Shown piece by piece: positions 1-64,000 of a DNA stretch of 64,000 nt. The stretch comes from Nemertoderma westbladi (taxonomy: Eukaryota; Animalia; Xenacoelomorpha), in assembly GCA_032718475.1 (NCBI GenBank), contig JAUCBJ010007243.1, positions 62,001 through 126,000 of the forward strand. Direction: 5' to 3'. A program made the translations under genes and the position numbers. The notes beneath the pieces were generated by a model. That model was not told the origin of the DNA. It saw only the letters and a list, made by a program, of their open reading frames with translations, and searched no databases. Positions within the stretch are counted from its first letter, which is position 1, and each line of letters begins with the position of its first letter.

Positions 1-30
1 AAAATTATTCCATAAATAAAGGCAGTTCTG

Positions 31-1005
31 CTACTACTACTACTACTAGTATCGGCATGCTGCATTGCAGCTGCATTTTTAAGAATGCTGTGCCGGCTTG
101 TCGACAAAATTGCGCCGCCACAACTCCCTATCACCCATGACATTTGATAGATCATCCGCTCTTCAAGGCCAGTGTCCTTTAAGATGCGTCTCAAGAAAGT
201 CATGGGCTCTCCACCATGCTTATTCACTCCATGAGGCTGCCACAGTACAAGATTATGCACTGGCTGGTCCTCACGGCGTAAGCAATGTCCTGCAAAGCGG
301 AGGCGATTTTGTTCTGGTGTCAAGCTTGGGGGAACCAATGAGACACCTCCAATGTTATATAGTGTCTGGTTGGAGATGTGTGCATTGTACTTGACACAAT
401 GAACCCGGCGTAGCATTCTTGTGAATGTGTCATCCAGAGATTTGGTGTCCTCAGCAGTTAGAGCCCAGCATGGACTCCCATAGAGGAGTACTGGAACTAC
501 TGCTGCTCTAAATAATCGGACCTTAAGTTTCCGATTAATTCTCGGTGACTTCCAAATCCTGGAAAGCCTATTCAAGGCTGCCCATGCCTTTCCCTTACGT
601 ATTCGAAGGTCCTCACCTGACTTCCGGATCCATGATCCCAGGTAACAGAAGTCGTCCACATGCTCAAGCATACCATCCTTTGAGCTTATGCTCATCCGAT
701 CAGAGACTTGCTGAGAACTTTCAAAGTTCTGTCAAAATTTTGGTCTTTCTGGAGTTAATAAAAAGACCAACACTAGAAGCAGCATGTTCTAATGACCTGA
801 GGAGCCGTTGGGCTCCCTCTAGTGGTTCTGAGAGTACTCCTAGGTCATCAGCAAAGTCTAGATCAGTTAGGTACTTGGCAGGATTTCCTCGACTTCTGGA
901 GCCAGTAGGTGGAGTTATTATCACCCCATCATCATTATGATGATCTAAGGACATGCGTAGAACATAGTCAACCACAATTATGAACAAGAATGGTGCAAGT
1001 GTTAA
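31..1005 (-). mobile_element. RTE-clade non-LTR retrotransposon, 3' fragment (decayed RT C-terminal half plus (AGT)n tail)
   Basis: Minus ORF 721-987 gives (APF)LFIIVVDYVLR...LTDLDFADDL...LEHAASSVGLFINSRKTK, typical RT motifs (FADD). (CTA)n at 31-50 is the tail. Near-identical sequence recurs at about 24155-24840 and 36823-37364. Confidence 0.85.
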
Positions 1006-1559
1006 CGGCTGCTTCCAATGAGTATCCTATATTTGTCCCTAAATGGTTTGGTAGAGGGCGTAAGGAACAAACAAATAACGCCAGTACGTTCTGTGGGGCG
1101 AGCCACGCAGTCAGGGCGAGCCTTAGCGCACAATTATAATTAGTAAATAGGGCAAAATGTAATTTCCGCCTGTCTGTCTGTAATGAAAAATTCATTCGTA
1201 AATAACTGTGGAAAAAAAAGTAATAAAAAGTTAGGGACATCCCAAAGTGGGAAGCGTTTGATGTAGTGATTGAAGTTATATGCGCCGATACAGACTTTCA
1301 GCAAAGGACTGATATCTCGAGTGACGCTTTCAAGTAGCTGTTGACCTTATTCCTGGACCAGATGGCCTTCCTACTATATTGACTCATTTTATCGCCAAAG
1401 TAAAGGGTTACCTATGGGCAAACCAGTATCGTATGTACTGTACGTATATGTACAAACTGGAACACAATGCGTGGCAACAATAAGTTTTACCTTTGAGTTG
1501 GTACAGATTATATAGATGACACTGGGTGTATAATAAATATAAATAAAGTAGACTCTATT

Positions 1560-1910
1560 AAACAATCTAAATAAACTCCACACAAACATCGCCTTCACAG
1601 TAGAAACCCAGGATCAAAGGATCACTGCCCTTTTTGGACGTACTAATAGCACTGAACAAAGGGAAAATTCTAACTACTGTAAACCACAAACCAACTCATT
1701 CACATCGGATACTTAAACTTTGCATCAAACCACAACCCCGTATAAAACAAGGTGTATGTTTTCCAACCATGCCCGACACTACACACAGATTGAGTTGGAA
1801 AAAACAATACGGCTCAATGGGTACCCTTCCAGGGTTATTTACAACACAAAAAGACGCGTTAATTCGAGATTTGACAATCCTGTACCACCTCAACCTAAGG
1901 ACAGCTTGGA
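1560..1910 (+). mobile_element. Penelope-like element, decayed RT/thumb fragment
   Basis: Frameshifted translations NIAFTVE..., LPFLDVLI, TTVNHKPTHSHRIL and RLNGYPSRVI match the Penelope RT motifs (F)T.E...LPFLDV..., YRKPTH...YL and NGYP. Confidence 0.65.
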
Positions 1911-3433
1911 CTTAAAAATATATAAAAATACACTCTGGACGACAGATTGGTGCAGCACGACGCAGACATTCGACACGAACAGTGGTGGGTAAGGGCAGCA
2001 GAGACAGACGGTGCACTTTTGAGCCATACGGGCCTTGGGTTCTAATTCTAAAGCACTAAATAAACGTCTATCTGTAGAAGTAGATCATTTGAGTGTAGCA
2101 GCATTGGGGAATAGTCAAAACGTGATCTAGAAGTCGATTGTTTCTAAGTTATTGATAACTTTGAAGCGTTACTTACGAGTGTTTTACCACAGCCTGATAA
2201 GTTGACACAATGACATAAAATAATAGTAGTAATAAATAATAGCGCAGCACAGCTACACCAATTGAATGTTAAATATACTGAACTCTGGGCTCTAATGATT
2301 CCAGACAATTTAATTTTTAATTAATTAAATATTTTTATAATTTTTTTATTTTTAATTAATTTATTCGCACGACAATCTAATAAAGTGTGAAATTACACGC
2401 CGTCAAATAAATAGTTAATAAAAATAAACAATTCAATAATATAATATTTATGAAAAGAGTAATTAATATCTTAGTGTTAGTAATTGTTTCTGTCTTGAAT
2501 ATTTCGCAAATAATAAGAAAAATTAAAAATAAAAATGTTTGCGGTGACCTGCTCAATATAATGTGCTGTAACCGTGGCTACACCCCAAAATCGGTCGAAT
2601 TTGATAAATATCTGAAATGGAACGTCCCACAATTTATCATAAATTACATCTTTATAATAAATATTTTAATATTTACTTCGAATTAAAATAATAGGTAAAT
2701 GTGACGAGGAAGTTAAACCAAAGTATCTGAAGAGTAAACAAAACCAAATTGATACCCGTTAAGGCCAACTTAGTGATCTAAACACGATATTCTTTATACA
2801 ATATGAAGAAATTCAGAGCGATAAGTATTAATTAGAAGATTCTTCCAATTAAAACAGCCATAATGTCTGAATCGAGTTCTTGGTTATATATTATATACAA
2901 ATAATAGGAATATATAAGACAATAGATGTACCGGTACCAACTACACTACGTAGTAATAATAACAGCACAATCTGTACCGAAGTTACATCAATGTAAAGGT
3001 GGGAGATACAATTATTAGCGAGAATCAAGTCGATAATAATTCACAATCATAAAAAATACTCGACAAATTATTATCAACCTACATAATTTATTATACGACT
3101 AAAAACACAAACAATATAAAAATAAATTTAAAGGAAAATGTTACCATCATAGTCATAGGCTACTAAATAAACAGTTAAGTTTGTAAGAGTTGCTAATTAA
3201 TTATTATAAAAGTAATTAACTGAGCTGACGCTGAAAACACAATTACTTAATCACGTTTAATTAGTTTAACAGCAGTTGGTCTGATAGCAGGCCCCATAAT
3301 TAATATAAAGAAGAGGTTAGGTAATGAGGTAAGTAGATTAAACGTATAAATACATTTACGGTCGATAGCTAAATAATTGTTGGTATAAACATATAGTGAA
3401 CCGCGTGCTTAGGGGAAGGGGGCAGGGGGGGCA

Positions 3434-4758
3434 CTAACGTTGGTTCTCCCTTCGTCTAGATCCACGGCCCCCCTGGTGGTACTGAATCTCGCTGAGTTGG
3501 TACGGCGGGGGCGCCTCGCCCACGGGCACAGGGGTTGGGCGGGAACCGGGGTACGGGACACTGGCGAGGGACTGGTCCCGCGGGGGCACTGCCGGCTGGT
3601 AGGCGGGGTCCTGCACCAGGTAGCCCTCGTTGTAGCGATAGTCTGCGGGCTGGTGGGCGGGGGGCGGCGCCCTGGAGCGCCCACTGTGCCGGGAGTCCAG
3701 CGGGAGTGCGACGGCCTCTCGGGGTTGTCTGCGAGCCGCGTGCGTCTGCCGATACGCCTGACTGCCGCGTCGCAACGTCGTCGCAATCTCCCGGGGCAAC
3801 GTGCCCAACTGTTTAGCGGGCCGCGCGCGCGGGTTGCTAGACGGCGTGTGGACGCTGCACACCTTAATAAACAAGGCCATAAAGGCGATAACCCCGATAC
3901 ATATAAGCACCATAGCCCACCAGTAGCTGCCCATCCAGGTAAGGATACCCTGGTAGAGCTGCGGGTTGAACAGCGCGTTGGTGAGTCGACTGAGCGGCCC
4001 GTTGGCGTCGACGGGACGGCAGCGGTAGAACACGTCGCAGTATCCCCGCTGCTCGTCGCAGGCGGACCCCGGGTTCAGGTTGAGTGCGGTCCCATTCCCA
4101 CCCGGCTCCGAGTACGGCTCGCACAACGGCGACTCCTCCGGCGATCTGCAACAAACCTGACACATCCGTTCGTCGAATAACGTTGAGGTCCCGCTGGTCT
4201 CGTCTCGCGCGCACGCGCACTGCTCCTTATCAATCTTGTTGCAGATGGACAGCGAACACTCGCCTTTATCGCAGAGCATCGTGCCGTCCGCGCATTCGGA
4301 CATGTCCGCTTTGGCGGCTGGAACCGGACAGGCTGCGGAGGTCCCGTTACAGACGACCTTCTCGTGGCAGTCCCCGGCCTCCATACACACGGTGTTCTGC
4401 TCGGGATCCCCCGTATGCGGCACGAACACGCAGCCATCATTGGCGCAGCAATGGCCCTGACTCGGGTCGCATTCAACCCCCGCCCTCTGCATTAGACGAC
4501 ATCGCTTGTCCGTGTCGCTGTCGTCCGCGGGATGGCAGCACAGCATCTCGCATTCGTCGTCGCCTTTGAACCCGCAGTCGCACTCCTCGTCGGCCTCCCG
4601 TATTTTGTTGCCACATATCGCTCGCTTCGAGTCCACCAAACATTTGTTCTTCACCGGGTTCTTTAGTATAACGCTAATGTTTCCAATAGAACACGCGGAG
4701 AATTGGTCGTTGTTAGGGAATGTAGAAGTGGTTGCCGAGTCGTACATAATAAATTTTC
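3434..4758 (-). CDS. ADAM10: ADAM10/Kuzbanian coding exon 2: Met-turn, disintegrin, Cys-rich, transmembrane domain, Pro-rich tail
   Basis: Acceptor ttttattttccag| at 4759; splicing gives GKFIMY (Met-turn). Contains FSACS, ICGN...EECDCG, CDPSQGHCC and GYCDVFYRCRPVDANGPLSRL, then TM YWWAMVLICIG... and CSVHTPSSNP, all ADAM10 hallmarks. Stop at 3434-3436. Confidence 0.93.
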
Positions 4759-5888
4759 CTGGAAAATAAAAATAATGGCTGTGGAATGGAAAGAAGCGAT
4801 ACCGGTATATAAATGAGCAGTGATGTTTACAGTTTATAATAAATAGTTTTATAAAATCACATTACCGATAACTATATATTGAATGATACACCCCCCAGAA
4901 AAAAGGATATTCCAGTAAAAAGAGTACCGGTTATGCTTACTTATATAACGGTGGGTACATGGGAATGGCAACATGGTAATTAAAAATAAGTAGTACAAAT
5001 AAAATGTTAAAAGTTTAGTAAGAAGTAAGCAGTGTGACTACCGGTACTGGTACTGGGAGTTTGTGGAGGAAACCATTTGATGTTAGACGAGCTATCACAT
5101 CTAGCGATTCCTCTGTCCAAGAGTACAAGAAGATTCCATGTCTCATGAGAATGGTGAAGGGCATTTACCTAGTGAGATCGTAACCGATACCCAGATCGCA
5201 ATATCTTACACTATATTGAATATATAAATGATTGATTTTATTAGCAGGATTAAACATTTTTATAAATTTCCCTGACTAGTTATAGTCAATTTCCCCTGTT
5301 CTATTTCATATAAAAAGTGTTCCGAGATTATAATGCGAAACTGGGGACCAATAATTAGATAATTAGACTTGTAATAGATTCAATAATATTGTGTCCCTGA
5401 ATGGAGTCAAAAACAGTGAGATGGTGTGAAATATATTATCGACAGCGACTCTCAAAATGCACTAACAACACTATTTGTATTATGTGTAACCATTAATACT
5501 GGTATGCAACCTGTCATCTCGAACTCGATCACATATGTACTCTACAGTACATGCCCAGACTATTCCAGTATTCCCATACTAAACAGTTTTGTAAACTGTT
5601 CAGTCTTTGTAAACTTTTTTGCACTTTGTTTGCATGGTAGATGGTACGTTAATCCAAACTTGATAGCGAATACCAATACGCATTGAAAATAATACAATTA
5701 AAATTCAATTAAAAAATGGCAATAATTTTAAATGCGTAGTAAACAAAATTCAGGATCGCGGCATTACAAATGCTTTCACCATGAAGTTGTTAGGGTTATT
5801 AATAATTTTATTTAAAACCGGTATATATTATATTACATTTTTGAAGTAATAATAACATAATAAATAAAAGATAGACTAGCCGACTAAC

Positions 5889-7173
5889 CTCCTAGAGAGT
5901 CGTCGGGTCTACATTGCAGCGGGTAATCGTGCGGACTCCCAAGGTTGTGTCCCAACTCATGTGCGAAGGTAATCTGGGAGCTGCGCGGGGGGACCGGCTT
6001 TCCGTAGTTCAACGTTGTAACGATCCCCGTGTTCAAGGACTGACCCACCGGGGCCGATATAAACATCGAGTGTTTCTCGCAGACGCCGCCCTTAGCGCCT
6101 TCCATGGCGACCCAAGCGAGGCCGAGGACTCCGTTGTCAAAGTCGCGATGGGTGAACACGAAGGCCAGGCAGTAAGCGTCGTGATTCTCCTCGGATAGGA
6201 GACTCAGCATCTTGGAGATGCCGATTTTATCGCCTCGGTATGGGTTACTCGGGTCGTGTTTGTCGGCAGTCGTGTTGACGACGATGCGTTTAATAGCGAA
6301 ACCGATCCCCTGGATGCCGTTGAAGTTAGTGTCCTCAAAGATATCGTTGACAGCACCGACCATCGTGGTGACCTTGTGAAGGACGCTGTCTTCGTTCCTA
6401 TCGTTCGCCTCAAAGAATAGATGGTCAGTCTGTATGTAAAGGACACATGTGTTCTTTTCAGGAACATTTCGTTTAGCTCGGGACTTTCCATGTTTAATGT
6501 TTTTATCGCTATTGGCTGTCTTAGAATATTTATGGGAAGGCCTTCCGGGTCTCGATGCGCCAGTTGGACCTACCGGTACACCATCTAACTGAATCCTATG
6601 CATCCAGTCCAATGTCTCCTTATCAATACCGCAACCAGCACCCCTACCACGAAAATCTAAAGGAAATTCAATATCCGATTCCTTATAAATAACGGAATGA
6701 AATGAAACGTTTTTTCTAGGAAAATAACGATCCGCCAGTTCGATGTGGTAGCTTTCCGTGGGTGTTGAAATTCTTCCTTCGAATCTTCCGTCTATCACCG
6801 AGCCGAATATTCTGCTACTGTTGGGCATATCATCGAGATATCCAACGTAAGAAAAATCGGAAATCCGTCGGGACTTTTGGCCGCTAACCTGAAGCGTTGC
6901 CCCATCGGCGAATACACCACCGGGGCGGGTTAGGCGGATAGCGAAGGGTTTGTTATGGGCGCGGAATTGAACTGTTATCTCGGGTTGAGACGCGAGATGG
7001 TTAGTAGATCGTCGGGTTAGCATATGCTGCGTGTGGAGGGAGGAGGTGTCGTAGTGTATGCCTTCAAAATTGCGAATATAATGAGAAAGCCGATCACATA
7101 TAACAGGGTTAATTAAAGATGAAATCAACGAAATTAAGCAAACGCATAACATGATTATGTTTTTAAATATCAT
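5889..7173 (-). CDS. ADAM10: ADAM10/Kuzbanian coding exon 1: signal peptide, prodomain, furin site, metalloprotease domain
   Basis: Hydrophobic N-terminus, Cys-switch-like GCG, RAKR furin site followed by EKNTC, DFDNGVLGLAW, zinc motif HELGHNLGSPHD. Ends at a phase-1 donor G|GTTAGT (intron starts at 5888). Confidence 0.93.
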
Positions 7174-8779
7174 GATGATATCCAGTCAGAGTCAGTCGGA
7201 CCAACAAAAGTTAAATTGATCACAACAAATATTTATATAAATAATCTGATTGTGAGGTTTGTTTGTACCGGTATGTGTGATCTGTGTAGGCTCATCCTGC
7301 TATCTGAATAAAGTGTATACCAGTATATAATTATTAGAGGTATTCTTATTAATAAAGGTTAAAACAACAAGAAAGAACAATTGCAGTACGGTTCCGGTAT
7401 TGTCTATTTCAGTACCTACCACCTACAGACCTACCTATTTACTCTTCATCTCAATGTGATTGAAATAAAATTAATGTACCGATTAAAACACAAGGCAGGC
7501 TCGTAGGTCAGGTCAGGTCTAGGCCTATTCCGTTTATATTTATTTGACTAATTAAAACCGCATGGCGCGTTTTGGTAGGCGTAATGACTACGTATTATGA
7601 TATTTTTTTTCAATTTAGGCGATTATATTAATTTTATTGCTCGGTCAGTCGGTAGAGGAGAGACATCGGAGCTCCGTCTCCGTATCGGCACGGCTAGATA
7701 CAGCGATACAGGGGACTCCCCTGATTCTTTCACATTCAGGAATCAGTGCTCTATCCTGCTATCATGAATCCGTACCAGTCAGCCAGTGATAAACTACAGA
7801 ACCCCTCTCCCCCTGCACCCTGTCCCCTGCCAAAATTTTTTTTTTAGAACACTCCTAAAATTTTAACAGGCATTGTTTAACCTATATAGTGACCAACGTG
7901 GAAAAATTACTTTCAATATATTGCTATTCCAGTTTTATTCCAGTTTTGCGCAGCACGGAACAAACTAAAGAGTTTTTATAATGTTTGTAAAAATTTTAAT
8001 TTTAAAATGTGATACATTTTATTGCCAACAGCAGAACAGTAACCTGTAAAACATATTATTGCTGTATTGCCGAAACGAAACCCAAACGGCAAACGGTATC
8101 AATATTAGAATAGGCCTATCGTTTATTGTTTTGGTCAGAAAATTCCATAAGTCCGCCAGTCCGCCTGTGCAACCTGTCAGCCTGTTCCGAACAGGTTTTA
8201 CCGTTGCCAGCTCTGGCTCTACTGGCATCCTCAATAGCAAACTGGCATTTTCAGACGCAATCTAGAGTAATGTTTGAGTCATCATCTATATTCTGTTTCA
8301 CTTTCAATTATCAATAATCACTTTTAGATGCTATTTTAACTGTTCAAAATATCACAATTCCCGATAGGGAGAGGGTTGTAAATAGTGGTAAATGAAAAAT
8401 ATCACATCTCCCGATTGGGAAAGGAAATCAAATAAGCCTCTAATAAGACAAAATCAAATAAACATATCTTCTCAACGATTTAATAGAAGAATTAAGTACT
8501 ATATATCAGTATATATGGCAGTATGGAGGCCAATTAACAGAATTGTCATTCGCAGTGCAGCCTCATATAGTTATGGTTCAAAACACTGCAATGCTTTTCA
8601 CGAGGCATTATGTTAGCAAACGCATACCTGGTATCAGTGTAAATTATAATTAATGTCTGAATGTAACTTTATAATGTAAAATTGGTGATGCTCTCTATAC
8701 AATAGTTCAAACCAGAATAAGGTACAGGTCCAGTAGTTTATTTTGGTCGAAATATTTCTACCAAAACATGCGATTACAA

Positions 8780-9100
8780 ATAGGTACCACCGTGGTGTGA
8801 TGATTGCATTGAATTCACATCTCTTGTACCGGTATTGCGTGGGTCCTGGGTTCGATCCTTGTATGGGCCAGGCAGTTTTCGCTTCGGGACGAATGCTTTG
8901 AACAGTTGAACGGACTAGCCATGGCAGCATGGGACAGGGCGCATCTCTGCATACTTAGTGGTAGAAAATGAGTACTGGAGCTTGTTCTGTGAGGACTGCA
9001 CTGTCAGACTGTGGCCTGGAAATAAGTCCTCAGACAGTCAGACTATGTGCGTAATCCTTGGCCTAACGGTCGCAGAAAATTCACTTTTACTTACTTTTAC
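8780..9100 (+). mobile_element. tRNA-derived SINE (degenerate)
   Basis: B-box-like GGGTTCGATCC near 8848, a body segment AAAATGAGTAC, and a short-repeat tail cacttttacttacttttac at about 9082-9100. Confidence 0.5.
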
Positions 9101-10350
9101 ATCATATATCTTTCACATCATCGCACGATATAGGTCTGTAGGTGCTATTTAAGCTTAAGGGGAGGGGGGATACCCTACCCCCCCTATTGTTTCTTTATTT
9201 CACCTAGAGCAGAATTCAATGAGGATTACAAATCTGAAAACCGCTTAGTGAGACCTCTTTCAGTTCTCGAGTTGTCACTGTTTTTCCGTGTGACGGTCCG
9301 TCCGTCAAATTGTAAGAAAGACAGAATACCGACAGACAGACAGATAGACTAGATTCCACAAAAAATTTAAACTGATATCTGGATATCGGAAATGAAATCA
9401 GCGACCCCGAAAACCCCCATACAGTAGGGAACATACCCTTAAATAAGCTCCAAAACTGGGTTCTTATTTAGGCCTAAGGAAAATGGCTCTTATTTAGGGG
9501 TTTTTGGCCCTTTTTTGGATATTTTTTCGATATAATATGCAATAACTTGTTTCAGGAAAAAATACCGCATAATTTTATTTCACAATGTAAAAGTTTGGTC
9601 TTTCTTGAACATAATGCAAAAAACCAGAAAACATTTCACCATCCGGTTTTTTTTCTACAAGCGTTTTAAAATTGCATCAAAAATACGACCAGTTCCTAAA
9701 TAAGGGGGATTTTTTAAATTTACCTTATTTAAGATATCGAAATTGTACACATAAATACTAAAAGTCCCTAAATAAGAACTTTTTGACCTGGGTTTCTTAT
9801 TTAGGAATACCGGTACAATTGTATTCCAAAATCTGCACACTCCTTAAATAAATTAAATATTCCTTATTCATTACAGCACAGCTGTACAGTACCGGTCAGC
9901 CGGTAGGTGTTACACTTCTTTCATAATTCTTTGATTTATGTCATTCTGTAGGCCTATATTGCTAATTGTTGGGTTAAGAAGGACAATGGTTGCACTGCAC
10001 TCTATAAATCCTCTATAGAATATCGTATCATAATGAAGTTGCTAGCACTGGCATTCTTACCTCATATGGAGGTATAGAATATCCCATTGATATTCAAAAG
10101 AATAGTCCATCGCCCATCTGAGCGCACAGACATTGTCACGTATTTCGATATGAGACATGACATGACTCAAGTAACTGGGTATCACCGCACAGTTTCGAAA
10201 AACTAACTTGTGTCCTGCATTTCCTCTTCTGCTCTGCGTTACGCCCCACTTAGATGGATTATCCACAATGTTGTACTTGAAAGGCGTGAAAAAACCAATG
10301 TCAATGTCATGTCAATAGGCACAGAGATGGTTCGGTCGGGCAGCTGATAG

Positions 10351-10939
10351 CCCGTATGCTAAGTGATTTTTTTGTGCGCCGAACGCGACGCGGCGCAGAA
10401 AAAAATGTGCGCCTGCGCAGTCGAAAACAGAGCAAAATCCGCGTGCGCAGCAGAAAAACTGCGCGAGATTGGCGCGCGCAGCAGAAATTCTGCGCAAGAT
10501 TGGCGCGCACAGCAGAAATACTGCGCGAAATCTCCTACCACGTACCTGCCTGCCTACTGCTGTACTGGCCTAAAGCACACCAAGCAGCCAAGTAGCAAGT
10601 AGGAGGCTTATTATTTCAGTATTTCTTACAGTCTTATCTGTATTGTCATTACCCTGTTACCGGTAGTCGGCAGACTGCCAGGGGTAGCGGGTAGGTACTT
10701 ACAGGTGTAAGTAGGTACTACTTACAGACTTATGACTTACCGGTACTGACTTAGTGCTGTAGTGCTGTAATGCAAGTCTGAGCCGTGCTATCAATTTTCT
10801 GCGCCTGCGCCTATCGCGCCGCGCTCTAAATTTTCTGCACCTGCGCGCTGCGCTCTCAATTTTCTGCGCCTGCTCCAAATTCTGGAAAAAATTGTGCGCC
10901 GAACGCGTTCGGCGTACATGCCCTACTTAGCAGAATGGG
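10351..10939. mobile_element. MITE nested in transposon copy 1, with a 7-bp target duplication
   Basis: Absent from copy 2. Flanked by CTGATAG at 10344-10350 and 10940-10946. Ends CCCGTATGCTAAGT ... ACTTAGCAGAATGGG are imperfect inverted repeats. Internal GC-rich gcgc subrepeats. Confidence 0.8.
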
Positions 10940-11384
10940 CTGATAGACGTTATGAAGGTTAAAGATGATGACTGGATGACGTTTTTGCTCAACTGGCTCA
11001 GGCAGCAGTGGGACACGTTCGTGGGACCTTTGCGTTGCGCAGCATGAAGTGAGCAAAGCCTTAGCTAGCCCTAGCTGATAGGGGCCCCATTAACGTGTTA
11101 TCTTTCGTTAGTCAGAGGTCGTTCAACACAATACTCGTCTACTTAATTTGCCTCATTGCGTTCGTTTGTTTTTTACCAAACTTCAGATTATTTCTAATCT
11201 TTTGACAGAGTACATACATACCAAGTTTCGTTTAATTTCATCAAGGAATGACCGAGCAGCCGAGTTATTAGCGATAAAAAATTTACGACGACGTCGACAA
11301 CAGACAACTCGTTAATGGCACCCATCTGCTAAGGTTTCGCTCACTTGAACATGCCTCTCCCCCACATTCAATCCGGTTCGACGC

Positions 11385-12695
11385 AGTTTGTTGCTCGTTT
11401 TTGCTCATTGCTGCTCGTTGTGCTTTATTATTTCTCGTTGTTGGTCATTGTTGCTCATTGTTGGTTATTGTTGCTCGTTGTTGGTTATTGTTGCTCGTTG
11501 TTGGTCATTGTTGCTCATTGTTTCTCGTTGTTGCTTGTTGGTGCTCATTGTTGCTCATTAGTTGTACTTTATTATTGCTTGTTGTTGCTCATTGTGCTCG
11601 TTGTTGTACTCAGTGCTCGTTGTTGCTCATTGTTGCTTCTTGTTGTACTTTATTATTGCTCGTTCAATCGTTGTTGCTCATTATTGCTCGTTGTTGTTCT
11701 GTATTATTGCTCATTGTTGCTCAGTATTTCTCATTGTTGCTCATTGTTGCTCGATATTACTCGTTGTTGCTCATTGTCGCTCGTTGTTGTACTTTATTAT
11801 TGCTCATTGTTGCTCGTTGTTGCTCAATATTACTCGTTGTTGCTCATTGTCGCACGTTGTTGTACTTTATTATTGCTCATTGTCAGATTGTTGCTCAATA
11901 TAACTCGTTGTTGCTCGTTCTGTCGTTGTTGCTCATTATTGCTCGTTGTTGTACTTTATTATTGCTCATTGTTGCTCAATATTACTCGTTGTTGCTCATT
12001 ATTGCTCGTTGTTGTTCTTTATTATTGCTCATTGTTGCTCAGTGTTTCTCATTGTTGCTCAATCTGTCAATGTTACTCGTTGTTATACTTTATTATTGCT
12101 CATTGTTGCTATACTTTATTATTGCTCATTGTTGCTCAATGTTACTCGTTGTTACTCATTGTCATTGTTGCTCGCTGTTCCTCATGTCCTCATTGTTGCT
12201 CGTTGTTGTACTTTATTATTGCTCATTGTTGCTCGTTGTTTCTCAATGTTACTCGTTGTTGCTCGTTGTTACTCGTTGTTGCTCGTTCAGTCGCTGTTCC
12301 TCATTATTGCTCATTGCAGCATTGTTGCTCATTGTTGTTCGTTATTTCTCGCTGTTGCTCATTGTTGCTCGTTGTTGTACTTTATTATTGCTCATTTTTG
12401 CTCGTTGTGGCTCATGGTCTGATTGTTGCTCAATGTTACTCGTTGTTGCTCATTGTTACTCGTTGTTGCTCATTGTTGCTCAATGTTACTCGTTGTTGCT
12501 CATTGTTACTCGTTGTTGCTCATTGTTGCTCGTTCAGTCGTTGTTCCTCATTATTGCTCGTTGTTGTACTTTAATATTGCTCATTGTTGCTCAATGTTAC
12601 TCGTTGTTACTCGTTGTTGCTCGTTGTTTTGTTACTCATTGTTCAGTTGTTGCTCGTTGTTGCTTATTGTTGGCCATTGTTGCTCGTTGTGCATT
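11385..12695. repeat. Low-complexity (TTGTTGCTC[A/G])-type array inside transposon copy 1
   Basis: Degenerate 9-13-nt units such as ttgttgctca/ttgttgctcg/tactttatta. It produces stop-free C/L/V-rich pseudo-ORFs. Confidence 0.9.
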
Positions 12696-13132
12696 TTTGC
12701 ACCTATCAAATTAAGCTCAGAAGCTCCCTTAGTAGGCCTATCTCTGTATCTTGCAGTCTTGCAATGTCCTGTCCAGGTTAGGCAGTTAGGAGGTCATAAC
12801 TGTCATAAGCAGATAAGGGCAGAAGGAGGATGGGGCTGGGAGACGAGGTTATATGAGATGAGACATTATATAAGGATATTTAATTTAATTTAATTTATTT
12901 AATTTATTTTATTAATTTATTTTTTTTATTTAATTTAATGTATTTAATTAAATTAAATTAATTTATTTTATTTAATTTATTTAATATATGAGAAATGATA
13001 AATATTTAATTTATTTAAGGATAAGGAGTGTGCACATTTTGGAATGAAATTGTATAGGCTACCTAAATAAGAAACCCATGTCAAAAAGTTCTTATTTAAG
13101 GACTTTTAGTATTTATGTGTACAATATCGATG

Positions 13133-13218
13133 TTATCGATGCTAAATTTTAAAAGTATTAATTATTGGGCACTGGACAGTGCCCAATAATTAATACTTTT
13201 AAAATTTAGCATTGATAA
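13133..13218. repeat. Near-perfect palindrome with about 42-bp arms
   Basis: ttatcgatgctaaattttaaaagtattaattattgggcactg-ga-cagtgcccaataattaatacttttaaaatttagcattgataa (one mismatch). Confidence 0.9.
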
Positions 13219-13664
13219 AGCTGTGGCTGACAGTGTGACAGTCCTTCATTTGTTTTATCTTTTAATATTTACTCGCCACATTCCCCACCATGATTTTTGA
13301 AACAATCTATTGAAACGTTTAAGAGACCTTCATGTAGCACGTCAGCACGTCCACGTGGCTGCGTGTGGTAGGTGGTAGGTTTAGGTAGGCCTACTGCAGT
13401 ACTGTAACAAATCTATTGAAACATTTACTGATTTAAGATACCTTCTGCCTTCGCGCAGTATCGGTATATGGGATACTAATTAGATTATTGATAATGAGAT
13501 TATTTGTGTGGTCCTCATTCTCCTCCATTCACTGCTATAGTGTAGCTGGATGATTATATTATATATTGAAGAAGATTAAGGATATTCATTTGATCTGTTG
13601 ATACTGCGGATTATACTGTATTGAATAAGTCTATAAAGATATTCAATCCGGGTTACAATACAAG

Positions 13665-14129
13665 ATGTCGACTGCCAGCGCCACAATTGATAGGCAGACC
13701 AGCTCTCCAAGCAACAGAAGAGTATCCCTAATCGGTTCGTCAAAATCTACAGCAACGCGAACTTCGGCTGGGAACACCACCAATAAAACCAAACAAAATA
13801 ACACAATGTCCCAACGGACATCTACTGATGGTTACTGTGCATCTACGAACACAATTTCCACAGTATCGCAGAGGAAAAAAGCAAAACCGAGAGAATGGAT
13901 CACCACAAAGATTGAATGCTCCATCTGCCAAATTACCTGGACTGAAATTGAAACGCAGGTGGCTGTTGAGCTTGACATATCCTCACAAAACTTTATTTGC
14001 GGTGTGTGTTCTGCTCAAAAGATTGAAAAGTTGGAAGCTGATCAAGCTACCCTACTGATAGACAACAGCAACCTATCGAAACAACTAGTCCATCTGAGAA
14101 ACTTAACGAATGATGTTCACAACGTTTAA
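13665..14129 (+). mobile_element. Possible truncated LINE ORF1 (Cys-pair zinc finger followed by coiled coil)
   Basis: 154-aa ATG ORF with an S/T-rich N-terminus, CSIC...CGVC and a heptad-like KIEKLEADQATLLIDNSNLSKQLVHL. It ends abruptly at a tandem repeat. Family assignment is inference. Confidence 0.4.
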
Positions 14130-14685
14130 CTGTTGAAACGTTTAAGAGACCTTCGCGCAGCACGTGGCGTGCTCCAACATTGTGTAACAAGCTGTTCAAA
14201 TGTTTAAGAGACCTTCGCGCAGCACGTGGCTTACTGTAACATTGTGTAACAAGCTGTTGAAACGTTTGAGAGACTTTCGCGCAGCACGTGGCGCACTGTA
14301 ACATTGTTAACAAGCTGTTGAAACGTTTAATAGACCTTCGTGCAGCACATGGGGGTACTGAAACATTCTGTTGAAACGTTTGAGAGACCTTCGCGCAGCA
14401 CGTGGCACACAGTAATATTGTATAACAAGCTGTTCAAATGTTTAAGAGACCTTCGCGCAGCACGTGGCTTACTGGAACATTATGTAACAATATGTTGAAA
14501 CGTTTGAGAGACCTTCGCGCAGCACGTGGCGTACTCCAACATTGTGTAACAAACTGTTGAAACGTTTAAGATACCTCCGCGTTCGCGCAGTATGTGAGAT
14601 GCTGAAACAATCTGTTGAAACGGTTCAAAGGCCTTCGCGCAGCACATGAGACACTAAAACAATATATTGAAACGATTAAGAGGTC
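14130..14685. repeat. Tandem repeat of about 61 bp, about 9 units
   Basis: Unit ~tgttgaaacgtttaagagaccttcgcgcagcacgtggcgtactgtaacattgtgtaacaagc. Related degenerate units occur at about 13300-13345 and 19045-19080. Confidence 0.85.
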
Positions 14686-14965
14686 TATATATTTTCCATC
14701 ATAGCTAACACCCCAATTCATGATATTGACTGATTGAATGGGATAATCTTTTTAGGCTCATTAAGCAGTTAAGCCAAGGAATGCCTGTTCACCATCACCA
14801 CCATGGATGATATTCTATAGTAAACCTCTTCCATTTTCTTTTCCAAAGTTGCTTTGGTTCCCATTTATCGACCACTCACAAGGATGAAAGCTAGGGATGG
14901 TCTAGGCTGAAGCATTTAAAGCACTGTCAGACTGTGCAACTGTGCTCAAACAGTGCTGCCCTCGT

Positions 14966-17900
14966 CAGTAGGGAACATACCCTTAAATAAGCTCCAAAAG
15001 TTCTTATTTAAGGAAAATGGCTCTTATTTAGGGGTTTTTGGGCCTTTTTTGGATATTTTTTCGATATAATATGCAATAACTTGTTTCAGGAAAAAATACC
15101 GCATAATTTTATTTCACAATGTATAAGTTGGGTCTTTCTTGAACATAAAGCAAAAAACCAGAAAACATTTCACCGTCCGGTTTTTTTTCTACAAGCGTTT
15201 TAAAATTGCATCAAAAATACGACTAGTTCCTAAATAAGGGGGATTTTTTAAATTTACCTTATTTAAGATATTGAAATTGTACACATAAATACTAAAAGTC
15301 CCTAAATAAGAACTTTTTGACCTGGGTTTCTTATTTAGGAATACAATTGTATTCCAAAATCTGCACATTCCTTAAATAAAATAAATATTCCTTATTCCTT
15401 ACAGTATGTGTTACACTTCTTTCATAATTCTTTGATTTATGTCAGTCTGTATATTGTTAATTGTTGGGTTAAGGATAAGGACAATGGTTGCACTGCACTC
15501 TATAAATCATCTATAGAATATCGTATCATAATGAAGTTGCTAGCACTGGCATTCTTACCTCACACGGTAGCATAGAATAGACCATTGATATTCAAAAGAA
15601 TAGCCCATCTGAGCGCACATACATTGTCACGTATTTCGATGAAACATGACTCAAGTAACTGGACATCGCCGCACAGTTTCGAAAAACTAACTTGTGTCCT
15701 GCATTTCCTCTTCTGCTCCGCGTTACGCCCCACTGGATTATCCACAATGTTGTACTTGAAAGGTGTGAAAAGAGTGAAAAACCAGACTGCCAGATGTCAA
15801 TGTCATGTCAATAGACACAAAGATGGTTCGGTTGGGCATGGGCAGCTGATAGACGTTATGAAGGTTAAAGATGATGACTGGATGACGTTTTGGCTCAACT
15901 GGCTCAGGCATGAGTGGGACACGTTCGTGGGACCTTTGCGCAGCATGAAGTGAGCAAAGCCTTAGCTAGCCCTAGCTGATAGGGGCCCCACCCCATTAAC
16001 ATGATGTCTTTCGTTAGTCAGAGGTCATTCAACACAATACTCGTCTCCTTAATTTGCCTCATTGCGCTCGTTTGTTTTTTACCAAACTTCAGATTATTTC
16101 TAATCTTTTGACAGACTACATACATACTAAGTTTCGTTTAATTTCATCAAGGAATGACCGAGTTATTAGCGATAAAAATTTACAACGACGACAGACAACT
16201 CGTTAATAGCACCCATCCCATATGCTAAAGGCTTCGCTCACTTGAACGTGGCTCTCCCCCACATTCAATCCGGTTCGACGCAGTTTGTTGCTCGTTGTTG
16301 CTCATTCAGTCATTGATGCTCATTGTGCTTTATTATTTCTCATTGTTGGTTATTGTTGCTCATTGTTGCTCGTTGTTGGTCATTGTTGCTCATTGTTGCT
16401 TGTTCGTGCTCATTGTTGCTCGTTAGTTGTACTTTATTATTGCTCGTTGTACTCTATTATTGCTCGTTGTTGCTCATTATTGCTCATTGTTACTCATTGA
16501 TGCTCGTTGTTGTACTTTATTATTGCTCGTTCAATCGTTGTTCCTCATTATTGCTCGTTGTTTCTCGTTGTTGTACTTTATTATTGCTCATTGTTGGTCA
16601 ATATTACTCGTTGTTGCTCGTTCAGTCGTTGTTGCTCATTGTTGCTCGTTGTTGTACTTTATTATTGCTCATTGTTGCTCAGTGTTTCTTATTGTTGCTC
16701 GTTGTTGCTCAATGTTACTCGTTGTTATACTTTGTTGTTGCTCAATGTTACTCGTTGTTATACTTTATTATTGCTCAATGTTACTCGTTATTTTGTTACT
16801 CATTGTCATTGTTACTCGTTGTTCCTCATGTCCTAATTATTGGTCGTTGTTTCTCGTTGTTGTACTTTATTATTGCTCATTGTTGCTCGTTGTTTCTCAA
16901 TGTTGCTCGTTGTTGTACTTTATTATTGCTCGTTCAGTCGTTGTTCCTCATTGTTGCTCGCTGTTTCTCGTTGTTGCTCATTGTTGCTCAGTGTTGCTCG
17001 TTGTTGCTCATTATTACTCATTGTTACTCGTTGTTGCTCGTTGTTGTACTTTATTATTGCTCGTTCAGTCGTTGTTCCTCATTGTTGCTCGTTGTTGTCC
17101 TTTATTATTGCTCGGTGTTTCTCAATGTTACTCGTTGTTGCTCATTGTTGCTCGTTGTTGCTCGTTCAATCGTTTTTCCTCATTATTGCTCATTGTTGTT
17201 CGTAGTTTCTCGCTGGTGCTCATTGTTGTACTTTATTATTGCTCATTTTTGCTCGTTGTTGCTCATTGTTGCTCAATGTTACTCGTAGTAGTCGTAGTTG
17301 CTCATTGTTACTCGTTGTTGCTCATTGTTGCTCGTTCAGTCGTTATTCCTCATCATTGCTTGTTGTTGTACTTTAGTATTGCTCAATGTTACTCGTTGTT
17401 GCTCGTTGTTACTCGTTGTTGCTCGTTGTTTTGTTACTCATTGTTCATTTGTTGCTCGTTGTTGCTTATTGTTGGTCATTGTTGCTCGTTGTGCATTTTT
17501 GCACCTATCCAATTAAGCTCAGAAGCTCCCTTATCTCTGCATCTTGCAGACATAATAAGAAACATTATATAAGGATATTTAATTTAATTTATTTAATTTA
17601 ATATATGAGAAATGAGGCCAGTATTGGTTGACAGGATATACGCAATGCGTATCCCATTGCGCCTCATAATAGCCCCTCGTCAACAAGTCAACCCCATCGA
17701 CTAGCGGCACTGGCTGTTTCAGCTGACGGCGTGACGGGGCTCTGTCGAAAAACGCGTCCCTGATGCAGTAAGGGCCCTCTTTTGAGGAGCAATATTATTA
17801 TTGTCGCGGAACTGCTTCTACTCTCTGTGAGAAATGAGAAATATTTAATTTATTTAAGGAGTATCAGAGTATGCAGATTTTGGAATGAAATTGTATACCT

Positions 17901-18274
17901 AAATAAGAAACCCATGTCAAAAAGTTCTTATTTAAGGACTTTTAGTATTTATGTGTACAATTTCGATGTCTTAAATAAGGTAAATTTAAAAATCCCTCTT
18001 ATTTAGGAACTGGTCGTATTTTTGATGCCATTTTAAAACGCTTGTAGAAAAAAAACCGGACGGTGAAATGTTTTCTGGTTTTTTGCATTATGTTCAAGAA
18101 AGAACCAACTTTTATATTGTGTAATAAAATTATGCGGTATTTTTTACTGAAACAAGTTCTTGCATATTATGTCGAAAAAATATCCAAAAAAGGCCCAAAA
18201 ACCCCTAAATAAGAGCCATTTTCCTTAAATAAGAACCCACTTTTGGAGCTTATTTAAGGGTATGTTCCCTACTG
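14966..18274. mobile_element. Non-autonomous long-TIR DNA transposon, copy 2 (complete; about 400-bp TIRs, 5-bp TSD CTCGT)
   Basis: CAGTAGGGAACATACCC... at 14966 is mirrored by ...GGGTATGTTCCCTACTG at 18274. CTCGT lies at 14961-14965 and 18275-18279. No transposase ORF. Confidence 0.9.
16285..17495. repeat. Low-complexity TTGTTGCTC-type array inside transposon copy 2
   Basis: Same unit family as 11385-12695, with a different unit order. Confidence 0.9.
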
Positions 18275-18861
18275 CTCGTGCACCATGCCGTGCCCAGGCT
18301 GGCGTGCCCCATCTAGGGATCGAAACAGGGCTTCCTAATTGGAAGCCCAGGTATGTCACCAATAGACCAAGCTGCAGCTGTAGCTGTGCTTCTAGCGTAG
18401 AACTGTGCTGTAAAGGGTACAGCTCTAGTCATGCACATATAGCCTTATGATCGGACCCCTGTGCTGTACCTTGTTACTTGTTAGTGTTACAGCAGTCATC
18501 CTCCATAGCATCTCTGCAAACAAAGTCCAATTTTGGAATGTATGAATACATTTCTGCAAAAGCATGGTAGGAATAATGAATTTGGCACAAAAAACATATA
18601 TTTATTGAAAAATGATAGAATTTATGATGGAAATATACTTGCAGGACTTTAAAATATTTTTTTTTAATTTAGAAAAGTCCAATTTTGGAGTGTATTCCGA
18701 TTTCGGAATCTACCCTCGCACAAAGTTCCAAAATTGGAATAAGTCCAAAATCGCCTATATCACCGACTGTATAATATTCATTGTTGTTTCTCATCGTTGT
18801 TTCGCTTTACATTGCGATTTTATCTGTTTAGTGCATATAATTTGTTGTTGACGTAAAAAAA

Positions 18862-18888
18862 TCAAATCAAATCAAATCAAATCAAATC
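18862..18888. repeat. (AAATC)n microsatellite
   Basis: About 6 perfect aaatc units. Confidence 0.9.
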
Positions 18889-20190
18889 ACGTCAGCACGT
18901 CCACGTGGCTGCGTGTGGTAGGTGGTAGGTTTAGGTAGGCCTACTGCAGTACTGTAACAAATCTATTGAAACATTTACTGATTTAAGATACCTTCTGCCT
19001 TCGCGCAGTATCGGTATATGGGATACTACTGTACCGTACCGTGCTGAAACAATCAGTTGAAACGTTTAAGATACCTTTGTGCATAACATTCTGCCTTTCC
19101 CGATTTGCGATTGGGGAATTTGACCTAACTGAAGTAATAGGCCTACGGCTGTACGGTCAGACGGTACTGCAATTCAGCAATTACTGAATTAATAGGCCTA
19201 CACAGACAGACAGATACGGTACGGTACCGGTTGGCCGGTACTCAGGTCCTGGTACAGCTCCCAGATTGCCAGACATCAGACGCAGACAGCCGGAGGTAAA
19301 TCTGTAAATCAGTAAATACAGAAATACTTCAGTACTACCAGACTACTTAGGCCTACGCCTACCTTACCCCAACGGTCTGATACCTATCTCTTTATCTTCT
19401 TCTGACTCTCTCTGTCTCTGAAGTACTGAAGTCCTGGAAGTCGGAAGTCTGAACTGCTGAACTGAATGTGGAATGAAGTACAGGTACTTACTTACTGCTG
19501 TACTGACTTAAAGCAGGAAAGCGCATCGCAACCTGACACGCCGACAGTCCACTCTACTTCTGACTGCAGTACTGCTCTATGGATTTTTGATCAGCTGCTT
19601 AAATTCGGACAAACTTTTTGATATTGATTTCTCATTGGTTACCTTGTATATCATAGCCTATTCACCAACTACTACTACGCAACTACTGGTAATTATTAAT
19701 ATCTTGATGACTCACTGTACTGTAACTACCTATGTAAAACCACCTAAACTCGGCAAACGTTCAGAACTAGATACGCAGAACACAATAGAGGCCTACAAAA
19801 GTAGAGTTGGATTGGGGGGGGGGATTGATTCCCTTGTTTGTTCTCACTCCCTGTGCATTTTCCCTGGTGTATTTTAACCCCCTCCAGTGAATACTATAAT
19901 ATAATAATAATATTGGTTATTTATATAGCGCTTTTCTACGCTCAGCATACTCAAAGCGCTTTTATTATCATTACCCCAGCACGGTATTATTATCAATACA
20001 CATGCATTTGTCCATTTTCACACTATGTCTGTCTGTGCAAGTCCATCCCCATCCCCGGTTAATTTCCCTAGTATCTTTAGCGCCCTCAGTGAAAAGCCCA
20101 TCTTCCCCATTCCCACCAATCGTACAGGAATTTATAGTACTCACAACACATTTCAACTAACGAGGTAATGCTCGTCATTAGTTTATTTAA

Positions 20191-21240
20191 GGGGAGTTTA
20201 AGGGGATTTAAGGACAATTTTTCCATACAAACTAATATTCAGTCTCGGTACACTTTTAGCACGCATCAGATTACTTTACAGGCCAACTGTTCTTGCATTC
20301 CACCCGGAAATTAATGGGCTTTCTGCTTTCTGGAGAACCAATGTTTTTTTCATATATTTAGCTTATTTTTTTAAAAGTGGACCTAATTTTCCAAAAAAAA
20401 ATAGCCATATAATTAGTGTCACAAGCATTAAAATTACAATTCGATGCTTGTGCGTACATAATATATATAAAATAATTGGTTCACGTTATTCTACGTTAAA
20501 TAATGATCCTAGTGAGCATCTTTAAAGTCTATAACTATCAAATTGCAGCTGAGAAAAATGTACCGAAAGAATTTTAAAAACTCATTTTGAGAAAAATCCA
20601 GTTAAAATTTGAACCTTCCCGCGCAAAAACTGTCTATTATTAGGAAATAATGTCTAAATAATTTTTGCTATGGGGTTTTCCTGGTCGCTGAATTCATTTC
20701 TGAGGTTAGTTTTCACTTTTAATTCAATTTTATTTGTCTGTATGTCTGTCTGTTGGTCTTTCTGACTATCCGTCAATCTGTCCGTCAAATATAAGAAAAG
20801 GGCATACAATCTAGTTAAACGTTTAGGTAGAGGGGTTTTCCTGGTCGCATAATTAATTTCGAGTGACAGTTTGTTTTAACATTTGATGACCTCCAAATTG
20901 TCTGTTTGGCAGTCAGTTTGTCGGTTATATTTTGACGGACAGACTGACAGAGGCTTACAGACAGAAACGACGAGGCCAAATTTGAATAGTGGCAACATAA
21001 ATGAAGTCACCGACCACGAAAACCCATTTAGGGAATTTTTTTAGACAGATAGTTTGCTTTTTATTGACGGACAGACATTCTGACGGACAAACCGACAGTC
21101 AATCGGACAGACAGCCATATCTCGAGAAGTAAGATATATCTTGTTAAACGCTTTTCAAATTTGGAATCTTGATAAAAATTGGCTCCAGATGAAACAGAAA
21201 AAAAATTGAAAAAAAATTGGATGCCTGTACTAAACTCCCC
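20191..21240. mobile_element. Non-autonomous DNA transposon with TTAA TSD (Kolobok-like termini)
   Basis: TTAA|GGGGAGTTTA ... TAAACTCCCC|TTAA. A TTAA target with purine-starting termini fits Kolobok rather than piggyBac (CCC termini). Confidence 0.65.
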
Positions 21241-21554
21241 TTAACCTCGCTTTCTCCATATAGTCTTACTGCGCTCCAGCCTGCCAGGTAACAAACAGTC
21301 AAGAGCGAGAGAGTGAATGTCGTCTTGCACCCGGTGTTTCAAGTAGGTAAAGGCTACTGACCGGAACCATTGCCATTTAAAGAAGCAGGTTAAAGAGGCG
21401 GGTTGGGGGGAACCAAGGCAATAAAACGAAAGTTAACACATGTTACAAGATTATGCAGGTTACTTTATTGCGGTAATAGGCCCTACAGTTATGGTCCGGT
21501 CAATAATACACAAGTAAAATATAAATCAAATATAAAGCTTCAATATGGTAATTA

Positions 21555-21955
21555 AACGGTCCGGTCGATGGGTCCGGTCAGTAGGTCCGGTCAATGGGTT
21601 GGGTCAATGGGTCCGGTCAGTGGGTCCGGTCAGTGGGTCCGGTCAGTAGGTCCGGTCAGTGGGTCCGGTCAATGGGTCCGGTCAATGGTTCCCGTCAGTG
21701 GATCCGGTCAGTGCGTCCGGTCAATGCGTCCGGTCAGTGGATCCGGTCAGTGGATCCGTTCGTTCAGTGGGTCCGGTCAATGCGTCCGGTCAGTGGATCC
21801 GGTCAGTGGGTCCGGTCAATGGATCCAGTCAGTGGATCCGGTCAGTGGATCCGGTCATTGGATCCGTTCGTTCAGTGGGTCCGGTCAATGCGTCCGGTCA
21901 GTGGATCCGGTCAGTGGGTCCGATCAATGTGTCCAGTCAATGGGTCCGGTCAGTA
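21555..21955. repeat. 13-bp minisatellite (GGGTCCGGTCAGT), about 30 units
   Basis: Tandem gggtccggtcagt / ggatccggtcagt / gcgtccggtcaat variants, with internal block duplication. Confidence 0.9.
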
Positions 21956-23413
21956 GCCACTACTTTTCAAGTAGGCCATCACTGGTCGTTTATTATGATT
22001 ATTTCAATGTGAGACAGAAGGTCTGGAATTTCGGTCCGTCGATTTCAAAATCGTTTCAATATTTCAACTAAATAAGTCATTTCAATGTCAATGCTACTCC
22101 ATGGACACATTGTGATCAAACTTCGATCAATGTTTGATCAAAGTTTGATCACAGGAATTCGTTTTGTGAGCGGGGTTGTATTAAGGCTAGGCAATGAACT
22201 AAAGAGTCAACATTTGTTTATTTTCCTTAACTTCGTGGTTGCATTTCCTTAAGGAAATGCCTTTCTAGTATACAGTATAACTGTATAACTCATCTTTTTA
22301 CAAGCCTCGTTGTGCTCGTCATTCAGTCAGCATGTACATTTGACAGCTAATAATAGCCTGCAACTGTATAAGGATGAGGTGTACTGTAACTGTAGGCTTA
22401 TATCGTATTGAAATTAATATTGAAATTTAAAATAGGCCTACTGTATCATAGAGATATGCCAATACACTGAGGGGGGTTACAATTCACTAAAAAATCACCC
22501 AGAGTAGTTTCACCCCCGGTTAAAATAACCTAGTGAATTCTAACCGGGGGTGAAAAAAATACACTAGGGAATTTTAACCGTGAGGTGCATTTTTAGGGGG
22601 GGGGGGGGGATGTTCTGCTACACCGGTAGTGGCATAAGCAAGGAGTAGGCCGAACTTTACTCACTTCAACGGGTGTTTAACCGTACGTATAACGCTGTTT
22701 CAACCCCCAGCGACGAGCTTCCTCATTTTTTCCATTTCTGAACAAAACCATAATATTACAGTACATCAAATGCTTTCAACACTGACCCAAATATATAAGT
22801 GGCACACTACAGTACTGTAGCTGTATGTCAATAGATCCAAAGGAAATCCGATAATTTTTAACACCGACCCAAATTGTGTGGCAGATTGGTTGAACCCGGT
22901 GCTAAAGGATGATAGATACATTCAACACGGAGCCAAACGGTGGAAGATCCGTTGCACAGAGATTTTTCACTGCCACAATATCTTGTACCCATGAGCTTAC
23001 GAACCTCTTCTCGGTTAGCGGTATTAATTCTGAAAGTTTAGATTTAACCAAAACTTGAACATGTCCACTACTTAATTCGTGAGCATCATATTCTCGTAAA
23101 ATTGTTTCACTATCTGATTGAAGGCCATGTTCAATACTAACAGTACTTATCTAGTAGGCCTACTATATCATCCCCAGAATTATATAAATTTGTGGCATAT
23201 AATATGAACCGTATGCCAAGGCTCGCCGACTACGTTTCTCGCTCCATAGTATTGACATCACAACATCCCAACTGGTCGGTACTGCATCACAATCTGACTG
23301 ACAAACATTGGACAAGCAGTGGGGCGAGCCACAGTTGAGGCAGAGCTTAGAACTACAGTAGGAAAGTGTAAATCAGTGTCACATGAAACGGTTGAATTTA
23401 CATTGATTATCAT

Positions 23414-23760
23414 CTACATCTGCAAGCACTGTATTTTTTCGATTTTCTCCTCAAAGAAGTTTATCAGCCAAAGACTCATCAGGTTCATGGCGTGGAAACC
23501 TTCTTTACACTTCCACGATAGCACCTTATTCGCAATTAATACTAAACAACTTTTTCGAGTCACCGGAGTACCGATTACTACGATGTCCATGTAAATATGT
23601 AGTCTCCCTTTGCCAAAGTTATCAATCAGGTCCACTCCAATCCAGACTTTTGACATTGGGTCCTTCATAATCCGGCAGCACAGTGATGAACCGAGCTATA
23701 TTATACCCGTAAAATGTCTCATCAGTTTTATGACCACAATATCATACTACAGTAGTCGAT
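23414..23760 (-). pseudogene. Possible heavily decayed piggyBac-like transposase fragment
   Basis: Minus translation ...FGKGRLHIYMD... resembles the G.G.HIYMDN segment around a piggyBac catalytic Asp. The match is weak. Confidence 0.25.
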
Positions 23761-24154
23761 ATTAGAGAGGGTGTCGCTCTCTCAGCCTTGATCGACTTGA
23801 ATTAAACATGTTTCCATGTCAACAGTGACTGAGACCATAGCAACCGCTGTTATAAACACTCAGTATCTAGAGTATTTTCACCAATTTGGTCTTTATCAAT
23901 GATTGCCAATCTAATGAACCCAGTCCCGAAGCACTGTTGAGATAGCAACCGTTGCGTTGTTAGGGGCAGTAATCGCCATAACTAACATCAATTTAAGCAT
24001 TAGGGCTACTGTGTATATCAAGGTTATTCAAATTGGTTTCGAGTCACAATTCAATTTAATCAATTCACAATATATTGTTTCCGAATTATAGGCAGTTACA
24101 GTTGTGGTAACCAGAAAGAGTGACACAGGATACAGAATGAATGACAGTCAATTT

Positions 24155-24840
24155 TGAAAGTCCTCAGCAAGTCTCTGATCGGATGAGCATAAGCTCAAAG
24201 GATGGTATGCTCGAGCATGTGGATGACTTCTGTTACCTGGGATCATGGATCCTGAAGTCAGGTGAGGACCTTCGAATACGTAAGGTAAAGGCATGGGCGG
24301 CATTGCATAGGTTTCCAGGATTTGGAAGTCACCGAGAATTAATCGGAAACTTAAGGTCCGATTATTTAGAGCAGCAATAGTTCCAGTATTCCTGTATGGG
24401 AGTCCATGCTGGGCTCTAAGTGCTGAGGACACCAAATCTCTGGATGACACATTCACAAGAATGCTTCGCCGGGTTCATTGTGTGAAGTACAATGCACCAA
24501 TCTCCAACCAGACACTATATAACATTGGAGGTGTCTCATTGGTTCCCCCAAGCTTAACACTGGAACAAAGTCGCTTCCGCTTTGCAGGACATTGCATTCG
24601 CCGTGAGGACAATCCAGTGCATAATCTTGTGCTTTGGCAGCCTCATGGAGTGAATAAGCATGGAGTACAGCCCATGACTTTCTTAAGACGCATCTTAAAG
24701 GACACTGGCCTTGAAGATGCGGATGATCTAGCAGATATCATGGGTGATAGGGAGTTGTGGCGACAAATTTTGTCGACAAGCCGGCACAGCATTCTTAAAA
24801 ATGCAGCTGCAATGCAGCATGCCGATCCTAGTACTGTAGT
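24155..24840 (+). mobile_element. RTE-clade LINE 3' fragment (same family as 31-1005)
   Basis: Reverse complement of about 50-725. Translations LEHVDDFCYLGSWI, MLRRVHCVKY and RFAGHCIRRED are RTE C-terminal motifs. Confidence 0.85.
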
Positions 24841-25001
24841 AGGCACAGAATACACAATAATCAATAATTTGTTTTCCATTAGACATAATATTTACTATAG
24901 CATTTTTTATTTCCTGCATTTAGGGACAATTGGATGGATTGGATAATACTGTAATAGCTCGTGAGAAGCTAGTAAGCTTATTCAAACCGTTTAGGGTAGG
25001 G

Positions 25002-25799
25002 CAGGGACGGGTTAAGGGGGGGGGGGGGGGGCAACAGGGGCAGCTGCCGGGGGCCCGTAAGTTGGAAGGGGCCCGCAAGTTGGGAGAAATTTACCGAACA
25101 TTATCTCACTGATAAAACAACCTCATTTATTTATTAATTTCTGGCTGTTCAATAAATATTTATAGTAGGCCTATATCTCACATACTGTAGAGCACCATTC
25201 AGAGCACAGTGTCCCAGAGATTGTTTAAATTGTTTTAAAAAAATTTAAATTTTGAAAGTGTAAAGTAATGCTTAAAGGAAAACGTTAGCAAAAGGGTCGA
25301 TTTAAAATAATAGTAAATTATTACAATTAACATTTAATTTACCTTTCAATTAGATTTATCTGAAATCATTCACGAGTTCAGTAGTCACAAAGCTAGGAAA
25401 TTGCTTCTTTAAAGTAATTGTTGTGTCTAATTCATTGATATACCAATATAGTCGTTCCTAAGTATATAATTGATGTCTGTTGGATGGTGTAATTTTAGGA
25501 AAACAATATTGTTATTTAAATGATAAAGGACTATTATTCGATAAAAAAAAAGTAAGCGGAAATCACCGCTTTTTTCACTGATTTTCACTTAAACTATTCT
25601 GTCCATAGTGTTTTTCATTACGATTTATATCGAATATATTGTTTTATTTGAAAAAAATATCACCAGCGTTACTTATTTTTACCAACGGGGGGACCAAAAT
25701 TTTTTGCAATTGGTTTTCGTGGGGGGGGGGGGGGGGGGGGGGGGTAGGGGCGCGTAAGTTGCGACTGCCGGGGGCCCGAAAATCCATAATCCGTCCCTG
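25002..25799. mobile_element. hAT-type MITE with 8-bp TSD
   Basis: GGGTAGGG|CAGGGACGGGTTA ... TAATCCGTCCCTG|GGGTAGGG. CAGGG termini with an 8-bp TSD; subterminal GGGGCCCG motifs. Confidence 0.85.
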
Positions 25800-25974
25800 G
25801 GGTAGGGAAAAAAACCTGAAAGTATATAATAATATTGTAAAAATAATCTTAAATTATAGCGTAACAGAAGTCGTCCCCGCTGGTCTCAACATCCACCCAA
25901 AGCCATCGACACTGCTGTCCACACGTCGTCAAGTCGCCTCGTCAAACGCCTATGTGCCTAACTGCATTTTGTGA

Positions 25975-26250
25975 CGAGAAAAAGTGATTTTTAAGAGTTC
26001 TAATAAATCTGTTGCGATTTTTTATTTGAGAAAAACTAGTTGATATATTGTTCCAGAGAACCACTCCACGATAAGATATTGCCCTCTGACCGATGAGTAA
26101 ATTTTTACGTGGGATAAAAAAATAATTTTGAGTTGAAGACCGAGTTTTATATCTATGAGTAGGCCTATCAAGGGTAAATGAGAAAAGTGTTTTTAAGCCA
26201 GAACAGTCGTAATTATATAAAATACTGCGCATTAAAGAAGCAAGTTGTAG
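25975..26250 (-). mobile_element. L2/CR1-group LINE, ORF2 C-terminal fragment
   Basis: HRYKTRS...IGQRAISYRGVVLWNNI...FIRTLKNHF matches the H.Y.TR / SF.YRG..LWN / FK..LK C-terminal signature. Confidence 0.65.
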
Positions 26251-27244
26251 TGTGTTTTTTGGATTGGAAGTGGGGTGAACTGGCGAAAGGTTACCATAAC
26301 ATGTCACAGTAACCATGACAACCGTTGCTAAGTCCAATAGGATCTCCATAGACCCCCTCTCAACCAGCGATATATGCATTATATTATGACTATGATATCA
26401 AGATATACTGTATATATACCACTGTACCGCTAACTGTTCCCTTTGAGTGAATATTGCCCCGACCAATCATTAAAAGACATAGATATCGTAACCATGTTCA
26501 TAGATACAGTACAGGCCACCAGAAAAAGCAGATTTCATCCAATGTGATCACATGTGAACACATTTGTTCAAGTCATCTGATTGGCAGGTTATGGCGAGTT
26601 ATCTTCTAGATCACACAGCAGGAGGCTAACTTGCTGGGACCGACAAAAGCTTTGTGTGCGGTGCGCCTGTATGTCTGATATCAGGTAGATGAGAGAGCCG
26701 CCAGGGCGTAACATTGCGGACATGGGCTGTATTGGTAGAGAGAGAACTACATACAAGACCACATGGAGGTTCATTGAGTGTTTGGGAGTGGATGGGTATA
26801 TGGATGGAGGAGCCTAGACCATTGAATAATTGATTTAGTGCAGGGAGATGTCGCGCCTAGTCTGACACCGAGAGGGCACAGAGAAACACCAGAAGATGCC
26901 TTAACATCACTAACTAACTATAGGCCTGCCTACTAGACACTATTAACCGCACACTATAAAGGTAAACAAAATCCTTATCGCATTTCCAGCTGCAGTGAGT
27001 GACAGTTAGCGGCAAACTACAGAGAGTTTCCAGATTACTAAGCGTTTCAAAAGTATTCAATTGTATCCTTTGGCGAAAAAATTTTGGTTGTTGCCATTTC
27101 AATTATGTTCAATTATGTTCAATTGTCCCGTTCAACAACATTACATTACACTGCGGTACACATTTGATAAAATGTGTTCACAATTGTACAATTCTGCGTT
27201 TTCTGGTGGCCTGTACTGTATAATACAATACTTGGTGAGGGTGA

Positions 27245-27420
27245 AGACCTTAGGATACGTAAGTGAAAGGCATGGGCAGCATTTTAATAGTCGGTCCAGG
27301 ATTTGGAAGTCCCATATAATACAACGGAAAGGTTCGATTATTTATGGCAGCAGTAGTACCAGTACTCTTATGGGATTCAATGCTGGGCTCTAACCGCAGA
27401 GGATACCAAATCTCTGGATG
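27245..27420 (+). mobile_element. Older, diverged piece of the RTE family
   Basis: Aligns by eye to about 24261-24445 (gaagacctt...tacgtaag...aaggcatgggc...ggatttggaagtc...accaaatctctggatg). Confidence 0.65.
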
Positions 27421-27649
27421 GCCGCTAGGGGGCGAGCAGTAGTCTTGAGGACGGGGTAGCAGCGGTTGTTCCCCCGAGGTCATTGACCGGTGGATCTTGC
27501 AACTGCAGGCGATTCTAGGCCCATTATCTCAAGGTTTGAGTACCGAGGTCGGGCAACAGATCTGTTTGTGCGAAGGTTGCGTGGTCTCATACCAACGTCG
27601 TGCACACGGCCAGTATCTTTGTTATGCTATACCAGTATAGGTTCTGTAG

Positions 27650-28436
27650 TTTGTAACGGTAAAACGAACATAGATCCTGCATGGCCTGACTTTGATGAAT
27701 TTAGATCTTTGCGAACTTAGGTCCTACTGTATACATGCGAACATAGATCCTATTTGAGTGAACTTAGATCCTAACTATAGGTGAACTTAGATCCTAACTA
27801 GGTGAACTTAGATCCTAACGAGGTGAACTTAGATCCTAACTAGGCGAACTTAGATCCTAACTAGGTGTACTTAGATCACAATTTATGCTATTAAAAGCCT
27901 TTAGTAATCATCATGGTTGTCGCGAAGCAAACTTAGATCCCACGTGTATTATGCGTTGTCCGCGTTTTGTCGATATTATACTGTAGTATATTGTACGGTG
28001 TTACAATAAGCAAATAAAAGTACTTATAATGCAAATAAGTCGTACACTAAAAGTAGTTGCAGAGTGACTCACCAACAAACTATAATTTTTCAATTAATAG
28101 CCAATTCATTGCAATGTATTGGTGGTAGGATCTAAGTTCGTTTCCCTTCAAGCGTGATAATTACAGTCAGGTCTGCTGGTCTATGGGAATGACATTTCAC
28201 ATTAACACAGCTACGGTAAGGCAATTTATGGAAAGGTGGGATCTAAGTTCGTACGCTGAGGATCTAAGTTCCTATGGGAAGGATGTAAGTTCGTATAGGA
28301 AGGATCTACTGTAAGTTCGTATGGGAAGGATCTTAGTTCGCATGGGAAGGATCTATGTTCACCAAGATCTAAGTTCGTTCAGGATCTAAGGTGCTCTACT
28401 GCTCTAGGATCTAAAGCCGGGGAACCGTTTGTAACA
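27650..28436. mobile_element. Foldback-like element with inverted arrays of a 12-bp motif
   Basis: The left half has about 10 copies of GAACTTAGATCC (27665-27940); the right half has copies of the reverse complement GGATCTAAGTTC (28128-28415). Confidence 0.7.
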
Positions 28437-28756
28437 TACGGACTGACAGACATGCTGTCTCTGTTAGTCTGCTGGTCTGTCTGTCTGTGTACTGACAGAC
28501 TGTTGTACTGCAGTACTGTACTGTAAGTACACCAAGTACAGAACTGCAGAAGTACGTACAAAGTACATGACTGCATGAAGTAGGTCAGTAAATAGGTCAG
28601 AATCACAATCACTACACAGCACTATCAGTAGGTACCGGGCTGCCGGGCACTGCCTGACTGCTGCACCCGGTGCTGGGAACCGGTAATATATTTTTTTATG
28701 GACATGGCAGTATGACATGCTGACATGACATGGCTTGACTGAATAACTAATAACTG

Positions 28757-28856
28757 ATGGAAACTTCACAAGATTCCGCAGATGGTGATGTCGATGGCTT
28801 TGACAATGATATCGGCCTATCAAATTCAAATACCGGTATTCACATTCTAGAAGAAG
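28757..28856 (+). CDS. Putative first coding exon of NR2C (METSQDSADGDVDGFDNDIGLSNSNTGIHILEE)
   Basis: ATG immediately after an in-frame TGA, open to the donor AAG|GTGGGT in phase 1, compatible with the next exon. No homology support. Confidence 0.4.
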
Positions 28857-29739
28857 GTGGGTGTTTTATTTTCACTTTTCGACATGCGTTATACCAGTAG
28901 GCCTATACCAGTTGCCAGTCTACCAGTCAGCCAGTACTGCAGTAGGTACCGGACCGGTATATGTCATATGTTATAGCCTACTGTACGTACGTACACGTAC
29001 CGGTACAGTACAATTCCCCCATCGGCAGATCGGGCTTGCACGGCCAGCTTTCCTTCTGGCATCTGGCAGATTGGTACCAATACCAACAAACACTGAAACA
29101 GCTACATATACAATACAGGACAGCTATGTTCATATTGCAGGACAATATGGAGTACGGTAATGCAGCGGTGCTTAGTAGGCCTACAATGGCAGGTTATTAC
29201 CTAAACAATTAATACAGAAATACGATAGAATAGCCTACTATGTACTAGCAGACTAGCTCAGGTCTGCAGGATCAGATTCTGGTACCGGTTCCAGCTTCAT
29301 TTTTTGTCCGTAATGCTGTAATTGTAATCCCCGTTGTCGGCTGTGGTTATCCGCAATCGGTATAGCGTAAAGCTAATTCCATAATCAATTTGGTGCACAC
29401 CACTTGTGATTTTTTTTCAAAATTGCTCATTTATAGGCCTAGGGAAAGGAGCAGGTTACAGAGGCGGGCTTTTCTATCCAAAATAATAAACATCACTTTA
29501 CCAATTGACTGATTGATGGAAACCATATGGTCAGACACAGACAGTCAGTAGTCGCATGGTCAGACACAGACAGTCAGTAGTCGCATGGTCAGACAGTCAA
29601 TATATAGTCACTCTATAGGCCTAACCAAAAAAAATCAGGCGGTCAAGTGGCGGTCCTACGAATTACCCCAAAACACCCCAAGTACTGCCTTTTTAATAAA
29701 CACGACATGACTTCTTGAAACCTCATTCATTTTGTTTAG

Positions 29740-29964
29740 ATAAAACGATTACAGAGAGTACCGGTAACTTTAGCTTACCTGGAAGCAGCGACAGTCCCAC
29801 CGAGAATGGCGAAGATGCCACCGATGATAACGCCAGTTTATGCGAGGATGCGCAAGGTGACATTGATACAGCAGGCGCGGTCGGCCCTAACCTACCTTAC
29901 AGCATACTAGCTCCAACCCTCAACGCAATGTTCGCTGCTCCCTTCAACACACCCTTTACAGGAA
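29740..29964 (+). CDS. Putative NR2C N-terminal (A/B domain) exon
   Basis: Acceptor ttttgtttag|, open GC-richer frame (DKTITES...PFTG), donor A|GTTAGT. Phase 1 at both ends, joining in frame to the DBD exon. Confidence 0.6.
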
Positions 29965-30449
29965 GTTAGTATATTACTATTACAATGTGAGTGCAAGAAT
30001 TGTTAAACTGAATTTAATTTTGTGGAAACTGTATCCGAAGGATGCGGGAGATTTGATTCAGATTTAACAGAGATTTCACGAGCGTTGTAAAATCTCCGTT
30101 GATCATTGCCATTGCACCTATTACATTGTAGTTATTCTTCAACCTTTTATAAATAAGACTGAAGAATAACTACAATGTAATTGTATTGAATTGATATGAA
30201 TATGAATTGATATGAACACGAATAACTTTCAGATTGTGTTACATAATTTGGAATCCCCGTATGGCCAGATTTCCAGCAGGACCAGCGAATCACTATATAG
30301 TGATACGTATGTAACACAATCTGAAAGTTATTCGTATTGCATGCATTGTTGCCCAGCAGCTATTGGATGAACAAAATGTTCCAAAATATGTATTTTTAAA
30401 TAAAATAAAGGTAACAGTTCCGTATAGCACTACATTTGTATAACTTAAA

Positions 30450-31068
30450 TCATTGTTACCATGGTAACATTGTGGAGTTCTAGAACAACATATACATATT
30501 ATACACTATTCTAGAACATAAATAAAATAAAAATATAATGTTCTAGAACATAGCTAGTTATTTTTCAAATTTAAAATAGATAGTAATTAGAAAAAATTAT
30601 TCGATAATTGTTGGGGTGTGAAATGCAAAAGCCAAATTATGGCAATTATAAGACAGGTATGAAGAAAAATAAGGAAAATATACGACGCCAGAGCTTTGTG
30701 TGGGGAGGGCATTAACTATGAAGATTAATTCTCCGAAAAACTGACAACACATGTGGAGGCAACAGATAAGAAAAGGAAAAATAAACGGATTTCATGAGAT
30801 ATTAAAGGCCAACAAAAGCCAATACCCAAGGGATAATTAAACTAATTAGTTACCGTACATCAGTTTACAAAAATTATATTATCAATATTAATTTAAATGT
30901 ATTCAGAAATTTATTTAAAAATATTTTTAATTTACTAGCTATTTTAAAATTATATAAAACTAGCTATATGATTAGAACATTATATTTTTTATTTTATTTA
31001 TGTTCTAGAATAGTGTATATTACTTTTCTATTGTTCTAGAACTCTTCAACGTTGCCATAGTAACAATG
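30450..31068. mobile_element. MITE-like inverted repeat element
   Basis: cattgttaccatggtaac...gagttctagaacaa...cactattctagaacataaataaaataa is mirrored at about 30970-31068. Confidence 0.65.
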
Positions 31069-31309
31069 GATATATATTTTAATAATGTAGTAATCCAAGT
31101 CTAACCAAAATAAAATACCGTCGCGCAAAAGTAAAACCTTTGTACCGGTACGGTAACTTTCGAACGCCCAAATCTCATCTAATTTTTCATCTTAATATCA
31201 TGTTCATGTTGGGCCACTAAGCTATAGTTTTATTATACCCCCTCGACCTCGGTATAATATTAGACAATGTAATGAGAATTACATATTGAACTGGAACATG
31301 AGATAACTG

Positions 31310-31642
31310 AAAAGGTATTTTGTTTGGTTCCAAAAGAAAGTTAAAGAAGGTAACTAAGTTTGAAGTCACTAGTAATGGACATAAGATTGAAAATAAAAAG
31401 GAAGTTAAATATTTAGGCGCCACATTGGATAACTGCTTATCAGGAGAAAGCATAGTGAAAAATATTTTCTCGAAAGTTAACAGTAGGCTTAGGTTTCTAT
31501 ACAGAAACCAAAATAGTTTAAACACCGACTCCCGCAAGTTACTTTGCTCTTCTTTAATACAGTGTCACATGGACTATGCATGCTCTTCTTGGTATGAAGG
31601 CTTAACCAAACAGCTTAAATGTAAATTACAAGTAGCTCAGAA
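31310..31642 (+). mobile_element. L2/CR1-group LINE RT-downstream fragment
   Basis: ILFGSKRKL...VKYLGATLDNCLS...KVNSRLRFLYR...LIQCHMDYACSSWY contains the KYLG..LD..L and DY...W motifs. Confidence 0.8.
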
Positions 31643-31949
31643 TGAGATCAGTTCTGATCCTCGTGTGGCTTTATTTTCACTCACTCACTAACGTTCGTTC
31701 GTGTAACAAAGCCACTCGGATCATCACACTGTAAAGTGCTACTTTACACACAAGTAAAGTATGTAAATCGTTATTTCTTATTGGCATCATACATTTATAG
31801 TGTGAAAAGTAAAACTTTCAGCTATTTGAGCCGCGTCTTTATGTACACATTGAGAAAAGCAATTTAAATAGGCTACCAATTAATTAAAGTCATTATTATT
31901 TATTATATTTATTATATTATTCATTATATTACACCACATTATATAATGT

Positions 31950-32372
31950 GACCCCAAAAAAAATTATTCATCACCAAATAAAATAAAGTCACCCCCAAAT
32001 AAAATTATTCAAGCACCAAAATAAATTTTTCAACACCAAAAACAATTATTCAACACCAAAACCAATTATTCAACACCAAAACCAATTATTCAATACCAAA
32101 ATAAATAAATGCTCCCCAAAACCAATTATTAGCACCAAAATAAATGACAAATCCCCCAAAATAATTACAAATTTTCCATGTTTTCCCAAATCAAATACAT
32201 TTCCGCCCAAAATAAATACATTTTCCCCCAAAACAAATACATTTTCCCCCAAAACAAATACATTTTTCCCCAAAACAAGTACATTTTTCCCCAAAACAAG
32301 TACATTTTTCCCCAAAACAAGTACATTTTCCCCCAAAACAAATACATTTTCCCCCAAAACAAATACATTTTA
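31950..32372. repeat. Tandem repeat of 21-22 bp (ttttcccccaaaacaaataca and degenerate relatives)
   Basis: About 8 clean 21-bp units at 32205-32370, preceded by diverged caccaaaa..attatt units. Confidence 0.85.
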
Positions 32373-34471
32373 TTCTTAAATTGTTACCTTTTCGCTCGAA
32401 TATACCCCAAAATCGGGAGACAATTTTTCACTTTTTTCCCTAGGTAAAAAAAGTATTCTTTAGGATTGCATTGATTTTACTTTTTTTCCCGGTGAAAAAA
32501 GTAAAGTAAACTATTTTTGGTGGAATTTCTTAAATTTTATTACGTATATTGATAATAATAATAATAATAATATATATTTATTTATATAGCGCCAAATTTA
32601 CATAATATACGTACTCTAAGGCGCTGACAACACATAGTACACAGTAATTAATAGTTCGTGACTGCAATAGCAATAGTTATGAAATAAAAAATCAACTAAA
32701 ATAATGTAGTAATTAAAAACCAACAATAAAAACATCATAAAATATAGTAAAAACAAACAATAAAAACGATCATCGTAAATATTGTAGCATATAGTAAAAA
32801 ACAAACAATAAAAAAACGATCAACGCAAGCATTCCAGTGCGGGTTAAATTAAAATGTACAGAAAAAGTACATTGAAAGAGTATCGACGTAGAAAAGGTTT
32901 GCAAGTATTTTGAACAAAATCCATCACACACTCAAAAGTTATTGCAACTTTAGTGTCTGCAAGGCGAACTCAAAAACGGACTCAATATCCTATATTGGGA
33001 GTTAAAGAGTACAGTAATTTGAATTGCAGTAACTATGGAAACAATATAGTTAATTACTGTAGTTCAATTTAATTTATTTTGTAACACTACTGTCATATTA
33101 TCAACCAACACTGACATATTAATAAATAAACTTGCCTGTTTAAGATACCGAAAAAAAACATCAAATAATACGAAAAAATTGAATTCGTATCGTATAATAC
33201 GATGAATATTTTTCGTATTTCGTATCGTATTTTCGTATCTTACTATTTTGTAAATATTAATGTTTTCAACAGTCAAGCCAAAGATCACACACCACTTATT
33301 TCTTTACAATTTTTTTCTCTCAAAATTGGTGTATAAATTAGGTTTATTACAGTTTTACACTACAGTTTTACACTACAGTTTTACACTACAGTTTTACATT
33401 ATTGCAGTTTTACTATGTCAATAAAATGTGTAAGAAAGGAGGATCGTTAATCGCATGGTAATTATCTTTAGAATATTAATAAAAATACCACTGAAATATA
33501 ATCTATTTACAGTTTAAATAAACTAGTGAGGAAAACTCTAATAGCGCCTACAAGGCCGTGATGTTATGATAAGGCATTCTAGTGAGAGAATAAAAGAAAT
33601 AAACCATAGTTTTATTGTAGTATTAGTTTGACTTCGAGTTTTGAATCAAATTCATGGTAGGGCCCTACATCAAATTCAAAATTATTCCAGATATAACGGT
33701 AGTTGGCCTAGGTACATCAGTACAGTATGCACAAAGTGGCATGGTAATATGGTAAGGCCTACTATTTGGGCCGTGTTGCATAACGTCCTTATGGATAGTT
33801 GGCAAAATACAATACATCTACAATACATACAATACAACACGATAAAATACGTATCTTGAATTTTTTGTGTTGTATCATATTTTCTTAAAATTGCATTCGT
33901 ATCGTATCGTATCGTGAAAAATTGGTTTGTATCGTATCGTATCCTATCCCGGCTCAACGGTACGGTTGCGATACCGCTAAAGTTCTATTGTGGTAATAGG
34001 TGTGTTGTGTAGAGTAGGTCTACTTGGGACTTTTTTCCGAGACGTTTTTTGGGACGGATTTTCGGATGTTTTTTCAGATGGAAATCTTGCCCAAAAATGC
34101 GCAGAATGCTACCATTATTTATTAATATAAAGTAAAACTATTCTAGAACAAAATAGTAACAAATGTGCCAAGAAATGTGCGAAATTAAACCTCCAAACGA
34201 AACGGTACTTAAGAGGTTAGAAAATTGTCTTTAATATTATAATATGGAATCCCTGCCAAAAAACAGAGAGCTGTTTAAGTTGTTCTTTCTAACTAATAGT
34301 TCTGGTTTCTCATTTGAATTAATTTTATTTTACCCTGTAAGATTAGGAGATCCTACCCAGTGGGGCATTCAAAAGAAATGAATAGATTGGTGCAAAATAT
34401 AATATGGATTGGATATATGGATGGATTGATCAGATGTAAATTGTAAACATAATATTTTCTATTTTTTTTAG

Positions 34472-34840
34472 GTTCTCCTCAACTGAATCGCCTACTAACA
34501 GTCTCAGTTCCCGGTGACGTCAACGACGTTGCTGTGACGTCACAGAAAAGCGACGTATCCATGGAGATGGATGGTTTCCAGGTAGAGGGGGCCACAGCCA
34601 CAGATTGCTTTGTATTCGGACGGGATTACCTCTGTTTGGTGTGCGGGGACAAGGCCTCCGGTAGACACTACGGGGTGCTCAGTTGCGAGGGTTGCAAGGG
34701 ATTCTTTAAGCGGAGTATCCGTAAAGGTATTCGTTACGCTTGTCGCGGGCAGCGGGATTGCACCGTCACCAAACACCATCGCAACCGGTGTCAGTTCTGT
34801 CGGCTAAAGAAATGTTTGGATATCGGGATGCGGATAGATG
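34472..34840 (+). CDS. NR2C: NR2C (TR2/TR4-like) DNA-binding domain exon, both C4 zinc fingers
   Basis: [31 protein letters not shown]...[30 protein letters not shown] is the TR2/TR4 signature. Acceptor ttttttttag|, donor G|GTAAGA. Confidence 0.93.
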
Positions 34841-34904
34841 GTAAGAGTCAATAAAAGTATCATTTCAGTCATTCCAAAATCTAAGCTAACTCTAATCTAA
34901 GTTT

Positions 34905-35374
34905 TAATATCACAATCACAACGCGTTTCGAATTTATTAAATTCGTCATCAGGTGAGAACAGTAAAACACAATCAGCAGTATTAATTGTAGTACCTACGA
35001 CAAGATAACGTTTAAAGTGTGCAGTACAGAAAACTCCATAATATTTCAATTTGAATGTCCCTCTCAAATAATCCCAAACCTTCAATCATTGTCTACAACA
35101 TTGGTGACCCGAGTTAGGTACTGGACTCTGGTCTCTTGTAGACTCTGGTACCAGAGTTGTAGAGAGACTCCTAGCTCCGTTTGCTTGAAATTTTATGCAA
35201 ATTGGGATTATTTTGGAGGGACATTCAAATTGAAATATTATGGAGTTTTCTGGACTGTACACTTTAAACTTTATCTTGTCGTAGGTACTACAATTAATAC
35301 TGCTGATTGTGTTTTACTGTTCTCACCTGATGACGAATTTAATAAATTCGAAACGCGTTGTGATTGTGATATTA
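34905..35374. mobile_element. Inverted-repeat element (about 170-bp arms) carrying a hammerhead motif in each arm
   Basis: 34905-35077 is the near-perfect reverse complement of 35200-35374. Confidence 0.85.
35323..35363 (+). ncRNA. Minimal type I hammerhead ribozyme motif (mirror copy on - strand at about 34916-34956)
   Basis: TCAC CTGATGA C GAATTT-AAT-AAATTC GAAA CGCG TT GTGA: stem I TCAC/GTGA, conserved core, 6-bp stem II, palindromic minimal stem III, GUU site. Confidence 0.65.
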
Positions 35375-35962
35375 TGTTTATATTTTTATAATGTTGACAC
35401 TTGCTTCTCTTGCAGTAATCTATATCATTAGAACCGCCTTTGTCAGCAGATACCGAATCTCCAAAGACTACAAATAATGCCGACTAAGATGGTTAAATAT
35501 TGCCAAATATGCATTTTTTAACGGCTTGTTGTAGCTAAATAATATTTGAAACTTGGAAAATCCGGCCAGGCCAGCATTAACACGTTAGCTGCTGCTCAGA
35601 AACCACTGTTTCTTTGTAACTGCGGATTGTGCATTTTGTGGGAATGCCTTTGGGCACCGGCGTTCAGATTCACTCTCATTGTATTTATAAAACAACGGAG
35701 AACCACCCTGGAAAAACCGCATCTCAATAACTCCGCCCAGTCTAGAGGTTGTAGTTTGAATTTTATCTAAATTCTATTTTATTTTTTGGTGCATGATTTT
35801 AATCTTACATGATTAAAATATTTCCATCACATTTATAAATTTATTATTATTACTTTTGGCCACGTTTCGGTATATCATGCCTCTTCAGTAGGCCTGACAT
35901 TCACCTTTTTATTTATTACACTTATACTGAAGAGGCAGTCTTTAGTTGCATCTAATTTAGTT

Positions 35963-36006
35963 GCGCTACTGAAGAGGCCTGATAGACCGAAACGTACGTA
36001 TAACGC
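35963..36006 (+). ncRNA. Minimal type I hammerhead ribozyme motif (degenerate inverted relative at about 35858-35894, - strand)
   Basis: GCGCTA CTGAAGA GGCCT-GAT-AGACC GAAAC GTAC GTA TAACGC: core intact, one mismatch each in stems I and II, palindromic GTAC loop, GUA site. Confidence 0.6.
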
Positions 36007-36346
36007 TGGTTCAACCCCCGGTGACGCGTTTTCTCATTTTTTCCATTTCTGAACAACTTATTACAATATCATTCATTAAAGTTGCATTAACAACTCAACT
36101 ACAATTTATTTATTGTATTAAAGGATATGATGTAATTGATAACTAACTTACACCCCTCTCTCTCATTTAATTCGGCCTGGTAATGTACCCAGTTATTTTG
36201 TCCGCCTTGTTTTTAATTACCAGAAATTGTGTTCATTTGGGATCCCGGCTACACATATTGACTTACTACAGGCTCCCTATAGCAGAGGAAAGTTGCTCAT
36301 TGTTATGCTCAAATCATAACATTGTTTTTGTTTACATTCGATTCAG

Positions 36347-36642
36347 CTGTTCAATGCGAACGGAATCTCAACTCTCCGTTTAAGTTGTTTTCTAATGCCT
36401 TCGAGATGTGCAACGATGAGGATTCACCTTGCCCATCCCTAACCAATCACAGTGAGTCTCCTCCTAACGGCGAACAATTTCCTACCTCTCGGGGTCTGCA
36501 GATGTTTACAGACGGCTCCTTCGGTCTATCGCCGTTACCAACCTCGGCGGTACAGAGCAATGCTGCCTGTCCCGGTGATACTCAGAATACCGTGGCGCCG
36601 GAGGTCTACGATACGTTGTACGACCGGCCAATTTCAGAACAG
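36347..36642 (+). CDS. NR2C: NR2C hinge exon
   Basis: Acceptor attcag|; splicing gives GMRIDAVQCER (T-box, compare TR2 DSVQCER). Donor CAG|GTATGT in phase 0. Confidence 0.85.
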
Positions 36643-36815
36643 GTATGTTCATTGTTCAATTCGAGAACAGATATGTTCAATTCTAGAACAGATATGTTCA
36701 ATTCTAGAACATATATGTTCAATTCTAGAACATATATGTTCAATTCTAGAACATATATGTTCAATTCTAGAAAAGGTATGTTCAATTCTTGAAAAGGTAT
36801 GTTTAATTCTAAAAC
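36628..36815 (+). repeat. 21-bp tandem repeat resembling the adjacent exon/intron junction, about 7-8 units
   Basis: Junction ccaatttcagaacag|gtatg versus unit tcaattctagaaca(g/t)atatg. Confidence 0.85.
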
Positions 36816-36822
36816 GGTCAAA

Positions 36823-39143
36823 CTACTTGGATCGGCATGCTGCATTGCAGCTGCATTTTTCAGAATGCTGTGCCGTCTTGTCGACAAAATTGCGCCGCCA
36901 CTACTCCCTATCACCCATGACATTTGCTAGTTCATCCGCATCTTCAAGGCCAGTGTACTTTAAGATGCGTCTCGAGAAAGTCATGGGCTGTCCACCATGC
37001 TTATTCACTCCATGAAGCTGCCAAAGCACAAGATTATGCTCTGACTGGTCCTCACGGCGAAAGCAATGTCCTGCAAAGCGGAGGCGACTTTGTTCTAGTG
37101 TCAAGCTGTGGGGAACCATTGATACACTTCCAATGTTATATAGTGTCTGGTTGGAGATGTGTGCATTGTACTTGACACAATGAACCCGGCGTAGCATTCT
37201 TGTGAATGTGCCATCCAGAGATTTGGTGTCCTCGGCAGTTGGAGCCCAGCATGAACTCCCATAGAGGAGTACTGGAACTACTGCTGCTCTAAATAATCGG
37301 ACCTTAAGTTTCCGATTAATTCTCTGTGACTTCCAAATCCTGGAAAGCCTATTCAGGGCTGCCCTGTTTGTAATAATAATAGGCCTACAGTAATACTGTA
37401 AAAAAAAATAATAATAATATCAATTTGTTCAAGATTATATTTTATACAGCCCACTGCCTTGTAGATACAGAGATAAACCTACAATATATTACAATAAATA
37501 ATCGATTTAAATTTTGTTTTAAAAAGGGATAGGGTAATTAATATTAGTCAGTCCAGCAGTGAGGTTTTATTGTCAGTATAGTTTAAGACAGAAACTCAAG
37601 AGTCTGTGCATTAGGGCGGTGCGTTTTTTACTTTTTTTTCGATTTCATTGTTCTACCGGTGCACAAAAGTTACCAAATGGTAAAAAAATTTCTTTAAATT
37701 TCGTCTATGTCTTCACGGATCCCAAGAGGGTTGAAATTTTGTGCCATCGCGATGCACCATAATGAAATTTATAACAATATAACACATTGATGAAAGATCA
37801 ATGACTCAAAAAAGAACTTCCTGCATGCATCAAATGTCATCAAATGGGTCCAAACTTAGTTAGATACCAAAATTTTAATTTTTGGATTAAGGGAAGTAGT
37901 GCCACAGGCACATAGCCAGAACTTACTCTTTGGCGCAAGTGATGATTATTCTCAATTTTGGTGATGGACAACTTTTAGTTCTCCTACGGCATTATTATTA
38001 TGCTCATTTGAACCGCAATGACCGATTTATTTAGTGGGGGTAGACACCATCAAAATAAGCATAGAGCGAATAGTTCTTGAGATATTACAGAAAATGTTAA
38101 TTACGGCACAAGTCAACATTACTGCCTTGATGATTTATAGACAAATACACAAAAATGTTACTTCTAATTATCTTAAGGCATCAAAAATAGACACATCACT
38201 GCAACAAATTGATTTAGTGTATACAGGAACCTTCAAAATTAAAGAGCAGTGATTAATTCACTATAGTTTTTGTACAAAATGTGTGGAATGGGTCAACTCA
38301 ATATCAAGTATTAATTGGTGGATATAGTCTTGACATTTTGTAAAATAACTCAAAAACTAATGACTCTACTCTTATTTTGAAGGTGTCTTCACCCATTATA
38401 TCGATCATTTCTGTGATGTGTCTATTCTTGATTCCTTGAGATAATTCAATATATCATTTATAGTGTATTTGTCCATATCACATCAAGGCGGTAATGTAGA
38501 CTTGTGCCGTACTTCACATTTTCTGCGATATCTCAAGAACTATTCGCTCTATGCTTATTTTGATGGTGTCTACCCCCACTAAATCGGAAATTGCGGTTCT
38601 AATGAGCATAATATGAATGCAGTAGGAGAACTCAAAGTTGGCCATCGCGAAAATTGAGAATAATCATCACTTGCGCCAAATGGTAGGTTCTGGCCATTTT
38701 CCTGTGGCACTAGTTTCCTTGACCCAAAAATTAAAATTTTGGTATCTAACTAAATTTGGATCCATTTGATGACATTTGATGCATGCAGGAAGTTCTTTTT
38801 TGATTCATTGATCTTTCATCAATGTGTTATATTGTTATAAATTTCATTAGGGTGCATCGCGATGGCACAAAATTTCAACCCTCTTGGGATCCGTGAAGAT
38901 ATAGACGAAATTTAAAGAAATTTTTTTACCATTTGGTAACTTTTGTGCACCGGTAGAACAATGAAATCGAAAAAAAAGTAAAAAACGCACCGCCCTAATG
39001 CCCATGCCTTTCCCTTACGTATTCGAAGATCCTCACCTGACTTCCGGATCCATAACTTCCATACTTCCGTACTCCTAAGTCATCAGCAAAGTTTAGATCA
39101 GCAGTATTTCCTTGACTTTGTTGTTCGATGTTTGATGAACTCG
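36823..39143 (-). mobile_element. RTE LINE fragment in an NR2C intron, interrupted by a nested insertion of about 1.6 kb
   Basis: 36830-37364 matches 51-583 and resumes at about 39000 (cccatgcctttcccttacgt). Flanked by the direct repeat atgtttaattctaaaacg(g)tcaaa at 36799-36822 and 39144-39166, a probable TSD. Confidence 0.8.
37609..39000. mobile_element. Foldback/palindromic element of about 1.4 kb
   Basis: CATTAGGGCGGTGCGTTTTTTAC... is mirrored by ...GTAAAAAACGCACCGCCCTAATG. The arms are near-perfect at the outer ends and still alignable to about 38280/38335. Confidence 0.9.
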
Positions 39144-39630
39144 ATGTTTAATTCTAAAACGTCAAATGTTTGTTGTGGATATATTGGCTTGATAAAACCA
39201 GTGTGGAGTTTTCGAAACTGAAATGCTGCAGCAAGTAATAAATAATTAGCTAATTAAAGGCCATTTTTTTAATTAGAGAGCAGCTTATTTTTGACCATTA
39301 CTTCGCGAGTTTTGATCGTAAGGCCTTGATTTTGTGCTCATTCTGTTCAAATTCACTTACAATTTTATGATTTTATATGATATTTTCTCATTCAAAACCG
39401 CTGCGAAAAATACAACCTTTTAAAAATTGTGTTCCAACATTCGAGATTTTGCACTCAAATAGATCAGTAATTATTGCTGTTTTCAAAAATATAGGGGTTT
39501 AAGGGTTTTTAAAATAAGCTGACTGACTGCCTAATTTACAAAATGAATTTTAGTTAGTGTTACTATTTCATTCGGAGTAGTAATAAGTCATTACTTTGGA
39601 CAGCCTATGATTTGCTGCTTTTCCTTTCAG

Positions 39631-39706
39631 GATTCGAATGATGACAGCTCCTCCCGAAGTACCGGTATAAATAGAGCTAACGGCACAGTGCAACCAAATA
39701 ATACCG
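39631..39706 (+). CDS. NR2C: NR2C short hinge exon (DSNDDSSSRSTGINRANGTVQPNNT)
   Basis: Strong acceptor ttttcctttcag| and donor G|GTGAGT. Its phases (0 to 1) are what is needed to link the flanking exons. Confidence 0.75.
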
Positions 39707-39953
39707 GTGAGTTAGTATCAGTATCCACTGGGAGCAGCTGCATTCCATTGCGCTGCAGCCGTGTGTGGTGCTGCATTGTACGCACATCCAGCGTTTTGTG
39801 AGTTCGTTTATAAACACAAAATATTTCAAATACATTTAAGTCGGAACTTAAATATTATGATCATTGCTAACTATATCCTTTAACATTCCAATTATTAACT
39901 ATATTATTAGTTAATTTTATTATCTTATTGTAACTTAATAGTATTACGTTTAG

Positions 39954-40102
39954 ACCGGATACTCAATCAACATCGATACGAGTTCCAACTGACCACCCCC
40001 CAACCGATTCCAGACCCTCTTACCGTTCACTATATCTGCGAGTCTGCGTCCCGGTTACTCTTCCTTACTATTAATTGGGCGAGAACAATTCCCGCATTCC
40101 AG
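39954..40102 (+). CDS. NR2C: NR2C ligand-binding domain exon (helix 3 region)
   Basis: FQLTTPQPIPDPLTVHYICESASRLLFLTINWARTIPAFQ matches the TR2/TR4 motif HYICESASRLLFL...WARSIPAFQ. AG/GT boundaries. Not in the ORF track. Confidence 0.92.
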
Positions 40103-40355
40103 GTGCGTCGAGAATAGGAAGTATTAATCAATCGGTATTTATAATAATTCACTGCCGAAATCCCAGTGTCAGAGTGGATGCAGCGGCTAACCGCTTTCAC
40201 ATAGTGTTTGGGGTGCAGGTTCAAATCGGGGTAGTAATTTCGCACTGTTCCCTAATGCCAGACTCTTTAGAAGTTAGCTAACAGCTGTGGCTTAACAGCC
40301 AAGATAGTGAATCATTCGGTGTTTCGTTTATAACGTTCACATATTATTGTTCTAG

Positions 40356-40641
40356 AACCTGGGTCTGGATTGCAGTAGGGACATGCTACGGGCTACATGG
40401 TGCGAGGCGTTCGTGCTGGGACTAGCTCAGTTCGCCCACACAATGTCACTAGCTACCATGCTCACCGCAATAATGAACCATCTACAGGCCAGTCTGCAGC
40501 AGGGTCGTCTCACAGCCGATCGTGTCCGTCATGTGATGGACCACATCTGGAAACTACAGGAGTTTGTGTCGGCAGTCCTCAGACTCAATGTTTCTGATAG
40601 AGAGTACGCCTATCTACGGGCCATTGTATTGTTCAGTCCAG
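40356..40641 (+). CDS. NR2C: NR2C ligand-binding domain exon; remaining exons lie beyond the window
   Basis: NLGLDCSRDMLRATWCEAFVLGLAQ...IMNHLQ...DRVRHVMDHIWKLQEF...EYAYLRAIVLFSP, then the donor G|GTATGT at 40642. Confidence 0.92.
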
Positions 40642-43600
40642 GTATGTTGTATTGTTCAATCCAGGTATGTTGTATTGGACAGTCCAGGTATGTTGTATTG
40701 TTCAGTCCAGGTATGTTGTATTGTTCAGTCCAGGTATGTTGTATTGTTCAGTCCAGGTATGTTATATTGTTCAGGCCAGGTATGTTGTATTGTTCAGTCC
40801 AGGTATGTTGTATTGTTCAGTCCAGGTATGTTGTATTGTTCAGTCCAGGTATGTTCTATTGGACAGTCCAGGTATGTTCTATTGGACAGTCCAGGTATGT
40901 TGTATTGGACAATCCAGGTATGTTATATTGGACAGTCCAGGTATGTTATATTGGACAGTCCAGGTATGTTCTATTGGACAGTCCAGGTATGTTCTATTGG
41001 ACAGTCCAGGTATGTTGTATTGGACAGTCCAGGTATGTTGTATTGTTCAGTCCAGGTATGTCCTATTGGACAGTCCAGGTATGTTCTATTGGACAGTCCA
41101 AGTATGTTGTATTGTTCAGTCCAGGTATGTTGTATTGTTCAGTCCAGGTATGTTGTATTGTTCAGTCCAGGTATGTTCTATTGGACAGTCCAGGTATGTT
41201 CTATTGGACAGTCCAGGTATGTTGTATTGGACAATCCAGGTATGTTATATTGGACAGTCCAGGTATGTTATATTGGACAGTCCAGGTATGTTCTATTGGA
41301 CAGTCCAGGTATGTTCTATTGGACAGTCCAGGTATGTTCTATTGGACAGTCCAGGTATGTTGTATTGTTCAGTCCAGGTATGTTGTATTGTTCAGTCCAG
41401 GTATGTTCTATTGGACAGTCCAGGTATGTTCTATTGGACAGTCCAGGTATGTTGTATTGTTCAGTCCAGGTATGTTCTATTGGACAGTCCAGGTATGTTG
41501 TATTGTTCAGTCCAGGTATGTTCTATTGGACAGTCCAGGTATGTTGTATTGGACAGTCCAGGTATGTTGTATTGTTCAGTCCAGGTATGTCCTATTGGAC
41601 AGTCCAGGTATGTTCTATTGGACAGTCCAAGTATGTTGTATTGGACAGTCCAGGTATGTTCTATTGGACAGTCCAGGTATGTTGTATTGTTCAGTCCAGG
41701 TATGTTGTATTGTTCAGTCCAGGTATGTTGTATTGTTCAGTCCAGGTATGTTCTATTGGACAGTCCAGGTATGTTCTATTGGACAGTCCAGGTATGTTGT
41801 ATTGTTCAGTCCAGGTATGTTGTATTGTTCAGTCCAGGTATGTTGTATTGTTCAGTCCAGGTATGTTCTATTGGACAGTCCAGGTATGTTCTATTGGACA
41901 GTCCAGGTATGTTGTATTGTTCAGTCCAGGTATGTTGTATTGGACAATCCAGGTATGTTCTATTGGACAGTCCAGGTATGTTCTATTGGACAGTCCAGGT
42001 ATGTCCTATTGGACAGTCCAGGTATGTTCTATTGGACAGTCCAGGTATGTTCTATTGGACAGTCCAGGTATGTCCTATTGGACAGTCCAGGTATGTTCTA
42101 TTGGACAGTCCAGGTATGTTCTATTGGACAGTCCAGGTATGTTGTATTGGACAGTCCAGGTATGTTCTATTGGACAGTCCAGGTATGTTCTATTGGACAG
42201 TCCAGGTATGTCCTATTGGACAGTCCAGGTATGTTCTATTGGACAGTCCAGGTATGTTGTATTGTTCAGTCCAGGTATGTTCTATTGGACAATCCAGGTA
42301 TGTTCTATTGGACAGTCCAGGTATGTTCTATTGGACAGTCCAGGTATGTCCTATTGGACAGTCCAGGTATGTTCTATTGGACAGTCCAGGTATGTTCTAT
42401 TGGACAGTCCAGGTATGTCCTATTGGACAGTCCAGGTATGTTCTATTGGACAGTCCAGGTATGTTCTATTGGACAGTCCAGGTATGTTGTATTGGACAGT
42501 CCAGGTATGTTCTATTGGACAGTCCAGGTATGTTCTATTGGACAGTCCAGGTATGTCCTATTGGACAGTCCAGGTATGTTCTATTGGACAGTCCAGGTAT
42601 GTTGTATTGTTCAGTCCAGGTATGTTCTATTGGACAGTCCAGGTATGTTCTATTGGACAGTCCAGGTATGTTATATTGGACAGTCCAGGTATGTTCTATT
42701 GTTCAGTCCAGGTATGTTGTATTGGACAGTCCAGGTATGTCCTATTGGACAGTCCAGGTATGTTCTATTGGACAGTCCAGGTATGTTCTATTGGACAGTC
42801 CAGGTATGTTCTATTGGACAGTCCAGGTATGTTCTATTGGACAGTCCAGGTATGTTGTATTGGACAGTCCAGGTATGTTCTATTGGACAGTCCAGGTATG
42901 TTCTATTGGACAGTCCAGGTATGTTGTATTGTTCAGTCCAGGTATGTTGTATTGTTCAGTCCAGGTATGTTGTATTGGACAATCCAGGTATGTTCTATTG
43001 GACAGTCCAAGTATGTTGTATTGTTCAGGCCAGGTATGTTCTATTGGACAGTCCAGGTATGTTCTATTGGACAGTCCAGGTATGTTGTATTGGACAGTCC
43101 AGGTATGTCCTATTGGACAGTCCAGGTATGTTCTATTGGACAGTCCAGGTATGTTCTATTGGACAGTCCAGGTATGTTCTATTGGACAGTCCAGGTATGT
43201 TCTATTGGACAGTCCAGGTATGTTCTATTGGACAGTCCAAGTATGTTGTATTGTTCAGGCCAGGTATGTTCTATTGGACAGTCCAGGTATGTTCTATTGG
43301 ACAGTCCAGGTATGTTGTATTGGACAGTCCAGGTATGTCCTATTGGACAGTCCAGGTATGTTGTATTGTTCAGTCCAGGTATGTTCTATTGGACAGTCCA
43401 GGTATGTTCTATTGGACAGTCCAGGTATGTTGTATTGGACAGTCCAGGTATGTTCTATTGGACAGTCCAGGTATGTTCTATTGGACAGTCCAGGTATGTT
43501 CTATTGGACAGTCCAGGTATGTTCTATTGGACAGTCCAGGTATGTTGTATTGGACAGTCCAGGTATGTTCTATTGGACAGTCCAGGTATGTTCTATTGGA

Positions 43601-46600
43601 CAGTCCAGGTATGTTCTATTGGACAGTCCAGGTATGTTGTATTGTTCAGTCCAGGTATGTTCTATTGGACAGTCCAGGTATGTTCTATTGGACAGTCCAG
43701 GTATGTTGTATTGGACAGTCCAGGTATGTTCTATTGGACAGTCCAGGTATGTTCTATTGGACAGTCCAGGTATGTTGTATTGGACAGTCCAGGTATGTTG
43801 TATTGGACAGTCCAGGTATGTTCTATTGGACAGTCCAGGTATGTTCTATTGGACAGTCCAGGTATGTTCTATTGGACAGTCCAGGTATGTTGTATTGGAC
43901 AGTCCAGGTATGTTCTATTGGACAGTCCAGGTATGTTCTATTGGACAGTCCAGGTATGTTCTATTGGACAGTCCAGGTATGTTGTATTGGACAGTCCAGG
44001 TATGTTGTATTGGACAGTCCAGGTATGTTGTATTGGACAGTCCAGGTATGTTCTATTGGACAGTCCAGGTATGTTCTATTGGACAGTCCAGGTATGTTCT
44101 ATTGGACAGTCCAGGTATGTTGTATTGGACAGTCCAGGTATGTTGTATTGGACAGTCCAGGTATGTTCTATTGTTCAGTCCAGGTATGTTCTATTGGACA
44201 GTCCAGGTATGTTATATTGGACAGTCCAGGTATGTTTTATTGGACAGTCCAGGTATGTTCTATTGGACAGTCCAGGTATGTCCTATTGGACAGTCCAGGT
44301 ATGTTCTATTGGACAGTCCAGGTATGTTCTATTGGACAGTCCAGGTATGTTGTATTGGACAGTCCAGGTATGTTGTATTGGACAGTCCAGGTATGTCCTA
44401 TTGGACAGTCCAGGTATGTCCTATTGGACAGTCCAGGTATGTCCTATTGGACAGTCCAGGTATGTTCTATTGGACAGTCCAGGTATGTTCTATTGGACAG
44501 TCCAGGTATGTTCTATTGGACAGTCCAGGTATGTTGTATTGGACAGTCCAGGTATGTCCTATTGGACAGTCCAGGTATGTTCTATTGGACAGTCCAGGTA
44601 TGTTCTATTGGACAGTCCAGGTATGTTGTATTGGACAGTCCAGGTATGTTGTATTGGACAGTCCAGGTATGTCCTATTGGACAGTCCAGGTATGTTCTAT
44701 TGGACAGTCCAGGTATGTTGTATTGGACAGTCTAGGTATGTCCTATTGGACAGTCCAGGTATGTTCTATTGGACAGTCCAGGTATGTTCTATTGGACAGT
44801 CCAGGTATGTTGTATTGGACAGTCCAGGTATGTCCTATTGGACAGTCCAGGTATGTTCTATTGGACAGTCCAGGTATGTTCTATTGGACAGTCCAGGTAT
44901 GTTGTATTGGACAGTCCAGGTATGTTGTATTGGACAGTCCAGGTATGTCCTATTGGACAGTCCAGGTATGTTCTATTGGACAGTCCAGGTATGTTCTATT
45001 GGACAGTCCAGGTATGTTCTATTGTTCAGTCCAGGTATGTCCTATTGGACAGTCCAGGTATGTTGTATTGGACAATCCAGGTATGTTCTATTGGACAGTC
45101 CAAGTATGTTGTATTGTTCAGGCCAGGTATGTTCTATTGGACAGTCCAGGTATGTTCTATTGGACAGTCCAGGTATGTTGTATTGGACAGTCCAGGTATG
45201 TCCTATTGGACAGTCCAGGTATGTTCTATTGGACAGTCCAGGTATGTTCTATTGGACAGTCCAGGTATGTTCTATTGGACAGTCCAGGTATGTTCTATTG
45301 GACAGTCCAGGTATGTTGTATTGGACAGTCCAGGTATGTTCTATTGGACAGTCCAGGTATGTTCTATTGGACAGTCCAGGTATGTTGTATTGTTCAGTCC
45401 AGGTATGTTGTATTGGACAATCCAGGTATGTTCTATTGTTCAGTCCAGGTATGTTCTATTGGACAGTCCAGGTATGTTATATTGGACAGTCCAGGTATGT
45501 TTTATTGGACAGTCCAGGTATGTCCTATTGGACAGTCCAGGTATGTTCTATTGGACAGTCCAGGTATGTTCTATTGGACAGTCCAGGTATGTTCTATTGG
45601 ACAGTCCAGGTATGTTGTATTGGACAGTCCAGGTATGTTGTATTGGACAGTCCAGGTATGTCCTATTGGACAGTCCAGGTATGTTCTATTGGACAGTCCA
45701 GGTATGTTCTATTGGACAGTCCAGGTATGTTCTATTGTTCAGTCCAGGTATGTCCTATTGGACAGTCCAGGTATGTTGTATTGGACAATCCAGGTATGTT
45801 CTATTGGACAGTCCAAGTATGTTGTATTGTTCAGGCCAGGTATGTTCTATTGGACAGTCCAGGTATGTTCTATTGGACAGTCCAGGTATGTTGTATTGGA
45901 CAGTCCAGGTATGTCCTATTGGACAGTCCAGGTATGTTCTATTGGACAGTCCAGGTATGTTCTATTGGACAGTCCAGGTATGTTCTATTGGACAGTCCAG
46001 GTATGTTCTATTGGACAGTCCAGGTATGTTGTATTGGACAGTCCAGGTATGTTCTATTGGACAGTCCAGGTATGTTCTATTGGACAGTCCAGGTATGTTG
46101 TATTGTTCAGTCCAGGTATGTTGTATTGGACAATCCAGGTATGTTCTATTGTTCAGTCCAGGTATGTTCTATTGGACAGTCCAGGTATGTTATATTGGAC
46201 AGTCCAGGTATGTTTTATTGGACAGTCCAGGTATGTTCTATTGGACAGTCCAGGTATGTCCTATTGGACAGTCCAGGTATGTTCTATTGGACAGTCCAGG
46301 TATGTTCTATTGGACAGTCCAGGTATGTTGTATTGGACAGTCCAGGTATGTTGTATTGGACAGTCCAGGTATGTCCTATTGGACAGTCCAGGTATGTCCT
46401 ATTGGACAGTCCAGGTATGTCCTATTGGACAGTCCAGGTATGTTCTATTGGACAGTCCAGGTATGTTCTATTGGACAGTCCAGGTATGTTCTATTGGACA
46501 GTCCAGGTATGTTGTATTGGACAGTCCAGGTATGTCCTATTGGACAGTCCAGGTATGTTCTATTGGACAGTCCAGGTATGTTCTATTGGACAGTCCAGGT

Positions 46601-49600
46601 ATGTTGTATTGGACAGTCCAGGTATGTTGTATTGGACAGTCCAGGTATGTCCTATTGGACAGTCCAGGTATGTACTATTGGACAGTCCAGGTATGTTGTA
46701 TTGGACAGTCCAGGTATGTCCTATTGGACAGTCCAGGTATGTTCTATTGGACAGTCCAGGTATGTTCTATTGGACAGTCCAGGTATGTTGTATTGGACAG
46801 TCCAGGTATGTCCTATTGGACAGTCCAGGTATGTTCTATTGGACAGTCCAGGTATGTTCTATTGGACAGTCCAGGTATGTTGTATTGGACAGTCCAGGTA
46901 TGTTGTATTGGACAGTCCAGGTATGTCCTATTGGACAGTCCAGGTATGTTCTATTGGACAGTCCAGGTATGTTCTATTGGACAGTCCAGGTATGTTCTAT
47001 TGTTCAGTCCAGGTATGTCCTATTGGACAGTCCAGGTATGTTGTATTGGACAATCCAGGTATGTTCTATTGGACAGTCCAAGTATGTTGTATTGTTCAGG
47101 CCAGGTATGTTCTATTGGACAGTCCAGGTATGTTCTATTGGACAGTCCAGGTATGTTGTATTGGACAGTCCAGGTATGTCCTATTGGACAGTCCAGGTAT
47201 GTTCTATTGGACAGTCCAGGTATGTTCTATTGGACAGTCCAGGTATGTTCTATTGGACAGTCCAGGTATGTTCTATTGGACAGTCCAGGTATGTTGTATT
47301 GGACAGTCCAGGTATGTTCTATTGGACAGTCCAGGTATGTTCTATTGGACAGTCCAGGTATGTTGTATTGGACAGTCCAGGTATGTTGTATTGGACAGTC
47401 CAGGTATGTTCTATTGGACAGTCCAGGTAGGTTGTATTGTTCAGTCCAGGTATGTTGTATTGGACAATCCAGGTATGTTCTATTGGACAGTCCAAGTATG
47501 TTGTATTGTTCAGGCCAGGTATGTTCTATTGGACAGTCCAGGTATGTTCTATTGGACAGTCCAGGTATGTTGTATTGGACAGTCCAGGTATGTCCTATTG
47601 GACAGTCCAGGTATGTTCTATTGGACAGTCCAGGTATGTTCTATTGGACAGTCCAGGTATGTTGTATTGTTCAGTCCAGGTATGTCCTATTGGACAGTCC
47701 AGGTATGTTGTATTGGACATCCAGGTATGTTCTATTGGACAGTCCAAGTATGTTGTATTGTTCAGGCCAGGTATGTTCTATTGGACAGTCCAGGTATGTT
47801 CTATTGGACAGTCCAGGTATGTTGTATTGGACAGTCCAGGTATGTCCTATTGGACAGTCCAGGTATGTTCTATTGGACAGTCCAGGTATGTTCTATTGGA
47901 CAGTCCAGGTATGTTCTATTGGACAGTCCAGGTATGTTGTATTGGACAGTCCAGGTATGTTCTATTGGACAGTCCAGGTATGTTCTATTGGACAGTCCAG
48001 GTATGTTGTATTGGACAGTCCAGGTATGTTCTATTGGACAGTCCAGGTATGTTCTATTGGACAGTCCAGGTATGTTGTATTGGACAGTCCAGGTATGTCC
48101 TATTGGACAGTCCAGGTATGTTCTATTGGACAGTCCAGGTATGTTCTATTGGACAGTCCAGGTATGTTGTATTGGACAGTCCAGGTATGTTGTATTGGAC
48201 AGTCCAGGTATGTCCTATTGGACAGTCCAGGTATGTTCTATTGGACAGTCCAGGTATGTTCTATTGGACAGTCCAGGTATGTTGTATTGTTCAGTCCAGG
48301 TATGTCCTATTGGACAGTCCAGGTATGTTGTATTGGACAGTCCAGGTATGTTCTATTGGACAGTCCAAGTATGTTGTATTGTTCAGGCCAGGTATGTTCT
48401 ATTGGACAGTCCAGGTATGTTCTATTGGACAGTCCAGGTATGTTGTATTGGACAGTCCAGGTATGTCCTATTGGACAGTCCAGGTATGTTCTATTGGACA
48501 GTCCAGGTATGTTGTATTGGACAGTCCAGGTATGTCCTATTGGACAGTCCAGGTATGTTCTATTGGACAGTCCAGGTATGTTCTATTGGACAGTCCAGGT
48601 ATGTTGTATTGGACAGTCCAGGTATGTTCTATTGGACAGTCCAGGTATGTTCTATTGGACAGTCCAGGTATGTTGTATTGGACAGTCCAGGTATGTTCTA
48701 TTGGACAGTCCAGGTATGTTCTATTGGACAGTCCAGGTATGTTGTATTGTTCAGTCCAGGTATGTTGTATTGGACAATCCAGGTATGTTCTATTGGACAG
48801 TCCAGGTATGTTCTATTGGACAGTCCAGGTATGTTCTATTGGACAGTCCAGGTATGTTCTATTGGACAGTCCAGGTATGTTCTATTGGACAGTCCAGGTA
48901 TGTTCTATTGGACAGTCCAGGTATGTTGTATTGGACAGTCCAGGTATGTCCTATTGGACAGTCCAGGTATGTTCTATTGGACAGTCCAGGTATGTTCTAT
49001 TGGACAGTCCAGGTATGTTCTATTGGACAGTCCAGGTATGTTCTATTGGACAGTCCAGGTATGTTCTATTGGACAGTCCAGGTATGTTGTATTGTTCAGG
49101 CCAGGTATGTTCTATTGGACAGTCCAGGTATGTTCTATTGGACAGTCCAGGTATGTTGTATTGGACAGTCCAGGTATGTCCTATTGGACAGTCCAGGTAT
49201 GTTCTATTGGACAGTCCAGGTATGTTCTATTGGACAGTCCAGGTATGTTCTATTGGACAGTCCAGGTATGTTGTATTGGACAGTCCAGGTATGTTGTATT
49301 GTTCAGTCCAGGTATGTTGTATTGGACAGTCCAGGTATGTTCTATTGGACAGTCCAGGTATGTTCTATTGGACAGTCCAGGTATGTTCTATTGGACAGTC
49401 CAGGTATGTTCTATTGGACAGTCCAGGTATGTTCTATTGGACAGTCCAGGTATGTTGTATTGTTCAGTCCAGGTATGTTGTATTGTTCAGTCCAGGTATG
49501 TTCTATTGGACAGTCCAGGTATGTTCTATTGGACAGTCCAGGTATGTTGTATTGGACAGTCCAGGTATGTCCTATTGGACAGTCCAGGTATGTTCTATTG

Positions 49601-52600
49601 GACAGTCCAGGTATGTTGTATTGTTCAGTCCAGGTATGTTCTATTGGACAGTCCAGGTATGTTGTATTGTACAGTCCAGGTATGTTGTATTGGTCAGTCC
49701 AGGTATGTTGTATTGTTCAGTCCAGGTATGTTCTATTGGACAGTCCAGGTATGTCCTATTGGACAGTCCAGGTATGTTCTATTGGACAGTCCAAGTATGT
49801 TGTATTGTTCAGTCCAGGTATGTTCTATTGGACAGTCCAGGTATGTTCTATTGGACAGTCCAGGTATGTTCTATTGGACAGTCCAGGTATGTTGTATTGG
49901 ACAGTCCAGGTATGTCCTATTGGACAGTCCAGGTATGTTCTATTGGACAGTCCAAGTATGTTGTATTGTTCAGTCCAGGTATGTTCTATTGGACAGTCCA
50001 GGTATGTTGTATTGTTCAGTCCAGGTATGTTGTATTGGACAGTCCAGGTATGTCCTATTGGACAGTCCAGGTATGTTCTATTGGACAGTCCAGGTATGTT
50101 GTATTGTTCAGTCCAGGTATGTTCTATTGGACAGTCCAGGTATGTTCTATTAGACAGTCCAGGTATGTTGTATTGTTCAGTCCAGGTATGTTCTATTGGA
50201 CAGTCCAGGTATGTTGTATTGTTCAGTCCAGGTATGTTGTATTGGACAGTCCAGGTATGTCCTATTGGACAGTCCAGGTATGTTCTATTGGACAGTCCAA
50301 GTATGTTGTATTGTTCAGTCCAGGTATGTTCTATTGGACAGTCCAGGTATGTTCTATTGGACAGTCCAGGTATGTTGTATTGTTCAGTCCAGGTATGTTG
50401 TATTGTTCAGTCCAGGTATGTTCTATTGGACAGTCCAGGTATGTTCTATTGGACAGTCCAGGTATGTTGTATTGGACAGTCCAGGTATGTTGTATTGTTC
50501 AGTCCAGGTATGTTCTATTGGACAGTCCAGGTATGTTGTATTGGACAGTCCAGGTATGTTCTATTGGACAGTCCAGGTATGTTGTATTGGACAGTCCAGG
50601 TATGTTGTATTGTTCAGTCCAGGTATGTTCTATTGGACAGTCCAGGTATGTTGTATTGGACAGTCCAGGTATGTTCTATTGGACAGTCCAGGTATGTTCT
50701 ATTGGACAGTCCAGGTATGTTGTATTGGACAGTCCAGGTATGTTGTATTGTTCAGTCCAGGTATGTTCTATTGGACAGTCCAGGTATGTTGTATTGGACA
50801 GTCCAGGTATGTTGTATTGGACAGTCCAGGTATGTTGTATTGGACAGTCCAGGTATGTTCTATTGGACAGTCCAGTCAGGTATGTCTATTGGACAGTCCA
50901 GGTATGTTGTATTGGACAGTCCAGGTAGGTTGTATTGTTCAGTCCAGGTATGTTGTATTGTTCAGTCCAGGTATGTTCTATTGGACAGTCCAGGTATGTT
51001 GTATTGGACAGTCCAGGTATGTCCTATTGGACAGTCCAGGTATGTTCTATTGGACAGTCCAGGTATGTTGTATTGGACAGTCCAGGTATGTTCTATTGGA
51101 CAGTCCAGGTATGTTGTATTGTTCAGTCCAGGTATGTTCTATTGGACAGTCCAGGTATGTTGTATTGGACAGTCCAGGTATGTTCTATTGGACAGTCCAG
51201 TTCAGGTATGTCCTATTGGACAGTCCAGGTATGTTGTATTGGACAGTCCAGGTAGGTTGTATTGTTCAGTCCAGGTATGTTGTATTGTTCAGTCCAGGTA
51301 TGTTCTATTGGACAGTCCAGGTATGTTGTATTGGACAGTCCAGGTATGTCCTATTGGACAGTCCAGGTATGTTCTATTGGACAGTCCAGGTATGTTGTAT
51401 TGGACAGTCCAGGTATGTTCTATTGGACAGTCCAGGTATGTTGTATTGGACAGTCCAGGTATGTTGTATTGTTCAGTCCAGGTATGTTCTATTGGACAGT
51501 CCAGGTATGTTCTATTGGACAGTCCAGGTATGTTGTATTGGACAGTCCAGGTATGTTCTATTGGACAGTCCAGGTATGTTGTATTGGACAGTCCAGGTAT
51601 GTTCTATTGGACAGTCCAGGTATGTTCTATTGGACAGTCCAGGTATGTTCTATTGGACAGTCCAGGTATGTTGTATTGGACAGTCCAGGTATGTTCTATT
51701 GGACAGTCCAGTTCAGGTATGTCCTATTGGACAGTCCAGGTATGTTGTATTGTTCAGTCCAGGTATGTTCTATTGTTCAGTCCAGGTATGTTCTATTGGA
51801 CAGTCCAGGTATGTTCTATTGGACAGTCCAGGTATGTTATATTGTTCAGTCCAGGTATGTTCTATTGGACAGTCCAGGTATGTTGTATTGGACAGTCCAG
51901 GTATGTTCTATTGGACAGTCCAGTTCAGGTATGTCCTATTGGACAGTCCAGGTATGTTGTATTGGACAGTCCAGGTAGGTTGTATTGTTCAGTCCAGGTA
52001 TGTTCTATTGGACAGTCCAGGTATGTTGTATTGGACAGTCCAGGTAGGTTGTATTGTTCAGTCCAGGTATGTTGTATTGGACAATCCAGGTATGTTCTAT
52101 TGGACAGTCCAGGTATGTTGTATTGGACAGTCCAGGTAGGTTGTATTGTTCAGTCCAGGTATGTTGTATTGTTCAATCCAGGTATGTTCTATTGGACAGT
52201 CCAGGTAGGTTGTATTGTTCAGTCCAGGTATGTTGTATTGTTCAGTCCAGGTATGTTCTATTGGACAGTCCAGGTATGTTGTATTGGACAGTCCAGGTAT
52301 GTTCTATTGGACAGTCCAGGTATGTTGTATTGGACAGTCCAGGTATGTCCTATTGGACAGTCCAGGTATGTTGTATTGGACAGTCCAGGTATGTCCTATT
52401 GGACAGTCCAGGTATGTTGTATTGTTCAGTCCAGGTATGTTCTATTGGACAGTCCAAGTATGTTGTATTGTTCAGTCCAGGTATGTTGTATTGGACAGTC
52501 CAGGTATGTCCTATTGGACAGTCCAGGTATGTTCTATTGGACAGTCCAGGTATGTTCTATTGTTCAGTCCAGGTATGTTCTATTGGACAGTCCAGGTATG

Positions 52601-55600
52601 TTGTATTGGACAGTCCAAGTATGTTGTATTGTTCAGTCCAGGTATGTTGTATTGGACAGTCCAGGTATGTCCTATTGGACAGTCCAGGTATGTTCTATTG
52701 GACAGTCCAGGTATGTTCTATTGTTCAGTCCAGGTATGTTCTATTGTTCAGTCCAGGTATGTTGTATTGGACAGTCCAGGTATGTCCTATTGGACAGTCC
52801 AGGTATGTCCTATTGGACAGTCCAGGTATGTTATATTGGACAGTCCAGGTATGTTGTATTGTTCAATCCAGGTATGTTGTATTGGACAGTCCAGGTATGT
52901 TCTATTGGACAGTCCAGGTATGTTATATTGGACAGTCCAGGTATGTTCTATTGGACAGTCCAGGTATGTTGTATTGTTCAGTCCAGGTATGTTGTATTGT
53001 TCAGTCCAGGTATGTTGTATTGGACAGTCCAGGTATGTTGTATTGTTCAATCCAGGTATGTTCTATTGGACAGTCCAGGTATGTTGTATTGGACAGTCCA
53101 GGTATGTTGTATTGTTCAGTCCAGGTATGTTATATTGGACAGTCCAGGTATGTTGTATTGGACAGTCCAGGTATGTTGTATTGTTCAGTCCAGGTATGTT
53201 CTATTGGACAGTCCAGGTATGTTGTATTGGACAGTCCAGGTATGTTCTATTGGACAGTCCAGGTATGTTCTATTGGACAGTCCAGGTATGTTATATTGGA
53301 CAGTCCAGGTATGTTCTATTGGACAGTCCAGGTATGTTATATTGGACAGTCCAGGTATGTTCTATTGGACAGTCCAGGTATGTTGTATTGTTCAGTCCAG
53401 GTATGTTGTATTGTTCAGTCCAGGTATGTTGTATTGTTCAGTCCAGGTATGTTGTATTGTTCAGTCCAGGTATGTTCTATTGGACAGTCCAGGTATGTTC
53501 TATTGGACAGTCCAGGTATGTTATATTGGACAGTCCAGGTATGTTCTATTGGACAGTCCAGGTATGTTGTATTGTTCAGTCCAGGTATGTTGTATTGTTC
53601 AGTCCAGGTATGTTCTATTGGACAGTCCAGGTATGTTGTATTGGACAATCCAGGTATGTTGTATTGGACAGTCCAGGTATGTTCTATTGGACAGTCCAGG
53701 TATGTTGTATTGTTCAGTCCAGGTATGTTGTATTGGACAGTCCAGGTAGGTTGTATTGTTCAGTCCAGGTATGTTGTATTGTTCAATCCAGGTATGTTCT
53801 ATTGGACAGTCCAGGTATGTTGTATTGGACAGTCCAGGTATGTTGTATTGGACAGTCCAGGTATGTTCTATTGGACAGTCCAGGTATGTTATATTGTTCA
53901 GTCCAGGTATGTTGTATTGGACAGTCCAGGTATGTTGTATTGGACAGTCCAGGTATGTTGTATTGGACAGTCCAGGTATGTTGTATTGGACAGTCCAGGT
54001 ATGTTCTATTGGACAGTCCAGGTATGTTGTATTGTTCAGTCCAGGTATGTTCTATTGGACAGTCCAGGTATGTTATATTGTTCAGTCCAGGTATGTTGTA
54101 TTGTTCAATCCAGGTATGTTCTATTGGACAGTCCAGGTATGTTGTATTGTTCAGTCCAGGTATGTTATATTGTTCAGTCCAGGTATGTTGTATTGTTCAA
54201 TCCAGGTATGTTCTATTGGACAGTCCAGGTATGTTGTATTGTTCAGTCCAGGTATGTTATATTGTTCAGTCCAGGTATGTTCTATTGGACAGTCCAGGTA
54301 TGTTGTATTGGACAGTCCAGGTATGTTGTATTGGACAGTCCAGGTATGTTGTATTGGACAGTCCAGGTATGTTCTATTGGACAGTCCAGGTATGTTGTAT
54401 TGTTCAGTCCAGGTATGTTATATTGTTCAGTCCAGGTATGTTGTATTGTTCAATCCAGGTATGTTCTATTGGACAGTCCAGGTATGTTGTATTGTTCAGT
54501 CCAGGTATGTTGTATTGTTCAATCCAGGTATGTTCTATTGGACAGTCCAGGTATGTTGTATTGTTCAGTCCAGGTATGTTGTATTGGACAGTCCAGGTAT
54601 GTTGTATTGTTCAGTCCAGGTATGTTGTATTGTTCAGTCCAGGTATGTTCTATTGGACAGTCCAGGTATGTTGTATTGTTCAGTCCAGGTATGTTGTATT
54701 GGACAGTCCAGGTATGTTGTATTGTTCAGTCCAGGTATGTTGTATTGTTCAGTCCAGGTATGTTGTATTGTTCAATCCAGGTATGTTCTATTGGACAGTC
54801 CAGGTATGTTCTATTGGACAGTCCAGGTATGTTGTATTGGACAGTCCAGGTATGTTGTATTGTTCAGTCCAGGTATGTTCTATTGGACAGTCCAGGTATG
54901 TTGTATTGGACAGTCCATGTATGTTGTATTGTTCAATCCAGGTATGTTCTATTGGACAGTCCAGGTATGTTGTATTGTTCAGTCCAGGTATGTTCTATTG
55001 GACAGTCCAGGTATGTTGTATTGGACAGTCCATGTATGTTGTATTGTTCAGTCCAGGTATGTTCTATTGGACAGTCCAGGTATGTTGTATTGGACAGTCC
55101 AGGTATGTTCTATTGGACAGTCCAGGTATGTTCTATTGGACAGTCCAGGTATGTTGTATTGTTCAGTCCAGGTATGTTCTATTGGACAGTCCAGGTATGT
55201 TCTATTGGACAGTCCAGGTATGTTCTATTGGACAGTCCAGGTAGGTTGTATTGGACAGTCCAGGTATGTTATATTGTTCAGTCCAGGTATGTTGTATTGT
55301 TCAGTCCAGGTATGTTGTATTGTTCAGTCCAGGTATGTTCTATTGGACAGTCCAGGTATGTTGTATTGGACAGTCCATGTATGTTGTATTGTTCAGTCCA
55401 GGTATGTTCTATTGGACAGTCCAGGTATGTTGTATTGTTCAGTCCAGGTATGTTCTATTGGACAGTCCAGGTATGTTGTATTGTTCAATCCAGGTATGTT
55501 CTATTGGACAGTCCAGGTATGTTGTATTGTTCAGTCCAGGTATGTTCTATTGGACAGTCCAGGTATGTTGTATTGTTCAGTCCAGGTATGTTCTATTGGA

Positions 55601-58600
55601 CAGTCCAGGTATGTTGTATTGGACAGTCCATGTATGTTGTATTGTTCAATCCAGGTATGTTCTATTGGACAGTCCAGGTATGTTGTATTGTTCAGTCCAG
55701 GTATGTTCTATTGGACAGTCCAGGTATGTTGTATTGGACAGTCCATGTATGTTGTATTGGACAATCCAGGTATGTTGTATTGTTCAGGCCAGGTATGTTG
55801 TATTGTTCAATCCAGGTATGTTCTATTGGACAGTCCAGGTATGTTGTATTGGACAGTCCAGGTATGTTCTATTGGACAGTCCAGGTATGTTGTATTGGAC
55901 AGTCCATGTATGTTGTATTGTTCAGGCCAGGTATGTTGTATTGTTCAATCCAGGTATGTTCTATTGGACAGTCCAGGTATGTTGTATTGGACAGTCCAGG
56001 TATGTTCTATTGGACAGTCCAGGTATGTTGTATTGGACAGTCCATGTATGTTGTATTGTTCAATCCAGGTATGTTCTATTGGACAGTCCAGGTATGTTGT
56101 ATTGTTCAGTCCAGGTATGTTCTATTGGACAGTCCAGGTATGTTGTATTGGACAGTCCAGGTATGTTGTATTGTTCAATCCAGGTATGTTCTATTGGACA
56201 GTCCAGGTATGTTGTATTGTTCAGTCCAGGTATGTTCTATTGGACAGTCCAGGTATGTTGTATTGGACAGTCCATGTATGTTGTATTGTTCAATCCAGGT
56301 ATGTTCTATTGGACAGTCCAGGTATGTTGTATTGGACAGTCCAGGTATGTTCTATTGGACAGTCCAGGTATGTTGTATTGGACAGTCCATGTATGTTGTA
56401 TTGGACAGTCCAGGTATGTTGTATTGGACAGTCCAGGTATGTTGTATTGTTCAATCCAGGTATGTTCTATTGGACAGTCCAGGTATGTTGTATTGGACAG
56501 TCCATGTATGTTGTATTGGACAGTCCAGGTATGTTGTATTGGACAGTCCATGTATGTTCTATTGGACAGTCCAGGTATGTTGTATTGGACAGTCCATGTA
56601 TGTTGTATTGGACAGTCCAGGTATGTTGTATTGGACAGTCCATGTATGTTCTATTGGACAGTCCAGGTATGTTGTATTGGACAATCCATGTATGTTGTAT
56701 TGGACAGTCCAGGTATGTTGTATTGGACAGTCCATGTATGTTGTATTGGACAGTCCAGGTATGTTGTATTGGACAGTCCAGGTATGTTGTATTGTTCAAT
56801 CCAGGTATGTTCTATTGGACAGTCCAGGTATGTTGTATTGGACAGTCCAGGTATGTTGTATTGTTCAATCCAGGTATGTTCTATTGGACAGTCCAGGTAT
56901 GTTGTATTGGACAGTCCAGGTATGTTCTATTGGACAGTCCAGGTATGTTGTATTGGACAGTCCAGGTATGTTGTATTGTTCAATCCAGGTATGTTCTATT
57001 GGACAGTCCAGGTATGTTGTATTGGACAGTCCATGTATGTTGTATTGGACAGTCCAGGTATGTTGTATTGGACAGTCCATGTATGTTCTATTGGACAGTC
57101 CAGGTATGTTGTATTGGACAGTCCATGTATGTTGTATTGGACAGTCCAGGTATGTTGTATTGGACAGTCCATGTATGTTCTATTGGACAGTCCAGGTATG
57201 TTGTATTGGACAGTCCATGTATGTTGTATTGGACAGTCCAGGTATGTTGTATTGGACAGTCCATGTATGTTGTATTGGACAGTCCAGGTATGTTGTATTG
57301 GACAGTCCAGGTATGTTGTATTGTTCAATCCAGGTATGTTCTATTGGACAGTCCAGGTATGTTGTATTGGACAGTCCAGGTATGTTGTATTGTTCAATCC
57401 AGGTATGTTCTATTGTTCAGTCCAGGTATGTTCTATTGGACAGTCCAGGTATGTTGTATTGGACAGTCCATGTATGTTGTATTGTTCAATCCAGGTATGT
57501 TCTATTGGACAGTCCAGGTATGTTGTATTGGACAGTCCAGGTATGTTCTATTGTTCAGTCCAGGTATGTTCTATTGGACAGTCCAGGTATGTTGTATTGG
57601 ACAGTCCAGGTATGTTCTATTGTTCAGTCCAGGTATGTTCTATTGGACAGTCCAGGTATGTTGTATTGGACAGTCCAGGTATGTTCTATTGTTCAGTCCA
57701 GGTATGTTCTATTGGACAGTCCAGGTATGTTGTATTGGACAGTCCATGTATGTTGTATTGTTCAATCCAGGTATGTTCTATTGGACAGTCCAGGTATGTT
57801 GTATTGGACAGTCCAGGTATGTTCTATTGTTCAGTCCAGGTATGTTCTATTGGACAGTCCAGGTATGTTGTATTGGACAGTCCAGGTATGTTCTATTGGA
57901 CAGTCCAGGTATGTTGTATTGTTCAGTCCAGGTATGTTGTATTGGACAGTCCAGGTATGTTCTATTAGACAGTCCAGGTATGTTCTATTGTTCAGTCCAG
58001 GTATGTTCTATTGGACAGTCCAGGTATGTTGTATTGGACAGTCCATGTATGTTGTATTGTTCAATCCAGGTATGTTCTATTGGACAGTCCAGGTATGTTG
58101 TATTGGACAGTCCAGGTATGTTCTATTGTTCAGTCCAGGTATGTTCTATTGGACAGTCCAGGTATGTTGTATTGGACAGTCCAGGTATGTTCTATTGGAC
58201 AGTCCAGGTATGTTGTATTGGACAGTCCAGGTATGTTGTATTGGACAGTCCAGGTATGTTGTATTGGACAGTCCAGGTATGTTCTATTGGACAGTCCAGG
58301 TATGTTGTATTGGACAGTCCAGGTATGTTCTATTAGACAGTCCAGGTATGTTCTATTGTTCAGTCCAGGTATGTTCTATTGGACAGTCCAGGTATGTTGT
58401 ATTGGACAGTCCATGTATGTTGTATTGTTCAATCCAGGTATGTTCTATTGGACAGTCCAGGTATGTTGTATTGGACAGTCCAGGTATGTTCTATTGTTCA
58501 GTCCAGGTATGTTCTATTGGACAGTCCAGGTATGTTGTATTGGACAGTCCAGGTATGTTCTATTGGACAGTCCAGGTATGTTGTATTGTTCAGTCCAGGT

Positions 58601-61600
58601 ATGTTGTATTGGACAGTCCAGGTATGTTCTATTAGACAGTCCAGGTATGTTCTATTGTTCAGTCCAGGTATGTTCTATTGGACAGTCCAGGTATGTTGTA
58701 TTGGACAGTCCATGTATGTTGTATTGTTCAATCCAGGTATGTTCTATTGGACAGTCCAGGTATGTTGTATTGGACAGTCCAGGTATGTTCTATTGTTCAG
58801 TCCAGGTATGTTCTATTGGACAGTCCAAGTATGTTGTATTGTTCAATCCAGGTATGTTCTATTGGACAGTCCAGGTATGTTGTATTGTTCAGTCCAGGTA
58901 TGTTGTATTGTTCAGTCCAGGTATGTTCTATTGGACAGTCCAGGTATGTTGTATTGTTCAATCCAGGTATGTTCTATTGTTCAGTCCAGGTATGTTCTAT
59001 TGGACAGTCCAAGTATGTTGTATTGTTCAATCCAGGTATGTTCTATTGGACAGTCCAGGTATGTTGTATTGTTCAGTCCAGGTATGTTGTATTGTTCAAT
59101 CCAGGTATGTTCTATTGGACAGTCCAGGTATGTTGTATTGTTCAGTCCAGGTATGTTGTATTGTTCAGTCCAGGTATGTTCTATTGGACAGTCCAGGTAT
59201 GTTGTATTGGACAGTCCATGTATGTTGTATTGTTCAATCCAGGTATGTTCTATTGGACAGTCCAGGTATGTTGTATTGGACAGTCCAAGTATGTTGTATT
59301 GTTCAATCCAGGTATGTTCTATTGGACAGTCCAAGTATGTTGTATTGTTCAATCCAGGTATGTTCTATTGGACAGTCCAGGTATGTTGTATTGTTCAATC
59401 CAGGTATGTTCTATTGGACAGTCCAGGTATGTTGTATTGTTCAGTCCAGGTATGTTCTATTGGACAGTCCAGGTATGTTGTATTGGACAGTCCATGTATG
59501 TTGTATTGTTCAATCCAGGTATGTTCTATTGGACAGTCCAGGTATGTTGTATTGTTCAGTCCAGGTATGTTCTATTGGACAGTCCAGGTATGTTGTATTG
59601 GACAGTCCATGTATGTTGTATTGTTCAATCCAGGTATGTTCTATTGGACAGTCCAGGTATGTTGTATTGGACAGTCCAGGTATGTTGTATTGGACAGTCC
59701 AGGTATGTTCTATTGGACAGTCCAAGTATGTTGTATTGTTCAATCCAGGTATGTTCTATTGGACAGTCCAGGTATGTTGTATTGTTCAGTCCAGGTATGT
59801 TGTATTGGACAGTCCAGGTATGTTGTATTGTTCAGTCCAGGTATGTTGTATTGGACAATCCAGGTATGTTGTATTGTTCAGTCCAGGTATGTTGTATTGG
59901 ACAGTCCATGTATGTTGTATTGTTCAATCCAGGTATGTTCTATTGGACAGTCCAAGTATGTTGTATTGTTCAATCCAGGTATGTTCTATTGGACAGTCCA
60001 GGTATGTTGTATTGTTCAATCCAGGTATGTTCTATTGGACAGTCCAAGTATGTTGTATTGTTCAATCCAGGTATGTTCTATTGGACAGTCCAGGTATGTT
60101 GTATTGTTCAATCCAGGTATGTTCTATTGGACAGTCCAGGTATGTTGTATTGTTCAGTCCAGGTATGTTGTATTGGACAGTCCATGTATGTTGTATTGTT
60201 CAATCCAGGTATGTTCTATTGGACAGTCCAAGTATGTTGTATTGTTCAATCCAGGTATGTTCTATTGGACAGTCCAGGTATGTTGTATTGTTCAATCCAG
60301 GTATGTTCTATTGGACAGTCCAGGTATGTTGTATTGTTCAGTCCAGGTATGTTCTATTGGACAGTCCAGGTATGTTGTATTGGACAGTCCAGGTATGTTG
60401 TATTGTTCAATCCAGGTATGTTCTATTGGACAGTCCAGGTATGTTGTATTGTTCAGTCCAGGTATGTTCTATTGGACAGTCCAGGTATGTTGTATTGGAC
60501 AGTCCATGTATGTTGTATTGTTCAATCCAGGTATGTTCTATTGGACAGTCCAGGTATGTTGTATTGTTCAGTCCAGGTATGTTCTATTGGACAGTCCAGG
60601 TATGTTGTATTGGACAGTCCATGTATGTTGTATTGTTCAATCCAGGTATGTTCTATTGGACAGTCCAGGTATGTTGTATTGGACAGTCCAGGTATGTTCT
60701 ATTGGACAGTCCAGGTATGTTGTATTGGACAGTCCATGTATGTTGTATTGTTCAATCCAGGTATGTTCTATTGGACAGTCCAGGTATGTTGTATTGTTCA
60801 GTCCAGGTATGTTCTATTGGACAGTCCAGGTATGTTGTATTGGACAGTCCAGGTATGTTGTATTGGACAATCCAGGTATGTTCTATTGGACAGTCCATGT
60901 ATGTTGTATTGTTCAATCCAGGTATGTTCTATTGGACAGTCCAGGTATGTTGTATTGGACAGTCCAGGTATGTTCTATTGGACAGTCCAGGTATGTTGTA
61001 TTGGACAGTCCATGTATGTTGTATTGTTCAATCCAGGTATGTTCTATTGGACAGTCCAGGTATGTTGTATTGTTCAGTCCAGGTATGTTCTATTGGACAG
61101 TCCAGGTATGTTGTATTGGACAGTCCAGGTATGTTGTATTGGACAATCCAGGTATGTTCTATTGGACAGTCCATGTATGTTGTATTGTTCAATCCAGGTA
61201 TGTTCTATTGGACAGTCCAGGTATGTTGTATTGGACAGTCCAGGTATGTTCTATTGGACAGTCCAGGTATGTTGTATTGGACAGTCCATGTATGTTGTAT
61301 TGTTCAATCCAGGTATGTTCTATTGGACAGTCCAGGTATGTTGTATTGTTCAGTCCAGGTATGTTCTATTGGACAGTCCAGGTATGTTGTATTGTTCAAT
61401 CCAGGTATGTTCTATTGGACAGTCCAGGTATGTTGTATTGGACAGTCCAGGTATGTTCTATTGGACAGTCCAGGTATGTTGTATTGGACAGTCCATGTAT
61501 GTTGTATTGTTCAATCCAGGTATGTTCTATTGGACAGTCCAGGTATGTTGTATTGGACAGTCCATGTATGTTGTATTGTTCAATCCAGGTATGTTCTATT

Positions 61601-64000
61601 GGACAGTCCAGGTATGTTGTATTGTTCAGTCCAGGTATGTTCTATTGGACAGTCCAGGTATGTTGTATTGGACAGTCCAGGTATGTTGTATTGGACAATC
61701 CAGGTATGTTCTATTGGACAGTCCATGTATGTTGTATTGGACAGTCCAGGTATGTTCTATTGGACAGTCCAGGTATGTTGTATTGGACAGTCCAGGTATG
61801 TTCTATTGGACAGTCCAGGTATGTTGTATTGGACAGTCCATGTATGTTGTATTGTTCAATCCAGGTATGTTCTATTGGACAGTCCAGGTATGTTGTATTG
61901 TTCAGTCCAGGTATGTTCTATTGGACAGTCCAGGTATGTTGTATTGGACAGTCCAGGTATGTTGTATTGGACAATCCAGGTATGTTCTATTGGACAGTCC
62001 ATGTATGTTGTATTGTTCAATCCAGGTATGTTCTATTGGACAGTCCAGGTATGTTGTATTGGACAGTCCAGGTATGTTCTATTGGACAGTCCAGGTATGT
62101 TGTATTGGACAGTCCATGTATGTTGTATTGTTCAATCCAGGTATGTTCTATTGGACAGTCCAGGTATGTTGTATTGTTCAGTCCAGGTATGTTCTATTGG
62201 ACAGTCCAGGTATGTTGTATTGTTCAGTCCAGGTATGTTCTATTGGACAGTCCAGGTATGTTGTATTGGACAGTCCATGTATGTTGTATTGTTCAATCCA
62301 GGTATGTTCTATTGGACAGTCCAGGTATGTTGTATTGGACAGTCCAGGTATGTTCTATTGGACAGTCCAGGTATGTTGTATTGGACAGTCCATGTATGTT
62401 GTATTGTTCAATCCAGGTATGTTCTATTGGACAGTCCAGGTATGTTGTATTGTTCAGTCCAGGTATGTTCTATTGGACAGTCCAGGTATGTTGTATTGGA
62501 CAGTCCATGTATGTTGTATTGTTCAATCCAGGTATGTTCTATTGGACAGTCCAGGTATGTTGTATTGGACAGTCCAGGTATGTTCTATTGTTCAATCCAG
62601 GTATGTTCTATTGGACAGTCCAGGTATGTTGTATTGTTCAGTCCAGGTATGTTGTATTGGACAGTCCAGGTATGTTGTATTGTTCAGTCCAGGTATGTTG
62701 TATTGTTCAGTCCAGGTATGTTGTATTGTTCAATCCAGGTATGTTCTATTGGACAGTCCAGGTATGTTGTATTGTTCAATCCAGGTATGTTGTATTGTTC
62801 AGGCCAGGTATGTTGTATTGTTCAATCCAGGTATGTTCTATTGGACAGTCCAGGTATGTTGTATTGTTCAGTCCAGGTATGTTCTATTGGACAGTCCAGG
62901 TATGTTGTATTGTTCAGTCCAGGTATGTTGTATTGGACAGTCCAGGTATGTTGTATTGTTCAGTCCAGGTATGTTGTATTGTTCAGTCCAGGTATGTTGT
63001 ATTGTTCAATCCAGGTATGTTCTATTGGACAGTCCAGGTATGTTGTATTGTTCAGTCCAGGTATGTTGTATTGGACAGTCCAGGTATGTTGTATTGTTCA
63101 GTCCAGGTATGTTGTATTGTTCAGTCCAGGTATGTTGTATTGTTCAATCCAGGTATGTTCTATTGGACAGTCCAGGTATGTTGTATTGTTCAATCCAGGT
63201 ATGTTGTATTGGACAGTCCAGGTATGTTCTATTGGACAGTCCAGGTATGTTGTATTGGACAGTCCAGGTATGTTCTATTGGACAGTCCAGGTATGTTCTA
63301 TTGGACAGTCCAGGTATGTTGTATTGTTCAGTCCAGGTATGTTGTATTGTTCAGTCCAGGTATGTTGTATTGTTCAATCCAGGTATGTTCTATTGGACAG
63401 TCCAGGTATGTTGTATTGTTCAGTCCAGGTATGTTGTATTGGACAGTCCAGGTATGTTGTATTGTTCAGTCCAGGTATGTTGTATTGTTCAGTCCAGGTA
63501 TGTTGTATTGTTCAATCCAGGTATGTTCTATTGGACAGTCCAGGTATGTTGTATTGTTCAATCCAGGTATGTTGTATTGGACAGTCCAGGTATGTTCTAT
63601 TGGACAGTCCAGGTATGTTCTATTGGACAGTCCAGGTATGTTGTATTGTTCAGGCCAGGTATGTTGTATTGTTCAATCCAGGTATGTTCTATTGGACAGT
63701 CCAGGTATGTTGTATTGTTCAGTCCAGGTATGTTCTATTGGACAGTCCAGGTATGTTGTATTGTTCAGGCCAGGTATGTTCTATTGGACAGTCCAGGTAT
63801 GTTGTATTGTTCAGTCCAGGTATGTTGTATTGGACAGTCCAGGTATGTTGTATTGTTCAGTCCAGGTATGTTGTATTGGACAGTCCAGGTATGTTGTATT
63901 GGACAGTCCAGGTATGTTGTATTGGACAGTCCAGGTATGTTCTATTGTTCAATCCAGGTATGTTCTATTGGACAGTCCAGGTATGTTGTATTGGACAGTC
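40624..64000 (+). repeat. 23-bp tandem array, about 1000 units, running off the window end; unit derived from the exon/intron junction
   Basis: Consensus tt[g/c]tattg[tt/ga]cagtccaggtatg. The first unit, 40624-40646, spans the splice donor. 23377 bp / 23 gives about 1016 units. Confidence 0.97.

Follow-up and report, generated by a model that had tools for sequence, protein, structure and literature searches.

A 21-mer tandem array at the hinge donor of an NR2C (TR2/TR4)-like nuclear receptor gene is a junction-spanning minisatellite, of a kind already described in lancelets and humans, and is an ordinary further case. We consider it likely that this splice-donor-spanning ("mirage") minisatellite began when slippage locally duplicated positions -6 to +15 around the donor and that it is neutral, since the first donor is the one that is used.

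The 21-mer array and its host gene

The gene lies on the plus strand of the window, by which we mean the whole 64,000-nucleotide stretch of DNA that was analyzed, and it hosts the array in an intron. Joining the exons at 34472-34840, 36347-36642, 39631-39706, 39954-40102, and 40356-40641 gives a 391-residue frame with no stops. Pfam domains zf-C4 and Hormone_recep are encoded in the exons flanking the hinge exon, and the best PDB matches for these domains are to NR2C2/TR4 (E values of 5e-35 and 3e-32, respectively). The features of the gene and of the array are as follows (a slash marks the splice junction).

36347..36642, plus strand: hinge exon, 296 nt, placed by the open frame over five exons, the flanking Pfam domains, the PDB matches, and the spliced ends in run X4
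36637..36664, plus strand: junction copy, with the last 6 exon bases, the authentic donor CAG/GTATGT (G+1 at 36643), the intron start, and 7 extra bases at 36651-36657
36665..36769, plus strand: units 1 to 5, which lack GT (G+1 changed to A in all five, G-1 changed to T in units 3 to 5)
36770..36811, plus strand: units 6 and 7, with intact pseudo-donors AAG/GTATGT at 36776 and 36797
39631..39706, plus strand: next exon, spliced to the authentic hinge donor, placed by run X4 contigs and the open frame
29965, 34841, 36643, 39707, 40103, and 40642: donors of the gene, reading GTTAGT, GTAAGA, GTATGT, GTGAGT, GTGCGT, and GTATGT, respectively
28857: putative further donor, GTGGGT

TRF called the array at 36653-36815 with a period of 21, 7.8 copies, and 92% matches. 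When units are read in a register of -6 to +15 around the hinge donor (6 exon bases and 15 intron bases), the junction copy is followed by seven full units at 36665-36811; the last unit of the array is incomplete. At the donor position, units 1 and 2 read CAG/AT, units 3 to 5 read CAT/AT, and units 6 and 7 read AAG/GTATG. Units 3 to 5 are identical to one another, and each contains a perfect 14-base palindrome. These readings agree with a preliminary description of this DNA, in which five proximal copies lacked GT and the last two kept aaGGTATG. That description also had the copies follow the hinge donor directly and align with the junction, which was confirmed by TRF and by a match of 18 of 21 positions between unit and junction.

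Comparison with shuffled sequence, which the preliminary description had proposed, showed that this 18/21 match is reached by none of 100,000 shuffled versions of the junction region. For the exon part alone, 11 of 13 positions agree, a score matched by none of the 1,074 other exonic 13-mers in any rotation. A pattern search allowing up to 3 mismatches hit seven places in the window, all of them within the array or the junction (0.00 expected by chance). The register match, the pattern search, and the exon 13-mer test thus support the earlier proposal that the array derives from the splice junction. The unit combines an exon end with an intron start, the units run head to tail, and the array stands at a real splice site, as in junction-spanning minisatellites generally. 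Contigs from runs X1 and X2 (different samples from different studies, one of them possibly the source of the window) have no differences from the window over 36200-36721; hence, the array is not an assembly artifact in its 5′ part. A run X3 contig has nine differences from the window in 36200-36728 (a count with positions unlisted), and the DNA contigs end inside the array. Run X3 comes from the same sample as X1, which has no differences there, and its contig perhaps represents a second, divergent allele.

The 21-mer might instead belong to a dispersed repeat family, its position at the junction being accidental. It does have a TTCTAGAAC core in common with an inverted-repeat element at 30470-31040, whose best match to any array 21-mer is 17/21. 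The junction match, however, is in register and adjacent, and it exceeds every other place among 80,642 positions, where the consensus 21-mer reached at best 16/21 outside the array. We rejected kinship with the TTCTAGAAC-containing element, the junction match being the better one. Contig depth over the array, taken at a likeness of 85 and with summed depth not used as copy number, was 27-87 in X1, 22-33 in X2, and 7-26 in X3, compared with about 10^6 over the LINE described below. Because the array and the single-copy flank differ in depth by no more than about 4-fold, whereas mobile elements reach 10^4 to 10^6 in the same three runs, a high-copy dispersed family is largely refuted. The preliminary description had named a dispersed family as grounds for abandoning its reading; with no further copy elsewhere in the window when 3 mismatches are allowed and a depth near single copy, we give chance placement of such a family next to no credence.

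Other features of the window were noted in passing. Two 21-mer arrays in opposite orientation lie upstream of the NR2C-like gene, at 27739-27877 and 28239-28390, away from any splice site, and resemble the subterminal repeats of a nonautonomous element. The 10-mer arrays at 11388-12690 and 16285-17492, both long and degenerate, have similar flanks and apparently belong to a duplicated or mobile block. At about 3400-7050 on the minus strand is a metalloprotease-disintegrin gene whose exons are unusually long; it may be intron-poor or a retrocopy, and from its motifs we take it to be ADAM10-like.

Donor use and the adjacent LINE

At a depth of 4907, contigs of run X4 connect 36642 directly to 39631 across GT..AG ends, which shows that the hinge donor at 36643 is real and in use. 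Exon bins are covered at depths of 3,200 to 13,900 and the segment 36684-36804 at zero, and the loose ends of the contigs read as neighboring exons. Run X4 is listed as "DNA?" but behaves as spliced RNA; it is a single run kept as contigs, which drop rare isoforms, and the joints given here are among those listed. Regular splicing is undisturbed by the array in these contigs (one run, in which rare isoforms are invisible). The distance from the true donor to each pseudo-donor is 1 mod 3, which puts all of them out of frame, and use of either 36776 or 36797 would give an early stop.

Downstream, the array is bordered by a mobile element with the following parts.

36799..36822, plus strand: left target-site duplication, which takes in the final 13 bases of unit 7 plus 11 flanking bases, with 23 of 24 columns matching 39144-39166
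36823..39143, minus strand: LINE, 5′-truncated and decayed, with identities of 94.6% and 91.7% to two further copies within the window
37605-39004: element with 425-base terminal inverted repeats, within an insertion nested in the LINE
39144..39166, plus strand: right target-site duplication, with one gap relative to the left copy; X1 and X2 contigs span 39072-39445 with no differences

The LINE, which we take to be RTE-like from motif likeness, has a target-site duplication (23 to 24 bases) together with a short tandem-repeat 3′ tail, as do elements of the RTE clade; contigs of the LINE family terminate at 36822 in a 3-base repeat. The copy is full of stops, and a Pfam search of the frame of a sister LINE copy gave only DUF6451, below the cutoff. 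The nested insertion is about 1.64 kb long, and LINE-family contigs skip 37359-38999. It lies at 37365-39004, contains an apparently noncoding element that has inverted arms of 425 bases and further inverted repeats inside, and is in high copy in the DNA runs. According to the preliminary description, the LINE had entered the last unit after the array was formed. The LINE does abut the array, but its insertion point is just 3′ of the last full unit, and the duplication does not support a later arrival. Under the slippage model, the 13 duplicated bases of unit 7 are original intron, and for this reason the insertion could have come either before or after growth of the array.

Loss of GT from five units

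The same gene carries a second, much larger array at another of its donors, which bears on the fate of the pseudo-donors in the 21-mer array.

40624..64000, plus strand: 23-mer satellite whose unit joins the 18 terminal bases of the ligand-binding-domain exon to GTATG (G+1 of the donor at 40642), from TRF and a unit parse

This sister satellite is more than 23 kb long and runs past the end of the window, within which it comprises 1,008 regular units and 5 irregular pieces. GT is intact in all 1,008 regular units and GTATG in 999. The preliminary description proposed that older arrays may lose competing donors and suggested a test of whether GT positions are mutated more often than others. Among the eight copies of the 21-mer array, 6 of 21 columns vary (-3, -1, +1, +8, +14, and +15), only one of them in the GT; six variable columns would include +1 or +2 with a probability of 0.50 and would place three within -3 to +6 with a probability of 0.52. 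There is thus no excess of change at GT. The five GT-less units share one G+1-to-A change, a single event by parsimony. Given this one shared change, the P value of 0.50, and the intact GT throughout the sister satellite, the proposed loss of competing donors is not supported; nor is the label "older," as both arrays have 92% matches by TRF and so show no age difference. We conclude that a single mutation copied from unit to unit, and not selection, likely accounts for the missing GT in five copies.

The preliminary model, in which proximal pseudo-donors competed with the authentic donor and selection spread a GT-less variant through the nearest units, does account for the order of the units: GT is gone from the five nearest and retained in the two farthest. 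All pseudo-donors are out of frame and would lead to stops if used, and their use would carry some cost; in human 6-16 and CBS, the nearest pseudo-sites are reported to be used (PMC1557585). Yet the loss is a single event that chance alone would give half of the time, and the sister satellite has kept GT in every unit, including the nearest. Border units commonly escape homogenization, according to an account of lancelet arrays (PMC3087553), and the human F7 pseudo-sites are described as not competing with the first donor (PMC1557585). We regard selection as improbable here.

Less probable still is a mutational bias in which GT was lost, not through drift alone or selection, but through quasi-palindrome correction that perfected a donor-centered inverted repeat. 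The two donor changes do turn an inverted repeat with 5-base arms and a 4-base spacer into the perfect 14-base palindrome, as only 8 of 1,890 substitution pairs would, and homogenization of arms via template switching has been described (PMC8604942). The commonest change in the satellite, an adjacent TT-to-GA change, likewise perfects an inverted repeat, which 4 of 207 adjacent double changes would do. However, units 1 and 2 have only one of the two donor changes, so that the conversion was not a one-step event, and with 6 variable columns (15 pairs) the chance of perfecting the palindrome is about 6%. A single switch, worked through by hand, gives inversion or deletion of the spacer instead of the observed letters, and both donor changes are ordinary G-to-A or G-to-T changes in an AT-rich genome. 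Palindrome perfection is a lead for the 23-mer satellite and a weak one for the 21-mer array.

Two related candidates were set aside. The predicted RNA fold of the array (z of -5.6) is of a kind in which tandem self-complementary units alone beat shuffles, and the GU of the true donor is unpaired in the model. A donor hairpin as a common trigger of both arrays was rejected; the inverted-repeat arms are 5 bases long at the 21-mer donor and only 2 in the exon-type 23-mer.

The satellite has further peculiarities of its own. Its columns +1, +2, +3, and +5 are invariant while exon-derived columns vary, a pattern that so few variable columns could yield by chance. The adjacent TT-to-GA change at columns -10/-9 is present in 740 of 1,008 units with only 2 single-change intermediates, and the inverted repeat that it perfects has 5-base arms; such an adjacent double substitution is a possible template-switch signature. 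Irregular pieces at 50853-51930 have 3 to 5 extra bases after the unit end, and three of them are identical 28-mers, which point to higher-order duplication within the satellite.

Origin and relation to known minisatellites

TRF detected arrays at the two GTATGT donors only, the other donors of the gene being array-free. Within the window, 2 of 12 arrays (period of at least 10, about 4 or more copies) begin at a donor, against an expectation of 0.05 to 0.07 (P of 0.001 to 0.002), an enrichment counted after the window had been chosen for such arrays. The earlier view that junction amplification recurs is borne out, in that it occurred twice in the NR2C-like gene. Both amplified donors are CAG/GTATGTT and the other five (one putative) differ; two cases are too few to show a preference for this donor sequence. 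A literature search covering titles and the starts of abstracts, with most subscription journals outside it, found no genome-wide study of junction repeats and no report of a minisatellite having been copied ectopically into a splice donor.

The preliminary description also called the second array independent. A separate donor was indeed amplified, but independence is not supported, since the hinge donor with its intron start and the ligand-binding-domain donor with the first satellite unit agree in 20 of 22 columns. A rarer satellite variant (2 of 1,008 units) agrees with the hinge donor region in 21 of 22. The 23-mer unit or its donor region might have been copied into the hinge donor by template switching or ectopic conversion via CAG/GTATGTT, and the shared donor sequence would then be a result of copying and not a preference. 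The 20/22 likeness is not predicted by local slippage and arose in 35 of 20,000 trials with the 10 shared bases fixed and a random intron and in 87 of 20,000 when a random local duplication was included (0.2 to 0.4%). Against all satellite contexts, the likeness of the hinge was reached in 0 and 3 of 2,000 trials in the nulls. The satellite, moreover, supplies more than 1,000 templates, and the two donors are about 1.7 kb apart without the LINE. The likeness test was, however, chosen after the likeness had been noticed, and a local 7-base duplication of a real 21-mer unit plus one substitution reaches the same scores in 4,839 of 20,000 trials (24%) and in 98 of 2,000. Because local duplication reaches 20/22 so often, the 7 extra bases at 36651-36657 need no distant template. 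The transfer model requires an extra indel and is thus no more parsimonious, and 21-mer-specific sequence is present in 0 of 26 satellite variants. What is left of the likeness, at about 0.4% in this post hoc test, suggests that the arrays may not be independent; we nevertheless consider copying from the satellite unlikely, and the further step, in which the 21-mer arose from the converted donor after loss of the 7 bases, is equally doubtful.

Local slippage remains our preferred origin. The 5′ and 3′ borders of the array, exon end and intron, are one period (21 bases) apart and agree at 8 of 11 positions. This 3′ border repeat could be a slippage seed or a decayed unit. As a seed, the imperfect direct repeat would have promoted the first duplication, and slippage between its two copies, from intron to exon, would have produced a unit with 15 bases of intron and 6 of exon. 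A seed of this kind explains why the units read CT (CG in the lead-in to unit 1) where the exon reads TC, with no mutation needed. Growth would have followed by slippage or unequal exchange. The G+1-to-A change presumably occurred once in an inner unit and was spread by homogenization, G-1 would then have changed to T in part of the units, and the border units would have kept GT. Upstream-first donor choice probably keeps the two intact pseudo-donors silent, and their use would give frameshifted, stop-containing RNA. The LINE would have inserted just 3′ of the array, at either stage. Intact pseudo-donors are tolerated, as seen in every regular unit of the satellite and as described for human F7 (PMC1557585). 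Birth of minisatellites by slippage at noncontiguous or short flanking direct repeats was proposed by Taylor and Breden (2000) and Haber and Louis (1998), as summarized in PMC3389668. The incomplete terminal unit and the imperfect border repeat one period apart conform to these models (PMC3389668); the seed is unlike theirs in being imperfect, perhaps as a decayed unit.

The lancelet "mirage" minisatellites are reported from Adh3 and from the globin genes BflGb6 and BflGb9 (PMC3087553) and from TnC and PGBD5 (PMC3902484). In the account of the former, many but not all units keep splice signals, inner units are homogenized while borders diverge, and the origin is called unclear (PMC3087553). 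As in the arrays so described, the 21-mer spans exon and intron in tandem, its unit is within the 10- to 160-base range, and splicing is normal. Some units keep the splice signal (GT in 2 of 7 here), and inner units are homogenized (units 3 to 5), with the junction copy and units 6 and 7 differing, although there are only 8 copies here. More than one array per gene, as in the NR2C-like gene, is implied for lancelet Adh3 (units of 10 to 72 bp). Unlike lancelet mirages, the 21-mer array has lost GT from 5 of its 7 pseudo-donors, and the sister satellite is far larger than the 3 to 6 units given for BflGb6. Junction arrays are likewise described in human F7 (a 37-bp VNTR in intron 7), 6-16, CBS, LMNB2, and PDGF (PMC1557585). 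In F7, as here, the first monomer spans the donor (4 exon plus 33 intron bases, against 6 plus 15), there are 5 to 9 copies, and the most upstream donor is used (PMC1557585). The F7 pseudo-sites are identical to the authentic donor (PMC1557585), whereas none of the seven 21-mer pseudo-donors is identical over -3 to +6 and five lack GT. The 23-mer satellite, with CAG/GTATG in most of its 1,008 units, has pseudo-donors identical to the authentic donor and in this respect is the closer match to F7.

On our preferred reading, the 21-mer array shows that a majority of dead donors in an array can stem from a single mutation. The two arrays form a natural pair in one gene, with 5 of 7 pseudo-donors dead in one array and more than 1,000 intact in the other, and they make upstream-first donor choice testable in an animal distant from mammals. 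If donor-to-donor copying were true, a giant donor satellite would seed arrays at other donors, here 1.7 to 4 kb upstream, and mirages would spread from junction to junction within a gene. Copying would then provide a mechanism for the clustering of mirages and would explain the likeness of the amplified donors.

Follow-up and report, generated by a model that had tools for sequence, protein, structure and literature searches.

How did the end of a nuclear receptor exon, together with the splice donor behind it, come to fill more than 23 kb of the following intron, and how is the gene still spliced? We addressed this question in a window of 64,000 nucleotides from Nemertoderma westbladi (the whole stretch of DNA analyzed, to which all positions refer).

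The host gene is an NR2C nuclear receptor

The exon preceding the array encodes part of a nuclear-receptor ligand-binding domain (PF00104, E 6e-10), with NR2C2/TR4 as the best human relative (E 3e-32 vs 1e-9 for COUP-TFII). Judged by similarity, the gene is NR2C (TR2/TR4), as both its DNA-binding and its ligand-binding domain are closest to this group. Lancelet proteins were absent among the matches listed for the host gene. Seven exons were placed upstream of the array, in part with spliced contigs from two assemblies, X3 and X5, described below:

28757..28856, + strand: predicted first exon of the coding sequence, starting with ATG at 28757 (splice signals and open frame only)
29740..29964, + strand: predicted exon 2 (splice signals and open frame only)
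34472..34840, + strand: DNA-binding-domain exon (tblastn, 70-71% identity; boundaries predicted from the open frame)
36347..36642, + strand: hinge exon, the 3' end of which seeds a second junction repeat (3' end from the 5' loose end of the X3 and X5 contigs; 5' end predicted from the open frame)
39631..39706, + strand: hinge exon (spliced contigs)
39954..40102, + strand: exon with the start of the ligand-binding domain (tblastn; GT..AG joints)
40356..40641, + strand: ligand-binding-domain exon ending in A-I-V-L-F-S-P plus a phase-1 G (domain and homology searches; spliced contigs at both ends)

The combined frame up to the array is open over 1,501 nt (500 codons) with no stops. An earlier note on this DNA, made from the letters alone, had called the gene otherwise intact, in agreement with this frame and with the spliced transcripts that cross the array. 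The I-V/I-L-F-S-P motif is followed by D-H-P-G in 104 of 120 motif-bearing homologues. Seven reptile and bat protein models instead read F-S-P-G-..., that is, through the G|GT at the site of the array intron. These amniote read-through models are an indirect sign, suggesting that the intron position is old.

The array consists of copies of the exon/intron junction

Tandem Repeats Finder (TRF) detected a repeat of period 23 with 1015.4 copies at 40624-63993. About 1,016 units of 23 bp fit between 40624 and the window end, and 1,015 GT donor motifs were counted there; as the array runs off the window end, unit counts are lower bounds.

40624..64000, + strand: tandem array ("mirage") of 23-bp units derived from the junction, at least 1,015 in number and running on beyond the window end (TRF, unit parsing, short-read contigs)
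40624..40646, + strand: unit 1, the seed, with 18 terminal exon nt and 5 initial intron nt; authentic donor after 40641 (spliced contigs leave at 40641)

In frame, the exon portion of unit 1 encodes V-L-F-S-P and ends with the phase-1 G; the array begins without a spacer. The earlier note had proposed this composition of the first unit, the lack of a spacer and an amplification of about 1000-fold over more than 23 kb; the TRF result bears out the size, and the spliced contigs match the boundary. Counting unit 1 itself, 145 units are identical to it, and no exact copy was found elsewhere in the 64-kb window. The sequence CAG|GTATGT occurs in 935 units including the authentic donor, leaving 934 downstream decoys with the same 9-mer, so that many donors are indeed identical to the real one. 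GT is present in all ~1,015 units, while the G at -1 is absent from 70. The array is thus a mirage, or exon-intron-boundary VNTR: its edge unit spans the real boundary, and the splice signal is reiterated in the intron.

The most frequent unit type, with 379 copies, has 3 differences from the exon. Where V-L-F-S-P is conserved, the major variants would encode L-L-D-S-P or V-L-D-S-P, which argues that the repeat derives from the gene and not the reverse, as the note had maintained. Its further claim, that exon-identical units are dense at the start, held for the first 50-unit block (19 of 50, vs a mean of 7.1 per block); however, blocks with 17 and 15 such units lie deep inside the array.

The units show local concerted evolution, with regional variants and duplicated blocks. 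One type is confined to the first 600 units and another to the units after 600, and the longest duplicated run spans 29 units, whereas 20 shuffles gave runs of no more than 10. With 741 of 1,015 units, TT to GA is the commonest change; it makes a 5-bp inverted repeat perfect. Of 198 adjacent double changes, only 4 would create such a palindrome, and the single intermediates were found in 1-2 units each. Derived changes in both arrays of the gene tend to perfect short palindromes.

The second array lies at the preceding hinge exon:

36630..36804, + strand: second small mirage with a 21-nt unit (13 exon and 8 intron nt), a 7-nt spacer and 7 copies (TRF, unit parsing)

Its copies match at 16-18 of 21 nt, and GT has changed to AT in 5 of the 7. 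An array-like start was found at 20 of 1,500 random positions, giving P ~0.08 for at least one of the six other donors; none of the six acceptors has copies. The second repeat is at most suggestive of a genome-wide tendency to form junction repeats.

Short reads contain the array

In the DNA runs X1 and X2, each possibly the source of the window's own DNA, unique contigs break off at 40652 and 40653, the onset of pure-repeat 31-mers. The array is represented by 1,060 contigs in X1 and 48 in X2, with summed depths of up to 217,871 vs 25.3 (X1) and 79,048 vs 18 (X2). Among the loose ends listed, both runs have a single entry and a single exit. The exit is one long 3' loose end, identical in X1 and X2, which begins with a decayed unit and continues into other sequence for at least 255 nt past the array. 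As contigs of two samples combine a depth of thousands-fold with a single entry and exit, the array is unlikely to be an artefact of assembly and likely to occupy one locus. Two outcomes that would have refuted the note, an assembly error and an occurrence at many unrelated loci, were not seen in these contigs.

Calibration by depth yielded a floor of 830-1,064 units in X2 and 1,628-1,883 in X1, a ~1.8-fold difference, summed contig depth not being equivalent to copy number. Higher length cut-offs made the calibration unstable, with figures up to 200-fold larger. When single X2 contigs were compared with unit types by their number of differences, the outcome was ambiguous, with ratios from 0.1 to 19, and does not enter the length estimate.

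Transcripts leave from the first donor

In contigs from two studies, X3 (depth 4,907) and X5 (77), three exons are joined by GT..AG. No run among those listed with matching sequence is registered as RNA; we treat X3 and X5 as transcript assemblies since GT..AG introns are missing from their contigs. They exit at 40641, the first donor, cross the array and enter D-H-P-G-L, the type of exon start that the note had anticipated. Since spliced contigs of two studies run from the first donor to D-H-P-G-L, the array lies within an intron of a live gene. The contigs of X4 do not reach the junction. No decoy-junction contig was present among the 2 (X3) and 24 (X5) contigs on the exon and three units, contigs of this kind dropping rare variants.

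The X3 contig ends 22 nt inside the next exon. Among 1,014 decoys, 651 form the commonest class, in which the last 8 nt are shared with the exon, and a stop at +22 nt is the merge point expected for a junction of this class in a 31-mer graph (k=31 was assumed for the contig graph; the DNA contig ends agree). The break is a weak hint of decoy use, for which a SNP or an error is an equally good explanation. Of the decoys, 173 precede the first in-frame stop, 114 of them shifting the frame, and the 761 beyond it include the stop; for this reason, nonsense-mediated decay would leave little of any leak visible.

RNA structure as the cause of first-donor choice received no support from predicted donor accessibility. 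Over five stretches of the array, the predicted chance of the donor 9-mer being unpaired was 0.003 for the authentic donor, compared to 0.004 for 151 decoys of the GA type and 0.013 for 101 of the TT type. A GA-rich stretch folded with z -4.7 vs -2.5 for the first ten units, shuffle controls of this kind favoring any tandem repeat.

Alternative explanations

Could the array be in use? The intron might be removed stepwise by recursive splicing, or distal decoys might leak, such that a ladder of ~1,000 AG|GT sites sets NR2C output by decoy number, with palindrome-perfecting template switches driving the evolution of such arrays. The consensus of recursive splice sites is AG|GT with a pyrimidine-rich lead, and each unit has this form; moreover, the intact GT throughout, the full 9-mer in 935 units and the X3 break would be compatible with use, and length of the human ABCA7 VNTR is reported to affect splicing. 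However, no decoy junction was found among the 26 contigs, the -1 G is gone from 70 units, and no branch-point-like motif was seen by eye in the common units. Nor does the intact GT need selection, because few distinct mutations exist. We consider a working ladder, and palindrome-driven array evolution with it, improbable, at the level of an outside chance. Far less probable still is that the array is itself the intron, having arisen anew when an exonic AG|GT was tandemly duplicated. This model of Rogers has been proposed for mirages and for human internal tandem repeats, and AG|GT does occur in every unit; but unit positions 19-23 are absent from the mRNA, the array gives way, after a decayed unit, to other sequence of at least 255 nt, and the read-through protein models suggest, indirectly, an old position.

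A dispersed satellite or mobile repeat that was inserted here and matches the exon end by chance is very hard to reconcile with an 18/18 nt match to conserved codons, with major variants that break the conserved F, and with the single entry and exit in the loose ends listed for the 1,060 and 48 contigs. That the array is an assembly artefact, or has disrupted a dead gene, is largely refuted already, and we regard it as extremely improbable. Very long repeats do assemble poorly and the far end lies beyond the window, but in two samples the short-read depth floor is close to the 1,016 units of the assembly or exceeds them, the unit variants are regionally ordered, and spliced transcripts of two studies cross the array.

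We therefore favor, with a probability of roughly 80%, more than 1,000 copies of NR2C's own junction in an intron spliced from its first donor, likely grown near-neutrally and likely tolerated as the most upstream donor wins. The array likely started with one 23-bp duplication at the junction and likely grew by slippage and unequal exchange, a putatively near-neutral process, with block duplication and local homogenization probably enlarging it. Purifying selection would hold unit 1 at V-L-F-S-P while the copies drift. The TT to GA change may have arisen in a single template-switch event, because it perfects the inverted repeat. Choice of the first donor may occur by 5'-to-3' scanning or exon definition, as in human F7; most decoy use would be punished, and nonsense-mediated decay would mask much leak. 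Since the most upstream donor wins, the array is likely tolerated, not useful.

Relation to known systems and significance

Junction-derived intronic repeats are a class already described. As reported, the 25-bp VNTR in intron 18 of human ABCA7 likewise repeats a short donor-containing unit hundreds of times from the exon edge, with up to ~427-440 copies and 10.7 kb (PMC5954066, PMC13747324). In contrast, the present array has at least 1,015 copies over 23.4 kb, of a unit that combines 18 exon nt with an intact 9-mer donor; and while the unit-2 donor of ABCA7 is in low-level use, only donor 1 was seen here, in assembled contigs. A boundary-spanning first unit and a reiterated donor are also described for the 37-bp VNTR in human F7 intron 7, for 6-16, for CBS intron 13 and for the LMNB2 and PDGF minisatellites (PMC1557585). 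In F7, LMNB2 and PDGF the most upstream donor is used, as here, whereas in 6-16 and CBS two proximal decoys are used besides (PMC1557585). This group has 5 to 26 sites, compared to ~1,000 here.

The lancelet "mirage" minisatellites of Adh3, the globins BflGb6 and BflGb9, troponin C and PGBD5 resemble the present case in being tandem-duplicated exon/intron boundaries, several in one genome, with undisturbed splicing and edge units that escape homogenization (PMC3087553, PMC3902484); the globin and PGBD5 mirages, however, are given as 2-7 copies. As in the giant introns of Drosophila Y genes, which reach megabases, a transcribed intron consists largely of tandem satellite DNA; in that account the satellites are not described as splice-junction copies (PMC12965833), which the present array is. 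What is new here is size: in the openly accessible literature, this is the largest junction-derived repeat on record that we found (at least 1,015 copies vs ~440 in ABCA7).

The array poses an annotation hazard, as it extends the open frame of the exon by 178 units and gene finders may fuse repeat to protein. It also provides an extreme natural test of 5' splice site choice, with 934 identical competitors over 23 kb, on which junction-read counts could tell first-come scanning apart from choice by strength or at random, and reveal any recursive splicing. If the ladder of donors did work, the length of a satellite would set NR2C output.

The array and its host gene

Tandem Repeats Finder (TRF) reported a single period-23 array from 40624 to the window end, with 1,015.4 copies. 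Unit 1 joins the final 18 nt of an NR2C exon, which ends in A-I-V-L-F-S-P plus one G, to the opening 5 nt of the following intron, and the earlier note's description of it as a duplicated junction was correct. The note had also predicted about 1000 CAG/GTATGT donors; 935 units carry this motif, the real donor included. GT motifs number 1,015 in space for ~1,016 units. Including unit 1, 145 units are identical to it across the array, and the 23-mer has no occurrence elsewhere in the window. The note's claim that exon-identical units are dense at the start held in part: the first 50 units contain 19 (mean 7.1 per 50), but deeper 50-unit blocks also reach 17 and 15. The exon reading frame stays open across 178 repeat units, in a 1,459-aa stop-to-stop ORF (40356-44735) that could mislead gene finders.

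The exon adjoining the array encodes nuclear-receptor ligand-binding domain (PF00104) and best matches NR2C2/TR4 (E 3e-32 versus 1e-9 for COUP-TFII). The NR2C exon shows 56-63% identity in the best 120 of 603 matches, and no close relative of the host animal is among the matches listed. The following features of the gene were located, the exons by tblastn:

34630-34842, DNA-binding exon
36630-36804, second junction repeat, made of 7 copies of a 21-nt unit beside a different NR2C donor
39959-40105, further ligand-binding exon

Seven exons, the first two of them predicted only, join from 28757 to 40641 into 1,501 nt with no stops. Run X4 contains a second haplotype at 39764-40209; it differs by 6 substitutions and the insertion of 1 base, and every difference is intronic. 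By eye, an inverted duplication of ~120 bp lies at ~34935-35360, in the intron following the DNA-binding exon.

Elsewhere, the minus strand carries at ~3430-7190 an ADAM10-like gene whose coding exons are very long; its catalytic domain shows 53-57% identity to hemichordate and vertebrate ADAM10 (24 matches). TRF found no tandem arrays before 10441. Two decayed arrays ~4 kb apart (11388-12690 and 16285-17492) share a 10-bp unit, and a 62-bp array (14130-14645) lies between them. A dispersed repeat seen by eye in three copies, one inverted (~50-600, 24150-24830, 36840-37370), looks like a retroelement fragment.

Splicing from the authentic donor

None of the six sequencing runs matched is recorded as RNA; X3 and X5, from two studies, were taken as transcript assemblies. 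One contig from each was placed on 39600-40646 (depth 4,907 in X3, 77 in X5). Each skips two GT..AG introns and departs at 40641, from the authentic donor, into sequence reading D-H-P-G-L, the next-exon start that the note had anticipated. D-H-P-G follows in 104 of the 120 homologues having the I-V/I-L-F-S-P motif. The spliced contigs thus point to a working gene with the array inside one of its introns, and make the pseudogene that the note had considered very unlikely. Seven reptile and bat protein models have F-S-P-G at the corresponding place; these may come from reading through an intron at this same phase-1 site, which would indirectly suggest that the intron predates the array.

The array as a probable single locus

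X1 and X2 are DNA short-read runs from samples S1 and S2, each possibly the very source of the window DNA. Their unique contigs stop at 40652 (X1) and 40653 (X2), at the first 31-mer entirely within the repeat. Contigs matching the exon plus three units, and placed there, numbered 1,060 (X1) and 48 (X2), with summed depth, which is not a copy number, of up to 217,871 versus 25.3 and 79,048 versus 18, respectively. Calibrating summed depth on the window's own array gave a floor of 830-1,064 units (X2) and 1,628-1,883 units (X1), stricter length cut-offs yielding far larger, unstable numbers. Among the contig pieces listed for both runs, no long 5' flank other than the exon leads into the repeat, and both share one identical long 3' loose end beginning with a decayed unit. 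This single entry and single exit make one locus likely.

Growth of the array

Variants are regional, one type being confined to the first 600 units and another to those after unit 600, and the longest exact duplicated run spans 29 units (at most 10 in 20 shuffles). These patterns fit growth by block duplication together with local homogenisation among units. The major variants would encode L-L-D-S-P or V-L-D-S-P in place of the conserved V-L-F-S-P. They are therefore probably derived, with unit 1 kept by selection on the protein, in agreement with the note's view that the repeat came from the gene.

At unit positions 9-10, TT has become GA in 741 of 1,015 units, which makes this the most frequent change; single intermediates number 1-2 of each kind. 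The double change completes a 5-bp inverted repeat, an effect that only 4 out of 198 such adjacent changes would have. Template switching is a mechanism for such changes, and likely produced this one. Donor position -1 has changed in 70 units, every one of them of the palindromic type.

In the two junction repeats alike (36700-36762; 40670 onward), derived changes have completed short palindromes. The donor at 36642, also supported by RNA contigs, is followed by a 7-nt spacer and then seven junction copies with 16-18/21 identity. GT is gone in five and retained in the last two; three make a perfect 14-bp palindrome across the former donor, which took two steps to arise. Of the gene's 7 donors, 2 have junction copies, and none of its 6 acceptors does. 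Once the donor of the large array is set aside as chosen beforehand, P is ~0.08 for the other 6, and a genome-wide tendency toward junction repeats is only suggested.

Donor choice and probable tolerance of the array

In human F7, identical downstream donors are functional but idle while the most upstream is intact (PMC1557585). By analogy, the most upstream donor would win in the NR2C array too, being used in preference to the downstream copies (decoys). RNA folding is not supported as the cause of this choice, as the decoys are predicted to be at least as open as the real donor. Splicing at 59 of the 934 decoys would add residues without a frameshift and splicing at 114 would cause one; the other 761 lie beyond the first in-frame stop (44733), so most leakage would be degraded.

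No decoy-junction contig was present among 2 (X3) and 24 (X5) contigs, which cannot reveal rare events. The deep, RNA-like X3 contig ends 22 nt inside the next exon, where junctions formed by the most frequent class of decoys (651/1,014) are predicted to merge. This break counts against full decoy silence, as a link noticed after the fact and with a SNP equally able to cause it. Functional use of the array is improbable.

Junction repeats are known from several earlier cases: lancelet mirages in Adh3, globins, troponin C and PGBD5 (PMC3087553, PMC3902484); human F7, 6-16, CBS, LMNB2 and PDGF, with 5-26 sites (PMC1557585); duplicated human genes, at exon-intron boundaries (PMC2812944); and ABCA7, whose 25-bp donor-containing unit reaches ~427-440 copies, with use of the second donor (PMC5954066, PMC13747324). 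Giant Drosophila introns are filled with satellite (PMC12965833). The NR2C array belongs to the known class of junction repeats and is set apart by size, at more than twice the copy number of ABCA7, the largest published case found; no published junction repeat near 1,000 copies was found in the literature outside subscription journals.

In conclusion, the observation and its original interpretation stand. The NR2C array is most probably (about 0.8) a near-neutral, intronic junction array of >1,000 copies, tolerated because the most upstream donor wins.
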